Sequence record: KY608965.1
Direction: 5' to 3' (one strand)
From: Escherichia phage phiEC1
DNA: 64,000 nucleotides
Shown: one piece after another, positions 1-64,000 of the stretch
Layout of the letters: each line of letters opens with the position of its first letter
How positions within the stretch are numbered: position 1 is the first letter of the stretch
Made by a program: the position numbers and the translations under genes
The notes under the pieces: model-generated
Database searches by the model: none
What the model saw: the letters and a program-made list of their open reading frames with translations, nothing else
What the model was told of the DNA's origin: nothing

Positions 1-1084
1 TTGCTTTGCAATTAATAAGGTCGTTAACAGCGTCATCAACTTCTTTAATAGAAGAGATAGCACCTAGTTTATATTTAGTTTCAATTGCATCTCGGAAAGG
101 TTTGTGTTTAAACAAAGGTCCCCAGAATTCTACGCAATCAGTAGCTTTAGCACGCCATGATTTCTCTTCACGAATCATTTCGCCTGTTTCTTCGTCAAGG
201 AATTCGCGAGCATACCACCCGGCTTTAGGCTTAACTACAAAACCAATTTCAGTTGCCATTTCTAGCAAGCCACTGAATGGGTCGATACCGCCATCAAAAT
301 TAACTGTGATCGGGAAAGTAGATTTCTCTTTAACTGTACGAGATTTTTCTGCTTTCAACGTGAAGTCATAACCGGTCAATTCTGTACCTTCTTTAACCTG
401 ACGTTTAGAGATAAAGAATACAGTGTTAGCAGAGTAAAGAATACCTGTACCACCGCCCATAATCTCTTTAGGATATAGTCCGCCGATTTCCATTGCTGTA
501 TGGTTGATTGCAACACATGGAATATCTTTAATAGTCAGATACGGGGTTACAATACGGAAAAGAGATTTAAGTGCCTTAGCACGAGACATATCACCTACGA
601 CTTTCTCGTTCAATGCATCTTCGGTTTCTTTCTTAGATGCAGTATTACCGATTGAATCGATAAAGATAATAACTTTATCACCGCGTTCAATTGCATCAAG
701 CTGATTAGTCATATCAACTTTAAGTTGTTCGACGGACTGAATTGGTGTATGAACTACACGGTCTAAATCAACACCCATTGAACGGAAGTAAGATTCTGAA
801 GCACCGAATTCTGAGTCATAGAACAAACAGATTGCATCTTTATATTTCTTCATATACGCTGCAACCATAGTTAGTCCAAACAATGTTTTAAAATGTTTAG
901 AAGGTGCAGCAAAAATAGTCAAGCCTGATTGCAATCCTGCATTCAGAGCACCACCTAGTGCAATATTCAACATCGGAATACGAGTAGGGACTTCATCACG
1001 ATTATTAAACAGCTTAGACTTAGTCAAGTCTGCAGTCATTTTAGAAGTAGAAGCTTTAATCAGACGAGATTTTAAATCAGACAT
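1..1084 (-). CDS. uvsX: UvsX RecA-like recombinase, N-terminal part (gene runs off window start)
   Basis: Minus-strand ATG at 1082-1084 gives MSDLKSRLIKASTSKMTADLTK..., T4 UvsX-like N-terminus; synteny. Confidence 0.85.
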   Translation of the reverse strand, partial: MSDLKSRLIKASTSKMTADLTKSKLFNNRDEVPTRIPMLNIALGGALNAGLQSGLTIFAAPSKHFKTLFGLTMVAAYMKKYKDAICLFYDSEFGASESYFRSMGVDLDRVVHTPIQSVEQLKVDMTNQLDAIERGDKVIIFIDSIGNTASKKETEDALNEKVVGDMSRAKALKSLFRIVTPYLTIKDIPCVAINHTAMEIGGLYPKEIMGGGTGILYSANTVFFISKRQVKEGTELTGYDFTLKAEKSRTVKEKSTFPITVNFDGGIDPFSGLLEMATEIGFVVKPKAGWYAREFLDEETGEMIREEKSWRAKATDCVEFWGPLFKHKPFRDAIETKYKLGAISSIKEVDDAVNDLINCKA

Positions 1085-1183
1085 TGTATTTTTCCATAGG
1101 CATCATTATATTTTACTCATGTTTAAAAGATAAGATGATTATATACTAAGAGTTATACAGCATTTAAAACTTTAAACAGGCTC

Positions 1184-1732
1184 TTAACGAGCCCATTTGA
1201 TAATTTCTGTAATCAAATTATTACGTTCGCTTGCATTAAATCCTATAACTTTGTTAGCACCATCATGATTAAGTAATTGATACGTTTGGATTTTGTTATG
1301 AATTGCAAACTCTTCAAAATGTGAAATGACTGTATTAAAACCGAATGAAGACAAAGTAATAAGGTCGTCTTCAAAACTTTCAGTCATTTCATTACGTGTT
1401 AAAATAATTGTGAACACATCATGGTTTTGGCAAAGACGAACATAATCCTGTTCATAAACATCAAGAACCGAGTCCGCATCTTGTCGAATACGTCCATAAA
1501 CCCAGTTACTAATATATCCACGGTCTAACAGATAAATCTTAGTAGGGTCTAAATAATTCAACATCGTTTCGAAACAGCCAACTTCATTTCGAGACTTAAC
1601 ATCGAAACGTCCATCAACTGTTCGTTTAGGGAAATCAATCTTTACATATCTTTCACTAATTTCCATTATGTCATTAATGAAAGTTGTTTTACCGGCATTA
1701 TCCGGGCCGTCTACTAAAATAATTTTAGCCAT
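1184..1732 (-). CDS. P-loop small-molecule/nucleotide kinase-like protein
   Basis: 182 aa; Walker A ILVDGPDNAGKTT near N-terminus, shikimate/gluconate/dNMP-kinase-like size; function inferred. Confidence 0.55.
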   Translation of the reverse strand: MAKIILVDGPDNAGKTTFINDIMEISERYVKIDFPKRTVDGRFDVKSRNEVGCFETMLNYLDPTKIYLLDRGYISNWVYGRIRQDADSVLDVYEQDYVRLCQNHDVFTIILTRNEMTESFEDDLITLSSFGFNTVISHFEEFAIHNKIQTYQLLNHDGANKVIGFNASERNNLITEIIKWAR

Positions 1733-1733
1733 T

Positions 1734-2633
1734 TTATTCCTCGATTACGACATCTTCGTATTTAGGTATATTATACGGCGAAGAAATTAAAGCATTAAAG
1801 TAGATGAACTCACCAAGACCTGGATGGAATACTTCTTCAGGATTTTCGAAATATTGAATCTTCGGACGTCCTTTAAGAATTTGATAGTACTCAGTTTTAG
1901 TTGGATTAAAAATTCGAATCAGCGCTTCTTCAGGATACTTATTTCTGTCGAAGCTATTATTTGGATCGGTTATATAAAGCGGTTGACCTAATTGAATTGC
2001 GCATTCAACCACTTGTTCAAAACGATAACACGGGTCACTAATTCGAAATGGATGAAAAATACCATCTAGATGAATAGGAGCCAAATCACCTACAAGACGC
2101 TGCATGACGGAAGGACGTATAACTTTCTGCGTTACGATAATCTTATTACCATCGGCACCTGCGTTAACCAGCACTTCCTTTTGACGTTCATTCAACACAG
2201 TAGTTTGAAGTGAACGATTAACAGACAACATGTCGGTTTTTAAGAATTCATCAATATAAAAACGTGGTTTATTAGGGTCTGCAGTGATATTGAAATTGAA
2301 TTCTACGTCAAAAGCGCCATCATATCCAGTGATATCTGTGATTAGAAAATCACAATCATAATAAGCAATTAATGAATCAACCACAAATTCATTTTCAGAC
2401 CAAAAATATTTACGAGTGTTATATGCGTTATCTTTATACCATAATGGAACAAACTTAAATTCCGGGAAAAGACGTTCACATTCTTTAATATCAGATGCAT
2501 TACGTGGATATGTAATCACATCACCTGGATTAGCACGGTGCAAATGAAGTTGGAAGTTGCCATCCTTAAGGATAGCATACTGTCCAGTTTCATAAGACCG
2601 CATACTCAAGATAGGTACGCGGAAAATAGCCAT
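1734..2633 (-). CDS. hypothetical protein, candidate DNA sugar-transferase of the modification module
   Basis: 299-aa ORF, stop/start coupled to neighbours; no motif I can assign; role inferred from position only. Confidence 0.5.
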   Translation of the reverse strand: MAIFRVPILSMRSYETGQYAILKDGNFQLHLHRANPGDVITYPRNASDIKECERLFPEFKFVPLWYKDNAYNTRKYFWSENEFVVDSLIAYYDCDFLITDITGYDGAFDVEFNFNITADPNKPRFYIDEFLKTDMLSVNRSLQTTVLNERQKEVLVNAGADGNKIIVTQKVIRPSVMQRLVGDLAPIHLDGIFHPFRISDPCYRFEQVVECAIQLGQPLYITDPNNSFDRNKYPEEALIRIFNPTKTEYYQILKGRPKIQYFENPEEVFHPGLGEFIYFNALISSPYNIPKYEDVVIEE

Positions 2634-3349
2634 TAGTCAAGGAATCCTTTAACATAATCAAAATCACGTTCAAACACATGGGCACTTACCATGGTATGAG
2701 TATAATCACCAACTTCTACACCGCATTCGTTAGCGATATAATGAAGTAATTTTCCTTGGAGATAAAAATCCAACTGCATAACAACAGCACAGTTCTGAGA
2801 ACGCATATGGCAGTGGGTATAAAGCTTACCATCACGAATATAATAAGTCACTGAGTCAGTACATGGATATTCAAGTGTTTCGTCCGAATCAAGCAAAGCC
2901 TGATCAGAACTTTCTAGAATTTGGAACACAACTCTTCGAGAGTTAGGTTTCTCTTTAAGTTCTTTTAGAAGAGCTGGTAATTGGGCCACAATGCGAGGAC
3001 CATAGAAAGTGTTGAAGTTCGCAGGCAAAGCATCTGATTTTGGTTTAGAAATGAATTTAGCGACATTAGGATATGCCTTAAACGCTTCTTCTGCATCAGT
3101 ACCACCAGAAATCATAAACTTCCAGAAGTCTTCGGCATATTCATAAGAGATGCGGTTAATACGTGGGTCGGTCATTTTGAACGATGATGGATTGTCAACA
3201 ACTACTGTCATGGACCCGATTTCATTACAACGTCCAATACGAGAATCAGTTACGAATTCCGGGTTTTCTAAAATTTCACGATTGACTGCTTTAAATGCGG
3301 TTTGAAAATCTGCGGCTTTGATATATTTCATTGTGTTATGTTTTCCCAT
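2633..3349 (-). CDS. 42: deoxycytidylate hydroxymethylase-like (thymidylate synthase fold, gene 42 family)
   Basis: 238 aa; motifs KPNSRRVVFQ, YPCTDSVTYYIRDG, HMRSQN...QLDF, HVFERDF parallel T4 gp42 NPDSRRGIMIY, MCTNTVQYLIRD, NMRSND...RNDY, HVYSRHF; Asp at the pyrimidine-specificity position. Confidence 0.75.
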   Translation of the reverse strand: MGKHNTMKYIKAADFQTAFKAVNREILENPEFVTDSRIGRCNEIGSMTVVVDNPSSFKMTDPRINRISYEYAEDFWKFMISGGTDAEEAFKAYPNVAKFISKPKSDALPANFNTFYGPRIVAQLPALLKELKEKPNSRRVVFQILESSDQALLDSDETLEYPCTDSVTYYIRDGKLYTHCHMRSQNCAVVMQLDFYLQGKLLHYIANECGVEVGDYTHTMVSAHVFERDFDYVKGFLD

Positions 3350-3391
3350 GTTTACCTCAATACAATTTATTATATACTCAATTCATAAAGC

Positions 3392-3631
3392 TTATTTGAA
3401 TTTCTTGGCAATGTTGATATAACGTAAAGCTTCAGAATCTATACTTCCAAGAACACTATGAAGAAATGCATCAGCGTAGTATTCCAATTGAACAGGTTCT
3501 TTAATCACTTTAGCCGCTTTGGTTTCAAACAGGCCCATCAGGGCCTTTTTAAGAATTTGTTCATTAGTGTTCAGTTTTATAGTCAAAATCTCTTCATTAA
3601 GTTGGTGGTTAAAAGTTTTTCTAGAAATCAT
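3392..3631 (-). CDS. hypothetical small protein
   Basis: 79-aa ORF; start overlaps upstream stop (ATGA coupling). Confidence 0.45.
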   Translation of the reverse strand: MISRKTFNHQLNEEILTIKLNTNEQILKKALMGLFETKAAKVIKEPVQLEYYADAFLHSVLGSIDSEALRYINIAKKFK

Positions 3632-4797
3632 TCCGGGTACCTCAAAGCGTCATCAGAGTTAGTTATATCAATAATAGATATAGAGTTTTCTGATAACCCA
3701 TTTTTAGATAACTGACGTTTATAATATCTTTCACAATATGTACACGTCGTCCCGCAGATTTCATTAGCACAATCGAAATCTGGATGTCTGAACCACCTTT
3801 TTTCTAAAAAGCCATCTAACAAAGAGGTTTCAATATTTACTGTATGTGAAAACTCAGTTTCGTTTTCAAGAGTGAAAATAGTCTCTAAAGGCTTCCACAG
3901 TTCTAACAAATTACCTTCAAACTTTTCAGAAGCGTATGCTTCAAGAACTTTCAAAATGTAGTCTGTGCTACCTGTACGTCCTGAAACTTTGAATTGAGTG
4001 ATACCAATATCATTATAAAGTTTCAAATCTTGAGGACGAACAAAACGAGTTCTCAACCAGTTAAATGGGTCTGTATCACGAGCTTTAATACAGTGCTGCA
4101 TAGGATATCCGTTTAAGGATTTAGCATCATCAGCTGTAACATCAGTACTATGGAAAATATAGCAAGAGTCACGATAGCTACAATGTGTTGTATACCCTTT
4201 ACCAGCATTAGAACAGAACTCATTTACAAGAACTTCAAATATTATATTGTTCTTATTGCAAAACTCTGCTGCACGCTTCAGGAAAGAAACTGAACGGTTC
4301 TTATGAATTCCGCAACAGACTTTTTTGATGTTATATTGGTCGTGCAAGTATTTGATTTGAGTTACGGCATCAACATGTAGAATTGTTGAAACTTCAATCT
4401 CAATATCTTTATTGACTTCACGAACAATTTCCATAACAACAGGGTTAGCGATAGTAATACGCCATACGCCTATTGACCAAAGATACTGAACATAATCCTG
4501 AATAGCTTTCTTCTTCCACTCAACTAGTTCTCTTTTTGAACCAGGATTTATCGTGTTGAGTGTATAGTTAAAGCAAATACCTAATTCGTTACAACGTTTA
4601 ACGTAGTCTTCTAACATCTTTTTGTCAACGTCAGGAAGCCTAAAATCAGGTCTGGCTGCTACAAAAGCCATTTCTCTTGTAGAGCCATATACTTCGTTTA
4701 TCAAGCTATTAGGATAGGTTTTATTGAGCTCTACGATTTTATCAAGAAGAGCTAAATCAAAATTCGTTCCGATTTTAAAAGTATTCATTTTTTGCAT
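3628..4797 (-). CDS. cysteine-rich hypothetical enzyme (possible TIM-barrel/Fe-S protein)
   Basis: 389 aa; Cys cluster CCGIH...FC...CSNAGKGYTTHCSYRDSC and C-terminal CANEICGTTCTYCERYY; weak resemblance to U32-family proteins, not confirmed. Confidence 0.55.
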   Translation of the reverse strand: MQKMNTFKIGTNFDLALLDKIVELNKTYPNSLINEVYGSTREMAFVAARPDFRLPDVDKKMLEDYVKRCNELGICFNYTLNTINPGSKRELVEWKKKAIQDYVQYLWSIGVWRITIANPVVMEIVREVNKDIEIEVSTILHVDAVTQIKYLHDQYNIKKVCCGIHKNRSVSFLKRAAEFCNKNNIIFEVLVNEFCSNAGKGYTTHCSYRDSCYIFHSTDVTADDAKSLNGYPMQHCIKARDTDPFNWLRTRFVRPQDLKLYNDIGITQFKVSGRTGSTDYILKVLEAYASEKFEGNLLELWKPLETIFTLENETEFSHTVNIETSLLDGFLEKRWFRHPDFDCANEICGTTCTYCERYYKRQLSKNGLSENSISIIDITNSDDALRYPE

Positions 4798-4844
4798 CTC
4801 GCGTTAATTGATGCGATGGTTTTTTGCAGGTCTTACTTAAATTA

Positions 4845-5231
4845 TTATAGATTCGGTTTATATGATTTAAATGTTTCGAATTCGCCTTTATTCATAAGAG
4901 CTTTGAATTCGTCAGGACGCATAGCTTTGTCGTCGATAATCCAATCATATACTGGTTTATGTGTTAGCAAATTATGATACTTCAAACCAATGTTTTCCAA
5001 GTTCTGAATCAGACTTGGGAGAATGTCAATTGCTATACGTCCAGGACCTACTGACTTCATACCGCGTGCAGTATAAAGCGTTATAGTATGCCCTGCATCA
5101 TACAGGGCATTAATGGCGGTCACCATTTCGACGTCTGGTTTGAAGTTCACATAATCACGATTGTTATTCCACTCTGTTATACAATCATCGACATCAAAAC
5201 AAAGATTAAGCATGTTTTCTACACGGTGCAT
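4845..5231 (-). CDS. HAD-superfamily phosphatase
   Basis: Motif I FDVDDCIT, motif II ITLYTAR, motif III HKP, motif IV WIIDDK; ATG at 5229-5231 overlaps upstream TAA. Confidence 0.65.
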   Translation of the reverse strand: MHRVENMLNLCFDVDDCITEWNNNRDYVNFKPDVEMVTAINALYDAGHTITLYTARGMKSVGPGRIAIDILPSLIQNLENIGLKYHNLLTHKPVYDWIIDDKAMRPDEFKALMNKGEFETFKSYKPNL

Positions 5232-6916
5232 TAGATTCGTTCCCATTGATGAGTGATATCGCCACCGATTGGACGATAGGAAACACCAGTTTCTTTATCA
5301 GTTAGTACCCATTTACCAGGATTTTTTGTAATCAGAGTAGCCGTTACAGGTTCTGCTACGTCATAACTAATAGAGCCGTCTTGAAGTACACGGCCCATGT
5401 TACGTAATTGCTTAGTCAGAAGTTCCATACCTTTATAATATGCGGCAACCGCTTTAAGTGGATTATTCTTGAAATAACCACCTAATGCAATCCAAATAAT
5501 TGCTACAGCCAAATGATGATACTCGTTAAACGAACTCATCTTTCCATATTTGTAAACTAATGGATTGATGTTAATAGTCACATTACAAGTTGTTTCATCA
5601 ATAGTAAACTGTCCCCAGGTCGGATTAGCATTGAATTCATCATAACCTGAAACAGCATAAAGCACTTTAGCTTCATCATACAATTTTGGCCCGTAAATCT
5701 TGGTTTCACCAAAATATCCACGAGGGTCGATAAACTTGACTTCGCCGTTATCAGTAATCATAGTATTACTGAAGTTTGGGTCACCGTGAATAACAGAGTA
5801 CTGTCCCTGAGAACGGTTATGATAACGAATAAGATGTTCTAAAGCTTGTTTCAACATTGGCTTCAGACGTCCAATCTTAGTGTAGTTCACGTGTGTGATT
5901 TTACCAAATGAATCAATCAATGGCTGAATGCTTTCACAACGATCAATAACTTTCGTATAGAACTCTTTAGTGAAATCACGGCGAACAGTTTCAGGACTTA
6001 CAAAATAAGTGTCTGTGCTGAATTTCAGTGCATCTAAAATTGCATCAACAATTTGTGGACGAGCAAGACTTGATTTGGATTTAATATATTCAAATGCCGG
6101 CTTACCTTTAATACGTTCCATTTCAAAATTATTTTCATTTACCGAAACTAACTGAGGAACTGAATCTGATTTCACTTTCAAATACCATGAAATCTCATCT
6201 TTTTGAAGAGCTCGACCTTGTTCGGTTAACGCGAATTTAGTTACAGTTTCTTCGCCAATTTCAACTGCATTAAAACTACGATTAAGTTCACGAACTTCAT
6301 GAGCTTTTTCAAGTTTAGGCATATCACCTAAATCAATTAGATTCATAAGCTCTGATTTATTGAATGCACTGCCGTAAAGGAATTCTACGAAATCACGTCC
6401 TTTGCAGTATTCGTGAATTTCCTCGTCAGTAGAACCCATGTAGAATTCCCAGTCTTTGAACTGATAAATTCCTACAACATTACCGCCTGTTGAACCTACG
6501 TTAGTGATATTTTCACCATCGAAATTATATCGACATTCATCACCCTTAACATAGATTGCGTTAACATTCCAAGACCATGAACCAAAATCAGGAATAATAT
6601 CACACCAGTTAACAATTACATTATGGCCATCTAAATCTTTGTATAATTTAGCAAGAGCATAAGCAGAACCATACGCTTCATCAACTGTACGAATAGTCAC
6701 ATTGAACCCTTCTTGCTCACAATAAGCTCGAACAGTTTCAGCAAATTTTGAATGAACTACTACAATAATTTCATCTGCGCCAAGGTCAGAATAAATTGTA
6801 TACAAATTGCTCAGAATAGTGTCTTGCTTATAGTTCACAAGAACTTTTGGAATATGGTGAGTAATTGGATATAAACGAGTTGCCAATCCAGCACCAAGAA
6901 TAACAGCTTTTTTCAT
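5231..6916 (-). CDS. bifunctional sugar-1-phosphate nucleotidyltransferase / APH-like anomeric sugar kinase
   Basis: N-terminus VILGAGLATRLYPIT (RmlA/GlmU-type G-x-G-T-R-L-x-P-x-T); C-terminus VIHGDPNFSN...FIDPRGYFG (aminoglycoside/choline-kinase-type catalytic loop); SD GAGGA upstream. Confidence 0.8.
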   Translation of the reverse strand: MKKAVILGAGLATRLYPITHHIPKVLVNYKQDTILSNLYTIYSDLGADEIIVVVHSKFAETVRAYCEQEGFNVTIRTVDEAYGSAYALAKLYKDLDGHNVIVNWCDIIPDFGSWSWNVNAIYVKGDECRYNFDGENITNVGSTGGNVVGIYQFKDWEFYMGSTDEEIHEYCKGRDFVEFLYGSAFNKSELMNLIDLGDMPKLEKAHEVRELNRSFNAVEIGEETVTKFALTEQGRALQKDEISWYLKVKSDSVPQLVSVNENNFEMERIKGKPAFEYIKSKSSLARPQIVDAILDALKFSTDTYFVSPETVRRDFTKEFYTKVIDRCESIQPLIDSFGKITHVNYTKIGRLKPMLKQALEHLIRYHNRSQGQYSVIHGDPNFSNTMITDNGEVKFIDPRGYFGETKIYGPKLYDEAKVLYAVSGYDEFNANPTWGQFTIDETTCNVTININPLVYKYGKMSSFNEYHHLAVAIIWIALGGYFKNNPLKAVAAYYKGMELLTKQLRNMGRVLQDGSISYDVAEPVTATLITKNPGKWVLTDKETGVSYRPIGGDITHQWERI

Positions 6917-6957
6917 GTTGAAGTCCTCATTGGTAAGTAGGTGTATTGTACACTATT

Positions 6958-7101
6958 CTAGTTAAAGCATTCATACTTTGCTTGTAGTCCAATCATAATC
7001 CATCCAATTACAAGTGTTGGAATCATTACTGGAGCCGTTAAGCTCCAGTAGATAGTCATGACAAGCATCAATAGTAAAAGTCCTATTGTTATTGCTTTCA
7101 T
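6958..7101 (-). CDS. small hydrophobic protein (47 aa), not in ORF track
   Basis: MKAITIGLLLLMLVMTIYWSLTAPVMIPTLVIGWIMIGLQAKYECFN; ATG overlaps the SIS-gene TGA (ATGA). Confidence 0.35.
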   Translation of the reverse strand: MKAITIGLLLLMLVMTIYWSLTAPVMIPTLVIGWIMIGLQAKYECFN

Positions 7102-7733
7102 TGTTCGCCTCGTAACATGGCACCTAGTGCACCGCCTGGATGGAACTTAAGGAAGTCATTAGAGGTAAATCCACGTTCAGACGAAAGGTTGATAGCAAAC
7201 GTATCGATAAGCGCTAACAACAATGTAGTGGACATGGTCGGAGCCAGAGAATTCTCGTCAACCTCTACCGCGATACCGGTACAGAACGTATAATCAAAAA
7301 GAGCTTCGTATTCTTGCGGAATGTCAGGGTTACAATGTAACAGAATCTGTTTAACCTGAGGACGAATCATACGAAGATGTTTAGCAACACCTATCATTTC
7401 TTCAGTCTTACCAGAACGACTGATGTGAACTAATACATCATTGGGTGCAATAAATCCTGCATCCCCATGAGAATAATGCCCAGTGTTCAAGTACATACTC
7501 GGGATACCGAGTGAAGCAAAAGTCTCTGAAGCTTTAGTTGCGATATTAGCGTTCTTACCAACACCTGTAATAATTACACGACTTTCATAATTACTCAGTC
7601 CAGGGCGACGAAGAGTTTCAAGAATAACATTATATCGGGCAGAGTTTTGACTAATTACTTTAGCCATAGTGGCAAGAGATGAAGCTTGTTTTACGATTGC
7701 GTCAATAGCGATAGTGATTGGTGTAGTTTTCAT
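7098..7733 (-). CDS. SIS-domain sugar-phosphate isomerase, KdsD/GutQ-like arabinose-5-phosphate isomerase without CBS domains
   Basis: GVGKNANIATKASETFASLGIPS, HISRSGKTEE, LAPTMSTT, FHPGGALG match the KdsD SIS domain (GMGKSGHIG..., ISNSGES, LAPTSSTT, HPGGALG). Confidence 0.8.
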   Translation of the reverse strand: MKTTPITIAIDAIVKQASSLATMAKVISQNSARYNVILETLRRPGLSNYESRVIITGVGKNANIATKASETFASLGIPSMYLNTGHYSHGDAGFIAPNDVLVHISRSGKTEEMIGVAKHLRMIRPQVKQILLHCNPDIPQEYEALFDYTFCTGIAVEVDENSLAPTMSTTLLLALIDTFAINLSSERGFTSNDFLKFHPGGALGAMLRGEQ

Positions 7734-7773
7734 ATTTCTCTCATTTAATTAGTTGGCCGTCCTTGGCATTATA

Positions 7774-10485
7774 TCAAAAATCGAACATATCGAACAGAGA
7801 TGCTTTCTTCTCGTAATCGAGTTTCGCTGCTGATGTGAATCCTTCAAGTGGTTTAATAAATGTCTTCTCAAGGAGAACAGTGTAGTCCATCCAATGAAGT
7901 ACGTCGTCTTTAATTAAATCTGTGATTTCAGTACCAGAAGGCCATGCGATACATTTATCACCGAACGGGTTTCCATCACGTAAAGGCAGAACGTATACCT
8001 TTTCGCCTTCTACAACTTGTGGAGCATCAATATTACCTTTGATAGCCCGGTTATATGTCAGAATTCCACGAATATGGAACGGACATTTAGGACCAGGGAA
8101 TCCACCAACGTCATATTTAGCAATGTTATTCGCAGAAGATACCGACGCGATGCTAATATAATTCAATTGACGGAATTCTTTTTCAAACTCTTTAAAATAT
8201 TCTTGTAATGATTCTTCACCTTCTTGAAGCATACGACGAATACATTCTTTAAGAGCTTTCTGTACTGCTTTAGGGGTCGAAGATTTCTGAGTCTCTAGAC
8301 CCATGATTTTGAGTTTAGGCTCAGCGTAACGAGTACCTTCCATATCCCACACGTTTAATGCGTAACGTTTCTTACCAGTCCAGAATCCACCAATACCTTT
8401 AGAACCGAGCGGAGGACCAGCGATAGCTTCTCGGTCCATGAACATTAAGTGTTGTTTATTGTTCATGTATTCACACATTTCACGGAAACCTCTATCAATA
8501 GCTGGTTCCATACGTTCACGTGCAAACTTATCTAAGAAGTCTACCCAATGGTTGGTATCACGGAATTTAGATTCACCAACCTTATCAATAATTTTATCTG
8601 CAGATACATAAATGGAGTCTGTATCACCATATAGAACGAAAGCTTCACCTTCTGTACCACAAACTTCATTCAGATATTCATTAACTTTACGTTCAATCCA
8701 CTGTAAAGCCATTTGTCCAAATGTTGTGATTGCAGTAGCATTACGCAAATCATAATAACGGAACCAAACGTTGCCAAGTGCACCATAAAGTGAGTTGATA
8801 AGCAATTTACGGTTAATTTGTGCAGTCATACCTGCAACTTCAGTACGTTGAGCTCTAAACAACATTTCATTAAGAGATTTAGCAGACAACTTTTTAATCT
8901 TTTCTTTAATCTCGTCAGTGAAGTCGAAACGATAATCAACATCTAATGGTTCGTCAACAGAAAGATTAGGATTATGCAATGCCTCTTTAATTATTTCACC
9001 ATTACGTTGAGCCGCAAGCATGTAACCTTTATGTTCTTTACGTTGATTAAAGACCTTAGTGATTTCAGTTGGAACTACACCGTCACGGTCTTTATAATAC
9101 ATCATGCCGTTAGGAGAGCAACTGTACACATCTGAAGGACGTTCAGCGATTGCGTTAATATAATCATGCAGTGGAGCTACTTTAAACGTTCCTGCTATTG
9201 TTTCTGGGCTAATATTCACTTGGCGAATAATACTTGGATACAGAGATGTAAGGTCGAAACTCATTACATATTTGTATCGATTTGGAATAGGTTCCTTAAC
9301 AAAAGCGCCAGGATAAGGTTGAACCGGGTGAGAACGACCTTGTGGAATCACCTTGTTTTGTTCTTTAAGGCTATTAAAAATAATAGCATCCCATGTTTTA
9401 ATTGGGCTAAACACAGATTGAATCTGTATCTTAGCATAATAACCCATGTCCAAACTCAAGTTGATGAACTGACGCTTAGCATCAATTTGCAATACACGAT
9501 ACACGTCGATAATGTTATAAGAAATATATCGTTGGTGATTGCTTTCACGAAGCTTAGAAATAGGACCGTCATATTTCAGTTTACCGACATTCAATTCAAA
9601 TTCTGAAATGTAATCCAGAGAATACGACGGTTGATTGGTAAAAGAGAATTTTTTGTAAAGGTCAATGTAATCAAGAACAGAGATACCGAACAATGTAATG
9701 ATTTCACGAGAACCATACATGTTTTCGATAACTTTAACACGAGTTTTACGATGTGGTGATAAACGTTTCGCAGTAGATTCGCCAAAAATATTCTTGATTC
9801 GGTTATACACATATGGAATATCAAATGACTCAACGTTCCATCCAGTCAAAATGACAGGAGTTTTCTGTTGCCAGAAGTTGAGATATTCCATCAACAATTC
9901 TTTTTCGTTATCGAACGGCATATAAATGATTTTATCAATAATTTCGGATGGAACTTCATCACCACCTTGTTCTTGAAGCTTAGCTGCAATTTCGATAGAC
10001 CATTCTTCTACATTACCATATGGAGAATTCAATAGATCAAATACGTAGAACCTGTCGTCAATTGAGTCATAATGGGTGATAGCATCAATCGGATGTTTTG
10101 CTTGTGACGGCTCAGGAAACCCATCCGGAGATGTTACTTCGATGTCGAAGTTAGCCACACGAATTTTTGTATGGTCGTATTTGATTTCATAGTTATAAGT
10201 GTCAGACAAATACGCTAATTTGAAATCGTCCATGCCAAGTGCTTCAAGACCGATATCTTCCATGCGTTTAATCCATTGAGACGCATCACGCATATTAGCG
10301 AACAACTTACGAGTACACGGCTTACCGTAGATATCGAAATATTTCGTAGCTTGACTTTCCGGACAATGAGCAAACAGTGATGGTTTATATTCTACTTCAC
10401 GAGTACGTTCACGGCCATTAGAATCGATGTAACGTTCAAAAATTGAATCACCAATCTGTTCAACCGTTAAGTAAAATTCTTTCAT
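7774..10485 (-). CDS. 43: DNA polymerase (family B) gp43
   Basis: 903 aa; MKEFYLTVEQIGDSIFERYIDSNGRERTREVEYKPSLFAH...; exo and pol motifs (FDIEV, YGDTDS); T4 synteny. Confidence 0.97.
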   Translation of the reverse strand: MKEFYLTVEQIGDSIFERYIDSNGRERTREVEYKPSLFAHCPESQATKYFDIYGKPCTRKLFANMRDASQWIKRMEDIGLEALGMDDFKLAYLSDTYNYEIKYDHTKIRVANFDIEVTSPDGFPEPSQAKHPIDAITHYDSIDDRFYVFDLLNSPYGNVEEWSIEIAAKLQEQGGDEVPSEIIDKIIYMPFDNEKELLMEYLNFWQQKTPVILTGWNVESFDIPYVYNRIKNIFGESTAKRLSPHRKTRVKVIENMYGSREIITLFGISVLDYIDLYKKFSFTNQPSYSLDYISEFELNVGKLKYDGPISKLRESNHQRYISYNIIDVYRVLQIDAKRQFINLSLDMGYYAKIQIQSVFSPIKTWDAIIFNSLKEQNKVIPQGRSHPVQPYPGAFVKEPIPNRYKYVMSFDLTSLYPSIIRQVNISPETIAGTFKVAPLHDYINAIAERPSDVYSCSPNGMMYYKDRDGVVPTEITKVFNQRKEHKGYMLAAQRNGEIIKEALHNPNLSVDEPLDVDYRFDFTDEIKEKIKKLSAKSLNEMLFRAQRTEVAGMTAQINRKLLINSLYGALGNVWFRYYDLRNATAITTFGQMALQWIERKVNEYLNEVCGTEGEAFVLYGDTDSIYVSADKIIDKVGESKFRDTNHWVDFLDKFARERMEPAIDRGFREMCEYMNNKQHLMFMDREAIAGPPLGSKGIGGFWTGKKRYALNVWDMEGTRYAEPKLKIMGLETQKSSTPKAVQKALKECIRRMLQEGEESLQEYFKEFEKEFRQLNYISIASVSSANNIAKYDVGGFPGPKCPFHIRGILTYNRAIKGNIDAPQVVEGEKVYVLPLRDGNPFGDKCIAWPSGTEITDLIKDDVLHWMDYTVLLEKTFIKPLEGFTSAAKLDYEKKASLFDMFDF

Positions 10486-10546
10486 TTAATTTCCTTTAGA
10501 CGAGTTATTGTCTTTTGTTTGTTGATGAACTTATTATACTCCAAAT

Positions 10547-10560
10547 GGGACCGAAGTCCC
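10547..10560 (-). promoter_or_regulatory. GGGAC-UUCG-GUCCC hairpin between regA stop and gene 43 RBS (attenuator or part of gene 43 translational operator?)
   Basis: Perfect 5-bp stem with UUCG tetraloop on transcribed strand 6 nt after regA stop; not followed by a clean U-run. Confidence 0.4.
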
Positions 10561-10566
10561 ATTGCT

Positions 10567-10935
10567 TTAATTACCAATTGTATATTTTGCTTTCAAAGTC
10601 CAGTCATCTTTCTGTTTAAAAGAGATAACACGGAAGTTATTAGTCAGGCTAAATAGATCTTCACGAGCAGAGTCTTCAATAACAATCAATCCCCAGTCTT
10701 CAAGCAACTGAGCAATCGAATCACGTCGCTGATAGTCTTCACCATCGATATCAACTTGACGTCCGTCCATACGCAGCATTTCTTTAAAGTGGACGATGTA
10801 GTATTTACCTTGCTTTTGGAGGATATGACAGGACTGATAAAGGATTTTATCCTTGTTATTAGCGATGCCCATACGGGTCAAAGTCTCTTTGACTTTCAGA
10901 AAATCTTCAGGGTTCTTCAATTTAATTTCAATCAT
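10567..10935 (-). CDS. regA: translational repressor RegA
   Basis: MIEIKLKNPEDFLKVKETLTRMGIANNKDK... matches T4 RegA; start taken at 4th codon of track ORF. Confidence 0.85.
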   Translation of the reverse strand: MIEIKLKNPEDFLKVKETLTRMGIANNKDKILYQSCHILQKQGKYYIVHFKEMLRMDGRQVDIDGEDYQRRDSIAQLLEDWGLIVIEDSAREDLFSLTNNFRVISFKQKDDWTLKAKYTIGN

Positions 10936-10937
10936 TT

Positions 10938-11501
10938 TTACCATTCCAATGCTAATTTTTTAAATTGTTTTTGTTCTTTTACGTTTTTAGTAACTTCTTT
11001 GAGAAATTCATCAGTGACCATGGCCTTCAGTTCTTTAAGGACTATTGGCAGCTTGTTATTTTTTTCAAGGAGCCGCTTATACTCGGTAGCATCATTCATG
11101 TTGATTGTGTAATGTTTCATCAACAGTTTGATAACTAGTAACTCTGAAGTGTCTTCGACTAGTTTAGCCCATTTAGAGAATCGACGACCACGCGGAATTG
11201 CCGCCATCATATAGTTGAAGTGTGCTTCATCGCTTAATTCAGAACCGACTAAGTTCATCATGTAAACGGCTGGCATACATTCTGGAAACTGGGATAATGA
11301 GTTCTCAACCATAAATTTTGAGTAGTCGACCTGAGCAATTGACATAGATTTCTTTTCATTAATAGCATTAATGATTTTAAAGAATTCATTCTCAGGTTTT
11401 TCTTTAAACATATCAGCACATTTTTGAATCGCATCAGCGTCATTAGACTTCCATGCAATTTGGTGCTCGTTAAGCTGGACGTCATCATCGAATAAGTTCA
11501 T
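10938..11501 (-). CDS. 62: clamp-loader small subunit gp62
   Basis: 187 aa, T4 gp62-like sequence and position. Confidence 0.9.
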
Positions 11502-11502
11502 A

Positions 11503-12465
11503 TTATTTCCAAGTCAGTTCACAGGTCAGTTGAAGAAGCATATACATAACATGTAATTCAATATTACTTGCTAATCCGTGAAACTTATTATTTTCGCCTG
11601 CAATTTCATAAAGCGAAATAATACTTTTACCAGGTGCAACTTGGTCATAACATTCTGAAACTAATTTATCGATGAACCATGAATAATCTGCGGCATATTT
11701 TGGAGCTAATGCACGAAGCTGTTTTATATCTTTGTTCTTCATTGCTTCGATAACGTCAGAGACTGTGCCACGGTCATTAGTTACGATAGACAAAATACCA
11801 GCATCAAGAACACCTTTAGACGAGTACTGGTCTAATTGACCAATTGTACGACGAAAGTCCGGGAAGTTCTTTTTAACCAGAGCTGCAACAACTTTCATAT
11901 CAGCGATTTCGATATTTTCGTTCTTACAGATTTCAACCATACGATGAATCATTTTCTTCATCATCGAGATTTTATCTTCTTCGGTTGGACGTCCGAATTC
12001 GATAACTCGACAACGACTACGTAATGGTTCAATAATTCCATCGATGTTGTTAGCAGTAATAACAATAGAGCAGTTACTAGAGAATTCTTCCATAAACGTA
12101 CGAAGGTGACGTTGTGATTCGGCGAGGCCACTACGGTCAAATTCATCAATAACAATAACTTTCGGCTTGCCTTCCATTGAGACTGAACGAGCGAATGCAG
12201 TTAACGGACCACGCACAAAATCAATCTTACAATCAGAACCATTGACAAACATCATTTCGGCATTGATATCATTACATAATGCTTTTGCTACGGTTGTTTT
12301 ACCTGTACCAGGAGAAGGAGAGTGCAAAATAATATGAGGAAGTTTTCCTTTAGATACTAAAGACTTGAATGTTTCATGGTCATACGCAGGCAGAATACAT
12401 TCGTCAATGGAAGAAGGACGATATTTCTGTTCTAGAATGTGTTCTTTGGAATTGATAGTAATCAT
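11503..12465 (-). CDS. 44: clamp-loader ATPase gp44
   Basis: 320 aa; Walker [22 protein letters not shown] motif. Confidence 0.95.
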
Positions 12466-12540
12466 GTAATTTTCCTCATTATCATTAAACTGGAGGATTT
12501 CTCCTCCATAATCGTACTACATTAAACGTAAAGCTTTGAC

Positions 12541-13227
12541 TTAGAAGTCGTGAGTAGAATCGGCTTCCATTGCAATAACATAACTTACTTGAGAGCTTTC
12601 AAACTTGGCTGCAACTTTATCACCAGCTCCCCACAACATTACTTTATAGTTACCTGGCTGGATTTTCATATTAGCCATATTGATTACAAAGTTAAAGTTA
12701 TTAGAACCATCATAATCGGTAAGAGTCAAAGAATACTTAGGACGAGTTAGTCCAGAATCTTCAACTTTATTATAACCATTGATAACAATTTTACCATCTT
12801 TATTTGTAATAGCAATTGTATCAATCTGGAGACCACGTGAAACTCGAAGCAATTGTTGAAGGTCTTCAGCTTTAATTTCAGTAATCACAGAAGCCACTGG
12901 GAATTGAATTGGCTTATTAGGAAAAACAATGGTGCTCTTGTCGGCAGCAGGCCAATAAACTGTGGAACGTGTATCTGCAATTTTAATATTGCCATCAGTG
13001 TGCATTGAAATTTCAGCATCATCAGACACTAGACTCAAAATGCTTAAGAAGCTATTCAAATCATAAAGTGCTACGTCAAAATCAATTTCATCAGAGATAT
13101 TTGCTTCCGCATAAGTGGTGCCATTAACTGCACGGGTCATAATAAATTTACCTTGACTCAGCAGAATACCGGAGTTAATAGAGGCAAAGTTTTTCAGAAT
13201 AGCGATAGTATCTTTAGACAGTTTCAT
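12541..13227 (-). CDS. 45: sliding clamp gp45
   Basis: MKLSKDTIAILKNF..., 228 aa from ATG at 13227 (track start is an upstream TTG); SD AGGAAA. Confidence 0.95.
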   Translation of the reverse strand: MKLSKDTIAILKNFASINSGILLSQGKFIMTRAVNGTTYAEANISDEIDFDVALYDLNSFLSILSLVSDDAEISMHTDGNIKIADTRSTVYWPAADKSTIVFPNKPIQFPVASVITEIKAEDLQQLLRVSRGLQIDTIAITNKDGKIVINGYNKVEDSGLTRPKYSLTLTDYDGSNNFNFVINMANMKIQPGNYKVMLWGAGDKVAAKFESSQVSYVIAMEADSTHDF

Positions 13228-13267
13228 TTTATTTCCTTTCAAGACAATTCAAAGTTTAACAAATTTA

Positions 13268-13684
13268 TTATGCAGCAACCATCTGCTTTTTAATAGCTTC
13301 AGGCAGTGATTCAATATATTCTGGAATTTTAGAAGCAACAATTTCGCCAGCTGCAATTAATTGTTCGTCGGCATCAACACAGTAGAAATCTTCCAGACGC
13401 TCAGAACCATCTTTATCAAGAACGATTTTTCCACCAGCTTCAATAGAATCTTTATAGTGCTTACGCATCAGATGAATCCACATATCAGATACATCATTAT
13501 CAATAAAACCATAAATCATAAAACGAGTTTCTTGTGGCAAAGATTGAAGCTTTTTAGCACTTGCGTCATCACAATGCAGGACCCATGCTTTACGAACACG
13601 ATTATGGTTATGTGGGTTAGCGTCAGTACGGATAGAAGTAACTTTCAGATCAGCAGCAGTGAAACCTTTAGCAGTAGTAAACAT
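13268..13684 (-). CDS. rpbA: RNA polymerase-binding protein RpbA-like
   Basis: 138-aa ORF in the T4 rpbA position between 46 and 45; assignment by synteny. Confidence 0.55.
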   Translation of the reverse strand: MFTTAKGFTAADLKVTSIRTDANPHNHNRVRKAWVLHCDDASAKKLQSLPQETRFMIYGFIDNDVSDMWIHLMRKHYKDSIEAGGKIVLDKDGSERLEDFYCVDADEQLIAAGEIVASKIPEYIESLPEAIKKQMVAA

Positions 13685-13696
13685 ATTATTTCTCTC

Positions 13697-13897
13697 TTAT
13701 TCGTAGAAGTCAGTAACTGTCCATGCGGAATTGCGATTAGACATTATTTTATTATACTCATCTTTAAAAGCAGATTTGAGCATTTGTTCAGTAACAATAT
13801 GTTCTTCACCTGAAAACGTATTGGTCAAAACATATTTTTTAATTTCAGGGACAACAAGAAGATGTTGTCCGGTTGAATACTCCATGTTGTTCTCCAT
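13697..13897 (-). CDS. hypothetical protein (45.2-like position)
   Basis: 66-aa ORF; SD GGAG upstream. Confidence 0.4.
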   Translation of the reverse strand: MENNMEYSTGQHLLVVPEIKKYVLTNTFSGEEHIVTEQMLKSAFKDEYNKIMSNRNSAWTVTDFYE

Positions 13898-13939
13898 TTA
13901 ATTTGATGTGGTCATTATAACCACATCGTGTTAAAGCGT

Positions 13940-15628
13940 TTATGAAACAGTCATCACAGTAAATCGTCCAACTTTGCTCATTTGAAGATGTTGTCCATAA
14001 GCTTGTGGGTCATGGTCTCTGTGACTAATTATAAACACGTTTGCATCGGTTAGAGAGTTAAGAATTGTTGAAATAGCTTTAATACCTTCAGAATCAGTCG
14101 CGGAATCCATGACTTCGTCCATAATTAATGTATTGATTCTAACACCAGAGATCTTTTCAGCAATATCTCGCCATGTAAACAACAATGCGATATCGATACG
14201 TGCCTTTTCACCTTGACTAAATGAAGCATAACTAAAATCTTCACGACCACGTGATTTTATAGATTCATTGAATTCTTCGTCAATAGAAAACACATAATCA
14301 GCTTCCATGATTTTAAGGTAATGGTTAATCTGCTTGTTGAACAGAGGCACATATTTTTTAATGATAGCACCTTTAATACCAGAATCTTTTAACATATCTG
14401 TTATAATACCACGATGGTATTTTTCAAGAACGATATCTGATTTTGTTTTAATGATTTTATCAAGTTCTTTTTGAAGCAAAGCTATCTCATCGGCATGGTC
14501 GATAAATTCCGCCGAGGCTTGTTCTATTGCAGCTTTAACTTTCTTAGCTTTATCAATAGTGGCAATCATTGCTTGTTTCTTAGTACGAATATCAGATGCA
14601 AGGTCCTGCTTAGTCTTAACATTAGCTCTATATTCGTCCACTAGGACACTCAGATTATCTCTGTGGCAGGTAAGTTGCTCGAATGAGTGATTACATTCAT
14701 GAAGCTTATCGGTAATCTTAGAGACAATAGGATCACCCTGGTGCAACTGTGATGCACAAGTAGGACATGTACCGCCATCATGATACATCTTAATAACTTT
14801 GTTATATGAGTCAATTTTAGATTTAATCAAGAATGCTTCTTGTCCTATCTTGTTGAATGCCTCAGTAGGGTCTTCGTCAAGAACGATATTAAGTAGACGC
14901 TCGTTAGCTTCTTCGATTTCTGCTTTTAATGAACGAGCTTCTTTAGCCAGGTCGTCATACATATTCTGTAGACGCGCTACATTATCACCAGATAATTTCT
15001 TTTGACGTTCGATATTCTCGTTATAAATCTTAATTTGTTGGATAATACCATCTTTCTTGGCATCGAGAACTTGCCCCTGGGAATTAAGTTCTCGAACTTG
15101 AGACTTATTGATTTTATCCATTTCAGCGAGTGTGCCAACTTCTAAAAGGTCTTCGACAAGTTTTCTACGAGCAGGGGTGCTAAGAGCCATGAAAGGGGTA
15201 TACCCTGCCGTCCCAAGCACAACGATTTGTTTAAAAGACGCGTATGACATTCCGATGCTACGTTCAAATTCTTCTTGGAAGTCACGACTGCTGGCAGATT
15301 CATCAAGACGAACACCGTCAACGGAGATTTCGAAAATATTGGGCTTTTGGCCACGTTTAATGAAGTATTTTTTACCATCGAATTCCATCCAAAGCTCAAC
15401 TAAGAGCTCTTTCTTGTTCGTGCTATTAATGATTTGTCCTTTCTTAACATCACGAAATGGTTTACCGAAAAGTCCGAAAGTAATGGCTTCTAACATCGTA
15501 GATTTACCACCGCCATTTTTACCTGTGATTAAGGTCTTTTGGACTTTATCTAATTGGATATCGATAAAATTTTGCCCAACAGACATTATATTTTTATAAC
15601 GAACACGATTTAATTTAAATGTTTTCAC
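13940..15628 (-). CDS. 46: recombination endonuclease subunit gp46 (Rad50/SbcC-like)
   Basis: 562 aa; Walker A GKNGGGKST, coiled-coil middle, C-terminal signature/Walker B. Confidence 0.95.
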   Translation of the reverse strand: MKTFKLNRVRYKNIMSVGQNFIDIQLDKVQKTLITGKNGGGKSTMLEAITFGLFGKPFRDVKKGQIINSTNKKELLVELWMEFDGKKYFIKRGQKPNIFEISVDGVRLDESASSRDFQEEFERSIGMSYASFKQIVVLGTAGYTPFMALSTPARRKLVEDLLEVGTLAEMDKINKSQVRELNSQGQVLDAKKDGIIQQIKIYNENIERQKKLSGDNVARLQNMYDDLAKEARSLKAEIEEANERLLNIVLDEDPTEAFNKIGQEAFLIKSKIDSYNKVIKMYHDGGTCPTCASQLHQGDPIVSKITDKLHECNHSFEQLTCHRDNLSVLVDEYRANVKTKQDLASDIRTKKQAMIATIDKAKKVKAAIEQASAEFIDHADEIALLQKELDKIIKTKSDIVLEKYHRGIITDMLKDSGIKGAIIKKYVPLFNKQINHYLKIMEADYVFSIDEEFNESIKSRGREDFSYASFSQGEKARIDIALLFTWRDIAEKISGVRINTLIMDEVMDSATDSEGIKAISTILNSLTDANVFIISHRDHDPQAYGQHLQMSKVGRFTVMTVS

Positions 15629-16490
15629 TTAAATTTTTCCTCATGAATTCAGAAACTAAAGCCTGTAAAGAACTTTGTATAGGATATCCTAAATTGACTA
15701 AATTTTTAGAAAAAGTCACATATTTAGGTTTGTTCATTTTAACCCATTCAACGTAAAGCATATCAAAATTTTCCCAATGATATCCTTTTCTTCTAGATTT
15801 CAAATGAGTGTCTCTAACTTTAGGATTTTTCCAACTGCGTGAAACTCCAGCCGATAATGATTCTCTATATTCGGCTGTTTTAGATATTTTACGACAAGCA
15901 TCCAAATGTTTTTGTTTATTAATAGGGTCACTAAACCACTTTTGGGTCATAATAGAGACGGTTTCTTTAAATTCCTTTGAACTTGTCATAATTCTGTGTT
16001 TCTTTAAATTTTCCGGATTTTTAAACCATGCTTTTAAAGCTTGACTAATCTTAATTCTATTATCCTGATTGGAATAGTATAATGTCATTTTTATAGAATT
16101 AACTTTACAAACATTTTCGAATTCTAAAGAATACGCCTCGGCTATATTATTTAGTTCATGCGTTGTACAATTTAAATTAAATCGCCCGGTATACATTCTT
16201 TGAAGCGCGTTAATCATCTTGTGGTTGCCAGTTTTTGCCAAAATGCTATGTGCAATAAAATGGTTATAATGACTTAAATGACACAAGTTCCATTTACATG
16301 TTTTAAAATCTGGAAAAATAGATTTTGGTAGTATATGGTGAACCTGAGTCAGTCCTTTTACTTTATTAGTGGAATTAGTTTTTATAAAGTTTAAATACTC
16401 ATCAAGTCCTTCCCACGAAGGGAAGGAGGTTTTAAGAATTTTATAAATTTGAGTTTCATAATCAGTCTTCGTCATTATACGCGTCCTCAA
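15615..16490 (-). CDS. free-standing HNH homing endonuclease
   Basis: 291 aa; VHHILPKS...HLSHYNHFIAH HNH motif; inserted between 46 and 47; overlaps 46 start by 14 nt. Confidence 0.7.
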   Translation of the reverse strand: MRTRIMTKTDYETQIYKILKTSFPSWEGLDEYLNFIKTNSTNKVKGLTQVHHILPKSIFPDFKTCKWNLCHLSHYNHFIAHSILAKTGNHKMINALQRMYTGRFNLNCTTHELNNIAEAYSLEFENVCKVNSIKMTLYYSNQDNRIKISQALKAWFKNPENLKKHRIMTSSKEFKETVSIMTQKWFSDPINKQKHLDACRKISKTAEYRESLSAGVSRSWKNPKVRDTHLKSRRKGYHWENFDMLYVEWVKMNKPKYVTFSKNLVNLGYPIQSSLQALVSEFMRKNLSENI

Positions 16491-16719
16491 TACATGCTTC
16501 AGCCATTTTAAGAATAGAACCAGGAGTATCGTTGTCCATTATATTAAAGCTAAATTCAATAGCCCAGTCTGTGCAGACATGAACTGCTTTAACTTCATTG
16601 CCTTCAACGCGTAATGGCTCGATCCAATACTTGATAGTGTTCTCGAATCCATCATCATCTTTAACGTCCATTTCGACTTCAAGCCTGAGTCCAGCATTGT
16701 TAAATTCATCTAAAGTCAT
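16462..16719 (-). CDS. hypothetical acidic protein
   Basis: 85-aa ORF coupled to gene 47 stop. Confidence 0.45.
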   Translation of the reverse strand: MTLDEFNNAGLRLEVEMDVKDDDGFENTIKYWIEPLRVEGNEVKAVHVCTDWAIEFSFNIMDNDTPGSILKMAEACIEDAYNDED

Positions 16720-17735
16720 TGTGTTGCCTCAATATAAAGTTCGTTGGAATATTTGACCAGCGCTTCTCTGTCTTCATCTGAGATATCTGGAATCGCGTCA
16801 ATATATTCTTTAATGATATCTTGAAGTGATTTAATCTCGATTTCCTGGTCGTCATCAGATTCAACACTGTTATCAACTTTAGAAACCATACGAAGAGAGT
16901 GAACTACTTTTTCAAGTTCAGATTCAAACTTAGTCAACTCTGAATCAATTTCTGATACTATAACACGTAAGGCTAGATTAGTATAATCAGAATAATTGAT
17001 TTTGCCTTTAAACGGATAAGTGATTCGTCGATGCCATGTTGTTTCATTAGGAATAAATTCCATACGTTCAACATCAGTGTCAAATACCCAGAATCCGCGC
17101 GGGTCGTTCTCATCACCTGCAGTAAGTGTCCATGGTGTCCCAATATATTTGACGTTAGCAGCTTCAGAGATTGTGTGGAAGTGGCCGGACCAGACTTGTT
17201 TATAGGTCTTTAAGAAATCAGGTTCAAGCCCATGAGACTTCATTCCTTTATAGAAATAAAAGCCATTCAGTTCCCAGTGCCCAACACAATACGCGGCAGA
17301 AGAAGTCTTGATGTGCTCTAAGATTTCACCTGTATTTTCTTCACACATCCATGGAACGATATCAATTAGACATCCGTCAAAATCTACAGTAGTTGGATGT
17401 TCGTAAATAGTAAAGTTTTCAAATTGAGTTAACAATTCAGAAACAGTGTTAGGTGTTATTGTATTCTTAAACGCCATGTCATGGTTTCCTATCGTGACAT
17501 GAACGTGAATGCCTGCTTTAGAAATCATATCAACTATTTCACGATTGAATTCCATTGTACGATGTGTAATTGCTTTACGGACGTCGAACCAATCACCGTA
17601 CTGAATCCAAGTTTTAATCCCGTGTTTCTTAGAGTATTCAATTGCTTGACGAATACCATCACGTTGAATATCTTGAACCCATGGGTCATCTTGTTTGACT
17701 CCGATATGGAAGTCGCCTAAGTGCAAAATTTTCAT
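16716..17735 (-). CDS. 47: recombination endonuclease subunit gp47 (Mre11/SbcD-like)
   Basis: MKILHLGDFHIG..., phosphoesterase motifs GNHD, GHWE. Confidence 0.95.
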   Translation of the reverse strand: MKILHLGDFHIGVKQDDPWVQDIQRDGIRQAIEYSKKHGIKTWIQYGDWFDVRKAITHRTMEFNREIVDMISKAGIHVHVTIGNHDMAFKNTITPNTVSELLTQFENFTIYEHPTTVDFDGCLIDIVPWMCEENTGEILEHIKTSSAAYCVGHWELNGFYFYKGMKSHGLEPDFLKTYKQVWSGHFHTISEAANVKYIGTPWTLTAGDENDPRGFWVFDTDVERMEFIPNETTWHRRITYPFKGKINYSDYTNLALRVIVSEIDSELTKFESELEKVVHSLRMVSKVDNSVESDDDQEIEIKSLQDIIKEYIDAIPDISDEDREALVKYSNELYIEATQ

Positions 17736-17781
17736 ATTATTTCCTCATTAGTTAATTCATTCTATCATCCGTTTATAAAGC

Positions 17782-17806
17782 AAAAAAAGGAACTCCGAAG
17801 AGTTCC
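17782..17806 (-). terminator. rho-independent terminator
   Basis: GGAACUC-UUCG-GAGUUCC hairpin followed by U7 on transcribed strand. Confidence 0.7.
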
Positions 17807-17979
17807 TATCCACATAGTACACCGTACAGAGGCTCATTTGAACTTTTAAATCGAATGGGCTTGTATGTAATAGTTCCTTCGGCTTTAGCTTTATCATAAG
17901 ACTCTTTAAAACGTCTCATTCTTTCTGCTTTGCCTTTACGGATTTTATCGAAATTTTCAGAAGTCGGGATGTTCGTCAT
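17806..17979 (-). CDS. hypothetical small protein (57 aa), not in ORF track
   Basis: MTNIPTSENFDKIRKGKAERMRRFKESYDKAKAEGTITYKPIRFKSSNEPLYGVLCG; followed directly by terminator. Confidence 0.3.
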   Translation of the reverse strand: MTNIPTSENFDKIRKGKAERMRRFKESYDKAKAEGTITYKPIRFKSSNEPLYGVLCG

Positions 17980-18018
17980 GCATAAGCACCTCTCAGAAAA
18001 TGCCTAAATCAATTTCTC

Positions 18019-18225
18019 TCATCGTTTCCACCATTTCTTAACTTGAAATGAATCGACCCACACGAGTTGTTTTGGGTCTGCCTTTACAATAGGCGGACAA
18101 ATTTCTGTAATAGAACCGTCGTGATATTCCTTTTCGGAAATTTTAACACAAAGAGGACCACCCAATTTAATGGTGAACCCTGCGTTCAGCTTCAGACGTT
18201 TAAACTTTGTTTGAACTAGCGCCAT
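18019..18225 (-). CDS. hypothetical protein
   Basis: ORF track; start uncertain (M1 or M6). Confidence 0.4.
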   Translation of the reverse strand: MALVQTKFKRLKLNAGFTIKLGGPLCVKISEKEYHDGSITEICPPIVKADPKQLVWVDSFQVKKWWKR

Positions 18226-18523
18226 TAATGATGTCCTCAATAGCCTGACGAGTAGTAACCCACTGGATTTTAATTAACTTGTCATTATATGGTTGTCGTA
18301 GAATATCCCGAGATTTCTTAATAGCATATTCGTAAGCTTCGAAGTTGTTTTGAATTGCTGCTTCTTGAGCGTGAGCATAAAGACGGTTTAGTTCAAAACG
18401 ATTCTTTTTAAGAATCTTTTCGGATTTTTTACGTGCTTCAGCTTCATTTTTCTTTTGGATTTCTTGTAGCATTTTAGCTACTGCATCTTCTGCTTCTTTA
18501 TTTTCAATAATCTCGGTAGTCAT
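18200..18523 (-). CDS. hypothetical protein
   Basis: 107-aa ORF, charged/helical. Confidence 0.45.
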   Translation of the reverse strand: MTTEIIENKEAEDAVAKMLQEIQKKNEAEARKKSEKILKKNRFELNRLYAHAQEAAIQNNFEAYEYAIKKSRDILRQPYNDKLIKIQWVTTRQAIEDIINGASSNKV

Positions 18524-18524
18524 A

Positions 18525-18740
18525 TTATCTCATTAAATTAAAATAAAAACGTCCATCCTCTTCAATACAGAACTCATACTCAACCGGAGTCCCATTTATC
18601 GAAAATGACACGTCATGTGGGTTCAAAGGGTCGATGTCAAAATTAATTTTAAATTCACGACCCAACAGTTTTACCAAATAAGGGATTGCTTCGTCAAAAG
18701 GTTCTTCTAAGTAGTTAGAGATGTCAATTGTCATCCTCAT
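18525..18740 (-). CDS. hypothetical protein
   Basis: ORF track; 5' end overlaps gene 55, internal Met start likely. Confidence 0.4.
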
Positions 18741-19281
18741 ATAAAAAATCCAAACTAGGCGAATCGCTAACAACTTCCTTCTTTTCAGCCCCAGGAGCTT
18801 TATAAGCGGATTCTTCATAATGCGTCATTTTATCGTAGATGTCTTGAATAAACGTTTCATCTACCAACGCTACCATATCATCGTCATGACTGTCGTAGAC
18901 GTTATGAACGAAGTAACTATATTTCTTTGCAACTTCCTTACGTTCTTTTTTGATACGTTGGACAAAAGCATTAAAACAAGCTCGAGTTATGTATGCATGT
19001 GGGTTATTGTACTTAGTTTCGTCGAAATTATGAAGTCCCTTAATAGAAGCTTCAATCCCGTCTGCAATCATCTCCTGCTTCCAAGACTGGGTATATCCTG
19101 AAAAGTTGAAACGTTTGGACAGGCCTTCGGCGATAAGCATAATTGCTAAACCGATGGTATCATTCTGACGAATAATTTTGTTTGGGTCTTTATTATTTAA
19201 GAGCTCCTTTTTCCACTCGATTATAGCGGCGAGAAGCTCTTTATTATTCACATAGTTATTTTTAGGTTTTTGTTCAGTCAT
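18724..19281 (-). CDS. 55: late-transcription sigma factor gp55
   Basis: [24 protein letters not shown]... matches T4 gp55; ATG at 19281 (track start is upstream TTG). Confidence 0.95.
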
Positions 19282-19436
19282 AAGTACCTCTTGGCTCAAT
19301 TCATAGGTCTATTATATCATAATATTTAGAGACCTATCTTAAAGCACGAGATACTATCAAAGATACATAACTTTCATAAAGTTGTCGACGTAAAATTCGC
19401 CCAGCTTTTCTTCAGTTATAGCGATTCGAGATAGTT

Positions 19437-19664
19437 TCATTCTAGTTCCTTTGCTGCTTCAAGAGCAGCATCCAGCGAATCAAATTGGTCAACGAAATCA
19501 ATATTCAACGCATCGTCAACCGTAGCATATAACCACCATTGTTTGAATTCATATTCCAAAATAAATCCAGGACCTTCAATCTGAGGAAGACCTAAACTAT
19601 TTGTACCAACTTCGTAACCAGCTAGACGCAGGTCATTAATCAAAGTTTCTGTTAATACGCTCAT
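19437..19664 (-). CDS. hypothetical protein
   Basis: 75-aa ORF. Confidence 0.45.
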   Translation of the reverse strand: MSVLTETLINDLRLAGYEVGTNSLGLPQIEGPGFILEYEFKQWWLYATVDDALNIDFVDQFDSLDAALEAAKELE

Positions 19665-20041
19665 TTTACCGCCTTAACAATTTTCAAGTCAGCGAATTTT
19701 TTCTTACGTTGATTTTTCATACGACGGATAGTTTTTTCAGAGATTTCATGTTTCTGATAAGCTTTAGATTCAACACCAAATGCAGCAACGTCAAATTCAG
19801 AAAGAATATATTGTACTAGAATTTCACGAATAGAATTACGTCCAATTTTCTGGTCGTGTTTTTGCATGATTTCATAAAGACGGAATTCCCAGGCGTCAAG
19901 AACTTGAGGAGTAACAATATTGCCAGATTCCAGAAGAGCAACAACTTTATCGAAAGCGAAAGAATTAACTACGTTTTTGATTTTAGTAGACATATTATTT
20001 TCCTCGGTTATTTTATTATCCAACGAGAGAATTATACTCAT
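19661..20041 (-). CDS. hypothetical protein
   Basis: 126-aa ORF. Confidence 0.5.
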   Translation of the reverse strand: MSIILSLDNKITEENNMSTKIKNVVNSFAFDKVVALLESGNIVTPQVLDAWEFRLYEIMQKHDQKIGRNSIREILVQYILSEFDVAAFGVESKAYQKHEISEKTIRRMKNQRKKKFADLKIVKAVK

Positions 20042-20059
20042 CTCTCAAGAGTTTGTATA

Positions 20060-20299
20060 CTATTTTTTAAGCATGAAAAGTAAGTAATTTGTATCACGCG
20101 GAGTAATATCAACACCCATATCAAAGATGCCTTTATAGATTGGGTATTTGTTTTCGGTTGTATCGAAGCTGAAACTATTTCCATCACAACTAACAGTAAT
20201 AGCATCTGTTAAAATGTCATACTCAATCCTAACGGTTGAATCGCCAATTTTAACGTCGAGGTGTTTTTTGAATTTGATAAAATCTAATTCTTGGGCCAC
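20060..20299 (-). CDS. hypothetical protein
   Basis: 79-aa ORF. Confidence 0.45.
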   Translation of the reverse strand: MAQELDFIKFKKHLDVKIGDSTVRIEYDILTDAITVSCDGNSFSFDTTENKYPIYKGIFDMGVDITPRDTNYLLFMLKK

Positions 20300-20362
20300 G
20301 ATATTTTCCTCATTTTAAGACGATAGGAAGACATGTTATTATCTTCCTACCATTGTAAACTA

Positions 20363-20575
20363 TTAACCGAACTTTTTAGCGCCTTTCCAGCCTTCGTACA
20401 TAGCTGCACAAGTCAATAGCACAGCATGTTGACATTCTTTGTATTTGTAAATCCAGAACCAGCGTAAAAAGTCTTCATCCTCAACACCGTTGAGTTTCAT
20501 ATTGGCAAAGAATTCGGCACGTTCTTCACGAAGTTGCCATGACACAATATTTTCAGGATTCATTTTGTGTTCCAC
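20363..20575 (-). CDS. hypothetical protein
   Basis: 70-aa ORF. Confidence 0.4.
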   Translation of the reverse strand: MEHKMNPENIVSWQLREERAEFFANMKLNGVEDEDFLRWFWIYKYKECQHAVLLTCAAMYEGWKGAKKFG

Positions 20576-20694
20576 GCCCCATTTTCATCGATGAACTTAA
20601 TCCAGTCATTTACAGACCATTTAGTTGTATCACCCTTTGGATTAACATTTAAAGTATATAATCCCTGCTTAAAAAGCATTCGTTTGATATTCAT
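20560..20694 (-). CDS. hypothetical small protein
   Basis: Track ORF trimmed to internal Met to avoid 86-nt overlap. Confidence 0.3.
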   Translation of the reverse strand: MNIKRMLFKQGLYTLNVNPKGDTTKWSVNDWIKFIDENGAWNTK

Positions 20695-20701
20695 AATTTC
20701 C

Positions 20702-21025
20702 TCAACTGTAACGATAACATTCGTTAGCTTTACGTTTGGCTTCAGTATGAGAAGTATTATAATCATACTCTTCTTTACTGTAAACATCTTTTTTCAACTT
20801 ACGAACTTCTTTGCGGAGTTGTCGATTCATTTCGTTCTTGACTTCAGAATCAACACCTTTCATACGTTTCCATTTATCTGAGCGGAAGATGTTTTCAACC
20901 ATGTCTTTGTGGCTAACACCATCAGGAGCTTTACGCTTACCAAAATAGTCGTAATCGCGAACTTTCAAATCTTTACGACGATATGTTTTACCCATAAGTA
21001 CCTCAGAGGTTGATTGATACGACAC
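20702..21025 (-). CDS. hypothetical basic protein
   Basis: 107-aa ORF, Lys/Arg-rich. Confidence 0.5.
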   Translation of the reverse strand: MSYQSTSEVLMGKTYRRKDLKVRDYDYFGKRKAPDGVSHKDMVENIFRSDKWKRMKGVDSEVKNEMNRQLRKEVRKLKKDVYSKEEYDYNTSHTEAKRKANECYRYS

Positions 21026-21251
21026 GTTTGATAAAATTCACTTCACTTACTGAAAGGTCTTTAAGACCGATTGATTCTAAACGCTGAGTAAGCGTCAACA
21101 TCGGGATATAATCCCATTGTGTTTTAGTCGTTTGATAAGTACGGACGCCATTAGCAATTTCAACATGTAAATCGGAAATGGTAATGAATACCAGTCGCTC
21201 GTCATTAACTTTAAGGGTTAGAACAACTTTCTTTGAGTCTAAACTAATCAT
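21003..21251 (-). CDS. hypothetical protein
   Basis: 82-aa ORF. Confidence 0.45.
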   Translation of the reverse strand: MISLDSKKVVLTLKVNDERLVFITISDLHVEIANGVRTYQTTKTQWDYIPMLTLTQRLESIGLKDLSVSEVNFIKRVVSINL

Positions 21252-21430
21252 GGCTTAATTTCCTTCGCAATTGAACAGAAGATACCACGGTCACAAAGCA
21301 TTTCACCAATTTCTGGATATTTGATTGAACGGTACCAAACATCCAGGCTTGAAACTCTGGTTATCTGTACTGCATTACCGTTGACAGAATAGTACTGGTC
21401 GACCTTAATTTCTTTATCTTCAATTGTCAT
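21248..21430 (-). CDS. hypothetical protein
   Basis: Track ORF trimmed to MTIEDKEIK... Confidence 0.4.
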   Translation of the reverse strand: MTIEDKEIKVDQYYSVNGNAVQITRVSSLDVWYRSIKYPEIGEMLCDRGIFCSIAKEIKP

Positions 21431-21564
21431 TTTATTTTCCTCTATAGTAGATGGTTTAATCTTAACACATCTATTGAGGATGTAAACTGTTTTATGAAAA
21501 TATTTTTGATTTGAGAGGGGCACAAGGAGATAGTGAAGTGAGGGTTCCAATAGATTATATTAGA

Positions 21565-21597
21565 AATGGGATAAAGAAGACCAGGCGGCACCTGGTC
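21565..21597 (-). terminator. putative rho-independent terminator
   Basis: GACCAGG-ugccg-CCUGGUC hairpin then U-rich UUCUUUAUCCCAUUU. Confidence 0.5.
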
Positions 21598-21919
21598 AAT
21601 CTTCTATGATATCAGAGTCGTATCCTAATGAAATCAAGGACTTTTTAAACTCTGCAATATTCTTTTGTTTCTTACCATTTAAAAATATGACAGGATAACG
21701 AATATTAAGTGAAGTGAATCCTGCACGTTTAGCAAGAGATACGATTAAAGGACGGTCATATTCAATCTTACCATTATTAGTGAGGACTTTATAAAATGTA
21801 TAAGGAGCATTGAGCTCCTTTAAAAGTTTTGTAACAGTATAACATCCTGGACAACGTCCAACTTCTTCAGGGATGCCATAGATTTCAATCTTGTTCTTTA
21901 AGTTCGAGTTTTGTTCCAC
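21596..21919 (-). CDS. glutaredoxin-like protein (NrdH-like), start uncertain
   Basis: IEIYGIPEEVGRCPGCY... redox CxxC; track ORF 21596-22048 overlaps upstream ORF by 164 nt; possible GTG start at 21919. Confidence 0.5.
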   Translation of the reverse strand: MEQNSNLKNKIEIYGIPEEVGRCPGCYTVTKLLKELNAPYTFYKVLTNNGKIEYDRPLIVSLAKRAGFTSLNIRYPVIFLNGKKQKNIAEFKKSLISLGYDSDIIED

Positions 21920-22202
21920 GAGAAATAATTCCTTGATAAGCCCAATAAGGAGGATTAACAGAATCCTCACCAGAGTTTTCTTCAGGAAAATAAACCTGGA
22001 TAACAAATCCAGATGCATCAAAGGTAAAATAAACCATAGGCAGTTCACCTAACAATTCGGCACGAGCATTAATTACTTCGAGATCTCGTTCACGTCCAGC
22101 CCAAAAACTAGGATTTAGACTACATTCGTAAAAATAATAGTCATTACCGAACATATCAAACCCCTTCCAACTCTCTACCACATACCGCTCAAAACTAATC
22201 AT
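21885..22202 (-). CDS. hypothetical protein
   Basis: 105-aa ORF. Confidence 0.45.
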   Translation of the reverse strand: MISFERYVVESWKGFDMFGNDYYFYECSLNPSFWAGRERDLEVINARAELLGELPMVYFTFDASGFVIQVYFPEENSGEDSVNPPYWAYQGIISRGTKLELKEQD

Positions 22203-22204
22203 AA

Positions 22205-22444
22205 TTAAGCCTTTTTATCAAGAACAGAATTCAGTTTATTAGTAATTTTGTCCAAACGTTCATTGAATTCGCTGGAGGATAAACCCTTTTCCGGAGAAAT
22301 TAAACTAATCAAGAAAAATACAACAGTAAAAGGAATAAGAAAAATAGCTCCAACTGCCATAAACAAAAAGAACGTTACAGTTGTAAGAAAATCAGCTAAA
22401 CCTTTACGAAATTTATACATATTTACCCTTAATTGGTTAACCAA
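22205..22444 (-). CDS. hypothetical membrane protein
   Basis: 79 aa with hydrophobic segment. Confidence 0.4.
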   Translation of the reverse strand: MVNQLRVNMYKFRKGLADFLTTVTFFLFMAVGAIFLIPFTVVFFLISLISPEKGLSSSEFNERLDKITNKLNSVLDKKA

Positions 22445-22534
22445 GCATTGATAAGCACTAAACTACACTGTGAATAAAATTCTGGACCAAAATGAAAAAT
22501 CATATCATTTATAGTATCCATAATATAATTCAAT

Positions 22535-23005
22535 TTAATCATGTTTCCACACCCCGTTGGTATTTGACCAAAGTCGCTGATTATCTGATCCTCGCCACAA
22601 CTTTTTGGTCGGAAGATTTTTCTCATACTTACCATCAATAATAACATCAACATATTTAAGCATTTCTAGTTGTTTAATATCTTCAAACTTATATCCTGTC
22701 CACAACCAAATGCTTTTATTGGGATAAAGATTTTTAATAGTTTGTACCACAGAGTGAATCACGTCTCTGTTATCAGGATAAAGAGGGTCACCTCCAGTTA
22801 TAGTTAATCCTTCTATATAATCATTATTCAAACATTCAATTAATTGTTCTAGTGTTTCACCAGTGAATTGAATACCATTTCTAGCATTCCATGTTGATTT
22901 ATTATAACACCCTTCGCATTTATGCAAACAACCTGTAACGAAAAGAACGACCCTGCAACCAGGGCCATTCACAAAATCGCAAGGATAAAATCTATCATAA
23001 TTCAT
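22535..23005 (-). CDS. nrdG: anaerobic ribonucleotide reductase activating protein NrdG (radical SAM)
   Basis: CLHKCEGC cluster motif, 156 aa. Confidence 0.95.
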   Translation of the reverse strand: MNYDRFYPCDFVNGPGCRVVLFVTGCLHKCEGCYNKSTWNARNGIQFTGETLEQLIECLNNDYIEGLTITGGDPLYPDNRDVIHSVVQTIKNLYPNKSIWLWTGYKFEDIKQLEMLKYVDVIIDGKYEKNLPTKKLWRGSDNQRLWSNTNGVWKHD

Positions 23006-24819
23006 TGGTGTTTAACCCTATGCATTATTTCTTTATTTTTACCGAGATTAAATCCGCGTTCGTTCGGATTTCCCAGGTAGCCGCATGTTCTTCTTATTGT
23101 GTTCATCTTTTTAGGATCAGTTTCTCCACAAACTGAACAAACAAATCCGTTTTCAGTCGGAGTCATTTCATGGGTACTTCCACATGTAAAACATTTATCT
23201 ACTGGCATATTAACACCAAAATAATCTAAATGTTGTGCAGCATAATCCCATACAGCCTCAAGACCTTTTAGGTTATTTTTCATATCAGGAAGTTCAACAT
23301 AAGAAATGTGACCACCTGTCGCAATGAAATGATACGGCGCTTCACGAGAAATCTTTTCAAACGGAGTAATATTTTCTTCTACTGAAACATGGAAACTATT
23401 AGTGTACCAGCCTTTATCGGTAACATCTTTTACGCTTCCATATTTTTCAGTATCAAGTTTACAGAAGCGATAACAAAGGTTTTCAGCAGGAGTAGAATAT
23501 AAACTAAAAGCAAATCCAGTTCTTTCGGTCCACTGTTTAAGATGAGCATTCATTTTAGTTAAAATTTCTTGTCCAATATCACGACCAACAAGAATATTCA
23601 ATTCATGAATACCAATGTATCCTAAAGACACTGAACTTCTACCGTTTTTAAATAACTCAATTATATCGTCGTCAGGTTTAAGACGAACCCCGAATGCACC
23701 TTCTTGGTAAAGAATAGGAGCTACAGTTGCTTTAACACCCTTTAAAGAACTAATTCTACACATCAAGGCTTCAAAACACAGATCCATTCGTTCATTAAAT
23801 AGCTCAACAAATTTCTGTTCATTGAACTGTGTTCCAATATAAGAATCTAATGCAATGCGAGGAAGATTCAATGTTACAACACCGAGATTATTACGTCCAT
23901 CAAGAATTTCATTACCAGTCGAATCTTTCCATACGCTCAAGAAACTACGGCAACCCATTGGAGAAACTGGAACTGAAGAACCGGTAATAGCTTTATTATT
24001 CTTAACAGAAATAATGTCAGGATACATTCTTTTGCTTGCACACTCTAGAGCGAGTTGCTTAATATCATAGTTCGGATCGTCTTTATAAAGATTAACACCC
24101 TCTTCAACAAACATAACAAGTTTAGGAAAAATAGGAGTTATTCCATCACGACCAAGTCCTTTAATGCGGTTTTTAAGAATTGCCTTCTGAATCATTCGTT
24201 CGGTCCAATCGGTTCCTGTTCCAAATGTTATAGTAACAAAAGGAGTTTGACCGTTTGAACTAAAAAGAGTATTTACTTCATATTCATAAGCTTGGAATGC
24301 ATCGTATACGTCTTTTTCTGTTTTAGATTGAGCATAATTCAACGCATCAGCGATTTGCCATTTTTCTGCATCCTCAATATGTTTTGCATAGGTGCGTTTA
24401 ACATAAGGAGAAAGAACTTTATCGACATTAGCAAATGTAGTTCCGCCGTATTGATGGGAAGCAACTTGTGCAGTAATTTGTGCCATAATTGCAGTAGCAA
24501 CACCAATCGATTTAGGCGTTTCGATTTGAGCATTGCCTAATTTAAAACCATTCTCAAGCATCCCCTTTAAATCGACTAAACAGCAATTAGTAAATGGAAG
24601 AGCAGGAGAATAATCAATATCATGCATGTGAATGATTCCACTTTCATGCGCATTCATAATAAAAGACGGGACCATATTTTTGGCAATGTGCTTAGACACA
24701 ATACCAGCCATAAGGTCCCGTTGAGTTGGAAAAACACGAGAATCTTTATTAGCATTCTCGTTCAAAAGATCTTTATTAGTTTTATAAATTAATCCTTCAA
24801 TTTCTTTTTCAATTTTCAT
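23002..24819 (-). CDS. nrdD: anaerobic ribonucleoside-triphosphate reductase NrdD
   Basis: 605 aa; C-terminal glycyl-radical RRTCGYLG and Zn-ribbon CxxC...CxxC; uninterrupted. Confidence 0.97.
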   Translation of the reverse strand: MKIEKEIEGLIYKTNKDLLNENANKDSRVFPTQRDLMAGIVSKHIAKNMVPSFIMNAHESGIIHMHDIDYSPALPFTNCCLVDLKGMLENGFKLGNAQIETPKSIGVATAIMAQITAQVASHQYGGTTFANVDKVLSPYVKRTYAKHIEDAEKWQIADALNYAQSKTEKDVYDAFQAYEYEVNTLFSSNGQTPFVTITFGTGTDWTERMIQKAILKNRIKGLGRDGITPIFPKLVMFVEEGVNLYKDDPNYDIKQLALECASKRMYPDIISVKNNKAITGSSVPVSPMGCRSFLSVWKDSTGNEILDGRNNLGVVTLNLPRIALDSYIGTQFNEQKFVELFNERMDLCFEALMCRISSLKGVKATVAPILYQEGAFGVRLKPDDDIIELFKNGRSSVSLGYIGIHELNILVGRDIGQEILTKMNAHLKQWTERTGFAFSLYSTPAENLCYRFCKLDTEKYGSVKDVTDKGWYTNSFHVSVEENITPFEKISREAPYHFIATGGHISYVELPDMKNNLKGLEAVWDYAAQHLDYFGVNMPVDKCFTCGSTHEMTPTENGFVCSVCGETDPKKMNTIRRTCGYLGNPNERGFNLGKNKEIMHRVKHQ

Positions 24820-25289
24820 TTTAAACTCTTTCTAAGCTGCTTTTTGAATGAAGCTATTAATTGTGTTTTAGTATCAGATTCATTATATTCAAATCCTCTT
24901 TGAAGCATCTCGGTCATCATTTCCTCTTTACCTAGTCTTGAGAACTCTTTAGTTTTGTCTGGAACAAAATTAGGATGGATATTATTATCAGAATAATCTT
25001 GTTTCAAATAAGCAAGAAGAGCTTCAAGCCATTCGAGGTAATCAACGTTTTGACCTTTAAGACCAGAACGGTTGAACTTATGCTTCATTTGACCTTCTGC
25101 TGCATTGCACAGGTTACATAGTAAACCACGAACCTTACCAGCTTTTGGCCCGTTTAATTCGTGGTCGTGGTCAAGATGGTTACCTTGAACATCAGGGTCT
25201 AATTCACGGTGGCAAATAGGACACTTACCATTCTGTGCGTCATAAAATTTTTGTTTTTCTTCTTTGTATTTTGCGCCTGATAATAACAT
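24816..25289 (-). CDS. 49: endonuclease VII (Holliday junction resolvase) gp49
   Basis: 157 aa; CPICHREL...HLDHDHEL HNH/Zn motif; matches T4 gp49. Confidence 0.95.
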   Translation of the reverse strand: MLLSGAKYKEEKQKFYDAQNGKCPICHRELDPDVQGNHLDHDHELNGPKAGKVRGLLCNLCNAAEGQMKHKFNRSGLKGQNVDYLEWLEALLAYLKQDYSDNNIHPNFVPDKTKEFSRLGKEEMMTEMLQRGFEYNESDTKTQLIASFKKQLRKSLK

Positions 25290-25324
25290 GATATACCCTT
25301 ACCTTAAATAGATAAGGGTATTTA

Positions 25325-25738
25325 TTAACTTAAACGTCTTTCTAAATATTCAATGTATTCTGCGGCTGCTTGCATCAGATTACCTTCATAGCCGTCGTTA
25401 TTTTCTTGTCCGGCTAATTTAGCTAATGCATAAGAAATTCGTTCACCTTCGAATTCGCCAAGTCCACCATCACAAACTACTTGGTCAATTTCTTCGAGTT
25501 CATCTATTGAATGGGATTCCCAGAAGCACCAAAGACAAGTATCACGGTCATAGATGCAAAGTTTCTCACCTGTGTTCAACATCACTTCGATAATGCCATG
25601 GTCGCCATAACCATCTTCGGTAGTAGTACCAATTACCTTGATGATTGTTCCTTTCTTTAATTCAGGAAACTTGTCTTGTAGTTCTTCGTCTTCTTTAACA
25701 ATCTTGAACCATTTACCGCGAGTTTCAGAAATATTCAT
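25325..25738 (-). CDS. hypothetical protein
   Basis: Track ORF trimmed to MNISETRGKW... Confidence 0.5.
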   Translation of the reverse strand: MNISETRGKWFKIVKEDEELQDKFPELKKGTIIKVIGTTTEDGYGDHGIIEVMLNTGEKLCIYDRDTCLWCFWESHSIDELEEIDQVVCDGGLGEFEGERISYALAKLAGQENNDGYEGNLMQAAAEYIEYLERRLS

Positions 25739-25739
25739 A

Positions 25740-25937
25740 TCAATATTCTCTATAAAAGTTACGATGAGAACGTTTAGCTTTGCGAAGCTGACGTTTAGTA
25801 GGACGAACTGTAAATGGTTGTCCAGAGAAAAAATTCGGATCGGTTTTAATAAGCAAATACCAATCATGCTTGCCATTTTTTAATAAACGGTACAATAATT
25901 TAACTTGCATAATAATCTCTTCCCATTTCCATATCAA
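25740..25937 (-). CDS. hypothetical small basic protein
   Basis: 65-aa ORF. Confidence 0.3.
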   Translation of the reverse strand: MIWKWEEIIMQVKLLYRLLKNGKHDWYLLIKTDPNFFSGQPFTVRPTKRQLRKAKRSHRNFYREY

Positions 25938-26038
25938 TTAATTCATTTATTGAAGGTTCATCATAACATGGTTCTTCGTCGTTGTAAACAGTTTCGACGT
26001 CTGGCTCGACAGTCTCCCATCGAGCAGAATACCACGGT

Positions 26039-26395
26039 TTAACCCCGGAGTTTATTGAGCTCTTCATAATCAATCCAGGATTCTAGTCCGGATGGCAGGT
26101 CACATTCAATGTTCCACAGAAGCTCTTCAATGGCTTGCAGGCGATTATATTCTTCAACGGTAATGGTAACCATTGGTGCAACCGGTTCTGCCTTTTTAAC
26201 CATTATATCGTTCATCAGGACGTAAAGGTCATCACGAACGACGGTGTCGTTCCAACCCCATGATTTGGCTTCGTAAGCTAATGATGAAGGGAGCACATTT
26301 AAAACTTCAATAATAGTTGGAGCATCAGGACCAAGTTCATTGGCACAAACTTCGTATACATCTTGGAAATCTTTAAGATTTAATGAATATGTCAT
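26039..26395 (-). CDS. hypothetical protein
   Basis: 118-aa ORF. Confidence 0.5.
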   Translation of the reverse strand: MTYSLNLKDFQDVYEVCANELGPDAPTIIEVLNVLPSSLAYEAKSWGWNDTVVRDDLYVLMNDIMVKKAEPVAPMVTITVEEYNRLQAIEELLWNIECDLPSGLESWIDYEELNKLRG

Positions 26396-26655
26396 TTAAA
26401 ATATTCTCGTAGTTGGTCAAAGCCACCAATCGAAGTTCCATCAGGAGCAAACACTTGGGGCATAGTCAATCCGACTTGTGATTCACGTCCAAGCTTAACC
26501 AGAAGCTCAGCAATTTTCTCATCATCAAAAACACCTTTTTCTGGCATAACATTAATGAATTCAAATGGCTGTTTCTTAACAGTCAGCAATCGTTTCGCAT
26601 TATCACAATAAATGCATTTATGAATAGTAGAGTCGTACCCGTACACTTTAAACAT
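26392..26655 (-). CDS. nrdC: thioredoxin/glutaredoxin NrdC
   Basis: MFKVYGYDSTIHKCIYCDNAKRLL... matches T4 NrdC; SD AAGGAAA before ATG at 26655. Confidence 0.9.
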   Translation of the reverse strand: MFKVYGYDSTIHKCIYCDNAKRLLTVKKQPFEFINVMPEKGVFDDEKIAELLVKLGRESQVGLTMPQVFAPDGTSIGGFDQLREYFK

Positions 26656-27061
26656 TATTTTTCCTTTCATCGATTAAATATGCAATGCCAAATACAATAC
26701 ATGTAATAAAACCTGTGATACAGATAGAAACCAACAACACTGTACCAAAGAACCAAATCAAGTTATCTTTAGTAGTTTGTTTGATATCCATCTCACGAAT
26801 TTCTATAGCTATCGTATCACCTTTATTCAGAAGCGTATAAAACGATGGTGATACATGCCTGTCAAAAACTCGTCCTTGCTCATCTTTATAGACTGCAATA
26901 AATTCTAATTTAGAATATTTTCCTGTAGATTGACCTGAAATTAATTCCACTACCTCCACAGGAATTACTTTAGTTTCCATGTAAGTATTCTGGCTGTTCC
27001 AAATGAATGGAATAATAGCAAAAACTAAAGCTGCGATAAAACAACGAAGGCTATATCTCAT
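26648..27061 (-). CDS. hypothetical membrane protein
   Basis: 137 aa, N- and C-terminal TM segments. Confidence 0.5.
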   Translation of the reverse strand: MRYSLRCFIAALVFAIIPFIWNSQNTYMETKVIPVEVVELISGQSTGKYSKLEFIAVYKDEQGRVFDRHVSPSFYTLLNKGDTIAIEIREMDIKQTTKDNLIWFFGTVLLVSICITGFITCIVFGIAYLIDERKNNV

Positions 27062-27366
27062 TATAATGTTCTCTCAAATTTGTGGAAGCATTTACGGCAT
27101 TTCAATTTCAAGTTATCAGTGGTCCAGTTAACCAGTTGGACTTGGATAGTTCCACATTCCGGGCATGGATGTTTTGCTGCCGATTTGGCAGCATTTTCAC
27201 GTCGTTCAACCATTTTCATTATTTCGTTCCATGCCGGAGGAACGAACTCTTCTTCACCATGAATTTTATCTCGCTGAACAAATTCAATCTTTGAACTATC
27301 ATCAATAAACTTAACTAAGCCATGATTAGTGCTCATATCAATATCCTCTAGAAGACGTAGGTTCAT
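27061..27366 (-). CDS. hypothetical Zn-ribbon protein
   Basis: 101 aa; CPECG...CRKC. Confidence 0.5.
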   Translation of the reverse strand: MNLRLLEDIDMSTNHGLVKFIDDSSKIEFVQRDKIHGEEEFVPPAWNEIMKMVERRENAAKSAAKHPCPECGTIQVQLVNWTTDNLKLKCRKCFHKFERTL

Positions 27367-28316
27367 TATAACACCTCAATGGCATTTCGTAAACCGTCCG
27401 CTTTCGCATTCAGAGCTTTTAACGATTTAGTTTGTTCTGCAATCTGGGCTTCGACTTCTTTCAGACGAGATTTGAGGTACTCACGTTCTTCGCTCAAGTT
27501 GTCAACTTTTTCTACTTTAGGTTCTTTAATAGTCTTAAGTTTATACTCGTTAGGGTTCTTCAACTTAATTCGGGTACGAGAACTATATAACATTGATCCG
27601 TTATCTTCGGATTCGTCGAACGTTTCAACAACATCCATAGTCTCTAACAATGTAATAAGTTTATAAGACAACGAACGAATAGTTTTGTTGTGCTTATTAA
27701 TTTCTTCGGCTTTCATGGTACCGAGATTACGTGAGTAGTAATAAGGAACCTGGATATCAATTGATAATGATGCGTTACCATTACCAGTTGGTTTGAATAC
27801 TGCAGTAACCCAATCTTTAACATGAACTTTATTTGTACGGCCATCACCGCCAGTGAATAATTTACGAGAATGTTTAAAAAGCATATTCACTTGTTTATTG
27901 AATTCACAAGCAAATTTATCAGCAAATTTAGTTTCAGGAATGGTAGATAACCAATCAGCCAAATGAGTCTTTTTAACATCATTAACAATAGTGAATTCAA
28001 CCAAATCGGTTTTAGATGTCACAGATTTAATAAAGCTCGGCTTCATAAAGTTTTTGATGTTATCACGAGCTACAGTAGAAGATAATAAACGAGAACGTTT
28101 GAACCATTGAAGCAGGGTCCCTAATGAATGAGAATACGCATTCTGAGTATCTTTACAGATATGATTTTCTTGGCCTGTGTATGTACCAAAATCGCGAAGA
28201 ATACCACTTACTACATCTCGGTGTGGAACATCAAATCCTAGTGCACCAACAGCGCGCTGGGCATGAACGTTAGCGATAAGACCGGCAAAGTATTCAATGT
28301 AATGTGAACGTGTCAT
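27366..28316 (-). CDS. hypothetical protein with C-terminal coiled coil
   Basis: 316 aa; own early promoter and SD. Confidence 0.6.
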   Translation of the reverse strand: MTRSHYIEYFAGLIANVHAQRAVGALGFDVPHRDVVSGILRDFGTYTGQENHICKDTQNAYSHSLGTLLQWFKRSRLLSSTVARDNIKNFMKPSFIKSVTSKTDLVEFTIVNDVKKTHLADWLSTIPETKFADKFACEFNKQVNMLFKHSRKLFTGGDGRTNKVHVKDWVTAVFKPTGNGNASLSIDIQVPYYYSRNLGTMKAEEINKHNKTIRSLSYKLITLLETMDVVETFDESEDNGSMLYSSRTRIKLKNPNEYKLKTIKEPKVEKVDNLSEEREYLKSRLKEVEAQIAEQTKSLKALNAKADGLRNAIEVL

Positions 28317-28344
28317 AATATTTTCCTCTCGTTAAGATAGATTC

Positions 28345-28373
28345 ATTATACTCAAACCATCCTTGGTTGTAAA
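28345..28373 (-). promoter_or_regulatory. T4-type early promoter (TTTACA-17-TATAAT)
   Basis: Transcribed strand GTTTACAACCAAGGATGGTTTGAGTATAAT upstream of 27366-28316. Confidence 0.55.
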
Positions 28374-28378
28374 CTGAT

Positions 28379-29335
28379 TTATGATTTTAATGCATTCATT
28401 GCGTTAAAAAGTTTAGAGTACTGCAACTGGAGATTGGTCACCACCTGTTGAGCATCACGAAGCTTAGCTTGTGCCTTATCAAGTTCAGCAGACAGTTGGT
28501 CTACAGTAGCCTTGATTTGATTGTAATGATAATCTTCAGCCGGAAGAAGGTCATTAGAAACATTTAGTTTTACTGCCGACAGTTTGCACACATTTGGCGA
28601 ACCTTTAAACATACCAGATTGTGCTGGAGAATATGCGCCTAGAACCTCTGCATTACCGACTGGTGTTGCTGTAATATTGCCTTCAAACAATGCATTTTCC
28701 TTTTTAAGATTTTGATAGTATTCAGAGTCTTTGTGCCACCATGGTGCAGGAACCTTTTTACCAATAGATACACGAGCCTGGATAGCGATATGGCCCTTAT
28801 TCTTGATAACGTCGATAATATTAAGCTCACGAGAATAAATTGCTTTAATCTCGTGGATATTATCACCTAAAACTTCCAACGCTTGATGGAATACACGAGC
28901 AACGTTATCATTCTTAGGTTTATACGTAAGAGTAAACTCATTCTCACTGATAACCATGATTTCTAACTTATCGTAAGTATATTTCAAATGTTTCATGTTA
29001 ATTGCTTGAGGACGAATACGAGAAGCAATGGCCATCAAATTGTTAAGGTTATTTCTGAACTGTTTAGCAAAATATTGTCCATAACCGCCAATACAAAAAT
29101 TACGAAGTTTCTGTTTGGCCAGTAAACGGCTGAACTCACCATTTTTAATGAACTCTTTAACGGGTGTGTTAGTAACACATTCAAATTGAGTAAACTTACG
29201 AGAATTAATCCCATAATACGAACAGATTTCCTCAATCTCTTCAGGAGTCTTTACAGGCATACGGATAGGATTAGGTCCTGGAGTATATGCGTTCGAGGTA
29301 AATTCTTTGATAAGTTCTCTACGTGTAATAGCCAT
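28379..29335 (-). CDS. hypothetical protein with C-terminal coiled coil
   Basis: 318 aa. Confidence 0.6.
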   Translation of the reverse strand: MAITRRELIKEFTSNAYTPGPNPIRMPVKTPEEIEEICSYYGINSRKFTQFECVTNTPVKEFIKNGEFSRLLAKQKLRNFCIGGYGQYFAKQFRNNLNNLMAIASRIRPQAINMKHLKYTYDKLEIMVISENEFTLTYKPKNDNVARVFHQALEVLGDNIHEIKAIYSRELNIIDVIKNKGHIAIQARVSIGKKVPAPWWHKDSEYYQNLKKENALFEGNITATPVGNAEVLGAYSPAQSGMFKGSPNVCKLSAVKLNVSNDLLPAEDYHYNQIKATVDQLSAELDKAQAKLRDAQQVVTNLQLQYSKLFNAMNALKS

Positions 29336-29361
29336 TTTATATTCCTCATGTTGAAAAATTT

Positions 29362-29390
29362 ATTATACTCCAACCATCCTTGGTTGTACA
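29362..29390 (-). promoter_or_regulatory. T4-type early promoter, near-copy of the 28345 cassette
   Basis: TGTACAACCAAGGATGGTTGGAGTATAAT. Confidence 0.5.
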
Positions 29391-30386
29391 TCATTCCTTA
29401 AGAAGTTTTACTACTTGAATAAGATTAGCTCGTTCTGTTTTATTTTTACCGTTTAAGCCTGCTAATCGTGAGATTTCATCGTCAGTCTGTTGAATAGTTA
29501 CATTAAGTTCGTTAATCAAAGCTTCAAAGTATTTGATTTGCTCAGCATGTTTTGATTCAAATTTCTGAACCGGAATAACGTCTTGGTTTAGTTCGTCAAT
29601 AAGGTCTTTAAGAGCATCTTCTTGGTTGATATCGTATTCAACTTCTTTTATTTCTTCAACGAGCTCGTCTTTATATCTAACGTCTTTTAGTCCTGGAGCT
29701 GGTCCTGAAATCTCTTCTTTAAGAGTACAAACATACCCAATACGGTATCCAATGCCGTCTCGCTTGATATCAACTTCGTCGATAAATCCACAATGTTTAA
29801 GACCAGAGCCGATTATGTCAAAATATCCTTGACGTCGTCCTTCAAACGTTACACGAACTACTAAGACAGTTTTGCCACCGACCTTTTGAAGCTCACATTT
29901 ATAAAAGTTTGTTGAACCTGAATAACGTGGATGAGTTTTAAAGTTCATCTGACGATCTAAGCCCATTTGTAAACGTGCTGTTACAGCCATAAAACGTGTT
30001 TGGTTCTCGTTAAGATGAGCAACGATCCATTTCAAAGGCATTTTACACTGTTCACGTCCGAACAAATCAGTACGTCCTAGATTACGCAGGATGTTGTTAG
30101 AGTTAATCATCGACAGAACGTTAAGTTTATTCAGCGCGCTGAAGATTCCATCAGCCATTGATTTTCCATAACCTTTACACGCTTTAATAAGCGCTCGCGG
30201 CAGATTAGTATAGATTTCAGACGGCATATGAAAATCAAATTTACTAGTCAGTAATTGATGAACTTGGATAGCAATTTGCTCATAATTAAGTGCTCTGCGA
30301 TCGTTATGGTCTTTAAACCACACTTTAATCTGTGAAGCACATAAACCGTTAATTTCATGTTTTACCGCATCAGATGTAATGCTCAT
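29391..30386 (-). CDS. hypothetical protein with C-terminal coiled coil
   Basis: 331 aa. Confidence 0.6.
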   Translation of the reverse strand: MSITSDAVKHEINGLCASQIKVWFKDHNDRRALNYEQIAIQVHQLLTSKFDFHMPSEIYTNLPRALIKACKGYGKSMADGIFSALNKLNVLSMINSNNILRNLGRTDLFGREQCKMPLKWIVAHLNENQTRFMAVTARLQMGLDRQMNFKTHPRYSGSTNFYKCELQKVGGKTVLVVRVTFEGRRQGYFDIIGSGLKHCGFIDEVDIKRDGIGYRIGYVCTLKEEISGPAPGLKDVRYKDELVEEIKEVEYDINQEDALKDLIDELNQDVIPVQKFESKHAEQIKYFEALINELNVTIQQTDDEISRLAGLNGKNKTERANLIQVVKLLKE

Positions 30387-30448
30387 AACTATTTCCTCAG
30401 ATTGAATTGGAACTCAAAACCATTATAACCCGTCCTTGGGTAAAGCGT

Positions 30449-30976
30449 TTATGCGTGAACCGTCTTTAAACGTTCTTCAAATTTCCTAAGAGTACTAATA
30501 CGTTCTGCTTTCTGTTTTGTGTAGTTTGCAATACGTTCTGAAGTGAGAGCGTATCGTTCGTTTACTGTTTCTTTCATGAAGTCAGGGATTTCACGAGAAG
30601 CTTTAATTTCATCAAACTTATCAAGTACTGCCTGATCTTCAGCGATTAAATTTTCGTACATCTCGATATCTTTCTTGATGAAGTCGATATCTTCCTGGGT
30701 TACTTTGGATAAACGAGATGCTTTATCCTTTTTGTACTGCTCGTTAGTTTCACGAGACCAGAATAATGTACGTTTTTTGTTAGTGTTTTTGTAGACTTCC
30801 ACAATTCCAACTGAATCGATGATAACAATCCAATTCCAGCGAGATTTGAAAATCTGACCTCCATCCACGGTAATCTCGTTACCATAAGCAACATCGTTAA
30901 AGAACTTGCTTTGTGCTTCAGATTTAAATTTACCGTCGTTATAATTTACCAGGTTGAAAATATCTTTAGCGTTCAT
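30449..30976 (-). CDS. hypothetical protein
   Basis: 175 aa; SD GGAGG. Confidence 0.55.
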   Translation of the reverse strand: MNAKDIFNLVNYNDGKFKSEAQSKFFNDVAYGNEITVDGGQIFKSRWNWIVIIDSVGIVEVYKNTNKKRTLFWSRETNEQYKKDKASRLSKVTQEDIDFIKKDIEMYENLIAEDQAVLDKFDEIKASREIPDFMKETVNERYALTSERIANYTKQKAERISTLRKFEERLKTVHA

Positions 30977-30994
30977 GTTTTACCTCCAGTAGTT

Positions 30995-31031
30995 GATAGG
31001 TCTATAATAACATAACCATAGACCTTGTAAA
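30995..31031 (-). promoter_or_regulatory. early promoter cassette with inverted repeat (PeSL-like)
   Basis: GTTTACA-17-TATTAT with GGTCTAT/ATAGACC inverted repeat around -10. Confidence 0.5.
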
Positions 31032-31034
31032 CAA

Positions 31035-31322
31035 CTAAAAGAAACTTTTTTCGGTATTTTTTCCACTGAACCAAACAGACTTCGGGATTTTTTGTAATTT
31101 TTCAGATTTAAGTTTCTCTTCCTGTTCTTTCTTATATACACTCTTGTCGTACTGGAGCATCTCTATGGCATTCTTTTGCAAACGATCTAAGGTAATTAAG
31201 GCTTTAGTTTTTCCTTTCAAGGAAGAGTCCTGGCGAACCTCCTCGCTATATTGCATTGTAGAACTAACCATACGATGAGCATAGAGTTCGACTGCAGCTT
31301 TAATTTTTTGCATAAAATCCAT
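31035..31322 (-). CDS. hypothetical protein
   Basis: 95-aa ORF. Confidence 0.45.
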   Translation of the reverse strand: MDFMQKIKAAVELYAHRMVSSTMQYSEEVRQDSSLKGKTKALITLDRLQKNAIEMLQYDKSVYKKEQEEKLKSEKLQKIPKSVWFSGKNTEKSFF

Positions 31323-31460
31323 AACATATCCTCTTTGATTTGTACATCATTATTTTTAAATATTTCTATGCCCTCAGTAGGTTCCTGGTGTCCTTCTTTG
31401 AGGTAAGCCATATGATTATTCATCTTTATGGCTTTTGTTACCTCAGAACTTCCTATAAGC

Positions 31461-32441
31461 TTATTTCAGTAAAGTTACTTCGGAGATTTCCTCCCAACCA
31501 TCTTTATCAGTTGAAATAAAATCTGCTACATAAAGAGCCGTACGTAATGATACATTGCGAAGACGAGATACGTTAGCCTTCATCCAGGACAATGCTTTGT
31601 ACGTTTCAGCATCAGTCAGACCACGTTTCTGCATCATGTCAGTAGATAATATTACGTCTTCAACTCGAACCATAATCTCTTCATTAGAGTGTACTCCAAG
31701 GTCGAGATACACTGAACGAGATACTAAAGCTTGAAGGTGTGGGGCAAGTTTCGAACCACGTTCTAACTCTTTATCGATATCAACGTTTGTAATGAAAACG
31801 ATAGTACCTTCAAACTCAAATTCTTTATCGATACCCTTATCATCAAGATAAGATGATGCAGTGCTCCAGCAAACTTTGCGTTTATCACCGGTATCTAATG
31901 CTGCTTTAAGAAGGTTCAAGATGTCCATATCCGAGAATACGTCAACGTCGTCGATTAAGAGAACGCTGTCTGCATCACGGTTGAGCCAAAGTTGTTCGTA
32001 AAGACCTATACCAGAGATTTTACCATTAATGCTTTTGTATTTGATGAAACCATTATCATTAGCATTACTAAGTGCTTTATCCAGAGAATACGTCTTACCA
32101 ATACCAGCTGCACCTGAAATAATGAGTGAACGAATTTTGCCATCGATAATGCCATTCGTCATCATGTTCATTACTTTAAAGCGTTTGTTGATACGAGTTT
32201 TCATATCTTCAGTGCTTTCAACAACTGCAACTGGTGATGTCTCAACTCCTTCCATTACGATGTCTGATTTGAAGACCCATACTCCACGTTCAGAACCATC
32301 AATCATAACGAAAATTTTACCATCACCTAAGTGGGAACATTCAGGATTAAGCTTTGCCGGGAACCATGTCTTTGTGGCAACATAAGAACCAGAGATTTCG
32401 TTATTACGATAGATACCTTTTTTGATTTGAACGTTGAACAT
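31461..32441 (-). CDS. P-loop ATPase
   Basis: Walker A IISGAAGIGKTYS, Walker B VLLIDDVD; start at MFNVQIKKG with SD GAGGAG. Confidence 0.65.
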   Translation of the reverse strand: MFNVQIKKGIYRNNEISGSYVATKTWFPAKLNPECSHLGDGKIFVMIDGSERGVWVFKSDIVMEGVETSPVAVVESTEDMKTRINKRFKVMNMMTNGIIDGKIRSLIISGAAGIGKTYSLDKALSNANDNGFIKYKSINGKISGIGLYEQLWLNRDADSVLLIDDVDVFSDMDILNLLKAALDTGDKRKVCWSTASSYLDDKGIDKEFEFEGTIVFITNVDIDKELERGSKLAPHLQALVSRSVYLDLGVHSNEEIMVRVEDVILSTDMMQKRGLTDAETYKALSWMKANVSRLRNVSLRTALYVADFISTDKDGWEEISEVTLLK

Positions 32442-32460
32442 TTTATTCTCCTCTTGTTTT

Positions 32461-32497
32461 GATAGGTCTATAATAACATATCCTAAAAGCATGTACA
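32461..32497 (-). promoter_or_regulatory. early promoter cassette (PeSL-like)
   Basis: GTGTACA-17-ATTATAGACCTATC. Confidence 0.45.
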
Positions 32498-32514
32498 CTA
32501 CTTTTTAAAAATAT

Positions 32515-32544
32515 TTTGACCCCCTAAAGGGACCCGAAGGTCCC
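32515..32544 (-). terminator. putative terminator hairpin
   Basis: GGGACC-UUCG-GGUCCC 5 nt after stop of 32550-32816; weak U tract. Confidence 0.5.
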
Positions 32545-32549
32545 CACAT

Positions 32550-32816
32550 TTACTTATCGCACTTAGCAACATAATTAGGCATATCACAGAATACGGAGCG
32601 TGTAACTACTCGACCCTTTGACCATGCTTCAGTTGCTTGTCCGGCTGTGCTATTAATATAGCTTGATTTAATGTTCTCAATACCCTGAGAATGTGATGCA
32701 TTTACCGAACCGTTGGAAGGTGCAGAAGACTGGTTACCACCAGCTCCTGTACCTATGGTAGCACCAACAGAGAATGCCATCATTACTGCGAATAAACCAA
32801 TTGCTAATTTTTTCAT
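32550..32816 (-). CDS. small secreted protein (signal peptide)
   Basis: MKKLAIGLFAVMMAFSVGA... then Gly/Ser-rich. Confidence 0.55.
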   Translation of the reverse strand: MKKLAIGLFAVMMAFSVGATIGTGAGGNQSSAPSNGSVNASHSQGIENIKSSYINSTAGQATEAWSKGRVVTRSVFCDMPNYVAKCDK

Positions 32817-32843
32817 ATTTACCTCAAGTTAAGGGTTATTTAT

Positions 32844-33830
32844 CTATTTATAGTAAGAATTATGATTTTCGAGATAGACTTGCTCAAGGAAGTCATCCCA
32901 GAAACTCATATCTACTTTTTGCTGCATACCGTTCTTAGCGGCTTGTTCTGATGCTTGTTCAACTTGGTCAACAATATCTTCTAGGAATTCTTGTACAGTT
33001 TTAAACGTATGTTTACCAAGCTTAACATCGAGAATAAATGGAGCATCCTGAAGTGGGTAAACCAGGTCGCCGGTTTTGTAAATTTCCAATAATTGAAGTC
33101 CACCACGACATGCATGACTCAATGCTTTCCAGTCAATACCTTCGTTGGCTTCTGCCTTACGAGCACGTTCGCCATAGTTCTCTTCAAGTTTAACCAGGAT
33201 GGCATTGAACTCTTTATTGGTTAACGTGTCTTGGAATTTACGGTCTAACAGACTATAGAATGTTTGCTTACCTGTTTTCTCGTTTTCGGTTTCAACCCAT
33301 GAAGCAAATTCACCTACAGGCAGAACATTCTTCATATGTGATAAACGAATTACTGCACCGTTATCAAAGTATTGTCCCCATTCATTAGAACGTTTAAGGG
33401 CTTGACGAAGAACAGCCAGTCGAGAACCCTTGACACCGTATTTAGAAGCTTGCTTACGGACATACCCTAAATAAGATTTCATGTTAGTGGTATAGAAACG
33501 AGACCTGTTATCTTGAATATACTTCCATACATCAGGCAAATCAGATTTAACTACTAGACTTGGTGGAGTGTGAAGCATATCTAATGCGACGGTTTCACCA
33601 TCCGCAGCTAGTTTAAAGAAATATTTGAGACTATATAACTCATGGTCCACGTCGTCTTTTGTGTTCTTAGAAGATGTGTTATTCGTGTTCTTGCTCATAT
33701 GTTCTTTAACGTTACCGGTCAAAATATCACGAGCATGAGGGACATAAATTTCTTTAAAATCGACGTCAGATTCAGGAGTAGACGTTCCATAAAGGTGGCT
33801 ACCAAAGTAAGCCTTAACAATCGTTTTCAT
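32844..33830 (-). CDS. Pol-beta-superfamily nucleotidyltransferase-fold protein
   Basis: 328 aa; YFGSHLYGTSTPESDVDF matches GS...DxD minimal NTase motif. Confidence 0.55.
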   Translation of the reverse strand: MKTIVKAYFGSHLYGTSTPESDVDFKEIYVPHARDILTGNVKEHMSKNTNNTSSKNTKDDVDHELYSLKYFFKLAADGETVALDMLHTPPSLVVKSDLPDVWKYIQDNRSRFYTTNMKSYLGYVRKQASKYGVKGSRLAVLRQALKRSNEWGQYFDNGAVIRLSHMKNVLPVGEFASWVETENEKTGKQTFYSLLDRKFQDTLTNKEFNAILVKLEENYGERARKAEANEGIDWKALSHACRGGLQLLEIYKTGDLVYPLQDAPFILDVKLGKHTFKTVQEFLEDIVDQVEQASEQAAKNGMQQKVDMSFWDDFLEQVYLENHNSYYK

Positions 33831-34303
33831 TATTTAGCCTTATATTCAAGAGTAGGACAGATTTTTTCTTTACGAGCTTTAAGGTATTCACCTATTAATG
33901 ATTTCTTACGTTCAATAGGCTCAAGTCCATTTTTAATTCGTTCTTGGTTTTGTGCAATGAGCTCAATTTCTTTATAATATTTTCTGTCGTTATATTTGTC
34001 TAACAACCAAGACGGACCAATTATCAACCCAACAGAAATAAGAGCCATGACTGCTACAATTAAAATGCCTACGCCAATTGAGGCTGGAACTAATGTCCAT
34101 AGACTGCTAAAAACAAAGAATTTAGTTAAAATTTCATGGCCGATGATTATGACTGCTGCTAAAATCGCAAATCCAATAATTGAAACAGCCAATGCCGGGA
34201 TTAACGTTTTCCAAAAATAAGCACACAACGTTTTCGGACGATTCCATGTACTATTAAACGCGGCATAAATTTTAAAGTGCCAAGAGTTTTCATTGATAAT
34301 CAT
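33830..34303 (-). CDS. hypothetical membrane protein
   Basis: 157 aa, 2-3 TM segments. Confidence 0.5.
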   Translation of the reverse strand: MIINENSWHFKIYAAFNSTWNRPKTLCAYFWKTLIPALAVSIIGFAILAAVIIIGHEILTKFFVFSSLWTLVPASIGVGILIVAVMALISVGLIIGPSWLLDKYNDRKYYKEIELIAQNQERIKNGLEPIERKKSLIGEYLKARKEKICPTLEYKAK

Positions 34304-34312
34304 AATAATTCC

Positions 34313-34843
34313 TTATTTCAAAGTTGGGATAATAGAATCGAGATAAGCTTTAAGAGCAACTGCTTCATCTTTGTCTAATGTAACGATATGTTGACGAAGG
34401 TCATCAATTTGGCGAATAACTACAACATCGCCATCTTCATAAGAAGGATTAACGCCTAGGACTGTTGTATAGTCAGGGCGGTCCTGATTTGTAATAAAAG
34501 CATTACGGCATTTAGCCCATTGAAGTTTGGCCTTTTTGGCTGTTTCAGATTCAATGAATTCTTTCACCTTAGTGACGAATGTTTTCCAATTATTAATAGA
34601 AAAACATTCGTCTTCAGTTTCGATATTAACCCCACTATAAAGTCCGTGATAAAAACGAACTTGAAGGTCTTCATTAATGTTAATTACAGATGCATGGCCT
34701 GGTGGATTGAGTTTCAAAATCTTGTCCAGTTCCATAGGAAGAATAGTAGCAGCATCATCTTCTTGTGTCAGAACATACACATAACCACGTTTTTCGATAC
34801 ATAAATCACCAAACAACTCGGTTGTTTCAATTACAGTTTTCAT
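34313..34843 (-). CDS. hypothetical protein
   Basis: 176 aa from ATG at 34843 (track start is TTG). Confidence 0.55.
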   Translation of the reverse strand: MKTVIETTELFGDLCIEKRGYVYVLTQEDDAATILPMELDKILKLNPPGHASVININEDLQVRFYHGLYSGVNIETEDECFSINNWKTFVTKVKEFIESETAKKAKLQWAKCRNAFITNQDRPDYTTVLGVNPSYEDGDVVVIRQIDDLRQHIVTLDKDEAVALKAYLDSIIPTLK

Positions 34844-34844
34844 A

Positions 34845-35023
34845 TTATTCACCAATTAAAGTTTCAACAAAATTCACCAAATCATTCAGACAAGCATCAA
34901 CCTGATTTTCATAAAAGTCTTCGTTATCATTTACTGCATGATAAGCTACATCATTCAAATCTGAATCGGCTTCACGTAAGTCACTGATAAGGTCCATCAA
35001 TTTATTAGCTTGTTCACGGGTCA
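34845..35023 (-). CDS. hypothetical acidic small protein (58 aa), not in ORF track
   Basis: MTREQANKLMDLISDLREADSDLNDV...; stop abuts next start. Confidence 0.3.
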
Positions 35024-35150
35024 TTTTACCATACTCGTTTCAATAAGATTCACTATGCCGTTTACCATGTTATAAGTAAACATCGGATAATTGTATTGTA
35101 CTACAACATAAGCGATAAGCAAAAGTTTCATTTTGTTCTCCGTTCGTTTT

Positions 35151-35177
35151 GATAGGACTACTATAACATAGTCCTAC
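35151..35177 (-). repeat. palindromic early-promoter element GATAGGACTACTATAACATAGTCCTA(T/C), copy 1
   Basis: Inverted repeat centred on -10 TATAGT; GTAAAC (-35) at 35183-35188 on + strand. Confidence 0.55.
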
Positions 35178-35188
35178 CAAGATGTAAA

Positions 35189-35425
35189 CTACCGATTGTG
35201 TTTTAAATGTTGATAAAGTTCTTCAACTTGTTTAGGGTCCAAAACAATTAAGTCATTTTCTTGGCGAAGATAAATCCATCCCTTATCCCCAGGGCCATTT
35301 TTACAAAACATCACCGTCGTCATATCATCATCTTCAGCGCTTTCAGGTAAAAGTTCAAGTACACCGTCTTCAGATTTTCCAGTATAATCGTAAAGCATAA
35401 TGTCCTCACATAATCTCGTTAACAT
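35189..35425 (-). CDS. hypothetical protein
   Basis: 78-aa ORF. Confidence 0.45.
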   Translation of the reverse strand: MLTRLCEDIMLYDYTGKSEDGVLELLPESAEDDDMTTVMFCKNGPGDKGWIYLRQENDLIVLDPKQVEELYQHLKHNR

Positions 35426-35585
35426 ACATTTGCAATTCGGTGTGGGCGTCGGCCATCTTTTTCATAGCTCTGTTAATGTCGATGTCTCCATCTTCGCAAC
35501 CATGAGCATTTTCCCAATCAGATACCGCATTAGCGTACTCTTCAATCAAAAACATCAACTTAGAAATCTTTTCTTTACGTGTCAT
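35406..35585 (-). CDS. hypothetical protein
   Basis: Start MTRKEKISKLM with SD AGAGGAG. Confidence 0.4.
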   Translation of the reverse strand: MTRKEKISKLMFLIEEYANAVSDWENAHGCEDGDIDINRAMKKMADAHTELQMYVNEIM

Positions 35586-35652
35586 AACGTTCTCCTCTAG
35601 TAAGTAAGGACTACTATAACACAACCTGAGGAAAAGTAAACTGCTAAATGCC

Positions 35653-35680
35653 AAAAAGCCCCAACCATAAGGAAGGGGCT
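35653..35680 (-). terminator. rho-independent terminator
   Basis: GCCCC...GGGGC hairpin followed by U5; same architecture as 51445. Confidence 0.6.
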
Positions 35681-35686
35681 AGTAAA

Positions 35687-35989
35687 TTAGATAGATGTAG
35701 GCTCTAATTTTATTTTCATGAACTCGGCAAATTGTCTGGCAGTTTTTATGCCTTGTTCATGACATTCAAATGCATCATCACAGGGGCTATTTTTGTAATG
35801 CTTTGCCATATACTTATAGAATTTTTCAGAATTCTCGACATTTTGAATTTCAAACAAAGTATATACGTTTTTAATCCCTGATTCCATAAAGTTATCAAAA
35901 TATGGGTCAATATGTGCAGTACCAACGATAGGAGTTGTTGCTGCAAAAAACCCCAGCATCGCCATGACAGCTATCGCTCTTAAGGCCAT
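35687..35989 (-). CDS. secreted protein (signal peptide)
   Basis: MALRAIAVMAMLGFFAATTPIVGTA... Confidence 0.5.
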   Translation of the reverse strand: MALRAIAVMAMLGFFAATTPIVGTAHIDPYFDNFMESGIKNVYTLFEIQNVENSEKFYKYMAKHYKNSPCDDAFECHEQGIKTARQFAEFMKIKLEPTSI

Positions 35990-36001
35990 ATAGGCCTCCT
36001 G

Positions 36002-36214
36002 TTAATTTTGGCCAGTATTTATTTTTCGCCTTTGGACGGCCTTAACATCTGTGAGGTATTTTTCCAGCTTGCGCTTGCGTGTATAATCAGCTTTAGAACC
36101 AGTTTGACGGATATCCTCGTTTAAATGAGAAATAGAATGTCCTAATTCTCTTCGGATTTCATCCAATTGGGTTACAGTAAGATTACGAAGTTGTCTTTCG
36201 TTTAATTGCTGCAT
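36002..36214 (-). CDS. hypothetical protein
   Basis: 70-aa ORF. Confidence 0.45.
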
Positions 36215-36241
36215 ATATACCTCTTGGTTAGATATTAGTAT

Positions 36242-36823
36242 TTATAACAACCCTGTCAAATCATTCCAATGCTTCCGGCATAATGACACGTATCTATCGG
36301 TATCACCAATTTCAATTTGACTGCCATCTGTAATTGGAAGTCCATCTTCCGTGACTCTAGCTACCATTGTGGCCTTTTTACCGCAATGACAGACACCTTT
36401 AAGTTCAACAAGCTTATCGGCAATAGCCATTAATGCTTGAGAACCTTCAAATAGATTACCTTTAAAATCTGTTCGTAGTCCATATGCCATTACCGGCACA
36501 TTGTATACGTCAACAATACGACTAAGTTGATACACCTTTTCAGTAGTTAAGAACTGAGCTTCGTCAACAAATACACAGTGAATATCCTTTTGTGCTGCAG
36601 CCCATTTATAGAATTCAAAGATATCCATGTCTTTTGTAATTATATTGGCATCTTGACGAATACCAATACGAGAGACTATTTCACCTTTTGAATCACGAGT
36701 ATCAATAGCCGGTTTAAGAACTAATACACCCATGCCACGTTCTTTATAGTTATGTGCGGCAGTAAGTAATGAAGCAGACTTACCAGCGTTCATAGCGGCA
36801 TAGGTAAAAATTAAACTAGCCAT
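36242..36823 (-). CDS. tk: thymidine kinase
   Basis: MASLIFTYAAMNAGKSASLL..., matches T4 Tk; Zn-site CHCGKKA. Confidence 0.95.
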   Translation of the reverse strand: MASLIFTYAAMNAGKSASLLTAAHNYKERGMGVLVLKPAIDTRDSKGEIVSRIGIRQDANIITKDMDIFEFYKWAAAQKDIHCVFVDEAQFLTTEKVYQLSRIVDVYNVPVMAYGLRTDFKGNLFEGSQALMAIADKLVELKGVCHCGKKATMVARVTEDGLPITDGSQIEIGDTDRYVSLCRKHWNDLTGLL

Positions 36824-36831
36824 AAGAGTCC

Positions 36832-37017
36832 TTATTCGGTAATTCGTTCTAGATAATCATCTAATGCCCTTTGAGCATCTTCCAGTTCTTGTGTTGCGAG
36901 CTGTTTTGCCAGTTTAGACGAGAAATACGATGAATGTTCCCATTCATAAGCTTGTTCAGCCAAACGTATTTCATTAGACAAATAAATTATCTCTTCTTTC
37001 TGTTGACGAGTAATCAT
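36832..37017 (-). CDS. hypothetical protein
   Basis: 61-aa ORF. Confidence 0.4.
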   Translation of the reverse strand: MITRQQKEEIIYLSNEIRLAEQAYEWEHSSYFSSKLAKQLATQELEDAQRALDDYLERITE

Positions 37018-37196
37018 AATGAGTTCACATAATTAATGAGTTCTTGTTCTTTCCTGTCAAATGATTCCAACAATGCTTGATATTCTTCATCTGTTAAAGG
37101 AGCATATTCATCGTACGCATTGGTGGCTGCTTGCTCATCCAATAGGTCATGGATAAGTTCGAACAGTTTAGCTTTCTCTTCTTTAGTCAATTTCAT
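37014..37196 (-). CDS. hypothetical acidic protein
   Basis: 60-aa ORF. Confidence 0.4.
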   Translation of the reverse strand: MKLTKEEKAKLFELIHDLLDEQAATNAYDEYAPLTDEEYQALLESFDRKEQELINYVNSL

Positions 37197-37224
37197 TTAG
37201 CACCTGTAAGAATTTTTGTTTGAC

Positions 37225-37437
37225 TCATAACCATGTCACCTTTAAGCAATATTCTTCTACATGTTGTTTACGACCTTTCTTATCAATAAAGGTATATTCA
37301 ACGAATGTTCCGATGTAGTCTTTATCTACGTCATGTGGACTATTAATTGGACATTTAGTACGACAAATGCGTTCCCATTGACGAATAATTACTGCTTTAT
37401 TTTTAGGATCAAACGGATGTGGGTAATGTACTTTCAT
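37225..37437 (-). CDS. hypothetical protein
   Basis: Start MKVHYPHP overlapping macro-gene stop (ATGA). Confidence 0.4.
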   Translation of the reverse strand: MKVHYPHPFDPKNKAVIIRQWERICRTKCPINSPHDVDKDYIGTFVEYTFIDKKGRKQHVEEYCLKVTWL

Positions 37438-37931
37438 AGCAATGGTTCCCAATCAACAATCACAATTTCTAGTTTAGTGGAATACGTATCTAAAATTTCT
37501 TCGATGACATCCCAGTTTCCACCACCAATACCTGCACCAATTCTTGGCATATAAATTACAGGCTTTGTTATCTTATTCTTTCCGAATTTATTTAATTCTA
37601 TTATACAATTCATTAAAGCAGAGTACTCAAAATTAGGTCCCGGCTCAAACTGTGTATAAAGATTAAAGCAATAAGCTTTATGGGTCTTAAAATATTTTTC
37701 ATAAACCGAATAAGTCCCGAGTTTAGACTCGTCTCCGAATTCGGTTTGAAGTTTATCGGCTTCCAGAATTTTTGGATAAGCCTTTGCTAATTGACCTGCT
37801 ACACCAGCGCCCATTGTATGAAAACAATTACACCCATGAGCAATATTATTACCTTTAGAAAACAGGGCGACAATATCGCCCTTGATATAGTTTTTAATCA
37901 CTTGCTGCAAGTCCTCTAGTATAAGAGTCAA
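37434..37931 (-). CDS. macro-domain protein (ADP-ribose binding/processing)
   Basis: NIAHGCNCFHTMGAGVAGQ and PRIGAGIGGGNW macrodomain signatures. Confidence 0.7.
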   Translation of the reverse strand: MTLILEDLQQVIKNYIKGDIVALFSKGNNIAHGCNCFHTMGAGVAGQLAKAYPKILEADKLQTEFGDESKLGTYSVYEKYFKTHKAYCFNLYTQFEPGPNFEYSALMNCIIELNKFGKNKITKPVIYMPRIGAGIGGGNWDVIEEILDTYSTKLEIVIVDWEPLL

Positions 37932-38241
37932 CTAGACGGTCCACCATAGAATTGCATGCTGCCTTATCTTTAGGTTCCGCCACCGAGCATTCTAATATTT
38001 GCCATTTTTTATAGTATCTTTTAATTAAAGTAGACGCCTTGAACCTACTAGACGCCCCATCTTTTTCTCCGTCTTTATACGCGTATAACAATTTTTGTGA
38101 AAAATCTACTTTACACTCTTGACTTTTACCACAGTAATCAGACGCCGTTCTGTTTGTATACTCCGTTACATCAGTATATGTAGTATTAGCAAGAGCGTTA
38201 AATGAAACCAAGCCAACTATTAAAGCCAACATTTTGGTCAT
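37894..38241 (-). CDS. secreted protein (vs-like position)
   Basis: 115 aa, signal peptide, 4 Cys. Confidence 0.5.
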   Translation of the reverse strand: MTKMLALIVGLVSFNALANTTYTDVTEYTNRTASDYCGKSQECKVDFSQKLLYAYKDGEKDGASSRFKASTLIKRYYKKWQILECSVAEPKDKAACNSMVDRLVDSYTRGLAASD

Positions 38242-38780
38242 TCTTTTATTTCCAGTAGTTTATTTGATTTAAGGTAATTAGCCTTTTCTAGGACTTCAGA
38301 AGCATATTTACTTCCAGCACTTGTCTTCCATCCCGCATTATATGAGGATATAGCTTTTCTTATATCCCCGTTATGTATATTTAACCAATAAGAAAATTCG
38401 ATATAAGCCCATCTGGCTGAATTAGACCGCTTAGATAGCATTTTCTTAATTTGGGCATCAGTCATATTATAACCAAGCTGGTTAATTCTTGCCCTCATTG
38501 TTGGTAGATAATTTTGGAACATTCCATACGCATGGTGACCTTTCTTATCTTTAAGATTAATACCGGCAGATGATTCCTGCCATAGTATTGCGGCCATTAT
38601 GTATCCAAGTCCTTTCTTATGCATATTTTCATGCGTTTTAAATTTTCCATCCTTAGAAAACTGTTCCCCAAACTGATAAGCATAATTCAAGTTATCGAGT
38701 TGGACATTACTAAAAGTATGCTCGGAGCTATGTGCTGATAACGAAAGAGCAAATAGACCAGCGAGTAGTGCTTTTCTCAT
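38238..38780 (-). CDS. secreted lytic transglycosylase-like protein
   Basis: Signal peptide; WQESSAG...GMFQ SLT-type motif. Confidence 0.6.
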   Translation of the reverse strand: MRKALLAGLFALSLSAHSSEHTFSNVQLDNLNYAYQFGEQFSKDGKFKTHENMHKKGLGYIMAAILWQESSAGINLKDKKGHHAYGMFQNYLPTMRARINQLGYNMTDAQIKKMLSKRSNSARWAYIEFSYWLNIHNGDIRKAISSYNAGWKTSAGSKYASEVLEKANYLKSNKLLEIKE

Positions 38781-38788
38781 GTTTACCT

Positions 38789-39247
38789 CTAGATTTTAAT
38801 CACTGCTTTAGAAGCTTTTCCTGGTAGTCGTTTACTGTTAATAATAGCCATTCTACATTGAAGAGTCTTCATTTTGAATGCTGGATTTTCGCGACAAACT
38901 GTAAGTCCTAACCAAAGATTTCCGTCAGTTATTTCTAAACGGCCTGGGCGATATTCGACACCTTCGACAAAATCTTCATCAACATCTGGACGTGCCGGCA
39001 TTGATAAAAATTCTGCAACTTCTTTAACATGATTTTTTACTTTATGAAATAATTCAAAAACGTAATTCTCATCTATTTCTCTCTGGATGGCACGATCTAA
39101 GAGATGTTGAGAATACTTGATATGAAAGCCTGGTAGCCCAAGAGACTTTGCAGCATCTTTTATACCGGCATTTATTTTGCGGAACTCCGTTTCAAAGATT
39201 CGACGAAGTTTATTACGGCGGATAAAAACGTCTGAATTGATAGTCAT
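38789..39247 (-). CDS. regB: endoribonuclease RegB
   Basis: MTINSDVFIRRNKLRRIFETEFRKIN... matches T4 RegB. Confidence 0.9.
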   Translation of the reverse strand: MTINSDVFIRRNKLRRIFETEFRKINAGIKDAAKSLGLPGFHIKYSQHLLDRAIQREIDENYVFELFHKVKNHVKEVAEFLSMPARPDVDEDFVEGVEYRPGRLEITDGNLWLGLTVCRENPAFKMKTLQCRMAIINSKRLPGKASKAVIKI

Positions 39248-39270
39248 TTTGATTTCTCCTCTAGCTGACA

Positions 39271-39304
39271 GGTCTATAGTAACACAACTAGAGGAGAAGT
39301 AAAC
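39271..39304 (-). promoter_or_regulatory. early promoter cassette
   Basis: GTTTACTTCTCCTCTAGTTGTGTTACTATAGACC. Confidence 0.4.
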
Positions 39305-39308
39305 TACT

Positions 39309-39524
39309 TTATTGATAAAATGGAGTTAAAGCCCAAGATTCTTTAGATACCATATCGGCGAAACGCCTCATCTCTTCGATTTGGCGACGACGCTGGTCAG
39401 CATAGTCTTCTTCGCCTTCTTCCTTACAATCTTCAAGGTCTTCTTCAAGATACTTTAAGTATTCACTACAAATTTTGTTGACCTTTTCTTGGAAGTCCAA
39501 TAACCCAGTAATAGTAGAAGCCAT
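39309..39524 (-). CDS. hypothetical acidic protein
   Basis: 71-aa ORF. Confidence 0.45.
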   Translation of the reverse strand: MASTITGLLDFQEKVNKICSEYLKYLEEDLEDCKEEGEEDYADQRRRQIEEMRRFADMVSKESWALTPFYQ

Positions 39525-39790
39525 TAGTATTTTTCCTCAGGTCGAAATACTGCACGACAGGCCCACATGCTGGCTTCTTTTAGATGTTGCTTAGCATACT
39601 TAAGAGCCTGCACTGCATCCATATCTTCTTTGGTTTGTTGCTCTGTTTCATTTTCTTTCAAGATATATGCTTCTTCAATCAGAGCATCAAACAGCAATCC
39701 AAGACGGACTTCTGCATCTTTAATAGCGTTCACTTTACCGATTTTATCGTCGGTATGCGGCTTGTAGCCTTTGATGTCTTCAATCGACAT
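39524..39790 (-). CDS. hypothetical protein
   Basis: Track ORF trimmed to MSIEDIKGYK... Confidence 0.4.
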   Translation of the reverse strand: MSIEDIKGYKPHTDDKIGKVNAIKDAEVRLGLLFDALIEEAYILKENETEQQTKEDMDAVQALKYAKQHLKEASMWACRAVFRPEEKY

Positions 39791-40004
39791 AAGGAATTTC
39801 CTCATCGGTGGCAAGGTCATATTCGACCAATTGGATAGGCTCATTAATACCATATCCACGTACAGTGATATCAGTTGTCGGATAGCTTCCAGTAATATCA
39901 CCCATTCTAAATGCTTCAATGAATGATTGCTCGCCTGAGCAACTAAACCAGGCGGCAAAACATTTTAAAACATCTTCAGAACCTTCAATAATTATTTTAG
40001 CCAT
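39780..40004 (-). CDS. hypothetical protein
   Basis: 74-aa ORF. Confidence 0.45.
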   Translation of the reverse strand: MAKIIIEGSEDVLKCFAAWFSCSGEQSFIEAFRMGDITGSYPTTDITVRGYGINEPIQLVEYDLATDEEIPYVD

Positions 40005-40366
40005 TATAGACTCTCAGTAAAGGTACGAGCGATAACGTCGCGCTGCTGTTCCGGAGTCAGAGAGTTAAAGCGAACTGCATAACCGGATACACGGACGGTC
40101 AGCTGTGGATATTTTTCCGGATGCTTAACTGCATCTTCCAGAGTTTCGCGACGCAGAACGTTAACGTTCAGGTGTTGACCACCTTCAATTTTAACTTTAG
40201 GTTGATGTTCAATTTCAATTTCACGGGCATTCAAACCGTAGAAAATTTCCGGGTCTACAATAGCGTCTTCTTTAAAAGTCTTAGAGACAATAATCCGGGC
40301 TTGAGTACCATCTTCAAAATAAATAGTGCCTTTATGTGCACCTTCAAGAATTTGATATGCTTTCAT
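40004..40366 (-). CDS. autonomous glycyl-radical cofactor (GrcA/YfiD-like)
   Basis: C-terminus [62 protein letters not shown] carries the RVSGYAV glycyl-radical signature. Confidence 0.85.
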
Positions 40367-40372
40367 ATAACC

Positions 40373-40681
40373 TCAATTAGAAAATAAATTTATCCAAGTT
40401 TTTTCTTTAATCAAAAATGGGTCGGAATTAAACGCCATTAAACTTTGAGTGATTAATCCCTTAAATGGCCCATCAATAAATTCCATTTTGAAATGTGGAA
40501 TACTAGTCATCAACCGCGCATTAGGAGCAGTACAAAGAACCTGCTGCCCTGAGAACGGACCTTTAGTCAAACGATATCGTTTAGGTTTAAAATGGTAAAT
40601 CTCGTAATTTTCTACAAGAGCCCTTTTATTGCATACTGGGCTGTTATAACAATATTCAAAAACTTCAATAGTGGTCATCAT
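40373..40681 (-). CDS. hypothetical protein
   Basis: 102-aa ORF. Confidence 0.45.
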   Translation of the reverse strand: MMTTIEVFEYCYNSPVCNKRALVENYEIYHFKPKRYRLTKGPFSGQQVLCTAPNARLMTSIPHFKMEFIDGPFKGLITQSLMAFNSDPFLIKEKTWINLFSN

Positions 40682-41217
40682 TGCATTCCAATCACAAAAA
40701 ATTGAGGACGAGCGTTACCGCCGATGCAATATTTGCTTTTGCAGCAGGGCTGTACTGTTTTAATGTGGACATTGTAAATCTTATCCATATCAGGAGCTTT
40801 AATAGGCTCGTCAATTATATACAGAATACGAGAAAGCGTTAATCCACGGAATTTAGAACCTTCATTGCCAATAAAACTACGAACAGAATCGGTAAATAAA
40901 CGGAATCGAATATCGTCGCTAGAATAACGCGAAAATTCTTTTTCAATGTTGCCAGCAGAAATTTTAGCATAAGCTGAAGTATTAGAAAGAACAATAACTG
41001 TTCCACCATCATACAGCCAATTAGCAGCAAAGTTAGTCACAGCAATTGATTTACCTGATTGTCGGCCGCCATCTAAACGAAGTGTACAGTACTGCTTGAG
41101 TACGTCTTCAAATGGTGGGACATAACCGTTCTTACAAATTTCTTCTACTCTAGCATCAGAATGGTGTGTAAAAGCATTCATCAGGGATAGATAAGGTCCA
41201 GTTAAAAATGTTCTCAT
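40678..41217 (-). CDS. P-loop NTPase-like protein
   Basis: Walker A-like DGGRQSGKS, Walker B-like LYIIDEP. Confidence 0.5.
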   Translation of the reverse strand: MRTFLTGPYLSLMNAFTHHSDARVEEICKNGYVPPFEDVLKQYCTLRLDGGRQSGKSIAVTNFAANWLYDGGTVIVLSNTSAYAKISAGNIEKEFSRYSSDDIRFRLFTDSVRSFIGNEGSKFRGLTLSRILYIIDEPIKAPDMDKIYNVHIKTVQPCCKSKYCIGGNARPQFFVIGMQ

Positions 41218-41360
41218 TTAGTTTCTCTTAAGGTTGGGCCATTCCATGGCGCATGAATTGTCCGTTTCTGTATTTACCCATTACCGCACTTGGGCTCGAC
41301 CTTATTACAGGTTGGCGGGAATCCCTCATAGAATAATGAGGTCCAGGTTGTTCCCATTTT

Positions 41361-41392
41361 ATTTAAATGTAAATAGGCCTATACTTAGGCCT
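41361..41392 (-). terminator. putative terminator
   Basis: AGGCCU-n6-AGGCCU hairpin after ipIII-like stop, U-rich tail. Confidence 0.45.
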
Positions 41393-41394
41393 TA

Positions 41395-41973
41395 TTAATT
41401 ACCACGGGCTGCATTAGCAACGGCGTAAGCGTACTGAACATTAGCGTCTTTAAACGTACCTTTAGAGGTATCTATTTCTGCCTTAAAGCCGCCTTTAGCC
41501 ATAACATCAGCAAATTCTTTACGGAAAGCCATTGCGTCAAGACCTTTCCATGATGATTTATGCTTGGCAAATTCAAGACCTGCGAAGTTGACAGCTTTAG
41601 CCAATTTATTATCAATGACCCATTTACCTGCTTTAGGCACAAACTTCGGGCCTTTTTGTTTAGAGAACAGTTTTAAATTCCAGCGACGAAGGTCACTGTC
41701 GGCTTTAACAAAAGCTGCGTCTAAGTTACTAGCAACAACATCTTCAATATGAGCAAATTTAAGACCATCAACTTCAATATTTAGATCGTTACGCCAGCGA
41801 AGTCCTTCCCAAGCGAAGGCTTTAAAGTCGGAAGCCTTTGTAGCTAAGTACCGTTCAATAGGAGCAGTTTTAGGGTCAAAGCCGTTTCCGCCACGATAAT
41901 TCCACTCGTCCTTATTAATGCCTTGAGCTTTTCCTGCAAAGGCCTCGGCGATAAATTCTTTATATGTTTTCAT
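41395..41973 (-). CDS. ipIII: internal protein III-like (capsid-targeted)
   Basis: N-terminal MKTYKEFIAEA capsid-targeting leader; 192 aa. Confidence 0.7.
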   Translation of the reverse strand: MKTYKEFIAEAFAGKAQGINKDEWNYRGGNGFDPKTAPIERYLATKASDFKAFAWEGLRWRNDLNIEVDGLKFAHIEDVVASNLDAAFVKADSDLRRWNLKLFSKQKGPKFVPKAGKWVIDNKLAKAVNFAGLEFAKHKSSWKGLDAMAFRKEFADVMAKGGFKAEIDTSKGTFKDANVQYAYAVANAARGN

Positions 41974-41999
41974 TTTTGTTCCTATTCTTTTAATTTATG

Positions 42000-42314
42000 T
42001 TATTCTTTAGGGAAGTTTTTAGAGTATGCGTCATAAAGTTTATTACCGATGCGACGGAAGACTTTAGCTGCAAAACGGTTTTCAGGGTTTTTAATCATGA
42101 TTTGCATCATGTAAGTTCCTGCATCCGAAAGAGCTTCTTCATAGTACCCATTAATTTCTTTAAGAGTCCTACGTTTACCACCAGGACCATCAACAGTAAT
42201 TTTCCATTTACCTGTAGAAGTGCGGCTCGGTGGCTCAACTTGTTCAATCCAAATATAACCACCTTCAACGCGTTGGTTGGCGGATTCTGCAATAAATTCT
42301 TTATACGTTTTCAT
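42000..42314 (-). CDS. ipII: internal protein II-like (capsid-targeted)
   Basis: MKTYKEFIAES leader; 104 aa. Confidence 0.65.
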   Translation of the reverse strand: MKTYKEFIAESANQRVEGGYIWIEQVEPPSRTSTGKWKITVDGPGGKRRTLKEINGYYEEALSDAGTYMMQIMIKNPENRFAAKVFRRIGNKLYDAYSKNFPKE

Positions 42315-42340
42315 TTTTGTTTCCTTGTTTGTTTTGATAG

Positions 42341-42374
42341 AGTAATTATACCATATTAATACTTAAGCGTAAAC
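42341..42374 (-). promoter_or_regulatory. early promoter (TTTACG-17-TATAAT)
   Basis: Transcribed strand TTTACGCTTAAGTATTAATATGGTATAAT upstream of ipII-like gene. Confidence 0.5.
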
Positions 42375-42377
42375 AAT

Positions 42378-42494
42378 TTAAGCTTTACCGCCAGAAATAA
42401 TTCCGAAGTTGTTAAAATCGTATCCAATATCGTCAACATCTACTTTAGGACCTTTGGCATCTGCTTCAATGATAAATTCTTGATACATTTTCAT
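42378..42494 (-). CDS. mini internal-protein-like ORF (38 aa), not in ORF track
   Basis: MKMYQEFIIEADAKGPKVDVDDIGYDFNNFGIISGGKA; SD AAGGA. Confidence 0.4.
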   Translation of the reverse strand: MKMYQEFIIEADAKGPKVDVDDIGYDFNNFGIISGGKA

Positions 42495-42500
42495 TTTTCC

Positions 42501-42914
42501 TTAGTAAATTGATTTACCATAGTATTTGTACCAAGTCGGACGTTGAGCAATTTTTTCATCTAAGCGTGCTTGACTTATCGCAATGGACGCTTCGGACGGG
42601 ACATAATTATTACGAAATTCGGCAGGAATGTCGGAAATATCCTGGACAGTCGTGTCCTTGATTTTGAAACCACGTTTCAAGCATTCAGCTATTAGCTCGA
42701 TTTGACGTAAACGTAAAAATTCGAGTTTGTCATAAAAGAATGTTACGTGACCTGTGCCTAAGATAAATGTTGGAGAGATTTTAAAATCCTTTACACGTTT
42801 ACCATTTTGAACATGTTTACGGACTGCACCAAATACGCGTGGTAATTCACGATACTCAGCCATAAGATGTTGGTCGGTCAGTTCAGAAACAAGTGTTAAA
42901 TTGATACGAGTCAT
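42501..42914 (-). CDS. denV: endonuclease V (pyrimidine-dimer DNA glycosylase) DenV
   Basis: [29 protein letters not shown]... matches T4 DenV; SD GGAGG. Confidence 0.92.
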
Positions 42915-42940
42915 AATTTCCTCCAAGTAGTTGATAGATG

Positions 42941-42971
42941 TATAGTATCAAAACCCTTGGAGGAAGTAAAC
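42941..42971 (-). promoter_or_regulatory. early promoter cassette
   Basis: GTTTACTTCCTCCAAGGGTTTTGATACTATACATCTATC. Confidence 0.4.
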
Positions 42972-42972
42972 A

Positions 42973-43254
42973 CTATTTTTCTGAAGCGCCTGAAATATAT
43001 TTTTCAAGACGTTGTTTCATCAGCGAGCCGTTCTTAGCGATTTCTTCCGGTTTATCGCACATACGCAACAGTGCTTCAAGCTTAGCGATATCGCTGGTAC
43101 GTTCAAATTTGCGAGTATCTATCTTACTGGCAAGTTCAGAAATACGTGCTAATAGACTTTCAGCTTCAACCAAAGCTGCACCTAGCTTAGTTGCAAATGT
43201 GTCAGTAGCTTCGTTAAGAATAGATTCTGATAAAAATTCACTATATGTTTTCAT
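42973..43254 (-). CDS. internal-protein-like protein with CTS leader
   Basis: [11 protein letters not shown] leader; ATGA overlap with gene e stop. Confidence 0.6.
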
Positions 43255-43739
43255 ATATACGCTTTCCAAGTTCCTGTTTTAAATGTTGAGATTACGCGTT
43301 TTGCGCGATTAGGTGTCTGACGATACCATTTAGATTGGGCGAGATTTACTGCCGCTTCATCCCAACGTTTCTGTTGAAGCATACGAAGAGAATTAGTAAA
43401 ACCGGCGACGCCTGATACGCCCATTTGGAAGACCATATTGACTAATGCACATCGACGAACCGCGTCTAAAGAATCATACACCGGTTTAAGTTTAGCATTA
43501 CCCAAGATTCCGCGAACGGCTTTATCGACGTCTTCATTAAATAGCTTTTCAGCCTCATCAAGGGTAATTGTACCGTTGCATTTACGACCGATCATTCTGT
43601 CAAGTTCAGCTTTAGCTACGGCTAAAGACGGGTTCTTTGTTACTAAATGGCCTATGCCAATCGTCCAAAAGCCTTCAGTGTCTTTATATAAAGTCAGTCT
43701 AAGACCTTCATCATTACGAAGCATTTCAAATATATTCAT
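43251..43739 (-). CDS. e: lysozyme (endolysin) gene e
   Basis: [32 protein letters not shown]... matches T4 lysozyme; SD GGAGG. Confidence 0.95.
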
Positions 43740-43773
43740 AATACCTCCCACGTTTATAGGAGGTATTTATTAC

Positions 43774-44232
43774 TTATAGGAGGGTAGTGAGCACCTTATA
43801 TAATGATTTGCCCATTACATATTCCCATTGAGAAGGTTTAATTAAAGCGAATGCATCAAATTCAGGAATTTGTCGTCCGTCTGGGAATGTATGATAGGAA
43901 TTACAAACACTGTTTCTGAATTGCTCGTGCTCTACAGGGATGGTATATAGGAACAGATGAATATTCTTATTGTCTGAGTAATGATGTTCACCTAGGTCTT
44001 TCAGGAAGGCAGGGTCATATTGTGTAAACCCAGTTTCTTCTTCGCATTCACGAATAGCGGCTTCAATAGGAGATTCGCCAGGTTCGACACGGCCTTTAGG
44101 AATATCCCACCGATGAGCTAATGCACCTTTAGAACGAGAACCAGTTACACGACCCATGAATAATTCTTTATCTTCGGTAAGGAAAATAATACCGGCTGAT
44201 AGTTCTTTCACTTTATTTTTCTTACTCATCAT
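43774..44232 (-). CDS. nudE: Nudix hydrolase NudE
   Basis: Nudix box GRVEPGESPIEAAIRECEEETG. Confidence 0.85.
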   Translation of the reverse strand: MMSKKNKVKELSAGIIFLTEDKELFMGRVTGSRSKGALAHRWDIPKGRVEPGESPIEAAIRECEEETGFTQYDPAFLKDLGEHHYSDNKNIHLFLYTIPVEHEQFRNSVCNSYHTFPDGRQIPEFDAFALIKPSQWEYVMGKSLYKVLTTLL

Positions 44233-44473
44233 CTCGGTCCCATGATTTGGCCATTAATTCGGACATAAATTCTTCAATGCGTGTTTCTTTAGATGGACTT
44301 TCACTATTAGAGACCGCAAGTTTGTAATCTGCAATAGGACGGAACAAATCAAGGTCCATATTAAGATCGTCTTTGATTTTTTCTTCTGACACATCTTTAT
44401 CGTATGTGTATAGATAACTATCACATGATTCCGATTTAATGTAAATTGCTATACTCATCTCAAATTCCTGCAT
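44222..44473 (-). CDS. hypothetical acidic protein
   Basis: 83-aa ORF. Confidence 0.45.
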   Translation of the reverse strand: MQEFEMSIAIYIKSESCDSYLYTYDKDVSEEKIKDDLNMDLDLFRPIADYKLAVSNSESPSKETRIEEFMSELMAKSWDRDDE

Positions 44474-44946
44474 TCGGTAATAAAACGTTCAACTTCGTTA
44501 TTCTTGGCCTTTATCTTGTCTTTACGTTCCTGTAAACTACTTTTAACAAGATTAATAATGATGCCTATAGTACCTCCACCAATTATACCACCAATTATAC
44601 TTACGATAGTAGATGCCAATAAGATAGCGATAATATCTGGTATGGCAAAGGCACTTACTTTAGTACTAAAAAACCATACCGACGGTACAAATATAATCCA
44701 TCCTGTTATCCATTGGCACTTATTGAAAAACTTTTCAAGATCAGCTTGAGTTGTTCGTATTACTTCATCGATAGGTTGATATCCATTAATGTATCTGTTC
44801 ACGATAATACCTGCTGGCTGGTCGATTTTAAATTCTTGGCAAATACGTTTCACTAAGTAGGATGGACATCCTGTCCAATCCACCGAATAGTACGAAATAC
44901 CTTCATTGCCGTCGTCAATATTAGACCAATATGTTTTGTTAATCAT
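44455..44946 (-). CDS. membrane protein, FI(K/T)ECR C-terminal family
   Basis: TM segments then C-terminal ...EVERFITECRNLR. Confidence 0.5.
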   Translation of the reverse strand: MINKTYWSNIDDGNEGISYYSVDWTGCPSYLVKRICQEFKIDQPAGIIVNRYINGYQPIDEVIRTTQADLEKFFNKCQWITGWIIFVPSVWFFSTKVSAFAIPDIIAILLASTIVSIIGGIIGGGTIGIIINLVKSSLQERKDKIKAKNNEVERFITECRNLR

Positions 44947-45632
44947 TACCAGCCTTCCATAGGGAATTCCAGATAAACTTGGGCATTGACACGAATTTCA
45001 TTGGTAATCTTTTTAACTCGGTCTGTATTACGAGATACACGTCCGAACCAACGCCATCCATTACTAATTGCACGAGAACCAGTGTGCCATGTTTGCCAAT
45101 CAAACTGAAGAAGAGTACGGTCCGGAGCTTCCCATTTCTCTAGTTCACCTTTTTCAATTTTTTCGAGGACTTCTTTGTGCCACTGGCGATAGATAAGTTC
45201 GCCATCAGGAATCTGACTGAACTCTGCAGTTCCTGTTGCAAAATGAGTAGGACACACGTCAGCGTTAACAAGACCAAGAATATGTTCAGAATGGTAACGA
45301 GGGTTGTCATAATCAGGTTGTCCTGCAGTAATAAAATGTTGACCAACCGGAATATCCGGGCGTGGTACATCATCATGGTGATAACCTGGGATAGCAGGAT
45401 ACCAACCAGGCATCAGCATGTGGACTCGTGAATCAAATACAACCTGGTCTGTGTTCCAATCATCTGGCAAGTTCATGATGAAGCTGCGAGTAATAGGACC
45501 GCCGTTATTATAAGCAAATTCTAAACTACAGTTGAAGAACATAGGCTCGTTCTTGATTTTATCATTAGAAATACCGCCGGCAAAACCACCTACTGCACGA
45601 GCTTGACTATTAAACACTTTAGAACTATTCAT
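44946..45632 (-). CDS. hypothetical protein
   Basis: 228-aa ORF, His/Asp-rich. Confidence 0.55.
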   Translation of the reverse strand: MNSSKVFNSQARAVGGFAGGISNDKIKNEPMFFNCSLEFAYNNGGPITRSFIMNLPDDWNTDQVVFDSRVHMLMPGWYPAIPGYHHDDVPRPDIPVGQHFITAGQPDYDNPRYHSEHILGLVNADVCPTHFATGTAEFSQIPDGELIYRQWHKEVLEKIEKGELEKWEAPDRTLLQFDWQTWHTGSRAISNGWRWFGRVSRNTDRVKKITNEIRVNAQVYLEFPMEGW

Positions 45633-45633
45633 A

Positions 45634-45939
45634 TTATTTTCCTCGACATTCTTTAATGAAATTTTCTAGATTGGTAGATTCAATAGCTTTTTTACGAGCT
45701 TCTGCGTGTTCTTCTTCAGACAATTTACATTTATAATTAACCCAGACGTTATGGTCAAAACTAGTCGTGGCATATAATAACAAAGCCCCGACGAATAATA
45801 AAAATGGTGATAAGAATACAAAACCAGGAACACCATCCATATCGTAAGCCTTTTGTAATACTGCAACAGAAAGAGCTGCGTAAAAAGGTGATGCAAATAT
45901 TGTTAAAAGACCAATTCGGTTGGTTTCGCCTAATTTCAT
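45634..45939 (-). CDS. membrane protein, FI(K/T)ECR C-terminal family
   Basis: TM hairpin then ...LENFIKECRGK. Confidence 0.5.
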   Translation of the reverse strand: MKLGETNRIGLLTIFASPFYAALSVAVLQKAYDMDGVPGFVFLSPFLLFVGALLLYATTSFDHNVWVNYKCKLSEEEHAEARKKAIESTNLENFIKECRGK

Positions 45940-45959
45940 AATATTCTCCTCATGTTTTA

Positions 45960-45985
45960 ATAGGACTACTATAACATAGTCCTAT
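45960..45985 (-). repeat. palindromic early-promoter element, copy 2
   Basis: ATAGGACTACTATAACATAGTCCTAT; GTAAAC at 45992-45997. Confidence 0.55.
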
Positions 45986-46009
45986 AATTGGGTAAACAGT
46001 TTTGTGAAG

Positions 46010-46966
46010 TTATTTGAAAGGTTTCACCATATGAAAATTTTCTTTAAACCGTTTGATGTAATCATTTTTGCCGAGCTTATGATACATAGCCACTACTTCA
46101 TAATAGTTCTCGTATGCGTACTCACGGAACCATCCTGACGTGATTGAAGTACAGACTTTTTCTAATGCCATCATGAAACTGGCTTCAGGGTTAATTTCAA
46201 AGTTATTAGGAATCTGAGAACGTTCTAATGCTAGTACACATGATTCTTCGTATACACCGGCCAATTTGACCATTTCCGGTAATGATTCGAACTTCTCGCG
46301 TGAGGTCATGACTTCAGAACCATCTTTCATGTAAAATGTATACGCTGGACGGTCTGTTAGTGCAATGGCTTCGTGAATAGTATCATGGTCATACGTATAG
46401 ATGTCATCTTTAAAGAATGCGCTTTTAGAAGTGTCAAGAACTGGGTGAGCATAGTTCAAGGTTTCTTTCTGGCGTTTCAGCATAATTTCAGTAAGTTCAT
46501 CGTTCAGTGTAACACCTTTACCACGAAGATACTGAATATGGTTCATAGTCTTTAAAAAGAATGGATTATTTTTCTTGAAACGATGGGACATCTTAATTGC
46601 AAGGCACATCTCAGGAGTTGCCCAGTAAAACCCGTTCAAACGGTCTTTAGTCAAATTTTTCTTGGCGTATTTTAAAAGGTCATAAGAAGACGTGAAATCT
46701 TCAGGAGTGAGTTCACCGACTAATTCACGGACATTAGTGATTGCCGGAACAATATATGCTTCAAAATGAGTTTCGCGTCCGTTATGAAAACATTTGAAAA
46801 CCTGGACGTCAGGGTTATCTTGGTGAACATATACACCCATCATTTGATTTTTGAATGCATTCCAAGAACCTTGGTCCGCAATAAAGTCCCAATCGCTATT
46901 TTTGATAGCGCTAGAATCAATAAGGCCGTGATAGTGAAGTGCACGAGAACCAATAACTAACATCAT
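46010..46966 (-). CDS. hypothetical protein
   Basis: 318-aa ORF. Confidence 0.6.
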   Translation of the reverse strand: MMLVIGSRALHYHGLIDSSAIKNSDWDFIADQGSWNAFKNQMMGVYVHQDNPDVQVFKCFHNGRETHFEAYIVPAITNVRELVGELTPEDFTSSYDLLKYAKKNLTKDRLNGFYWATPEMCLAIKMSHRFKKNNPFFLKTMNHIQYLRGKGVTLNDELTEIMLKRQKETLNYAHPVLDTSKSAFFKDDIYTYDHDTIHEAIALTDRPAYTFYMKDGSEVMTSREKFESLPEMVKLAGVYEESCVLALERSQIPNNFEINPEASFMMALEKVCTSITSGWFREYAYENYYEVVAMYHKLGKNDYIKRFKENFHMVKPFK

Positions 46967-46991
46967 AATATTTTCCTCGAATTTAGATTAC

Positions 46992-47243
46992 TTAAATTTC
47001 ACGACATGCGATATTATATTCATCCCAGAGGTCGTCATGTGAAGCCTCTACCAAAGGAACGATTGTACCGTTTATGTCTTCATTATAAGGACAAATTGTA
47101 CAGTGCGCATCTTCGAATCGGATGCCTTTGTGTTCAGATTTTTTATAACGCATATCGAATATCTTTGCAAACTTTTCACGACTAATAGTTTTAGCAACTA
47201 CTTCGGTTCCGATACTTTCGTAATAAATCATTGTAGACTCCAT
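46992..47243 (-). CDS. hypothetical protein
   Basis: 83 aa; Cys/His pairs. Confidence 0.5.
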   Translation of the reverse strand: MESTMIYYESIGTEVVAKTISREKFAKIFDMRYKKSEHKGIRFEDAHCTICPYNEDINGTIVPLVEASHDDLWDEYNIACREI

Positions 47244-47250
47244 TTAATTT

Positions 47251-47277
47251 GATAGGACTACTATAACATAGCCCTAT
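47251..47277 (-). repeat. palindromic early-promoter element, copy 3 (one mismatch)
   Basis: GATAGGACTACTATAACATAGCCCTATC; GTAAAC at 47285-47290. Confidence 0.5.
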
Positions 47278-47293
47278 CTTGTTGTAAACTGTT

Positions 47294-47491
47294 TTAGCAA
47301 GAATAACTAGATGATACCCAGCCTTGAACAGTAATACTATTATTTGATAACGAGATTGCGTCCTGGAGATTCAGACCTGCGTTATCTTCAATCCACAATG
47401 TAACTTCTTCACGTTCTTCGGTTGCAATTTGGAACAGGTTTTCCAGGGCAGCTACTGCCGTACGTACAGCACAATCTAATTCACGAGACAT
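47294..47491 (-). CDS. hypothetical protein
   Basis: 65-aa ORF. Confidence 0.4.
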   Translation of the reverse strand: MSRELDCAVRTAVAALENLFQIATEEREEVTLWIEDNAGLNLQDAISLSNNSITVQGWVSSSYSC

Positions 47492-47500
47492 ATTATTTCC

Positions 47501-47773
47501 TTAACAAGTGTGAGAAGATGCAACCCAACCGCCATCTTCAAGGCTCAGGTTGTAGTCGTATTGGTAAACGTCGGCCCATTCAGCATAGCCGTTTTTTGTA
47601 CAACGTTCAAGATCGGCTTTAAGCTGTCCGGGTGAATGATAGGTTCCACCCATACCATAAGCTGGATACAAGTCGAATGTTGTGTTTTGTTTATCAGCAA
47701 TTTCTTTGGCAGCCTCAATAGCTGCATAGATTTTTGCTACAGCTTCAGCCAGCTCGGTTTGTTCTTTAGACAT
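47501..47773 (-). CDS. hypothetical protein, tandem paralog A
   Basis: 90 aa; C-terminus GGWVASSHTC. Confidence 0.5.
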   Translation of the reverse strand: MSKEQTELAEAVAKIYAAIEAAKEIADKQNTTFDLYPAYGMGGTYHSPGQLKADLERCTKNGYAEWADVYQYDYNLSLEDGGWVASSHTC

Positions 47774-47782
47774 AATGATTCC

Positions 47783-48088
47783 TTAGCACAACGCAGAAGA
47801 CGAAACCCAAGCACCTTCAGTAATAACGTAACCATTACCTTCACGCTTAACATCGCCACCATTATTTTCAATTTCATTTTTCATCCACTGAGATACGATT
47901 TCACCCTTAGGATAATAAGTACGACCGCTACCATAATCACCTACAGAAAATGATACGGCATATTGGTCTGCGATCTTTGTTGCTTCTTCTTCGATACGTT
48001 CAGCTTGATTTAGAAGTTTATAAATTGCATCTGAAGCGGATTTGGCATCATTAAACTCTGGTACTTTAATTTCAATAATCTTACTCAT
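47783..48088 (-). CDS. hypothetical protein, tandem paralog B
   Basis: 101 aa; C-terminus GAWVSSSALC; shared MSK...A.A..KI N-terminus. Confidence 0.5.
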   Translation of the reverse strand: MSKIIEIKVPEFNDAKSASDAIYKLLNQAERIEEEATKIADQYAVSFSVGDYGSGRTYYPKGEIVSQWMKNEIENNGGDVKREGNGYVITEGAWVSSSALC

Positions 48089-48444
48089 TTTCTACATTCC
48101 TTAATAAAGTTTTCGATTGTTTCATTTTCACGTCTAGCTAGGAGTTCATTATAACTAATCATTTGAGAAGCGTAAACCTTTTTATTTTTCTTGTTATGGT
48201 TTATAAAATCGTAGTAAAAATAGACTACAGTACAAAAGGATGCTATTGATGCAAAGGCTTGGGTATACCGTAAGTCCTGCCATTGGTCTGTGAATCCACC
48301 AGTGTTACCTATAAATCCTAACACAACGCCGTCAATAAGAAATCCAACTAATCCAAAGGCAAATCCCATGCCGGCGCTCATGATAAAAATTAAAATATTC
48401 TCACCAAGAGAAGGCCATACGGTTAAGAGTTGAGGCTTTTGCAT
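48085..48444 (-). CDS. membrane protein, FI(K/T)ECR C-terminal family
   Basis: TM segments then ...IENFIKECRK. Confidence 0.5.
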   Translation of the reverse strand: MQKPQLLTVWPSLGENILIFIMSAGMGFAFGLVGFLIDGVVLGFIGNTGGFTDQWQDLRYTQAFASIASFCTVVYFYYDFINHNKKNKKVYASQMISYNELLARRENETIENFIKECRK

Positions 48445-48848
48445 CTTATTTCCTTAACGAATTCCATAGCTTCTTCATATTCATACTTTTTAACAGCTTC
48501 ATCATACTGAGCTTGGGCTTTTGCGCACTGAACTTTCCACTCGCGAACTCGAGCTCTGTGATGACGGCCTTGGTGCCAATATCCTGCCCAATTAATAGGC
48601 ATTAATAAAAACGGTACAATAAGTGGTGCGACGAACATTAATGAAAACGCTGCATCAGACGATATAACTTTATTGGAATCTAAAATAGCTCCTATAATCA
48701 TAAAGATTAAAAATGCTAAAGCTAAAATAGGGCCAAATAGTACTTCGTTTGGGATTAATTTACGTTTGTATTCGTATGCCCAGGGCTTAATTGGCATGTA
48801 CAGGGTTGGCTTTGACATATTCTCTACATTCCATAATAAATTGCTCAA
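48423..48848 (-). CDS. membrane protein (related C-terminal EFVKEIRCK)
   Basis: 141 aa, 2 TM segments. Confidence 0.5.
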   Translation of the reverse strand: MSNLLWNVENMSKPTLYMPIKPWAYEYKRKLIPNEVLFGPILALAFLIFMIIGAILDSNKVISSDAAFSLMFVAPLIVPFLLMPINWAGYWHQGRHHRARVREWKVQCAKAQAQYDEAVKKYEYEEAMEFVKEIRCKSLNS

Positions 48849-49389
48849 GGATTAAATTGTTAGTGAAATTAGGACTAACAACCATAGTTTCATAAAGCGC
48901 ATCAATAGCACTTAAAGCATCAACTCTTTTAAGCAAAGGCTCGCCTTCATACATAGTTTCAGAATCGACGATTAACGTAAAGTAATATTTTTTATTATCG
49001 ACTAGAACTTCAGTATCGATATAAAACATATTAGACCTCAGAAGCTTATCTCTAAAACCATAATAATCTTCAGAGCGTTCGCTGATATATTCCCATTCAG
49101 TGTTTAAACAACAAACAGACCATGTAGGAGCAACAAAATCGGTGAATCTAATATCATGGTCTGCAACTAGTTTAGCAATAGCTCCGATATCATGAATCAT
49201 AATACCTGGGGCTAATAAAGATTTTCTGCTATGGCCAGCCGTTTTCTCAGTGGTCTCATAAGAAGCTGACCAGTACCATTTACGTCCAGTTGCAACATAT
49301 CGTAATGAATCAACTAAAGACGTAGGTGGATTTACCTTATTTCGGAACTCTTCGAACATTGAGTCAATATCATTATTTTGGTTTCGCAT
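48787..49389 (-). CDS. hypothetical protein
   Basis: Start MRNQNNDIDSM with SD AAGGAG. Confidence 0.5.
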   Translation of the reverse strand: MRNQNNDIDSMFEEFRNKVNPPTSLVDSLRYVATGRKWYWSASYETTEKTAGHSRKSLLAPGIMIHDIGAIAKLVADHDIRFTDFVAPTWSVCCLNTEWEYISERSEDYYGFRDKLLRSNMFYIDTEVLVDNKKYYFTLIVDSETMYEGEPLLKRVDALSAIDALYETMVVSPNFTNNLILEQFIMECREYVKANPVHAN

Positions 49390-49404
49390 GTTAACTCCTT
49401 TATT

Positions 49405-49430
49405 ATCCAAAAGGAGGACAAAAGTCCTCC
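49405..49430 (-). terminator. rho-independent terminator
   Basis: GGAGGAC-UUUU-GUCCUCC hairpin followed by UUUUGG. Confidence 0.6.
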
Positions 49431-49438
49431 GTATTATT

Positions 49439-50047
49439 TTATTTCAAAGAGTTAATATATTCTTGTACATCAGCAGAAGTGGTTTCGACACCAGCTGGAG
49501 TGCCATTGAACGTTTCAACACGAGTCAGAGTGTCTTCGATATCAACCTTAGTCAGTGCAGCGATTTCAATTACATCATCGGCCGTAGAGATACCAAGGGC
49601 ATTAGCTGCTCGAGTTTCACGAATGTATTCGAGTTTGATTGCCAGATTCTGACGAGCATCGTCAAGTTCAACAACCTTACGAGCAATTTCAATTCGCATA
49701 GCGGCATACCCGTCAGCTTTTGTATTAAGTTGTTCGGCCGTTCGACGATACAGAAGACCAAGCTTAGCATGCATGGTAACATCTTGTCCTTCAGCCAGGA
49801 GCTTACGAATTTCACGTTCCTTAGAAGCGGCTTGCTTGTTCTTTTCATTAACAAGTTCGCGAATACGTTTTTCTTCATTAATAGATTTAACAGAAGCCGT
49901 TTTTAGTTCTTTGATTTGGGTAATCAACTTATCTGCAGCTGCGTTATACTGTTCTTCGACAGTCAGATTTTTAGCCATAGCAGTACTCAGTTTAGTGCGG
50001 ATGAATTCAACAAGTTTCTTCAGTGTGTTCATATTATTACCTTTCAA
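49439..50047 (-). CDS. coiled-coil protein
   Basis: 202 aa, long helical heptad-like sequence. Confidence 0.55.
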
Positions 50048-50102
50048 TTGGTGGTTTATTATCCAATGAGAGCATTATACTCTGCTCTCAAGAGTTTGTA
50101 AA

Positions 50103-50330
50103 TTATTTTTTAATCAAATTGACATAAAACTCGGCGTCTTCCGGGTGCATGCCTTCACAGTATTCTTCAACCATGAACTTCTTAACGGCTTCATAAGGAC
50201 CACTCAGATTAAGCTCAGTTGTCCAGAACTTGGAATCTTGGACTGAATCGATACGAACTTCAGGGTGACGGTTGCGAATAACTTCTTCGGTGTATTCATA
50301 ATCAACAACATCAATACTAACTGTAGCCAT
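50103..50330 (-). CDS. hypothetical acidic protein
   Basis: 75-aa ORF. Confidence 0.45.
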   Translation of the reverse strand: MATVSIDVVDYEYTEEVIRNRHPEVRIDSVQDSKFWTTELNLSGPYEAVKKFMVEEYCEGMHPEDAEFYVNLIKK

Positions 50331-50350
50331 TTTGTTTCTCCTCTTGATTT

Positions 50351-50389
50351 GATGTGATTACTATAACATAAACTTACTTAGATGTAAAT
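50351..50389 (-). promoter_or_regulatory. early promoter cassette
   Basis: ATTTACATC...TTATAGTAATC. Confidence 0.4.
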
Positions 50390-50542
50390 TATTTCAACGT
50401 CACCTTTAGCGGCTTTATAACCTTCAGCCCAAGATACAACAGAGTTTTTATCTGAGGATTCAAATTCAGGCATTGGACTTTCACCAATATTCACACAATA
50501 TGTTTCTTCATTTTCATCGAACCAAATAATTAAAGTAGTCAT
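50378..50542 (-). CDS. hypothetical small protein (54 aa), not in ORF track
   Basis: MTTLIIWFDENEETYCVNIGESPMPEFESSDKNSVVSWAEGYKAAKGDVEIIYI. Confidence 0.3.
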   Translation of the reverse strand: MTTLIIWFDENEETYCVNIGESPMPEFESSDKNSVVSWAEGYKAAKGDVEIIYI

Positions 50543-50560
50543 TTTGTTTACTCCTCTGTA

Positions 50561-50593
50561 GTTGATAAGTTTATAGTATCACCGTCCTTGGTG
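50561..50593 (-). promoter_or_regulatory. early promoter cassette
   Basis: ATGTACAAGCACCAAGGACGGTGATACTATAAACTTATC. Confidence 0.4.
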
Positions 50594-50610
50594 CTTGTAC
50601 ATCATTATTT

Positions 50611-50943
50611 TTAATTTTTCCAACTTAACAACTTGTAGTGTCCTTCATTAACACGTGGTTTATCCCAAGAAATACTAATATATGATTCACTGTCAATAGA
50701 AGTCGCCGGGTTTTTCTCTACCGTAAGACCTTCACTTTCCAGCCATTCAATAGTATTTGCGCATAAATCAGAAGAACACCTCATTGGAAACCGGCAAGAT
50801 TTTTCACCTTTAGCTGCAGTGTTATACATCTTTTCTAAAATACGCTTTTGCACGTTTTTAAAAATAGTTTCAGCAGATTCTTCAGATTTTTTATTCAGTT
50901 CGGTATAAAGACTCATAACATTCTTCTCATTAATAGTGCTCAT
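50611..50943 (-). CDS. hypothetical protein
   Basis: 110-aa ORF. Confidence 0.5.
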   Translation of the reverse strand: MSTINEKNVMSLYTELNKKSEESAETIFKNVQKRILEKMYNTAAKGEKSCRFPMRCSSDLCANTIEWLESEGLTVEKNPATSIDSESYISISWDKPRVNEGHYKLLSWKN

Positions 50944-50973
50944 AATATCTCAATCATAAGCCCGTGTAAACAA

Positions 50974-51249
50974 TTATTTCATATTATTGAAATAATCTTC
51001 CGCATCAAAATCGTTATCATGGTAAACTTTGGTAGACGATTTGGCGTAGCCTTCAGCAGAGAACATATTAATCACAACTTTAATTGTATACCACTGTCCA
51101 TCTTCATTACCCATTACTGCATAGGTTTCATACACCGGGTGTTCAGGTCCAATAACTTTAATATCATTCACTGTACGTCCGAAATCTTCTGGAACGCATT
51201 TCATAAAGAAGTTGAACAGTTCACCGTAATTATCCATTTCATTCTCCAA
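50974..51249 (-). CDS. hypothetical protein
   Basis: 91-aa ORF. Confidence 0.5.
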   Translation of the reverse strand: MENEMDNYGELFNFFMKCVPEDFGRTVNDIKVIGPEHPVYETYAVMGNEDGQWYTIKVVINMFSAEGYAKSSTKVYHDNDFDAEDYFNNMK

Positions 51250-51270
51250 GTTTTTTCTGTATCGGTAGTT

Positions 51271-51309
51271 GATAGTTGTATAGTACCACGGAAGAACAGG
51301 GATGTAAAC
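51271..51309 (-). promoter_or_regulatory. early promoter cassette
   Basis: GTTTACA-17-TACTATACAACTATC. Confidence 0.45.
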
Positions 51310-51444
51310 AGTTTTGTGAAAAAATTTTTAAAAAGTTTTGTGGAATTCTAGGGCAGGGAGAGGAAATTAAAAAGTAGGATAATATATTATAAAGGGTATA
51401 AACTAAATGATGTGCCTAGAGAGGCCCTGAAAGGCCTAGATACC

Positions 51445-51472
51445 AAAAAGCCCCAACCTTTCGGAAGGGGCT
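51445..51472 (-). terminator. rho-independent terminator
   Basis: AGCCCC-UUCCGAAAGGUU-GGGGCU followed by U5. Confidence 0.7.
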
Positions 51473-51480
51473 ATACCTTG

Positions 51481-51770
51481 TCGGGGTTCCACCTGCAAGG
51501 CAAGTGTTTGTACGAAACGCCGGGATTCGAACCCGGTTATTGAGTAGTTGACGCTACTCAATATTTTTAAAAGGCCATATCTCGACCATATCCGAACATT
51601 CCGTCAAAAACGCTACTCGGCTTACGGCAAAGATATTTCCTCGAATCGATAATTCGGTGCGCCGTTTCTGCTGTGATGTAAGGGGATATTAACGAATCAT
51701 AAAGATTTATTAAGACCAGTCCTTAATCAGGGAACATCAGTCCGACGACTTGCCGGTAGCGACCCGGCTT
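51481..51770 (-). other. non-coding region with tRNA-like 3' module (possible stable small RNA or tRNA remnant)
   Basis: No ORF; canonical T-arm CCGGG-TTCGAAT-CCCGG near 51520-51536 preceded by 9-bp hairpin, but no acceptor-stem partner. Confidence 0.3.
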
Positions 51771-51771
51771 C

Positions 51772-52116
51772 TTATTTTGACATATCATCAATTTGTTCTC
51801 TACGTCTACGCCATAGATTAATTACTTCATCAACACATTCGGCGTTTGATATATGACGGCAATAATATAATGATTCGCGTTTCTGGAACCGATGTTGCAA
51901 TGGGATTTCGTTTAAAAGGTCTTTACGGTCAAAGTATTCAAAACTAGTTAACCCAGAACGGTTTTTAAGGAACTTCCAATGACCAAATTCATTTTGAACA
52001 TAGACGTAATCGGCATGCTGATACAGCGAATTAATTAACCTATTGGAAATAACTGTTTCACGTTCGTTAAAATAAAACGTTAAATCATGAACTACCAGAT
52101 AAACATTGCCTTTCAT
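51772..52116 (-). CDS. hypothetical protein
   Basis: Start MKGNVYLVVHD with SD GAGGAAAA; track ORF N-terminus would overlap tRNA. Confidence 0.5.
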   Translation of the reverse strand: MKGNVYLVVHDLTFYFNERETVISNRLINSLYQHADYVYVQNEFGHWKFLKNRSGLTSFEYFDRKDLLNEIPLQHRFQKRESLYYCRHISNAECVDEVINLWRRRREQIDDMSK

Positions 52117-52134
52117 ATTTTCCTCACTTAAAGT

Positions 52135-52211
<77 letters not shown>

Positions 52212-52217
52212 AATATA

Positions 52218-52291
52218 TGACCCAGACCAGATTCGAACTGGTAACCTTTCCCTTATGAGGGGACTGCTGCTAACCATTGAGCTACAGGGCC
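52218..52291 (-). tRNA. tRNA with CAT anticodon (Met or lysidine-type Ile)
   Basis: Hand-folded: T arm ACCAG-TTCGAAT-CTGGT, anticodon loop CTCATAA, D-loop with GG; one acceptor-stem mismatch; 74 nt. Confidence 0.65.
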
Positions 52292-52370
52292 TAAATAACT
52301 TTCTATTATGAAAGGCACTTTAGAGCACCTTTGGTAATAGAGGGTATGAATTAATAATAACACATAATTC

Positions 52371-52886
52371 TTAAAGCAAATCAACCATTTTAACGGTCGG
52401 CAAAACGATTTCTTCTTCAATATAAGCAAATTCGACACGTTCAACTACACGCAAGAAATCGTAATCATAGTATTCAGAAGCATAGCCAAGAATATCAATA
52501 AGACCTTGAGATATCTCATCGCCTTTCACAAAGAACAGGTCGAATACACGTGATTCATCTTCTTCAGATTTATTACCGAGGTCGACTTCGATACCAAAGA
52601 CCTTTTTAATGAATTCCGGATAAAGCTGGTCTGAGAACAGTCCTTCAACCAAGTATTCATAGATTAAAAGCGAGCAATCACTGAATGGTGTATTACCACA
52701 ATAACGTTCGGCTTTGGTGCTAGAATGACGGCTCTTAAATTTCTTCAAGAGATATTTAAACTGTTGGAGCTCATGCTCTTCCACTTCAAACAATGTTTTG
52801 GTTTTATAGTTGTCACCATCATTTTCATAGGTAGTGACATCAATTACGTAACCCTTAGGAATTGTACTGCCTAAACAAATATTCAT
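52371..52886 (-). CDS. hypothetical protein
   Basis: 171-aa ORF. Confidence 0.55.
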   Translation of the reverse strand: MNICLGSTIPKGYVIDVTTYENDGDNYKTKTLFEVEEHELQQFKYLLKKFKSRHSSTKAERYCGNTPFSDCSLLIYEYLVEGLFSDQLYPEFIKKVFGIEVDLGNKSEEDESRVFDLFFVKGDEISQGLIDILGYASEYYDYDFLRVVERVEFAYIEEEIVLPTVKMVDLL

Positions 52887-52890
52887 TTAC

Positions 52891-53181
52891 TCACCGTACC
52901 ATATTAATGTAATTATATTCAATGCAACGTAATTTCAAAGGATTCTTGAAAATATCATATTCAAGAGGACCTTTTTCTGTTTCAATAAAGAAATCAAAGT
53001 TCACACTATTAAATTTGCGGTCTTCCCAAAGTAATTTAACCTGTGAAGATGAACGGTCGATGTAAACCTTTTCAACTTCAAAGTGGGTCAAAATACCATA
53101 GTAATCGACTAGTGCTTTAGCTGCAGCTCGGTCGCTTTCATATCCATTCTCAACGGATTTTACCTTAGCATAAAGAATCAT
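52891..53181 (-). CDS. hypothetical protein
   Basis: 96-aa ORF. Confidence 0.5.
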   Translation of the reverse strand: MILYAKVKSVENGYESDRAAAKALVDYYGILTHFEVEKVYIDRSSSQVKLLWEDRKFNSVNFDFFIETEKGPLEYDIFKNPLKLRCIEYNYINMVR

Positions 53182-53558
53182 GAATGTTCCACCATTTCAA
53201 AGGTATGAGCATCAACAATATGATACCAGTCAAAATTTTCTTCTGCGTTTTTATAAATTTCGCGAAGAGCCTCAACAGTTTTTCCTGTAGCAACAAGGTC
53301 GTCAATACCACCAAGAGGATAACAGTCATAACCAGCAAACAGAAGGAAATTAATAGTTTCTGTAGGTTCTGGATACAGAACTCCGTTATCGTCTACCACT
53401 TCAAAGAAAGTGTAAGAAGGAGTACAAGTTTTAATCCAGGCCCATGCTTGAGCTGCTGAATCAAACGGATTACGGAATAAACGACAATCCGGGTCTTTAG
53501 AAGGATTTGCTTCAAAATCAGCATATACATGATATTTCATTTTACTCACCTTTTGCAA
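53178..53558 (-). CDS. hypothetical protein
   Basis: 126-aa ORF. Confidence 0.5.
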   Translation of the reverse strand: MQKVSKMKYHVYADFEANPSKDPDCRLFRNPFDSAAQAWAWIKTCTPSYTFFEVVDDNGVLYPEPTETINFLLFAGYDCYPLGGIDDLVATGKTVEALREIYKNAEENFDWYHIVDAHTFEMVEHS

Positions 53559-53748
53559 TTTTATCCATAACGATAGCGATTAAGCCGATTAGAAATGCTA
53601 CTACCAATGAGATAGAATTTTCTGTTGTTGTCAGTAGTCCACAAATGAATCCTACAAACATCGAAAAACTAAAAGCCATTGAAGCAATTACTACAGCAAC
53701 ATTACGAATCAGTTCAGCGCGTTTCATTTTATTTCTCCATTTACTCAT
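53542..53748 (-). CDS. small membrane protein
   Basis: 68 aa, two hydrophobic helices. Confidence 0.45.
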   Translation of the reverse strand: MSKWRNKMKRAELIRNVAVVIASMAFSFSMFVGFICGLLTTTENSISLVVAFLIGLIAIVMDKIAKGE

Positions 53749-53755
53749 TTGATTT

Positions 53756-53783
53756 GATAGGACTACTATAACATAGTCCTATC
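53756..53783 (-). repeat. palindromic early-promoter element, copy 4
   Basis: GATAGGACTACTATAACATAGTCCTATC; GTAAAC at 53789-53794. Confidence 0.55.
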
Positions 53784-53797
53784 AGCATGTAAACTAC

Positions 53798-54085
53798 TTA
53801 TAGAAGAGTTTTTGCAATAATTTTAAGCTGAGCTACAGAAATATGCTTAGCTTTAAACAGTGCAGTCTCTTCAGCCGGAGAGATAACAATAGTAGCGCCA
53901 TCTTTCTTAGCAGACCATCCATCCCCTAAGTAAACAGTACCTTTTACTTCTTCACCATCAACCAGACTAATCATTGGTTTACCCTCACGTCCTTTATTTG
54001 TTTTAATAACTTCAGAAGTAAGGGATGCTTCGGTCAGAGTAGAAACGTTAGCAACAGGTGATATAAATTCTTTATAGGTTTTCAT
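53798..54085 (-). CDS. internal protein I-like (capsid-targeted), ipI locus
   Basis: MKTYKEFISPVANV... CTS-like leader; position next to 57B as T4 ipI. Confidence 0.65.
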   Translation of the reverse strand: MKTYKEFISPVANVSTLTEASLTSEVIKTNKGREGKPMISLVDGEEVKGTVYLGDGWSAKKDGATIVISPAEETALFKAKHISVAQLKIIAKTLL

Positions 54086-54110
54086 TTTATTTCCTTGAGG
54101 CTGTTTATTT

Positions 54111-54150
54111 GATAGGATGATAGTAACACACCATCATCCTTATGTAAACT
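54111..54150 (-). promoter_or_regulatory. early promoter cassette with inverted repeat
   Basis: GTTTACATAAGGATGATGGTGTGTTACTATCATCCTATC. Confidence 0.45.
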
Positions 54151-54162
54151 GTTTTGTAAAAA

Positions 54163-54848
<686 letters not shown>

Positions 54849-54852
54849 TTTA

Positions 54853-55587
54853 TTACCTTAAGATTGTTTCAATTTTAGAATAAAGCTCTTCTAAAGAGCT
54901 GTCGTTTGTAATAACTAAATCGCCTTCTTCAATAGGCAACCCAGCTTCTGTAATATGTTTATCGGTGGATTCCGTACCAGAGCGAACCACATGAATAACT
55001 GTAGCACCCATCGCTCTAGCGGTTTCCATTTCATGGACTTGACGTGTATCGGTTACGACATAGTAATCGAAATCACTTCCAATATAATCCATATAGTTTA
55101 ATGCAAAAAGTTTAACCCAATACATACGGTCAAATAAATTAACGACAACATCCGTACCGAGGGCTTGCATAAGACGGCGGATTGACCATGTGTCGTTGAT
55201 ATTATTTATAGCTTCACGCAGGGCTTCATATGGTTTAATATCTAGATACGAATATCCACCTTCTAACGATGATAATACTTTAACATTATTAATTGGTAAA
55301 TATTGACTTTGCAAATAAATTAGCGCTTCTTCCAATAATTCAATAACATCCAACTTATTGAGATTTAATGGTGTTTCACGGTCATATCCAACGCCTTCAA
55401 AGTATTCATATTTCAACTCTGTGAATACATCAGGATTTTCAGCATGCCTACGTCCCCAGGCTATTGCTAGAGCGTCTTTAATCGGATATGCCAATTGATA
55501 TTTTACGGATTTAAAGTTTGAATTGATGTAATCAGCAGTGGTGTCTTTACCACTACGTTTGATGCCGCTTAAAAAGATTAGCTCCAT
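54853..55587 (-). CDS. 1: deoxynucleoside monophosphate kinase gp1
   Basis: MELIFLSGIKRSGKDTTADYI... matches T4 gp1. Confidence 0.92.
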   Translation of the reverse strand: MELIFLSGIKRSGKDTTADYINSNFKSVKYQLAYPIKDALAIAWGRRHAENPDVFTELKYEYFEGVGYDRETPLNLNKLDVIELLEEALIYLQSQYLPINNVKVLSSLEGGYSYLDIKPYEALREAINNINDTWSIRRLMQALGTDVVVNLFDRMYWVKLFALNYMDYIGSDFDYYVVTDTRQVHEMETARAMGATVIHVVRSGTESTDKHITEAGLPIEEGDLVITNDSSLEELYSKIETILR

Positions 55588-55640
55588 AGGTTTTCCTCAT
55601 ATAATTTATGAGTGATTATAACATACGGAGCTAGAAGCGA

Positions 55641-56225
55641 TTAACGCAAAGAAGGGTGTCTAGAAATGGATTTAGATTCGACCGCTTGACGTGGTTGTTG
55701 AGATACAATGACTTCACCATCTTTTTCTATCGTCATATACGCGTAATGAATAGTTGCTACGCAAGTAACGGCAGGGTCAGAGTCTTCAGTGTAACTAAAT
55801 TCAATTTCACTCAAATCAGAAATCCATGGTTTATAGAAATTTGCTGTCAAAACTACTTCTGTTTTATTGTTGTTTAAAATGTGCAAAGTAACAAACTCAG
55901 GACCATCAGAGTGGGCCGTATTATGGCCGGTTATATAGTTATTAGTGCTGAGCATCCATTTATACATGTTCATCCAGGACGTCATGTCTTCATCAACTAT
56001 AAATCGTACAATAAAAGGGTCATATTCAAATGTGGTGCCTGCACGCATTGCACGTCCTAAACCCATTGTGCCTGTCACAGTTTCAACAACAGGAATTCTC
56101 ACACCTGGCAATGGTGCCGTTTGGGCATTGAGCACAAAACCTGAAGTTCGTGTACTATCCGGGATATCCACAACAAAGTTTGTTATATTTGTTTGGTTAA
56201 AAATCTGTCTCGCTGGACGAGTCAT
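55641..56225 (-). CDS. 3: tail completion / sheath stabilizer gp3
   Basis: T4 synteny; ATG at 56225 (track start is GTG two codons upstream). Confidence 0.75.
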   Translation of the reverse strand: MTRPARQIFNQTNITNFVVDIPDSTRTSGFVLNAQTAPLPGVRIPVVETVTGTMGLGRAMRAGTTFEYDPFIVRFIVDEDMTSWMNMYKWMLSTNNYITGHNTAHSDGPEFVTLHILNNNKTEVVLTANFYKPWISDLSEIEFSYTEDSDPAVTCVATIHYAYMTIEKDGEVIVSQQPRQAVESKSISRHPSLR

Positions 56226-56327
56226 AAGCACCTCAAAAACGCTTTAATAAAAATGCAGTATAATGGTTTTAGGTCTCTTCCATTAATCCGGTTCAACAGA
56301 ATATCAGACGAACGGAAGAGAATAGAA

Positions 56328-57149
56328 TTAAGATTTCCAAACAGTATTTGCAGAGAAACGTTTTCCTTTTGACATAAACTGTTGAGTAGGTAACATGATT
56401 ATGTTAGCCCAGTCTTTAGGAGCTATTTCTGTTATTGTTCCTCTAATGTGACCTGGCAGGTATGCTTTAATCATTTTGTCAGCACCTTGAAATCCTTTCA
56501 CCTTACTCCAGTCTATTTTCAACTTTGTGTTATTAGTAATAGTAGTTGTGCTAGCATATTGCTTCAGCAATTCTTCAAGAAACTGTTGACGTGCTTTAGG
56601 TGGGATATAGTGCAAGTTTAACCCATACATCAAATTATGTTTACCTAATCCTAAATAAATAATCAAAGGATATCGGTCCCAGTATGGCAGAGTATCTTTA
56701 TGTTTAGCATCATAAACGTAAGTATAAATTTTGCCTGGCGTAGGCTTGACTACTTTATGGCCTTTTACACTTTTCTTAATTGTTTCAACAAACCACTTAG
56801 ATGATTTGTTGTTTACTGCTGCGCCTTCATTTCTAATCTTTTCTCGTATTGAACTGCGAAACGAGTTTATCATCAGAAGTTGACGTTCTTGCTTATTGAG
56901 TTTATTTTTAGGTTTAGATTCAAGCGTTTCAATTTTCTGTGCAGTCTTAATAGATGATGCATATCTAGACATTGCAGATGTAAACGACGAGTATTTTATT
57001 CCTTTTGATTCTGCAAATGCTTTTGCAGTGATTCCTTTCTCTTTAGCTTTCTTGTATTCTAATCCTATCTCAATCCATTTTCTTTCATTCATAGACTGAG
57101 CAATCTTAGGGGCTTGTACGCCTTCAGATATAATTTGGAATATGCTCAT
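56328..57149 (-). CDS. 2: DNA end protector gp2
   Basis: 273 aa, T4 gp2-like. Confidence 0.88.
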
Positions 57150-57151
57150 AA

Positions 57152-57601
57152 TTACCCCTTGTATCCGAGTTTTCTAAGTCCGTCTTCGGTTAGAACTCGA
57201 AATTTTATATTTCTCTTTTCAGCAACAGCTGAGGCAGCTTTCCATTTGTCACAGTTCACAGACCACGTGTAGATTTCATTCATATAACGTTTCTTAGCCG
57301 CAGTTGTAAGATTCACCGGTTTAATAGGTGGCTGAGTTTCTTTCTTTGGTTTTATTTCTACAAAGAACTCTTGACCTGATGCATCTTTCATCCATATGTC
57401 CATATAGTATCGACGTTTCTTACCTTCAGCATTACAAAAATATGGAATTACTGCTGTTTCACTACCCCATGCAATAATTTCTGGATTTTTATCCAACCAT
57501 TCGAAAAAGAATTTTTCCCAGTTTGAACGATACGTTATTTTGGTATGGTCTCCACGGTATTTTTTTAAATTTTTTGGGACCCATTTACCAGAGTAGGCCA
57601 T
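57152..57601 (-). CDS. 4: head completion protein gp4
   Basis: [36 protein letters not shown]... T4 gp4-like; SD AGGAGG. Confidence 0.9.
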
Positions 57602-57612
57602 GTTGTCCTCCT

Positions 57613-57620
57613 TATAAATA
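57613..57620 (+). promoter_or_regulatory. T4 late promoter TATAAATA (gene 53 operon)
   Basis: Exact TATAAATA about 40 nt upstream of gene 53 start. Confidence 0.6.
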
Positions 57621-57627
57621 GTATTAT

Positions 57628-57635
57628 TATTTATA
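57628..57635 (-). promoter_or_regulatory. T4 late promoter TATAAATA (gene 4 operon)
   Basis: Exact TATAAATA on minus strand about 24 nt upstream of SD AGGAGG of gene 4. Confidence 0.6.
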
Positions 57636-57662
57636 CCAATTTCATATTGGAAGGAGACTATC

Positions 57663-58238
57663 TTGTTATTTACATTCTTCGACCCAATAGGATATAGTGC
57701 TAAAACAGTTGATAAGAATGCACCTACTATTCCTATGACAGATATATTTCGTAACTATAAAGAGTACTTTAAGCGTGTTGCTGCCAATTATAGATTACGT
57801 TCTTATTACATTAAAGGCTCTCCACGTCCTGAAGAACTAGCAAACATAATTTATGGAAACCCTCAATTATACTGGGTCCTTTTGATGTGCAACGATAACT
57901 ATGACCCGTATTATGGTTGGATTACATCTCAGGAAGCAGCGTATCAAGCTTCTATTCAGAAATATGCAAATGCCGGCGGAGACCAAATTCTTTATCATAT
58001 TAACGAGAACCGTGAGAAATTTTACAATTTGGTTTCATATCCGGACGAGCCTTTAGTGTGGTACGATAAAGGTGATGAAGCTCGTAAGTATCCGCAATAT
58101 AAAGGACCTTTAGCTGCAGTAGATACTTATGAAGCGGCAGTATTAGATAATGAAAAACTTCGTAAAATAAAAATTGTTGCAAAAGAAGATATAAACTCGT
58201 TTATCACAGATTTGATTCGAGAGATGGAGATTGCATAA
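57663..58238 (+). CDS. 53: baseplate wedge protein gp53
   Basis: MLFTFFDPIGYSAKTVDKNAPTIPMTDIF... matches T4 gp53; TTG start after SD AAGGAG, no in-frame ATG upstream. Confidence 0.9.
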   Translation: MLFTFFDPIGYSAKTVDKNAPTIPMTDIFRNYKEYFKRVAANYRLRSYYIKGSPRPEELANIIYGNPQLYWVLLMCNDNYDPYYGWITSQEAAYQASIQKYANAGGDQILYHINENREKFYNLVSYPDEPLVWYDKGDEARKYPQYKGPLAAVDTYEAAVLDNEKLRKIKIVAKEDINSFITDLIREMEIA

Positions 58239-59971
58239 TGGAAATGATTAGCAGTAGCCTTAATTGGTTCGTGGGTGTTGTCGAGGACAGAATGGACCCA
58301 TTAAAACAAGGGCGAGTTCGAGTTCGAGTCGTTGGTCTTCATCCGGCACAGAGGGCACAAGGTGATGTACAAGGTATTCCTACAGAAAAACTTCCATGGA
58401 TGACTGTTATTCAACCTATTACGTCTGCGTCAATGTCAGGTATTGGTGGTTCTGTTACAGGTCCTGTTGAAGGAACTCGAGTATATGGTCATTTCTTAGA
58501 CAAATGGAAAACAAACGGGATTGTACTTGGTACATACGGTGGAATCGTACGTGAAAAGCCTAATAGACTCGAAGGTTTTTCCGACCCTACAGGTCAATAT
58601 CCACGACGTTTAGGTAATGATACGAACGTATTAAACCAAGGTGGTGAAGCTGGTTATTATTCGAACTCTAACGTAATTCAAGATAACAACTTGGATTATG
58701 GTATAAACCCAGATGATACAGATTTAGCAAATATTCCAGAAGATGATGACCCTAATTTTACAATAACAGAAATGTTACGTCGTGACGAAGGTCTTCGTGA
58801 TAAAGTGTATTGGGACCATCTCGGATATCCTACGGTAGGTATTGGACACCTTATCGTAATGGAAAAGACCCGAGATATGTCTCGAATTAATAAATTGTTA
58901 TCTGATCAAGTAGGGCGTGAAGTAACAGGAAATCCCGGGACTATTACATTAGAAGAAGCAACAGCGTTATTTGAGAAAGACCTTGCTAAGATGCAGAAAG
59001 ACATTCGTTCTAATTCTAAAGTGGGTCCTGTTTATGCTAAAATGAACAGATCTCGCCAAATGGCATTAGAAAACATGTGCTTCCAAATGGGCGTTGGTGG
59101 TGTAGCAAAATTCAATACTATGCTTAAAGCAATGGCCGAAGGTGATTGGAAAACTGCATACAAATCTGGGCGCGATTCATTATGGTTCCAACAGACTAAA
59201 GGACGCGCTTCACGTGTAACAACAATTATTTTAACAGGTAATATGGAATCATACGGTGTTCCTGTTAAAACACCTCCTTCACCAGGAGTTGGTGCCGATT
59301 TAGTTACTAGAAATACCGATTCAGAAGACCCGGCTGGTCCTCCTGTTCCATTAGATTCACGCATCCTTTTTAAAGAACCGGAATCAAGTTATCGTGGTGA
59401 GTATCCATACGTTCATGCTATGGAAACAGAAAGTGGTCATATTCAAGAATTTGACGATACTCCAGGTAATGAACGTTATCGCTTAGTTCATCCAACAGGG
59501 TCATATGAGGAAGTTTCTCCGTCCGGGCGTCGTACTCGTAAAACTGTAGAAGACCTTTATGACATCACTAATGGTGATGGGAACTTCTTGATTTCTGGCG
59601 ATAAGCTTGTTAACGTTGGTGCTAATGAAATATATTATAACATGGCAGACCGCCTCCATCAAATAGACGGCAATGACACAATCTTTATTCGTGGTAACCA
59701 AACTAAAACTGTTGAAGGCGATGGAACTCTTTACGTTAAGGGGAATATCAAAATAGTTGTTGACGGAAATGCAGATATTCTTGTTAAAGGTGATGCTAAA
59801 ACTCAGGTCGAAGGGAATCATGATTACACCGTCAACGGAAACGTTAAATGGACCGTTAATGGTAATGTTGATATGACTGTTGCCGGGGATTGGGCAGAAA
59901 CAATGTCTACAATGAGCTCAGTAGCTTCAGGACAATACACTGTTGACGGATCTCGTATTGATATTGGGTAA
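58238..59971 (+). CDS. 5: baseplate hub + tail lysozyme gp5
   Basis: 577 aa; OB-fold N-terminus, lysozyme domain, C-terminal VxGxxxxx beta-helix repeats. Confidence 0.97.
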   Translation: MEMISSSLNWFVGVVEDRMDPLKQGRVRVRVVGLHPAQRAQGDVQGIPTEKLPWMTVIQPITSASMSGIGGSVTGPVEGTRVYGHFLDKWKTNGIVLGTYGGIVREKPNRLEGFSDPTGQYPRRLGNDTNVLNQGGEAGYYSNSNVIQDNNLDYGINPDDTDLANIPEDDDPNFTITEMLRRDEGLRDKVYWDHLGYPTVGIGHLIVMEKTRDMSRINKLLSDQVGREVTGNPGTITLEEATALFEKDLAKMQKDIRSNSKVGPVYAKMNRSRQMALENMCFQMGVGGVAKFNTMLKAMAEGDWKTAYKSGRDSLWFQQTKGRASRVTTIILTGNMESYGVPVKTPPSPGVGADLVTRNTDSEDPAGPPVPLDSRILFKEPESSYRGEYPYVHAMETESGHIQEFDDTPGNERYRLVHPTGSYEEVSPSGRRTRKTVEDLYDITNGDGNFLISGDKLVNVGANEIYYNMADRLHQIDGNDTIFIRGNQTKTVEGDGTLYVKGNIKIVVDGNADILVKGDAKTQVEGNHDYTVNGNVKWTVNGNVDMTVAGDWAETMSTMSSVASGQYTVDGSRIDIG

Positions 59972-59974
59972 CAT

Positions 59975-60490
59975 ATGGCACAAATACTTCCTTTAAATAC
60001 CGACTTAGGAGAAGACATGGAAGGGGCGTCTATTGACGTCCTTTTTACTCCACAGTTAGAAACAACCGAAACTTTAGTGTCAATAAATATAACAGATTAT
60101 GAACCGACACAAGGCATTACGGTAGATGGTAATCGTTTATACGGAACATATGAAAGTGTGTTTAGCTTTTCTTCGGATGCATTGAAATACCGATTAAATG
60201 ATGATTTTGAAACCGCATCTTCATGGGATGATTTACCAAAAGATGAATCCACGCAGTTATATTTGTGGAGAGCTCCTCAGAATCTTCGTAAAGTGTTTAG
60301 TTATACGGTTGAAATGATTTATAACTACCAAGAAGAAAGTTCATCAGGCGGTTCTAGAAATGACTCTGGTACAGAACCTCCACCGGCTCCAGTACAAAAA
60401 ACTCTTACTAAGGTTTATACAAAAACTATAGTAGGAAATTGGAGCAAATGGGCTCATCAATTACGAAACTACGTTTATGTGAGGCCGTGA
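59975..60490 (+). CDS. 5.1: gp5.1-like protein
   Basis: 171-aa ORF in T4 5.1 position. Confidence 0.75.
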
Positions 60491-60492
60491 AA

Positions 60493-60786
60493 ATGTCTGG
60501 CTTAAGTTACGACAAGTGCGTTACATCAGGTCATGAAGCATGGCCTCCTACTGTAATAAATGCTTCCCAATCTAAAGTGTTCACCGGCGGTATTCCTGTT
60601 CTTGTGGCAGGAGACCAAATAACACCTCATACAGAAATTAAAAAACCATACGAGACTCATGGAGGTGTTACTGAACCTCGTACATCTAAAGTATACGTCA
60701 CTGGTAAAAAGGCCGTTCAAATGGCTGACCCAATTTCATGCGGGGATACTGTTTCTCAGGCCTCGTCAAAAGTCTTTATAAAATAG
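60493..60786 (+). CDS. 5.4: baseplate spike tip PAAR-repeat protein gp5.4
   Basis: [21 protein letters not shown]..., 97 aa; SD GAGG. Confidence 0.85.
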
Positions 60787-60794
60787 GAATTAAA

Positions 60795-62768
60795 ATGGCA
60801 AACACTCCTGTAAATTATCAATTAGCCCGAACAGCGAATGCTATTCCCGAGATTTTTATCGGGGGCACATTTGCCGAAATCAAACAAAACATTATCGAAT
60901 GGCTCCATGGACAGAATGAATTTCTTGATTATGATTTTGAAGGTTCACGCTTAAACGTATTGTGCGACCTTTTAGCATATAACACTCTTTACATCCAACA
61001 GTTCAGTAATAGTGCAGTGTATGAAAGTTTTATGCGTACTGCAAACTTGCGTAGTTCTGTTGTACAAGCGGCTCAAGATAATGGATATCTGCCTTCATCT
61101 AAATCCGCAGCACAAACAGAAATTATGCTCACATGTACGGATGCATTAAATAGAAACTATATCACCATTCCACGTGGCACTCGTTTCTTAGCATACGCTA
61201 AAGATACTTCTGTTAACCCATATAACTTTGTTTCTACTGAAGATGTCATTGTAGTTAAAGACAAAAATAACCAATATTTTCCACGTCTTCGATTAGCTCA
61301 AGGACGTATTGTTCGCACTGAATTAACCTTTGATAAATTAAAACCTATCATTATTCGTGATAAGAATATTGACCGTAATTTGGTTAAGTTATACGTTGAC
61401 GGAGCAGAATGGATTAACTGGACTCGTAAGTCTATGGTTCACGCTGGTTCTACGTCAACAATCTATTATATGCGTGAAACAGTTGACGGGAACACCGAAT
61501 TTTATTTTGGTGAGGGCGAAATCTCTATTAACACATCAGAAGGTGCGTTAACATCTAACTATATTGGCGGCCTTAAACCTGTTCAGGGTTCTAAAATCGT
61601 AATTGAGTATATTTCTACTAATGGTGCAGATGCTAACGGAGCTGTAGGATTTTCTTATGCTGATACATTAGCTAATATCACGGTAATCGATATTAACGAG
61701 AACCCTAGCAATAACCCAGACTTTGTTGGGGCTGACGGTGGTGGTGACCCTGAAGATATTGAACGTATCCGCGAATTAGGCACAATTAAACGCGAAACTC
61801 AACAACGTTGTGTAACCGCTTCCGATTATGACACATTCGTCTCTGAGCGGTTTGGTTCTATTATTCAAGCCGTTCAAACATTCACAGATTCATCTAAACC
61901 AGGGTACGCATATATTGCTGCTAAGCCTAAATCTGGATTGTATTTGACTTCTGTCCAACGTGATGATATCAAAAACTATTTGAATGATTATAACTTAGGA
62001 ACTATTACTCCTGTTGTTATTTCGCCTGATTATTTGTTTATCAAAATGAATATCAAAGTTACATATGCTTTGAATAAGCTTCAAGAATCAGAACAATACC
62101 TTGAAGGGCAAATTATTAATAAAATTGACCGATATTATATTGAAGATGTAGAAATTTTTAACTCATCGTTTGCAAAATCTAAAATGCTAACTTATGTCGA
62201 TGATGCAGATATTTCTATTATTGGTTCTTCGGCTACTATTCAAATGGTTCGCGAAGTACAGAACTTTTATAAAACGCCTGAGGCCGGTATTAAATACAAT
62301 AATCAGATTAAAGATAGATCGATGGAATCTAATATATTCTCGTTTGATTCGCACAGACCTAATCCAGAAAATGCAAACGAAACTATTAAATACGGTGTTC
62401 GCATAGTATCTTCTGACCGTAATGACCGTGGCATAGGTCAAGTTATTATTGGTCCATTCGCAGACGGTGATGTTGTTGAAAACGAAAATATACAACCTTA
62501 TACAGGTAATGATTTTAATAAACTTGCTGTTACTGACGGACGAAACAAATACTATTCAATTGGTGAAGTGAATTATCCTGCCGATTCGATTTATTGGAAC
62601 ATTGCTAAAATTGACCTCACTTCAGACCGTTTTGAAGTTCAAACAATTGAACTTTATTCCGACCCTGCAGATGATATTATTTTTACAAAGGACGGTTCTT
62701 TAATCGTATTTGAAAATGACTTACGTCCCCAGTACTTAACTATAGATTTGGAGCCTATTTCACAATGA
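60795..62768 (+). CDS. 6: baseplate wedge protein gp6
   Basis: Start MANTPVNYQLARTANAIPEIFIGG; T4 gp6-like. Confidence 0.95.
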   Translation: MANTPVNYQLARTANAIPEIFIGGTFAEIKQNIIEWLHGQNEFLDYDFEGSRLNVLCDLLAYNTLYIQQFSNSAVYESFMRTANLRSSVVQAAQDNGYLPSSKSAAQTEIMLTCTDALNRNYITIPRGTRFLAYAKDTSVNPYNFVSTEDVIVVKDKNNQYFPRLRLAQGRIVRTELTFDKLKPIIIRDKNIDRNLVKLYVDGAEWINWTRKSMVHAGSTSTIYYMRETVDGNTEFYFGEGEISINTSEGALTSNYIGGLKPVQGSKIVIEYISTNGADANGAVGFSYADTLANITVIDINENPSNNPDFVGADGGGDPEDIERIRELGTIKRETQQRCVTASDYDTFVSERFGSIIQAVQTFTDSSKPGYAYIAAKPKSGLYLTSVQRDDIKNYLNDYNLGTITPVVISPDYLFIKMNIKVTYALNKLQESEQYLEGQIINKIDRYYIEDVEIFNSSFAKSKMLTYVDDADISIIGSSATIQMVREVQNFYKTPEAGIKYNNQIKDRSMESNIFSFDSHRPNPENANETIKYGVRIVSSDRNDRGIGQVIIGPFADGDVVENENIQPYTGNDFNKLAVTDGRNKYYSIGEVNYPADSIYWNIAKIDLTSDRFEVQTIELYSDPADDIIFTKDGSLIVFENDLRPQYLTIDLEPISQ

Positions 62769-64000
62769 CAGTAAAAGCGCCAGCAGTCACAAGTCTCAGA
62801 ATATCCAAGTTGTCCGCTAACCAAGTTCAAATACGCTGGGATGACGTTGGTGCTAATTTCTACTATTTCGTAGAAATCGCTGAGACTAAAACGGCAGACG
62901 GGGAAATAATTCCCCCTGCCAGCTACAGATGGATAAATTTAGGATATACTCCTAATAGCAACTGGTTCGAAAGTAGCTTAGACCCATTAACTTCTTATAT
63001 TATTCGTGTATCAACTGCCGCTGAAGGCTTCGAGAGATCCGATTGGGTATATACCGAAATATTTGAATCATTTCAGACTAACGCGTATACATTTCAACAT
63101 ATGATTGAAATGCAATTGGCTAACACTTTTATTAGAGAAAAATTTACAAATAACAACATGGCTTATGTCGATTTTAATAACGACACTATAATGGCAGCTC
63201 TAATGAATGAATCGTTCCAATTTAGCCCTGCTTATGCGGATATTTCATCTATTAAAAATTTCATTATTGGTGAAAATGAGTATCACGAAATTCAAGGTTC
63301 GATTCAACAGGTGTGCCATGATATAAACCGTGTTTATTTGATGGAATCTGAAGGAATTCTTTATTTGTTTGAACGGTATCAGCCTGTAGTTAAAGTCTCT
63401 AATGATAAGGGACAAACCTGGAAATCGGTTAAATTGTTTAATGACCGTGTAGGATACCCTGTATCAAGAACAGTGTATTACCAGACAGATTACACCACGT
63501 ATGTTCTTGGGTATGATAAATTATTTTACGGCCGTAAATCAACAGATGTTCGTTGGTCTGCTGATGATGTGAGATTTAGTTCTCAAGATATAACATTTGC
63601 TAAAATTGGTGACCAGTTAAATTTAGGATTTGATGTAGAAATATTTGGTAACTACGCATCATTACCTGCTAACGTATCACGTATTGCAGAAGCTATCGTT
63701 TGCAATGACGATTATGTATATGTTGCTGCTCGAGATAAAGTTCGTTTTATTAAAACTAGTAATGCCCCTATTGATTCAGACCCGTTATCTCCGACATATT
63801 CCGAACGTTTGTTTGAACAAGAAACATTTAACATCACAGGTAACCCTAAGGCAGTTTGCTATAAAATGGATTCTGTCGGTGGTAAAATATTTGCACTGAT
63901 TATCGGTGAAGTTGTTAATCTTAATGACGACCCAAGGACCACTCCTATTGTTGATTCTGCTGATAAGGGTGTTTACGTTCTAGACCATGATGCTGGCACA
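62765..64000 (+). CDS. 7: baseplate wedge protein gp7, N-terminal part (runs off window end)
   Basis: ATGA overlap with gp6 stop; open frame to window end. Confidence 0.88.
   Translation, partial: MTVKAPAVTSLRISKLSANQVQIRWDDVGANFYYFVEIAETKTADGEIIPPASYRWINLGYTPNSNWFESSLDPLTSYIIRVSTAAEGFERSDWVYTEIFESFQTNAYTFQHMIEMQLANTFIREKFTNNNMAYVDFNNDTIMAALMNESFQFSPAYADISSIKNFIIGENEYHEIQGSIQQVCHDINRVYLMESEGILYLFERYQPVVKVSNDKGQTWKSVKLFNDRVGYPVSRTVYYQTDYTTYVLGYDKLFYGRKSTDVRWSADDVRFSSQDITFAKIGDQLNLGFDVEIFGNYASLPANVSRIAEAIVCNDDYVYVAARDKVRFIKTSNAPIDSDPLSPTYSERLFEQETFNITGNPKAVCYKMDSVGGKIFALIIGEVVNLNDDPRTTPIVDSADKGVYVLDHDAGT

Follow-up and report, generated by a model that had tools for sequence, protein, structure and literature searches.

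Nine co-oriented genes on the minus strand lie between gp43 (DNA polymerase) and uvsX of Escherichia phage phiEC1, in the 64-kb stretch of record KY608965.1 analysed here as the window (Table 1). All nine open reading frames were confirmed; an earlier note on this DNA had spoken of eight genes, while itself listing nine. Five of the eight junctions overlap or lie 1 nt apart (-4, -16, -4, -1, +1), and the other three are gaps of 41-47 nt. Pfam and NCBIfam searches recover SIS, NTP_transferase with a kinase-like C-terminus, Thymidylat_synt, and Peptidase_U32 domains, as well as a HAD phosphatase (NCBIfam TIGR01689), in agreement with the SIS, NTP transferase/kinase, HAD, and thymidylate-synthase (TS) superfamily assignments made earlier. 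In that note, the Cys-rich enzyme and the P-loop kinase were listed without a function.

Table 1. Genes of the module, its two boundaries, and the distal kinase gene in the phiEC1 window
Feature	Coordinates	Strand	Size	Assignment	Basis
uvsX, truncated by window start	5..1084	-		downstream module boundary	
P-loop kinase	1184..1732	-	182 aa	thymidylate-kinase-like; RB69 gp45 equivalent	PHROG 761 thymidylate kinase 2e-45; weak TIGR00041 match
GT-B fold protein	1734..2633	-	299 aa	candidate first (base-proximal) arabinosyltransferase; RB69 gp46:47 equivalent	AF2 and Foldseek
TS homolog	2633..3349	-	238 aa	5-hydroxy-dCMP synthase, TS superfamily; RB69 gp48 equivalent	structure match and signature residues
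Small ORF	3392..3631	-	79 aa	in the slot of the chorismate mutase of most relatives	homolog search
Cys-rich peptidase-U32 family protein	3628..4797	-	389 aa, 13 Cys	proposed C5 hydroxylase; RB69 gp50 equivalent	Pfam, AF2
HAD phosphatase	4845..5246	-	133 aa	predicted, Ara-1,5-P2 to Ara-1-P; AfhF / RB69 gp51 equivalent	
NTP-transferase and kinase fusion	5231..6916	-	561 aa	predicted bifunctional Ara5P 1-kinase / UDP-arabinose pyrophosphorylase; AfhE / RB69 gp52:53 equivalent	
Hydrophobic ORF	6958..7101	-	47 aa	RB69 orf054c family	PHROG 3610; start overlaps SIS stop by 4 nt
SIS-domain protein	7098..7733	-	211 aa	predicted arabinose-5-phosphate isomerase, Ru5P to Ara5P; RB69 gp55 equivalent	Pfam SIS 8e-10; PHROG 5670
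gp43 DNA polymerase	7774..10485	-		upstream module boundary	
Gene 1 dNMP kinase	54856..55587	-		distal pathway part, 5hodCMP to 5hodCDP	tblastn with Bas46 dNMP kinase, 97% identity

In T4, the same slot holds imm.1-imm-42-beta-gt-segA, and alpha-gt lies between genes 47 and 55. Searches of the whole 64-kb window with T4 Imm, Imm.1, beta-gt, and alpha-gt returned no homolog (tblastn; noise only, E >= 0.3), and T4 gp42 matches the 238-aa ORF only, at 24.8% identity. No ORF longer than 107 aa occurs between gp47 (16716-17735) and gp55 (about 18736-19281). The replacement of imm and beta-gt by a non-T4 module, and the missing alpha-gt between 47 and 55, are thereby confirmed as the earlier note described them. 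The window belongs to a Mosigvirus (RB69-like). Across the full 7 kb of the module, nucleotide identity to some 150 Mosigvirus genomes is 97-98%; one of these, Bas46, carries an annotation for UDP-arabinose synthesis. An arrangement common to 151 phage genomes at a coverage of at least 80% establishes the module as real and conserved.

By homology to RB69, HY126, and Bas46, the region is very probably the arabinosyl-5-hydroxycytosine (ara-5hoC) DNA hypermodification module of a Mosigvirus phage. The module has already been published (Thomas 2018; Mahler 2025; He 2026; Lee 2026); a 2018 paper noted eight non-T4 genes between gp43 and uvsX (PMC6024577). The pathways of RB69, HY126, Bas46-47, and Serratia LC53 share the same genes, the same order from gp43 to uvsX, and the same TS signature. 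Relative to the RB69/HY126-type clusters, only strain-level differences are seen, the TS homolog and the HAD phosphatase being near-identical to 9iqc and 9iqw, respectively. ORFs 46/47 and 52/53 of the RB69 reference, which are split by sequencing errors, are intact in the window (299 and 561 aa). The original reading as a nucleotide-sugar synthesis and DNA hypermodification module thus agrees with the published RB69 and HY126 assignments.

Probable hydroxylation of the cytosine base

The TS homolog differs from PDB entries 9iqc, 9ir2, and 9iqu at 5 of 238 positions (about 98% identity). It carries N169, D177, E143, and C146 in E. coli ThyA numbering, where T4 gp42 has D169; at the signature, the window protein reads HMRSQNCAVVMQLD against YQRSCDVFLGLPFN in E. 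coli and NMRSNDVVFGFRND in T4 gp42. Asn at position 169 together with Asp at 177 constitutes the signature of 5-hydroxy-dCMP synthases, and both are present. The function of RB69 gp48 as a 5-hydroxy-dCMP synthase using O2 and flavin has been demonstrated: its expression yields 5hodC in plasmid DNA, 18O2 is incorporated, and FMN is bound (PMC13326640). T4-type dCMP hydroxymethylase, as which the earlier note had classed the protein by homology, is contradicted by Asn169, the low identity to gp42, and a shorter C-terminal region; N169 and the close match to 9iqc identify the window enzyme as a 5-hydroxy-dCMP synthase instead.

The same evidence bears on the modified base itself. In the alternative scheme, a T4-type hydroxymethylase would supply hmC for conversion to arabinosyl-hmC, with A5P dephosphorylated and then phosphorylated at C1. 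RB69 DNA was indeed first reported as ara-hmC (PMC6024577), many GenBank records name the gene dCMP hydroxymethylase, and the protein does belong to the thymidylate-synthase superfamily. However, NMR and MS of RB69 DNA, together with the 18O2 work, place the arabinose in an ether linkage through 5-hydroxycytosine rather than hydroxymethylcytosine (PMC13326640), and the earlier ara-hmC assignment has been termed erroneous (PMC13390438). Set beside the residue at ThyA-169, the contrasting identities to gp42 and 9iqc, and the kinase-before-phosphatase order in the relayed portion of the HY126 work, these results render the hmC scheme extremely improbable. Arabinosyl-hmC, the product proposed in the earlier note, therefore gives way to 5-hydroxycytosine as the acceptor base (PMC13326640; PMC13390438). 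Virion DNA has been shown to contain mono- or di-arabinosyl-5-hydroxycytosine in RB69 (PMC13326640) and in Mosigvirus NP, whose DNA holds mono- and di-arabinosylated cytidines (PMC13390438).

In the proposed ara-5hoC pathway, the TS-superfamily enzyme would hydroxylate dCMP at C5 with O2 and flavin, and the gene 1 dNMP kinase would phosphorylate the resulting 5hodCMP, each step having been shown in close relatives; the activity of the RB69 dNMP kinase, gp159, has been demonstrated (PMC13326640). Host enzymes would presumably then convert 5hodCDP to the triphosphate for replication. The scheme resembles the T4 glucosyl-hmC system (gp42, alpha-gt, beta-gt) in its slot, in the gene 1 kinase common to both, and in a TS-superfamily enzyme that alters dCMP before replication to provide a C5 substituent for subsequent glycosylation. 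It differs in the substituent, a hydroxyl instead of a hydroxymethyl, and in the use of flavin and O2 instead of methylene-tetrahydrofolate. Unlike T4, it also depends on phage-made enzymes for the UDP-arabinofuranose donor, and neither similarity to alpha-gt or beta-gt nor an imm gene was detected.

Predicted supply and transfer of arabinose

The sugar genes are collinear with those of Bas46 and RB69. The SIS protein, predicted to form arabinose-5-phosphate from ribulose-5-phosphate, matches the NCBIfam models KpsF/GutQ (8.5e-32; 110.8 bits) and KdsD (3.7e-30; 105.3 bits) at scores under the equivalog cut-offs of 203.7 and 505, because it consists of the SIS part only. It shares the SIS catalytic domain with KdsD and GutQ but lacks their CBS domains (211 vs 328 aa). 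A homolog of the neighbouring 47-aa ORF adjoins the SIS gene in most T4-like loci.

In the fused enzyme, NTP_transferase spans residues 3-99, kinase-like matches fall at 308-409, and PDB 1jyk is matched at 2e-5. The HAD protein matches PDB 9iqw (E 1e-86) and 1xpj (2e-10) and the NCBIfam capsule biosynthesis phosphatase (2e-13). According to the part of the HY126 work relayed in PMC13326640, AfhE phosphorylates A5P at C1 to give Ara-1,5-P2, AfhF takes the 5-phosphate off to leave Ara-1-P, and the N-terminal domain of AfhE makes UDP-arabinofuranose. On this relayed precedent, the fused enzyme of phiEC1 would act at C1, the HAD phosphatase would remove the 5-phosphate, and the N-terminal domain would then complete the route A5P to Ara-1,5-P2 to Ara-1-P to UDP-Araf, in which, as reported for HY126, the kinase precedes the phosphatase. 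Arabinose made from ribulose-5-phosphate by an A5P isomerase, the fused enzyme, and the HAD phosphatase had been anticipated in the earlier note and matches RB69 gp55, gp52:53, and gp51 and HY126 AfhE/AfhF (PMC13326640); its placing of dephosphorylation before C1 phosphorylation is the reverse of the order relayed for HY126. The pairing of a kinase with an NTP-transferase for C1 activation follows the logic of MurU/AmgK-type sugar salvage, with the differences that both activities are fused in the phage and that the phage kinase would act on a 5-phosphorylated sugar, so that the route passes through a bisphosphate and requires its own HAD phosphatase. The paper on Shewanella phage Thanatos labels the homolog TH1_063 a UDP-xylose pyrophosphorylase, which counts against the UDP-arabinose reading.

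The 299-aa protein, recorded earlier as an unknown, is present as described but can be given a tentative assignment. Its AF2 model (pLDDT 94.7) matches MshA (3c4q), UDP-GlcNAc 2-epimerases, and the HY126 glycosyltransferase 9ir0 in Foldseek, and this GT-B fold makes it a candidate arabinosyltransferase, the role also predicted in PMC13326640. It may attach the first arabinose to the 5-OH; addition of the second would fall to a transferase whose gene lies beyond the window. Single glycosyltransferases showed no activity on 5hoC DNA (PMC13326640). Each of the 15 scanned T4-like loci contains the Tmk-like kinase together with the TS homolog and the GT-B gene, as do JS98 and Q7622, and loci L017 and L053 have a weak Tmk-like ORF.

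A U32-family protein within the module

The Cys-rich protein belongs to the peptidase-U32 family (PF01136, 42.2 bits against a gathering cut-off of 22.4). Its AF2 model (pLDDT 88) best matches the U32 protein Mk0906 in the PDB (5d88; E 6e-7, TM 0.70), and ten cysteines are invariant (C206, C212, 161, 180, 195, 236, 343, 348, 352, 355). Remote similarity extends to RlhA, TrhP, and UbiU (E 4e-5 to 7e-3), the best E. coli paralog being RlhA (hhalign E 4e-5); the same comparison found no similarity to UbiV. To make 5-hydroxycytidine in rRNA, RlhA depends on prephenate, on Fe-S assembly, and on two cysteines within its U32 motif (PMC5727448); UbiU/V use prephenate as oxygen donor (PMC10990095). In vitro hydroxylation has not yet been shown for any U32 protein (PMC10990095). 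Phage C206/C212 align to RlhA C169/C176, with CX5C instead of CX6C spacing. The motif cysteines are Fe-S ligands in UbiU/V; the third and fourth ligands do not align.

We propose that this protein is a second, O2-independent cytosine C5 hydroxylase that would use prephenate as oxygen donor. With RlhA (23S rRNA ho5C2501), TrhP (tRNA ho5U34), and UbiU/UbiV (anaerobic ubiquinone) it has in common the U32 domain and fold, and a conserved Cys pair can be aligned, at a different spacing, with that of RlhA. A 5-hydroxypyrimidine product and a genetic coupling to prephenate supply, suggested on the phage side by gene neighbourhood, would be further shared traits. It also occurs together with an O2-dependent enzyme for the same proposed step, as in TrhO/TrhP and UbiIHF/UbiUV. 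Unlike these proteins, it is very distant in sequence, has 389 aa without DUF3656, bears its own C-terminal CX4CX3CX2C, and would act on a deoxynucleotide or DNA.

Gene neighbourhoods in related phages hint at a coupling to prephenate. Of 15 related T4-like loci, 13 have a chorismate mutase gene adjoining U32. In Kanagawa-, Winkler-, and Tegunavirus phages and in Thanatos, this neighbour of U32 scores above the Pfam cut-off for CM_2, and in most it overlaps the U32 stop codon; in Thanatos the adjacency persists despite a rearranged cluster order. The catalytic R11/R28/K39/S84/Q88 are kept, and within one genus U32 and chorismate mutase are jointly present or jointly absent (KLB31 vs Q7622). 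The window itself contains no chorismate mutase. The 79-aa ORF in its slot was rejected as an AroQ (CM_2) enzyme (no Pfam match at E<=10; hhalign probability 0.3% against phage chorismate mutases); four related T4-like loci carry both a homolog of it and a true chorismate mutase, and its close homologs come almost exclusively from Mosigvirus-like genomes. Since the partner enzyme has been lost in Mosigvirus, host PheA/TyrA would supply the prephenate.

Homologs of other module genes recur among 40 diverse uncultured non-T4 phage loci that encode a U32 homolog: the GT-B protein has a homolog in 20, an AfhE-like gene is present in 16, and SIS in 10. Chorismate mutase is found in eight, four of them as DAHP-synthase::chorismate-mutase fusions, and a stand-alone DAHP synthase occurs in one further locus. 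None of the 40 carries a hydroxylase-type TS homolog within about 10 kb of U32; the single ThyA-family gene is of the ordinary D169/N177 type. The Acinetobacter and Rhizobium phage records that include the TS homolog (57 and 22, respectively) contain no U32 gene.

Two other roles can be weighed against C5 hydroxylation. The protein could be a sugar- or heterocycle-modifying reductase, an epimerase, or a peptidase, serving UDP-arabinose supply or something else, in line with the label 'sugar or heterocycle reductase' given to gp50 in Table 1 of PMC13326640, the position of the gene between sugar and base genes, the TIM-barrel folds of many sugar enzymes, and epimerase-like neighbours in two loci (L003 and L015). 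Yet Acinetobacter phages DLP3 and Maestro make ara-5hoC without U32, which is therefore dispensable for UDP-Araf and transfer. A recurrent chorismate mutase or DAHP synthase partner would make no sense for a sugar reductase, and the TS-less clusters hold, within about 10 kb of U32, no other source of the acceptor hydroxyl, so we regard such a role as unlikely. Less likely still is a part in host takeover, in which the protein, along with chorismate mutase in relatives, would be an auxiliary enzyme acting under anoxia on RNA or quinones of the host and would have nothing to do with phage DNA modification. All characterised U32 hydroxylation pathways do target rRNA, tRNA, or ubiquinone, auxiliary metabolic genes are common in phages, and the module functions aerobically without U32. 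Against this, U32 is embedded among DNA-modification genes, often with overlapping frames, in more than 200 phage genomes; in unrelated phages it abuts GT-B homologs, a TET-associated DNA glycosyltransferase, dCMP deaminase, Tmk-like kinases, and DNA polymerase genes; and the missing DUF3656 is the extra domain that distinguishes RlhA.

For the proposed second hydroxylase, the absence of U32 from E. coli phages of the JS98 group counts against an anaerobic function, their host being a facultative anaerobe. In its favour, an anaerobic ribonucleotide reductase (nrdD and nrdG) is encoded in the same window. A link between U32 and anaerobic cytosine hydroxylation is absent from the accessible literature, though He 2026 and Mahler 2025 may already address gp50. 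The new lead from this locus is thus the U32-family gene as an O2-independent back-up C5 hydroxylase of the module; if that role holds, the phage could make 5hoC during anaerobic growth of its host.

Layout and prior knowledge of the module

Escherichia phage phiEC1 is an RB69-like relative of T4 in the genus Mosigvirus. Nine minus-strand ORFs fill the slot bounded by its uvsX (5-1084) and its DNA polymerase gene (7774-10485), and five of their eight internal junctions overlap or lie 1 nt apart; an earlier note spoke of eight genes, though it listed nine. Region 1000-8000 is 97-98% identical over its full length to ~150 Escherichia and Shigella phage genomes. In T4, by contrast, the same slot carries imm.1, imm, 42, beta-gt, and segA, while alpha-gt lies between genes 47 and 55. 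The gene set between uvsX and gene 43 is confirmed to differ from that of T4, and no homologs of Imm, beta-gt, or alpha-gt were detectable anywhere in the 64-kb window. The absence of alpha-gt between 47 and 55 is likewise upheld, with ORFs of at most 107 aa in that interval. A search of the window for hidden T4-type genes (imm, imm.1, beta-gt, alpha-gt, or a second gene 42/ThyA-family member) found none.

ORFs of the module in transcription order
Order	Feature	Coordinates	Strand
1	SIS isomerase	7098-7733	-
2	47-aa hydrophobic ORF	6958-7101	-
3	561-aa NTP-transferase/kinase fusion (AfhE-like)	5231-6916	-
4	133-aa HAD phosphatase	4845-5246	-
5	389-aa Cys-rich protein (U32)	3628-4797	-
6	79-aa ORF	3392-3631	-
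7	238-aa thymidylate synthase (TS) homolog	2633-3349	-
8	299-aa protein (GT-B)	1734-2633	-
9	182-aa P-loop kinase (Tmk-like)	1184-1732	-

Promoter and terminator scans of 900-8000 were uninformative, giving 21 promoter-like sites against 25.9 expected by chance and 3 terminator-like sites against 3.3 expected. A sigma-70-like site at 4844-4871 on the minus strand (10/12 match, TTTAAA-16-TATAAT) lies directly upstream of the U32 start; it carries no weight because such sites are fewer in the region than chance would produce. Outside the module, a 291-aa ORF (15615-16490, minus strand) is located between gp46 (13940-15628) and gp47 (16716-17735), an interval that holds two small ORFs alone in Bas46. 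Its weak tblastn similarity to T4 MobB (E 0.012) and SegA, with no Pfam match, marks it as probably a homing-endonuclease insertion.

The module is already known, and the present finding is a rediscovery; studies from 2025-2026 have reportedly resolved its chemistry as a means of shielding phage DNA from restriction and CRISPR. Thomas et al. had already flagged it in 2018 and put forward ORF055c and ORF53_52c as the genes that synthesise UDP-arabinose (PMC6024577), an assignment with which the annotation of BASEL phage Bas46 agrees. Lee et al. (NAR 2026; bioRxiv June 2025) placed RB69 gp45-gp55 in the pathway to arabinosyl-5-hydroxycytosine (ara-5hoC), citing He et al. 2026 for the Afh enzymes of HY126 as well as Mahler et al. 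2025 (PMC13326640). ORF046/047 and ORF052/053, split in the RB69 reference genome, are single intact ORFs here (299 aa and 561 aa), which supports the attribution of the splits to sequencing errors (PMC13326640; PMC6024577). The interpretation of the earlier note is partly borne out: an arabinose DNA-modification module is present, but the base, the order of steps, and the description of the 299-aa protein as unknown require revision.

The modified base and its arabinose

In RB69 DNA, 5-hydroxycytosine carries one or two arabinose units, the sugar being attached at C5 by a direct ether bond (PMC13326640), and the former assignment as arabinosyl-hydroxymethylcytosine is now called erroneous (PMC13390438). 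The TS homolog of RB69, gp48, produces 5-hydroxy-dCMP (5hodCMP), taking oxygen from 18O2 and binding FMN (PMC13326640). The window enzyme shares all but 5 of its 238 residues with PDB 9iqc/9ir2, presumably the HY126 enzyme because these entries belong to the same accession series as 9ir0, titled 'phage HY126 glycosyltransferase'. Aligned with E. coli ThyA and T4 gp42, it carries Asn at ThyA position 169, where both of these have Asp, together with Asp177, Glu143, and the catalytic Cys146, a pattern given by Lee et al. as the signature of 5hodCMP synthases (PMC13326640). From the RB69 chemistry and this signature, the acceptor base is predicted to be 5-hydroxycytosine and not the hydroxymethylcytosine first proposed. 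The correction from a hydroxymethyl- to a hydroxycytosine has value in itself, and misleading annotations ('dCMP hydroxymethylase', 'peptidase', 'phosphoheptose isomerase') are common in databases.

The original scheme also left a gap at the phosphorylation of 5hodCMP, which is supplied by the gene 1 dNMP kinase (PMC13326640), encoded in the window at 54856-55587. All 15 T4-like loci scanned have the Tmk-like kinase alongside the TS homolog and GT-B, and weak Tmk-like ORFs occur in two TS-less clusters. One possibility we infer is that the first arabinose might be added at the mononucleotide level, with the Tmk-like kinase handling the bulky product.

For HY126, as relayed in PMC13326640, the fused enzyme acts first, phosphorylating arabinose-5-P at C1; the HAD phosphatase then strips off the 5-phosphate, after which UDP-arabinofuranose is formed by the N-terminal domain of the fused enzyme. 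The window HAD protein matches PDB 9iqw (E 1e-86). A route with dephosphorylation ahead of C1 phosphorylation, as initially envisaged, is wrong on this account, since the kinase step precedes the phosphatase.

The 299-aa protein is a predicted arabinosyltransferase, as is its RB69 equivalent, to which the base-proximal transfer is assigned (PMC13326640). Its AF2 model (pLDDT 94.7) matches GT-B transferases and epimerases, including MshA, as well as the HY126 glycosyltransferase 9ir0; fold searching was used for this protein and for U32 because sequence searches of the PDB gave no hits for either. A homolog in Shewanella phage Thanatos-1, TH1_063 (L009, 4317-5219), has been reported as a UDP-xylose pyrophosphorylase (PMC12838424), in conflict with the arabinosyltransferase assignment in PMC13326640.

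U32 and chorismate mutase in T4-like phages

The residual novelty of the region is the U32 gene, whose RB69 equivalent, gp50, is labelled merely 'sugar or heterocycle reductase' by Lee et al. (PMC13326640). We propose, at roughly even odds, that its product hydroxylates C5 of deoxycytidylate or DNA cytosine in a prephenate-dependent reaction that needs no O2. The protein belongs to the peptidase-U32 family: it scores 42.2 bits against Pfam PF01136 (cut-off 22.4), the best PDB match of its AF2 model (pLDDT 88) is the U32 protein 5d88, and ten Cys are invariant in an alignment of 30 U32 homologs. The window copy is intact and 99-100% identical across ~150 genomes. In profile comparisons with the four U32 paralogs of E. 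coli, RlhA alone aligned over a long stretch (203 columns, E 4e-5), pairing phage C206/C212 with RlhA C169/C176, whereas matches to UbiU, TrhP, and UbiV are weak or nil (E 0.007, 0.003, and 0.13). The characterised U32 proteins are only remote homologs.

TrhP is the counterpart of RlhA for ho5U in tRNA. RlhA itself is needed for 5-hydroxycytidine at position 2501 of 23S rRNA and depends on prephenate synthesis, Fe-S assembly, and two Cys of the U32 motif (PMC5727448). The U32 proteins UbiU/V of anaerobic ubiquinone synthesis take their oxygen from prephenate, and in vitro hydroxylation has so far been shown for no U32 protein (PMC10990095).

An AroQ chorismate mutase is encoded by the small gene following U32 in phages KLB31 (Kanagawavirus), Virsaitis27 and LC53 (Winklervirus), fHe-Yen9-01 (Tegunavirus), and Thanatos-1 (a Shewanella phage); in most of these the gene overlaps the U32 stop codon. 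The phage enzymes score 34.7-44.6 bits (Pfam cut-off 27), and the catalytic residues of the E. coli enzyme (R11, R28, K39, S84, and Q88) are invariant in them. By tblastn the gene was found in 52 phage records, of which 50 come from T4-like or Thanatos phages that have it adjoining U32 or TS; in Thanatos the cluster is rearranged with U32 and chorismate mutase still together. A U32-profile scan of IMG/VR, together with metagenome contigs, supplied 15 loci from T4-like phages and 40 from other phages, which were then searched with HMMs. All 15 T4-like loci combine U32 with the TS homolog, the GT-B gene, the kinase, HAD, and the AfhE-like gene, and 13 also have chorismate mutase, missing in Mosigvirus and Marfavirus. 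Most relatives come with a chorismate mutase of their own. None is present in the window, where prephenate for U32 would come from host PheA and TyrA. The 79-aa ORF sits in the chorismate mutase slot and has close homologs almost only in Mosigvirus-like genomes; it was rejected as a diverged chorismate mutase, having no CM_2 match and an hhalign probability of 0.3%, with homologs that coexist with the true enzyme in four T4-like loci.

The TS homolog is found in 377 phage records, including 57 Acinetobacter and 22 Rhizobium, and U32 in 221, whose named hosts are Enterobacterales and Shewanella. Kanagawavirus KLB31 has U32 and chorismate mutase while Q7622 has neither, and both are missing from Dhakavirus JS98 and Acinetobacter phage Maestro. 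Because phages with the TS homolog exist without U32, the latter is dispensable for ara-5hoC as such, and its dispensability argues against a role in UDP-arabinose synthesis. That JS98-type coliphages manage without U32 counts against the hydroxylase reading. The JS98 cluster (L012, 2476-7589) keeps an imm gene beside gp43. The AfhE-like, HAD, Tmk-like, TS, and GT-B genes are still in place, with SIS, U32, and chorismate mutase not annotated there, so that it is a reduced version of the window module in another E. coli phage.

Uncultured phages and a candidate O2-independent route

Among the 40 other phage loci, the GT-B homolog occurs in 20, frequently as the gene just upstream of U32 with overlapping reading frames (hhalign probability 99.4-99.8%), the AfhE-like gene in 16, SIS in 10, and chorismate mutase in 8. 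A ThyA-family gene lies within ~10 kb of U32, the span to which the absence of a TS homolog from metagenomic loci refers, in only one (L038); its D169/N177 are those of ordinary ThyA, and it was rejected as a hydroxylase. Chorismate mutase is fused to DAHP synthase in four loci; in a fifth, DAHP synthase stands alone. An alternative reading of these DAHP_synth_1 neighbours as Kdo-8-P synthases using Ara5P was discarded, as their scores with DAHP synthase models are 3-4x those with Kdo-8-P synthase models and four carry a fused chorismate mutase.

The cluster of L053 (IMG/VR UViG_3300011005_000048, 199 kb; 2644-11810) has no TS gene and runs through two radical-SAM-like ORFs, the GT-B homolog, Tmk-like, SIS, AfhE-like, the DAHP synthase::chorismate mutase fusion, HAD-like, U32, and an exonuclease. 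By gene content it fully parallels the window module, with shikimate-pathway genes in place of the TS enzyme. Another contig, L017 (Logan SRR33454321, 60.9 kb; 8495-16179), carries Gly_transf_sug, Tmk-like, the GT-B homolog, and U32, followed by a TET-associated glycosyltransferase (33.9 bits, above cut-off), dUTPase/DCD, and, farther away, UDP-galactopyranose mutase; no ThyA-type gene was found within 10 kb, and the cluster looks like one for a different glycosyl-hydroxypyrimidine DNA modification. On phage contigs of very large size, up to 466 kb (L002, 7447-9939; L015 and L016, 8279-10601), a dCMP deaminase directly precedes the U32 homolog and a conserved 248-254-aa protein follows, with thymidylate kinase and a UDG-fused DnaE polymerase in the vicinity. 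In these phages the U32 substrate may be dUMP.

Many uncultured phages appear to rely on U32 alone, with DAHP synthase::chorismate mutase, the GT-B homolog, and arabinose genes, and would possess glycosylated hydroxypyrimidine DNA without a thymidylate-synthase-type hydroxylase. An O2-independent route to 5hoC is suggested because U32 is located two genes away from the O2-dependent cytosine-5-hydroxylase. It would serve as an anaerobic counterpart to the O2/flavin-dependent 5hodCMP synthase, providing RB69-type phages with dual aerobic and anaerobic routes to 5-hydroxycytosine, similar to the paired routes of E. coli for ho5U (TrhO/TrhP) and ubiquinone (UbiIHF/UbiUV). On the simplest reading, U32 would supply the hydroxyl acceptor and consume prephenate stoichiometrically, which would explain the import by phages of enzymes that raise prephenate supply. 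The window also encodes an anaerobic ribonucleotide reductase on the minus strand, nrdG (22538-23005) and nrdD (23005-24819), which shows that the phage is equipped for anaerobic nucleotide metabolism and is a precedent for paired aerobic/anaerobic enzymes in these phages. No literature linking phage U32 or chorismate mutase to 5hoC was found in a search whose scope left aside He 2026 and Mahler 2025.

If correct, the proposal would account for the ability of phages that infect gut bacteria to produce, in the absence of oxygen, a DNA base that requires O2, and would reveal a phage manipulation of the shikimate pathway that feeds DNA modification. The U32 'hydroxylase' family would gain a small soluble candidate substrate, dCMP, for reconstitution, and the combination of U32, chorismate mutase/DAHP synthase, and the GT-B homolog would provide a marker set for hydroxypyrimidine-modified genomes in metagenomes.

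Follow-up and report, generated by a model that had tools for sequence, protein, structure and literature searches.

In E. coli, O2-independent ubiquinone biosynthesis involves UbiU and UbiV, U32-family [4Fe-4S] proteins that work as a two-subunit complex with UbiT, act on a prenylphenol, and take their oxygen from prephenate. Two further U32 proteins, RlhA (ho5C2501 of 23S rRNA) and TrhP (ho5U34 of tRNA), act on RNA polymers, and the chemistry proposed for them is prephenate-dependent, O2-independent hydroxylation at pyrimidine C5; TrhO is the O2-dependent alternative to TrhP. The only solved U32 structure, MK0906 (PDB 5D88), is that of an uncharacterized archaeal protein consisting of the U32 domain only (247 aa). 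Reconstitution in vitro has yet to be achieved for any U32 hydroxylase, and the literature treats the mechanism and the cluster roles as matters for further work (PMC10990095, PMC11574389). A pyrimidine hydroxylated at C5 also occurs in phage DNA: the DNA base of phage RB69 is 5-hydroxycytosine with ether-linked arabinose (PMC13326640). The ThyA-superfamily synthase of this pathway (RB69 gp48 and its counterparts in HY126 and DLP3, the latter gp80) makes 5-hydroxy-dCMP (5hodCMP) with O2 and flavin (FMN), as reported from activity and 18O2 labelling, and gp48 together with a dNMP kinase is enough to place 5hodC in E. coli DNA aerobically (PMC13326640).

The window analyzed here, a 64,000-nt stretch of DNA from Escherichia phage phiEC1 (KY608965.1), is 97.9% identical to Mosigvirus phages, and its interval 1734–4797 lies in a run of genes with RB69 counterparts (Table 1). 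The best explanation of the interval, which as a whole we consider probable, is that it belongs to an RB69-like phage's module for arabinosyl-5-hydroxycytosine DNA hypermodification, that the 299-aa protein serves as its core glycosyltransferase, of GT-B fold, with predicted transfer of arabinose to 5hoC in DNA, and that the 389-aa protein is an O2-independent, prephenate-using C5-hydroxylase, acting most likely on dCMP and providing a second route to 5-hydroxy-dCMP. The initial annotation had centered on these two ORFs, and both are present as it described them. It had set both in the gap from the ThyA homolog to the sugar-activation genes. This holds for the 389-aa ORF alone; the 299-aa ORF is found beyond the ThyA homolog, with the dNMP-kinase-like gene as its other neighbour. 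Its title had spoken of three enzymes and its text of two; the remaining ORF, of 79 aa, matches no enzyme family.

Table 1. Genes of the module, with positions in the 64,000-nt window.
Feature	Position	Strand	Match
dNMP/thymidylate-kinase-like protein, 182 aa, RB69 gp45	1184..1732	-	PHROG 761 thymidylate kinase, 2e-45
GT-B fold glycosyltransferase, 299 aa, RB69 gp46:47; predicted first DNA arabinosyltransferase on 5-hydroxycytosine	1734..2633	-	
5-hydroxy-dCMP synthase, 238 aa, ThyA homolog, RB69 gp48; FMN- and O2-dependent	2633..3349	-	Pfam Thymidylat_synt, 1e-15
79-aa ORF, RB69 gp49; slot holds chorismate mutase in most related phages	3392..3631	-	
U32-family protein, 389 aa (probably 386), RB69 gp50; proposed prephenate-dependent, O2-independent pyrimidine C5-hydroxylase	3628..4797	-	
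HAD-type phosphatase, 133 aa, RB69 gp51, AfhF-like; Araf-1,5-P2 to Araf-1-P	4845..5246	-	PHROG 1238
Bifunctional sugar-1-kinase/NDP-sugar pyrophosphorylase, 561 aa, RB69 gp52:53, AfhE-like	5231..6916	-	Pfam NTP_transferase (N-terminal); kinase-like matches (C-terminal)
Hydrophobic small ORF, 47 aa, RB69 orf054c-like; conserved between AfhE-like and API genes	6958..7101	-	
Arabinose-5-phosphate isomerase (API), 211 aa, RB69 gp55	7098..7733	-	Pfam SIS, 8e-10; PHROG 5670 arabinose 5-phosphate isomerase, 5e-116

The functions given for the HAD phosphatase and the AfhE-like protein are taken from the literature (for the former, on HY126 AfhF), and the gp45-type gene carries the label 'nucleotide kinase' in Table 1 of PMC13326640. 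The genomes of Bas46, KLB31 ('contains transmembrane domain'), and Virsaitis27 each have an annotated counterpart of the 47-aa ORF in the equivalent place.

The 238-aa neighbour, read by the initial annotation as a hydroxymethylase, is a 5-hydroxy-dCMP synthase: it matches PDB 9IQC/9IR2/9IQU over its full length (E 9e-161) and carries E143, N169, and D177 (Ec ThyA numbering), the signature described for these synthases (PMC13326640). The module chemistry supposed on that reading, hmC DNA made by a hydroxymethylase, was accordingly mistaken; with 5-hydroxycytosine as the RB69 base, to which arabinose is joined by an ether bond, hmC DNA is the wrong acceptor, and 5hoC DNA should replace it in assays of the module.

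Of the suggestion that one or both ORFs encode the DNA glycosyltransferase, the part concerning the 299-aa protein survives; the 389-aa protein is no glycosyltransferase candidate. The 299-aa family is the published candidate, by prediction, for the first DNA arabinosyltransferase (PMC13326640). Fold comparison, which the initial annotation had proposed as a check, gives a GT-B fold for the 299-aa protein, with two Rossmann-like domains and an inter-domain cleft, and a U32 TIM barrel for the 389-aa protein. The structural matches of the 299-aa protein are sucrose-phosphate synthase 6KIH, BshA, PimA, and T4 alpha-glucosyltransferase 1Y6F, at 7–12% identity. It has no Pfam match at E ≤ 0.1 and no meaningful NCBIfam match, and so falls in no curated GT family; searches of the PDB with the single sequence and with a profile found no relative, and for both proteins relatives in the PDB were reached by fold comparison only. 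Among GT-B (GT4-like) Leloir glycosyltransferases it is small, typical GT4 enzymes being ~100 residues longer, and its presumed acceptor is 5-OH-cytosine, to be joined to a pentofuranose by an ether link, rather than 5-hydroxymethylcytosine. An improbable alternative makes the 299-aa protein an NDP-pentose pyrophosphorylase and leaves transfer to DNA to a gp3-type GT4 enzyme (HY126 GT, 9IQZ): the Thanatos homolog TH1_063 is reported to have UDP-xylose pyrophosphorylase activity in vitro (PMC12838424), structure 9IQZ is that of a different HY126 glycosyltransferase and not of a 299-aa family member, and the literature accessible here yielded no direct transferase assay for the family. We retain the reading of the 299-aa protein as the predicted arabinosyltransferase.

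For the 389-aa protein, the initial annotation had placed no motif and had called a likeness to U32-family TIM-barrel proteins weak; the likeness is firm, and a motif is present. Residues 97–289 match the U32 domain (Pfam Peptidase_U32, PF01136; E 7e-11) with 42.2 bits against a curated cutoff of 22.4, and comparison with the E. coli U32 paralogs gives hhalign 96.2%. The protein shares the U32 domain and TIM-barrel fold with UbiU and UbiV (hhalign 96%), at ~19% identity over the aligned core, and is 14% identical to MK0906; PDB searches with the single sequence and with a profile gave no matches. It is not UbiU proper (NCBIfam UbiU 18 bits, cutoff 440). The true start is probably the second ATG, M4 (window position 4788), giving 386 aa: MNTFK is the N-terminus of the homologs, and in Bas46 the curated CDS has 386 aa.

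The cysteine clusters noticed earlier are real and far above chance. Ten cysteines do not vary among 40 aligned family members, the most distant of which have 46% identity: C161, C180, C195, C206, C212, C236, and C343-x4-C348-x3-C352-x2-C355. It had also been noted, correctly, that the spacing departs from the U32 consensus: RlhA and TrhP have the canonical CX6CX15CX3C, whereas the 389-aa protein has C195-x10-C206-x5-C212-x23-C236. UbiU itself departs from this consensus. C206, C212, and C236 align with UbiU C169, C176, and C232, only three of the four UbiU ligand positions, and are putative Fe-S ligands; UbiU C176 is experimentally required, and C169 and C232 we take to be cluster ligands. 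The 389-aa protein differs from the two-subunit UbiU/UbiV in being a single polypeptide with an extra invariant C-terminal CX4CX3CX2C, which lies after the barrel (residues 343–355 of 389). A radical SAM reading of C348-x3-C352-x2-C355, which has Tyr before its last Cys, is speculation: there is no Radical_SAM Pfam match, and the motif follows the barrel. In radical SAM enzymes, CX3CX2C occupies the loop that follows beta-1 in a partial TIM barrel.

Gene linkage bears on the oxygen donor. In KLB31, Virsaitis27, CIP9, PM2, PSTRCR_127, TG1, phiP4-3, PEi26, X20, and Thanatos-1, a Pfam-valid AroQ chorismate mutase (CM; 34.7–46.1 bits, cutoff 27) lies no more than ~370 nt downstream of the U32 gene, overlapping its stop codon in 6/10 phages and separated from it by one or two small ORFs in 4/10. 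In Thanatos, the U32–CM pair has been relocated together to another place in the cluster. Phage isolate records with the U32-linked CM come, in 51 of 51 cases, from U32-carrying genera, and the CM, where annotated, adjoins either U32 or the ThyA homolog. In distant phages, the U32 neighbour is a DAHP-synthase–CM fusion (L047, L049, L050, L052, L061) or a standalone CM (L053 and L056 by Pfam; L058, L059, L062, and L064 by profile search); in L016 it is a DAHPS-family gene alone, and such DAHPS-only neighbours (L016, L036) are ambiguous, because the DAHP_synth_1 family includes KDO8P synthase, a user of arabinose-5-P. The linkage to CM or DAHPS-CM fusions, in T4-like phages and in several distant lineages, mirrors the use of prephenate by UbiU and UbiV and lends indirect support to prephenate dependence of the 389-aa protein. 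It also bears on the possibility, very remote in our estimation, that the protein is a real peptidase of collagenase/PrtC-like type, as most genome annotations have it: older descriptions call some U32 members collagenases and database names for the phage protein include 'peptidase' and 'collagenase', but a peptidase explains neither the link to prephenate supply genes nor the conserved place within nucleotide and DNA-modification operons, ten invariant Cys are typical of metal or Fe-S sites, and the characterized U32 members are hydroxylation factors.

A six-frame scan of the window found no chorismate mutase. The ORF in its slot, of 79 aa, has a 4-nt overlap with the U32 stop codon; neither Pfam nor NCBIfam gave a match to it (E ≤ 10 or E ≤ 1). 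Its reading as a diverged CM was rejected on this lack of a Pfam/NCBIfam match and on an hhalign probability of 0.5% in comparison with the aligned phage CMs, in which R8, R25, K36, E49, S71, and Q75 are invariant. Homologs of the ORF in the protein database with at least 81% identity are Mosigvirus-like in source, and many are cut short at 47–58 aa, and more distant homologs lie next to CM in TG1 and PM2. Because the 79-aa ORF is thus a separate small gene that coexists with CM, Mosigvirus has lost CM rather than mutated it, and in this lineage prephenate would therefore come from the host.

Across 30 distant, non-redundant lineages, the U32 gene is co-directional with a dNMP-kinase-like gene in 27 and with a homolog of the 299-aa glycosyltransferase (GT) in 23, the genes usually overlapping; the kinase homolog is fused to the GT in three, and the operons adjoin replication genes (Pol III alpha, dCMP deaminase, UDG). 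A thymidylate synthase (TS) of 5hodCMP-synthase type was found in 0/30 within ±10 kb, so that a ThyA-type hydroxylase may lie farther off. The single TS in these loci (L038) has a canonical ThyA signature, and a TS-superfamily hydroxylase hidden in them was rejected, since jackhmmer from EcThyA found all the T4-like homologs but, among the distant loci, L038 alone.

These operons bear on the substrate. RlhA and TrhP, the two characterized pyrimidine-directed U32 enzymes, belong to the same family as the 389-aa protein and share its proposed chemistry, and T4-like phages carry tRNA genes; the phage protein could accordingly be a prephenate-dependent hydroxylase of a polymer, whether cytosines in replicated DNA or host or phage tRNA/rRNA. 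The CM linkage speaks for prephenate use and says nothing on substrate, and hydroxylation at the DNA level fits most of the evidence. We nevertheless regard a polymer substrate as unlikely, given that in 30 lineages the gene belongs to compact operons, often with overlapping genes, that also hold a dNMP-kinase-like gene and a DNA glycosyltransferase homolog and adjoin replication genes: the phage gene sits in DNA-precursor operons. Moreover, RlhA and TrhP are larger (453 and 653 aa), with long C-terminal regions absent from the phage protein, which ends in its Cys4 motif. The presumed substrate of the 389-aa protein is a pyrimidine nucleotide.

Action on the sugar side, for example modification of the pentose or NDP-sugar, would accord with the only published label, 'sugar or heterocycle reductase' (PMC13326640 Table 1), with the position of the U32 gene between the HAD phosphatase and the ThyA homolog, and with the TIM barrel, a fold common among sugar-phosphate enzymes. 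However, U32, GT, and kinase occur without an API or AfhE homolog in L017, L019–L021, L040, L043, L044, L048, L051, and L065, so U32 is not tied to arabinose synthesis; conversely, Acinetobacter and Dhakavirus phages have the pathway without U32. The published route from Ru5P to NDP-Araf is complete without the U32 protein, CM linkage has no rationale in pentose chemistry, and no U32 member is known as a sugar reductase. We consider a sugar-side role quite improbable; operon context, CM linkage, and the known U32 members make protease and sugar-reductase readings alike unlikely.

In Acinetobacter phages, U32 gave no match, yet GT and the AfhE homolog each occur in 57 records; one event in their phylogeny, and not selection, may account for this absence. 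Genome bins with the U32 subfamily are few and mostly from obligate anaerobes, and source names of metagenomic homologs gave no habitat information. From the family, the operons with no other hydroxylase candidate, and the absence in phages of strict aerobes, we infer that hydroxylation by the U32 protein is O2-independent. About 40 Escherichia phage records have the pathway without a U32 match (176 vs 136 records), as verified directly for JS98 (Dhakavirus); their host is a facultative anaerobe, which counts against a role tied to anoxia. U32 is the most conserved protein of the module, at 81–89% identity across genera vs 71–83% for the proven synthase.

On the preferred reading, the U32 protein would be an Fe-S enzyme that needs no O2 to hydroxylate a pyrimidine deoxynucleotide at C5, dCMP being the likeliest one; the oxygen atom would come from prephenate, as in UbiU/UbiV and as proposed for RlhA and TrhP. 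5-Hydroxy-dCMP would then arise by two parallel routes, through the U32 protein and through the FMN/O2-dependent ThyA-like synthase, much as UbiU and UbiV have UbiI, UbiH, and UbiF as O2/flavin counterparts. The synthase, encoded two genes from the U32 gene, would yield the same product in the same pathway, but it needs O2, is unrelated in fold and cofactor, and has an experimentally proven role, whereas we infer that of the U32 protein. The hydroxylated nucleotide would be phosphorylated by the dNMP-kinase-like enzyme, incorporated by polymerase, and glycosylated, the API, AfhE-like, and HAD enzymes supplying an NDP-sugar from which the 299-aa GT would place arabinofuranose on the 5-OH after replication. 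Because gp48 and a dNMP kinase are enough for 5hodC in E. coli DNA, U32 is not required aerobically. A literature search of incomplete coverage found no biochemical or genetic evidence on gp50, which recent papers might assign differently, and nothing relevant on U32 together with phage 5-hydroxycytosine or chorismate mutase. The DNA arabinosyltransferase gene had already been predicted; the U32 protein is most likely the cytosine hydroxylase of a second route, so far unrecognised.

More tentatively, and at somewhat less than even odds for the whole, the 389-aa protein may be the founding member of a phage family of prephenate-dependent, O2-independent deoxypyrimidine C5-hydroxylases, the first U32 enzymes in DNA modification and the first case of an organic oxygen donor in building a DNA base. 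The enzyme would be the sole hydroxylase for the kinase–GT–U32 operon in many uncultivated phages, probably of anaerobes, with CM or DAHPS-CM, as auxiliary genes, supplying the oxygen donor, and in enteric T4-like phages it would serve as the counterpart, for anoxic conditions, of the flavin/O2 5hodCMP synthase. Its invariant C-terminal Cys4 motif would hold a second cluster, replacing that of the partner subunit in UbiU/UbiV, to give a single-chain enzyme with a soluble substrate, one that would lend itself to reconstituting U32 chemistry in vitro for the first time.

If true, this would explain how the DNA of gut phages stays under full arabinosyl-5-hydroxycytosine protection in places that lack the oxygen on which the one 5hodCMP synthase known so far depends. 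It would add DNA precursors to the quinones and RNA already associated with U32/prephenate hydroxylation, and would mean that phages carry shikimate-pathway genes to supply an oxygen donor. The phage enzyme, being small, single-chain, and active on a cheap, soluble substrate (dCMP or dUMP), would also open the U32 mechanism to direct tests. Kinase–GT–U32 operons mark many uncultivated phages, probably with O-glycosylated or otherwise O-substituted pyrimidines, which in such phages bear on restriction evasion, sequencing artefacts, and phage therapy.

The window derives from an RB69-like T-even phage, and positions 1100-7800 (6.7 kb) show 97.9% identity to Escherichia phage p000y and ~150 further Mosigvirus genomes. 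The coordinates and lengths given in the initial annotation for the 299-aa and 389-aa ORFs are correct; its placement of both in the interval from the ThyA homolog to the sugar genes holds for the 389-aa ORF, but the 299-aa ORF is on the far side of the ThyA homolog. The likely start of the 389-aa ORF is the second ATG, at window position 4788, because homologs open with MNTFK and the Bas46 CDS is 386 aa. The suggestion of a DNA glycosyltransferase (GT) is probably right for the 299-aa protein, but is already in print as a prediction. The base in RB69 DNA is mono- and di-arabinosylated 5-hydroxycytosine, not arabinosyl-hmC (PMC13326640, 2026), and the RB69 ThyA homolog, gp48, uses flavin and O2 to produce 5-hydroxy-dCMP (PMC13326640). 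The window's 238-aa protein gives a full-length match to PDB 9IQC/9IR2/9IQU (E 9e-161) and contains the published E143/N169/D177 signature. The earlier framing in terms of a hydroxymethylase and hmC-DNA is therefore outdated, the 238-aa protein being of the gp48 type. Elsewhere in the module, the 47-aa ORF (MKAITIGLLLLMLVMTIYWSL...) is strongly hydrophobic and overlaps the arabinose-5-phosphate isomerase (API) gene at the latter's stop codon. Bas46, KLB31 ('transmembrane domain'), and Virsaitis27 have it annotated in the equivalent place; it is odd to find a membrane micro-protein in a cytoplasmic nucleotide-sugar module.

Features of the window and of numbered loci (L) with U32 homologs
Feature	Location	Strand	Remark
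DNA polymerase	7774-10485	-	start of module's gene order
API	7098-7733	-	
47-aa hydrophobic ORF	6958-7101	-	
Nucleotidyltransferase/kinase	5231-6916	-	561 aa
HAD phosphatase	4845-5246	-	
U32-family protein	3628-4797	-	389-aa ORF
79-aa ORF	3392-3631	-	RB69 gp49
ThyA homolog	2633-3349	-	238 aa
GT	1734-2633	-	299-aa ORF, predicted
Thymidylate-kinase-like protein	1184-1732	-	
DAHP synthase (DAHPS)-chorismate mutase (CM) fusions	L047:8411-9433, L049:9-971, L050:7302-8357, L052:8332-9387, L061:11085-12203		320-372 aa, adjoining U32
GT-dNMP-kinase fusion	L045:2594-4411, L054/L066:5237-7057, L060:5354-7006		
Radical SAM/SPASM gene	L020:7972-9000, L021:7980-9011, L015:1-249, L073:10151-11185		within or beside kinase-GT-U32 operon
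U32 and TAGT-type GT locus	L017:8001-10000, 13073-14179		61-kb metagenomic phage contig
Seg-type homing endonuclease gene	L003:4352-4990, L013:852-1490, L014:852-1490		between HAD phosphatase and U32
Phocaeicola faecalis cassette	L080:2996-7089		isolate scaffold, with U32

The Cys-rich 389-aa protein, counterpart of RB69 gp50, is a U32-family protein. The U32 resemblance that the initial annotation rated as weak is borne out by Pfam Peptidase_U32 (42.2 bits; cutoff 22.4) and by an hhalign comparison of the phage family with the aligned E. coli sequences of UbiU, UbiV, TrhP, and RlhA (96.2% probability); the AF2 model has a pLDDT of 90.5. The cysteine clusters are real, with 10 Cys invariant in an alignment of 40 family sequences whose identity is as low as 46%, and their spacing departs, as had been suspected, from the U32 consensus CX6CX15CX3C. 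In the hhalign alignment, phage invariant C206, C212, and C236 align with UbiU C169, C176, and C232; UbiU C176A abolishes both the Fe-S cluster and activity. The phage family differs in having an extra, invariant C-terminal CX4CX3CX2C motif. This motif (residues 343-355; C-x4-C-x3-C-x-Y/L-C) contains a radical-SAM-like CX3CX(aromatic)C, yet is placed after the TIM barrel, and no profile support was found for a radical SAM reading of it. In the literature searched, gp50 is present solely as a table entry, 'sugar or heterocycle reductase' (PMC13326640). That paper, which is later than He et al. 2026 and Mahler et al. 2025 and cites both, leaves gp50 without a function; its Discussion states that unrelated enzymes serve the other two known routes of pyrimidine hydroxylation, and there cites the RlhA and TrhP papers without connection to gp50.

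UbiU/V have been shown to take their oxygen from prephenate, and for RlhA and TrhP a need for prephenate is established by genetics. In 10 phages examined, an AroQ CM gene follows the U32 gene at a distance of no more than ~370 nt (Pfam 34.7-46.1 bits; cutoff 27), overlapping the U32 stop codon in six and following 1-2 small ORFs in four, and the catalytic residues are kept in U32-linked phage CMs. A U32-adjoining CM is found in Kanagawavirus, Winklervirus, Mosugukvirus, Gualtarvirus, Tegunavirus, and Bragavirus, and in Shewanella phage Thanatos, where the U32-CM pair occupies a different cluster position and thus moved as a unit. All 51 isolate records with this CM are from U32-carrying genera, the annotated CMs in these records always adjoin either U32 or the ThyA homolog gene, and none of the 51 is from Acinetobacter phages, Dhakavirus, or Mosigvirus. 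On distant contigs (40-58% U32 identity), the U32 neighbour is a DAHPS-CM fusion (5 loci), a standalone CM, or a DAHPS-family gene alone, such prephenate-supply neighbours being present in 8 of 30 non-redundant distant lineages. The fusions, which are bifunctional and phage-encoded, have DAHP synthase N-terminal and chorismate mutase C-terminal, and are shikimate-pathway auxiliary genes. The phages that carry them are uncultivated and large, with a GC of 22-38% and contigs reaching 199 kb.

At the CM position the window has the 79-aa ORF, a cysteine-free ORF that shares 4 nt with the U32 gene at the U32 stop codon and matches no family. It is not related to CM (hhalign probability 0.5%), and the window as a whole contains no CM. 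We conclude that CM was lost in Mosigvirus and Marfa; in these phages prephenate would be drawn from the host. Protein-database relatives of the 79-aa ORF with at least 81% identity are from Mosigvirus-like sources and are often shortened to 47-58 aa, and remoter homologs sit between U32 and CM in Yersinia phage TG1 and Pectobacterium phage PM2.

Metagenome and IMG/VR U32 homologs lie on phage contigs, amid replication and nucleotide-metabolism genes. After clustering at 90% identity (n=30 distant lineages), we scored gene content within +/-10 kb of U32, and found a dNMP-kinase-like gene in 27/30, a homolog of the 299-aa GT in 23/30, a homolog of AfhE (sugar-1-kinase/NDP-sugar pyrophosphorylase) in 12/30, an API homolog in 9/30, and a thymidylate synthase (TS) of the 5-hydroxy-dCMP-synthase type in 0/30. 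An EcThyA-seeded jackhmmer search of the distant loci returned a single TS (L038), with the canonical L143/D169/N177 thymidylate-synthase signature. The kinase, GT, and U32 genes usually overlap, and in three lineages GT and kinase form one ORF of ~550-610 aa, a gene-level tie between kinase and DNA glycosyltransferase. U32 and GT co-occur also in loci that lack arabinose genes, which counts against a sugar-pathway role of U32.

Several loci carry additional genes. A radical SAM/SPASM gene at four loci, flanked in L073 by two U32 paralogs, may provide a further modification step or may just reflect an anaerobic way of life. In L017, U32 overlaps a TAGT-type (TET/JBP-associated) glycosyltransferase gene, with a homolog of the 299-aa GT upstream and dUTPase/dCTP-deaminase and UDP-galactopyranose mutase genes nearby, which suggests a galactofuranosylated hydroxypyrimidine as product. 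The Seg-type insertions are carried by Winklervirus and Kanagawavirus relatives; the position is empty in the window.

Among T4-like genera, U32 has the highest identity of the module (81-89%, vs. 71-83% for gp48 and 48-72% for GT). The U32 subfamily is found in 9 of 185,579 species genomes, most of them obligate-anaerobe bins, together with one Phocaeicola faecalis isolate. On the P. faecalis scaffold, the genes ahead of U32 encode a 425-aa fusion of guanylate kinase and SAM methyltransferase, a protein of 267 aa, and a member of the phage GP88 family; by analogy to tRNA ho5U -> mo5U, this cassette could carry out nucleotide hydroxylation followed by O-methylation instead of glycosylation. 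Acinetobacter phages have no U32 match, with GT in 57 records and AfhE in 57, and ~40 Escherichia phage records with the pathway have no U32 match, JS98 (Dhakavirus) having been checked directly. U32 is therefore accessory to the pathway.

The best-supported reading makes gp50 an O2-independent C5-hydroxylase of pyrimidines that depends on prephenate, with dCMP the most likely substrate. In air, gp50 would be redundant with gp48, and in anoxia it would replace gp48, a pairing that parallels UbiU/V vs. UbiI/H/F. UbiUV works with O2 present too, so 'O2-independent' is safer wording than 'anaerobic'. Confidence in a hydroxylase role is limited by the +/-10 kb contig views, by phylogeny, which confounds the absence of U32 from Acinetobacter phages, and by the Dhakavirus counter-example, which contradicts a strict need for U32. 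The Cys-rich half of the initial annotation points to a mechanism that is specific, can be tested, and has apparently not been reported.

Follow-up and report, generated by a model that had tools for sequence, protein, structure and literature searches.

Escherichia phage phiEC1 (KY608965.1) encodes a protein with the fold of thymidylate synthase (TS), and its gene raises the question of which reaction that fold serves: methylation of dUMP, folate-dependent hydroxymethylation of dCMP as in phage T4, or some other chemistry at the pyrimidine C5. We addressed this in a 64,000-nucleotide stretch of phiEC1 DNA, referred to here as the window, in which the gene lies at 2633–3349. It very probably encodes a dCMP 5-hydroxylase (5-hydroxy-dCMP, or 5hodCMP, synthase) that would employ flavin and O2 instead of folate, an assignment transferred from proteins of 98–99% identity. 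This enzyme family has already been characterised and published (2025–2026), and for this gene we offer a correction, with no claim to discovery.

The gene and its active-site residues

The gene is a minus-strand open reading frame of 238 amino acids in the ORF list of the window, with its ATG at 3347–3349 and a TAA stop codon at 2633–2635. The product matches Pfam Thymidylat_synt (PF00303) with E=1.2e-15 and a score of 57.8 bits, above the cut-off of 24.3, although the match spans residues 120–235 only, and it matches PHROG 160, 'thymidylate synthase', at 2e-47; an AF2 model (pLDDT 88) has the TS fold. An earlier note on this DNA had recognised TS-fold motifs shared with T4 gp42, and the family matches, the model and the aligned catalytic Cys all bear this out.

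Residue equivalences were taken from an alignment of the protein with E. coli ThyA (Ec) and T4 gp42 (Table 1). Over the N-terminal half the match to TS is poor, which makes A97 = Ec W80 and I100 = Ec W83 less sure pairings than those in the C-terminal part. The earlier note had placed an Asp, within the motif QLDF, at the specificity position and had proposed an alignment as a check; both the alignment and the codon agree that this residue is Asp194, not Asn. Asp194 is predicted to select cytosine, and the inference drawn in that note, that the substrate is dCMP rather than a uracil nucleotide, is further upheld by the 5-hydroxy-dCMP product and the dCMP complexes of the orthologs described below.

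The protein shares with E. coli ThyA the core fold and the catalytic Cys, Arg and Ser, and in its C-terminal 115 residues it is about 30% identical to ThyA, but it differs by N177D, D169N, L143E, G173V and W80A and lacks the approximately 40 C-terminal residues that close over folate in ThyA. The columns of the former folate pocket hold Asn186 for Ec D169, Val190 for G173, Ala97 for W80 and Phe226 for Y209. Searches of the window by tblastn, one using T4 gp42 and one using E. coli ThyA, matched at 2633–3349 only and found no second TS-fold gene (T4-type gp42 or td).

Table 1. Features of the phiEC1 window around and related to the predicted dCMP 5-hydroxylase gene
Feature	Coordinates	Strand	Basis
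Predicted dCMP 5-hydroxylase / 5hodCMP synthase, TS-fold, ortholog of RB69 gp48 and HY126 AfhB	2633–3349	-	ORF, identity, Pfam
Ribosome-binding site GAGG (Shine-Dalgarno)	3355–3358	-	5 nt 5' of ATG, read in sequence
Codon Cys163, catalytic nucleophile = Ec ThyA C146 = T4 gp42 C148	2861–2863 (aca)	-	Alignment; DNA codon check
Codon Asp194 (Q192-L193-D194-F195), pyrimidine-specificity residue = Ec N177 = T4 D179	2768–2770 (atc)	-	Alignment; DNA codon check
Codon Asn186 = Ec D169 = T4 D171, published D169N signature	2792–2794 (gtt)	-	Alignment; DNA codon check
Codon Glu160 = Ec L143 = T4 D145, acidic residue, active-site mouth	2870–2872 (ttc)	-	Alignment; DNA codon check
182-aa P-loop nucleotide kinase, thymidylate-kinase-like (RB69 gp45)	1184–1732	-	PHROG 761 at 2e-45; PMC13326640 Table 1
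299-aa putative DNA arabinosyltransferase 1 (RB69 gp46:47 as one ORF)	1734–2633	-	PHROG 3891; predicted in PMC13326640 Table 1
79-aa ORF (RB69 gp49)	3392–3631	-	Mosigvirus only; slot of chorismate mutase in related phages
389-aa putative Peptidase_U32-family protein (RB69 gp50)	3628–4797	-	Pfam U32 7.4e-11; weak UbiU match
133-aa HAD-like phosphatase (RB69 gp51 / HY126 AfhF analog)	4845–5246	-	PHROG 1238; PMC13326640
561-aa bifunctional sugar kinase / NDP-sugar pyrophosphorylase (RB69 gp52:53 as one ORF; HY126 AfhE analog)	5231–6916	-	Pfam NTP_transferase and kinase-like matches; PDB 1jyk; PMC13326640
211-aa SIS-domain arabinose-5-phosphate isomerase (RB69 gp55)	7098–7733	-	Pfam SIS; PHROG 5670 at 5e-116
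244-aa dNMP kinase (T4 gp1 / RB69 gp159 homolog)	54853–55587	-	PDB 1dek, E=6e-91

Orthologs of established activity

The hydroxylase assignment is made because the protein is identical in 236 of 238 residues (99%) to RB69 gp48 (RB69ORF048c, NP_861738.1), the product of which is 5-hydroxy-dCMP. The two are alike in gene neighbourhood and in E160, C163, N186 and D194, and differ by N53T and V121A, neither of which is at an active-site position. RB69 gp48 is a characterised 5hodCMP synthase (Lee et al., NAR 2026, PMC13326640): when it is expressed together with the RB69 dNMP kinase, E. coli DNA comes to contain 5hodC, whose added oxygen derives from 18O2 in these in vivo assays, and the purified protein is yellow, with a bound flavin that is FMN-like by its spectra. 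DLP3 gp80 is a further member of this enzyme class. RB69 DNA carries Araf-Araf-5-hydroxy-dC as determined by MS and NMR, with a base fragment at m/z 128.05 in MS, not the 142.06 expected for hmC, and with the arabinose ether-linked directly to the C5-OH by NMR. The earlier note had also predicted hmC as the base that is then sugar-modified; the sugar modification stands, but these RB69 data make the modified base 5-hydroxycytosine.

The phage HY126 protein AfhB, as deposited in PDB entries 9iqc, 9ir2 and 9iqu (He et al., Nat Chem Biol 2026), is identical in 233 of 238 residues (~98%), with five conservative substitutions (T17S, E31Q, N53T, E87K and V121A), none of them at a catalytic position. 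The AF2 model of the phiEC1 protein superposes on the HY126 AfhB structures with TM 0.94–0.96 and rmsd 1.2–1.5 Å, and the top Foldseek matches are 9iqc (TM 0.94), titled 'Monooxygenase dependent on riboflavin with dCMP and FAD', and 9iqu, titled 'phage HY126 dCMP hydroxylase-AfhB with substrate dCMP'. According to the PDB titles the ligands in these crystals are dCMP and FAD. Naming of the flavin differs between the sources, being FMN-like for RB69 gp48 (PMC13326640) and FAD or riboflavin in the PDB titles.

Judged from these orthologs, the phiEC1 protein can be predicted with considerable assurance to bind flavin and to use O2 in forming 5-hydroxy-dCMP. It also has the features of this enzyme class, namely the TS fold, the catalytic Cys, D169N, Asp at the N177 position and Glu at the L143 position, together with nearby genes for NDP-sugar synthesis and a DNA glycosyltransferase on the same strand.

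Folate-dependent alternatives

T4 gp42 (EC 2.1.2.8; PDB 1b5e family) also acts on dCMP, in the first step of a glycosylated-cytosine pathway, and the phiEC1 protein could be imagined as its ortholog, a folate-dependent dCMP hydroxymethylase whose 5-hydroxymethyl-dCMP product is subsequently arabinosylated. Both have the TS fold and the catalytic Cys, Asp where ThyA has N177 and an acidic residue where ThyA has L143; the gene sits at the gene-42 position, between DNA polymerase and a DNA glycosyltransferase, many GenBank records carry the label 'dCMP hydroxymethylase', and RB69 was itself described with arabinosyl-hmC (Thomas et al. 2018, PMC6024577). Identity to T4 gp42, however, is only 25% over 218 aa (pairwise E=7e-13), which is far above chance and agrees with the substantial divergence remarked upon in the earlier note, but is no closer than that to MilA or TS; among the best 60 of 127 PDB sequence matches there are TS and MilA entries but no gp42 structures. 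MilA, the CMP 5-hydroxymethylase of mildiomycin biosynthesis (PDB 5jnh and 5b6d), has the closest non-orthologous solved fold (TMq 0.81–0.83, 25% identity) and likewise acts on a cytosine nucleotide, but it differs in catalysing folate-dependent hydroxymethylation, in using a ribonucleotide substrate and in having a chain about 80 residues longer. The folate pocket is not kept either: T4 gp42, which transfers a carbon, retains D171, G175 and W82 for CH2-THF, whereas the hydroxylase orthologs use flavin and transfer an oxygen atom from O2, and in the phiEC1 protein the pterin-binding D171 (Ec D169) is replaced by Asn186, G175 (Ec G173) by Val190 and W82 (Ec W80) by Ala97. In parallel assays RB69 gp48 yields 5hodC and T4 gp42 yields 5hmdC (PMC13326640), and both the flavin named in the titles of the ortholog crystal structures and the RB69 mass and NMR data speak against a hydroxymethyl group. 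The hydroxymethylase reading is already refuted for the orthologs, and it is very unlikely to hold for phiEC1. It fails in a direction that the earlier note did not foresee: that note allowed for methylation of dUMP or an Asn at the specificity site, but what separates RB69 gp48 and HY126 AfhB from a dCMP hydroxymethylase is that they make 5-hydroxy-dCMP with O2 and flavin, not methylene-THF, and the residue at Ec D169 is Asn.

A true thymidylate synthase converting dUMP to dTMP, as the gene is labelled in many related genomes, has an even slighter chance of being correct, to the point of being negligible. It is favoured by the Pfam and PHROG family names and by 'thymidylate synthase' labels in GenBank and on PDB chains, yet Asp194 rather than Asn occupies the specificity position, Ec D169, G173, W80 and L143 are all substituted, and the product of the orthologs is 5hodC (PMC13326640). 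The NCBIfam TS equivalog models all score far below their cut-offs, the best reaching 72.2 bits against 174.55 and the others 17–51 bits against cut-offs of 108–427.

Signature residues among the homologs

Database searches with the 238-residue protein returned 383 homologs, and 2816 cluster representatives at E<=0.001. Cys163 and Asn186 do not vary across 52 homologs, which extend to 53% identity, and Asp194 and Glu160 are invariant among the close homologs. Among 139 representatives of clusters at 50% identity, essentially all have Asp at the Asp194 position, and Asn at the 186 position is the commonest signature (68 of 139). The equivalent of Ec D169 is thus Asn in the 52 homologs and Asp in T4 gp42 and ThyA, and D169N has been proposed as a diagnostic signature of 5hodCMP synthases (PMC13326640). 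We find in addition that the Ec G173 column changes along with D169N: it is Gly in 39 of 39 representatives with Asp at position 186, and for the Asn-186 clade the four residues that head the listing are Val, Thr, Ile and Leu. We infer that the Ec D169 position, together with G173, separates folate-dependent carbon transfer from flavin- and O2-dependent oxygen transfer, with Asn186 presumably playing the corresponding role in the hydroxylases. Flavin reductase fusions, which would be an independent sign of flavin use, were sought among the long homologs; none was seen, and the only fusions were to His_Phos_1 and MazG.

Gene neighbourhood

The window is a Mosigvirus segment with RB69-like T-even synteny and contains a full arabinosyl-5-hydroxycytosine cluster around 2633–3349. 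Genes for an arabinose-5-phosphate isomerase (API), a kinase/pyrophosphorylase, a HAD phosphatase and a glycosyltransferase share its strand and are no more than 5 kb away (Table 1), and the ATG of the putative arabinosyltransferase gene overlaps the stop codon of the hydroxylase gene (TAATG). The role of the HAD-like phosphatase is the conversion of Araf-1,5-P2 to Araf-1-P, and RB69 gp159, the homolog of the more distant dNMP kinase, is active on 5hodCMP (both PMC13326640). In the RB69 reference, genes 46/47 and 52/53 are split, whereas each pair forms one intact ORF in the window. A search with the glycosyltransferase gave no match to PDB sequences, and a scan of 1000–8000 for promoters and terminators gave matches no more numerous than in shuffled sequence.

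The 79-aa ORF was considered as a diverged chorismate mutase, but this is unsupported: Pfam gives nothing at E<=10, BLASTP against two phage chorismate mutases is not significant, profile-profile comparison with chorismate mutase by hhalign gives a probability of 0.15%, and the AF2 model of this ORF (pLDDT 61) is too poor for a fold search.

A possible oxygen-independent route

The hydroxylase could conceivably be the aerobic half of a dual system in which the neighbouring U32 protein is a prephenate-dependent, O2-independent C5-hydroxylase that takes its oxygen from prephenate, although we regard this as doubtful. The U32 gene, present in 221 phage records, lies two genes upstream of the hydroxylase gene, and at least 54 related phages have a gene for a chorismate mutase, verified by Pfam, between the two. 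The bacterial U32 proteins RlhA, TrhP and UbiU/V are prephenate-dependent, O2-independent hydroxylases, RlhA forming 5-hydroxycytidine (PMC5727448, PMC6599085, PMC10990095), and all of the phages of Acinetobacter, a strict aerobe, that carry the hydroxylase lack the U32 gene. A strict link of U32 presence to facultatively anaerobic hosts is nonetheless broken by the E. coli Dhakavirus JS10, which also lacks it, and the ORF in the chorismate mutase slot of phiEC1 is without chorismate mutase similarity. The relationship of the phage U32 protein to RlhA, TrhP, UbiU and UbiV is no more than remote, with no significant pairwise BLAST match and with the Fe-S cysteines only partly conserved in a MAFFT alignment, and the comparison yields no assignment to any one of these; it also had no match among PDB sequences. 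It has been guessed to be a 'sugar or heterocycle reductase' (PMC13326640), and no open-access paper was found that proposes a U32/prephenate route in phages. Were the dual system to exist, which is not the likelier outcome, it would by analogy parallel the bacterial TrhO/TrhP routes to ho5U and the RlhA synthesis of ho5C, and the U32 route would keep 5-hydroxycytosine synthesis running in the anoxic gut, with the TS-fold enzyme dispensable under anoxia.

Proposed reaction and pathway

For the dCMP 5-hydroxylase itself, we propose that dCMP binds as dUMP does in TS, held by S184 and by the conserved arginines R138, R139 and R183 that bind the phosphate, and that Asp194 reads the cytosine N3/N4, a binding mode modelled on TS, gp42 and the dCMP complexes 9iqc and 9iqu. 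By the chemistry of the TS family, Cys163 would then add to C6 and render C5 nucleophilic. In TS the target of this carbon is the methylene of CH2-THF; in the hydroxylase it would instead be an electrophilic oxygen supplied by reduced flavin and O2, presumably as a flavin C4a-hydroperoxide lodged in what was the folate pocket. This peroxyflavin is our conjecture, while the origin of the oxygen in O2 and flavin binding have been established experimentally for the orthologs. 5hodCMP would be released once C5 has lost its proton and Cys163 has been eliminated. The phage dNMP kinase, followed by a host NDP kinase, would convert this to 5hodCTP for incorporation by the phage polymerase; the isomerase, kinase/pyrophosphorylase and phosphatase encoded next door would make UDP-Araf, from which the adjoining glycosyltransferase would move the arabinofuranosyl group onto DNA. 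The end product would be restriction-resistant arabinosyl-5-hydroxycytosine DNA.

Implications

The Asp at the specificity site, taken alone, leads to the right substrate but to the wrong chemistry. Hundreds of Straboviridae genomes still carry an outdated name for it, 'thymidylate synthase' or 'dCMP hydroxymethylase', at this gene. The enzyme family, as already published (2025–2026), presents a striking switch of cofactor on a conserved fold. The DNA of such phages would contain arabinosyl-5-hydroxycytosine, not arabinosyl-hmC, and the identity of the base bears on how sensitive they are predicted to be to restriction enzymes, type IV systems, DNA glycosylases or CRISPR, and through this on which phages are chosen for therapy.

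Genomic setting

Many Mosigvirus (RB69-like T-even) genomes match the window DNA at 97–98% identity, and the uvsX-to-gene 43 interval of the window has the same gene order as RB69. Transcription runs from the DNA polymerase gene through those for a SIS-domain arabinose-5-phosphate isomerase, a 561-aa kinase/nucleotidyltransferase, a HAD phosphatase, a U32-family protein and a 79-aa ORF to a gene of the thymidylate synthase (TS) fold, and on to a 299-aa glycosyltransferase and a 182-aa P-loop kinase. The TS-fold gene occupies the position of gene 42 in T4, its TAA shares one base with the ATG of the next gene (TAATG, 2631–2635), and no second TS-fold gene is present in the 64-kb window.

Features of the window discussed in the text
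Feature	Coordinates	Strand	Remarks
Glycosyltransferase, 299 aa	1734-2633	minus	L004:3598-4498 (comparison locus)
TS-fold ORF, 238 aa	2633..3349	minus	ORF call
GAGG ribosome-binding site of TS-fold gene	3355-3358	minus	5 nt before ATG, direct reading
79-aa ORF (RB69 gp49, PHROG 8601)	3392-3631	minus	Start overlaps U32 stop codon
U32-peptidase-family gene	3628-4797	minus	Two genes upstream of hydroxylase; Pfam 7.4e-11; comparison locus L005:4492-6002
Kinase/pyrophosphorylase, 561 aa	5231-6916	minus	L004:7095-8781 (comparison locus)
50-aa ORF	6971-7123	minus	No Pfam match; between isomerase and kinase/pyrophosphorylase
tRNA-Arg(TCT) and tRNA-Met(CAT), adjacent	52135-52291	minus	Sole Rfam or ARAGORN matches in window
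dNMP kinase	54853-55587		T4 gp1 structure 1dek, E=6e-91

The glycosyltransferase and the kinase/pyrophosphorylase are each one intact ORF and are split in the RB69 reference (gp46/47 and gp52/53); this fits a published comment attributing the RB69 splits to sequencing errors. Small ORFs are also annotated in the interval of the 50-aa ORF in RB69 (gp54), Bas46 and Serratia phage LC53, the last as 'transmembrane segment(s)'.

Assignment of the TS-fold protein

The earlier note had described a dCMP hydroxymethylase strongly diverged from T4 gp42, with Asp at the pyrimidine-specificity site. The fold is borne out by Pfam Thymidylat_synt (E=1.2e-15; 57.8 bits, cut-off 24.3; residues 120–235 only), by PHROG 160 'thymidylate synthase' (2e-47) and by alignment with E. 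coli ThyA, T4 gp42 and RB69 gp48; the NCBIfam thymidylate-synthase equivalog models all score far below cut-off. Because Asp194 (QLDF) aligns with ThyA N177 and gp42 D179, and identity with gp42 is 25% over 218 residues, the Asp and the divergence are likewise confirmed. Other equivalences (ThyA, then gp42) are Cys163 (C146, C148), Glu160 (L143, D145), Arg183/Ser184 (R166/S167, R168/S169), Asn186 (D169, D171), Val190 (G173, G175) and Ala97 (W80, W82), with Phe226 matching ThyA Y209. In TS, D169, G173, W80 and Y209 lie at or within 6 Å of the folate/C5 site (published 6-Å list, PMC13326640).

The hydroxymethylase identity does not hold, however, as these folate-pocket residues are changed and RB69 gp48, identical at 236 of 238 positions, makes 5-hydroxy-dC. 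Together with their own dNMP kinases, gp48 and gp80 of Acinetobacter phage DLP3 yield 5-hydroxy-dC in E. coli DNA, the oxygen coming from 18O2, and T4 gp42 in the same assay yields the hydroxymethyl form (5hmdC) instead (Lee et al., NAR 2026, PMC13326640). The purified 5-hydroxy-dCMP (5hodCMP) synthases have a yellow colour, and the flavin they release is FMN-like (PMC13326640); a crystal structure of the HY126 enzyme with flavin, and in vitro reconstitution with O2, are cited there from He et al. (Nat Chem Biol 2026). The prediction that hmC is the base that carries the sugar is likewise not supported: RB69 virion DNA shows its base fragment at m/z 128.05, where hmC would give 142.06, and bears beta-Araf-(1-3)-alpha-Araf on the C5-OH via an ether bond (PMC13326640).

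The best Foldseek matches of the AF2 model (pLDDT 88) are 9iqc, 'Monooxygenase dependent on riboflavin with dCMP and FAD' (TM 0.94), and 9iqu, 'phage HY126 dCMP hydroxylase-AfhB with substrate dCMP'; MilA follows at 25% identity. PDB chains 9iqc/9ir2 differ from our protein at five positions, none catalytic. Since its folate-pocket residues differ and its similarity to gp42 is below that of an ortholog, the protein is, as judged from sequence, outside the gp42 hydroxymethylase family; and since it has every sequence-testable feature of the dCMP 5-hydroxylase (AfhB/gp48) family, we assign it to the latter. This enzyme was already known (PDB release July 2025, bioRxiv 2025, NAR and Nat Chem Biol 2026), and the earlier interpretation matches what was believed before 2025 (Thomas et al. 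2018, PMC6024577), as well as outdated GenBank labels. In GenBank match records H1–H75, proteins at least 97% identical to this one are named 'thymidylate synthase', 'dTMP synthase', 'dCMP hydroxymethylase', 'deoxycytidylate 5-hydroxymethyltransferase' or 'hypothetical protein', and none is named a hydroxylase.

Proposed mechanism and a possible anaerobic route

Drawing on established TS chemistry, published ortholog data and our own inference, we propose that the protein would work like TS and gp42 up to C5 activation. The conserved Arg/Ser phosphate cradle would bind dCMP, which Asp194 would read, and Cys163 would attack C6; the activated C5 would then attack oxygen from reduced flavin and O2, presumably as a C4a-hydroperoxyflavin in the remodelled folate pocket. 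Deprotonation and Cys elimination would free 5hodCMP, which the dNMP kinase of the window and host NDK would convert to 5hodCTP, the form that the phage polymerase would incorporate, and UDP-Araf from the neighbouring genes would serve for arabinosylation.

The U32-family protein might provide a second, O2-independent route to 5-hydroxycytosine, although we think this rather unlikely. The idea arises because the bacterial U32 proteins RlhA (ho5C2501 in rRNA), TrhP and UbiU/V are prephenate-dependent, O2-independent hydroxylases, chorismate mutase being the enzyme that makes prephenate (PMC5727448, PMC6599085, PMC10990095), and because a Pfam-verified chorismate mutase (LC53-type ORF against CM_2, 1.7e-11, above cut-off) separates the U32 gene from that of the hydroxylase in LC53 and 53 other phage records. 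However, the phage protein is only a distant relative of the U32 proteins of E. coli, the E. coli phage Dhakavirus JS10 does without the U32 gene, and the 79-aa ORF that fills the chorismate mutase slot in phiEC1 has no similarity to that enzyme by BLASTP or hhalign. This ORF has 32 matches, all close relatives and only Mosigvirus-like sequences, and its AF2 model is helical and of low confidence (pLDDT 61).

The U32-family gene, whose product has a weak match to UbiU, is found in 221 phage records, with at least 80% identity in each; their hosts, as listed, are Enterobacterales and Shewanella, with no Acinetobacter phage among the matches listed. The TS-fold protein is matched in 92 Acinetobacter phage records, in Acinetobacter phage Lazarus the hydroxylase cluster is present and a U32 gene absent, and the DLP3 genes in Table 1 of PMC13326640 include no U32 homolog.

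Residue signatures and domain fusions in the family

Residues E160, C163, R183, S184, N186, D194 and H224 are invariant in 52 homologs with identities down to 53%. A full HMMER search through 1.84 billion cluster representatives found 2816 matches, and among the best 139 full-length representatives of these the residues at 160/163/186/194 are E-C-N-D in 68, D-C-D-D (hydroxymethylase-like) in 39, E-C-S-D in 12, and E-C-C-D and E-C-D-D in five each; the earliest D-C-D-D protein ranks 64. The diagnostic signature put forward for 5hodCMP synthases is D169N, validated in nine further diverse homologs (PMC13326640). The ThyA G173 column (residue 190) co-varies with it, a second such position found here, being Gly in all 39 D-C-D-D representatives and most commonly Val, Thr, Ile or Leu in the E-C-N-D group, and may be a second diagnostic position. 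At Y209 the same 39 all have Tyr, and the E-C-N-D group mostly Phe, Tyr or Leu. Signatures related to E-C-N-D combine Glu at L143 with a D169 residue that is Ser in 12 cases, Cys in five, His in two and Asp in five (alignment of representatives P0121–P0270).

Fusions occur among metagenomic TS homologs of the hydroxylase type: four clusters have a C-terminal His_Phos_1 (histidine-phosphatase) domain and one has a MazG nucleotide pyrophosphohydrolase domain (fusion-bearing representatives P0124, P0126, P0127, P0131 and P0162). In the MazG fusion, the supply of dCMP from dCTP would be coupled with hydroxylation.
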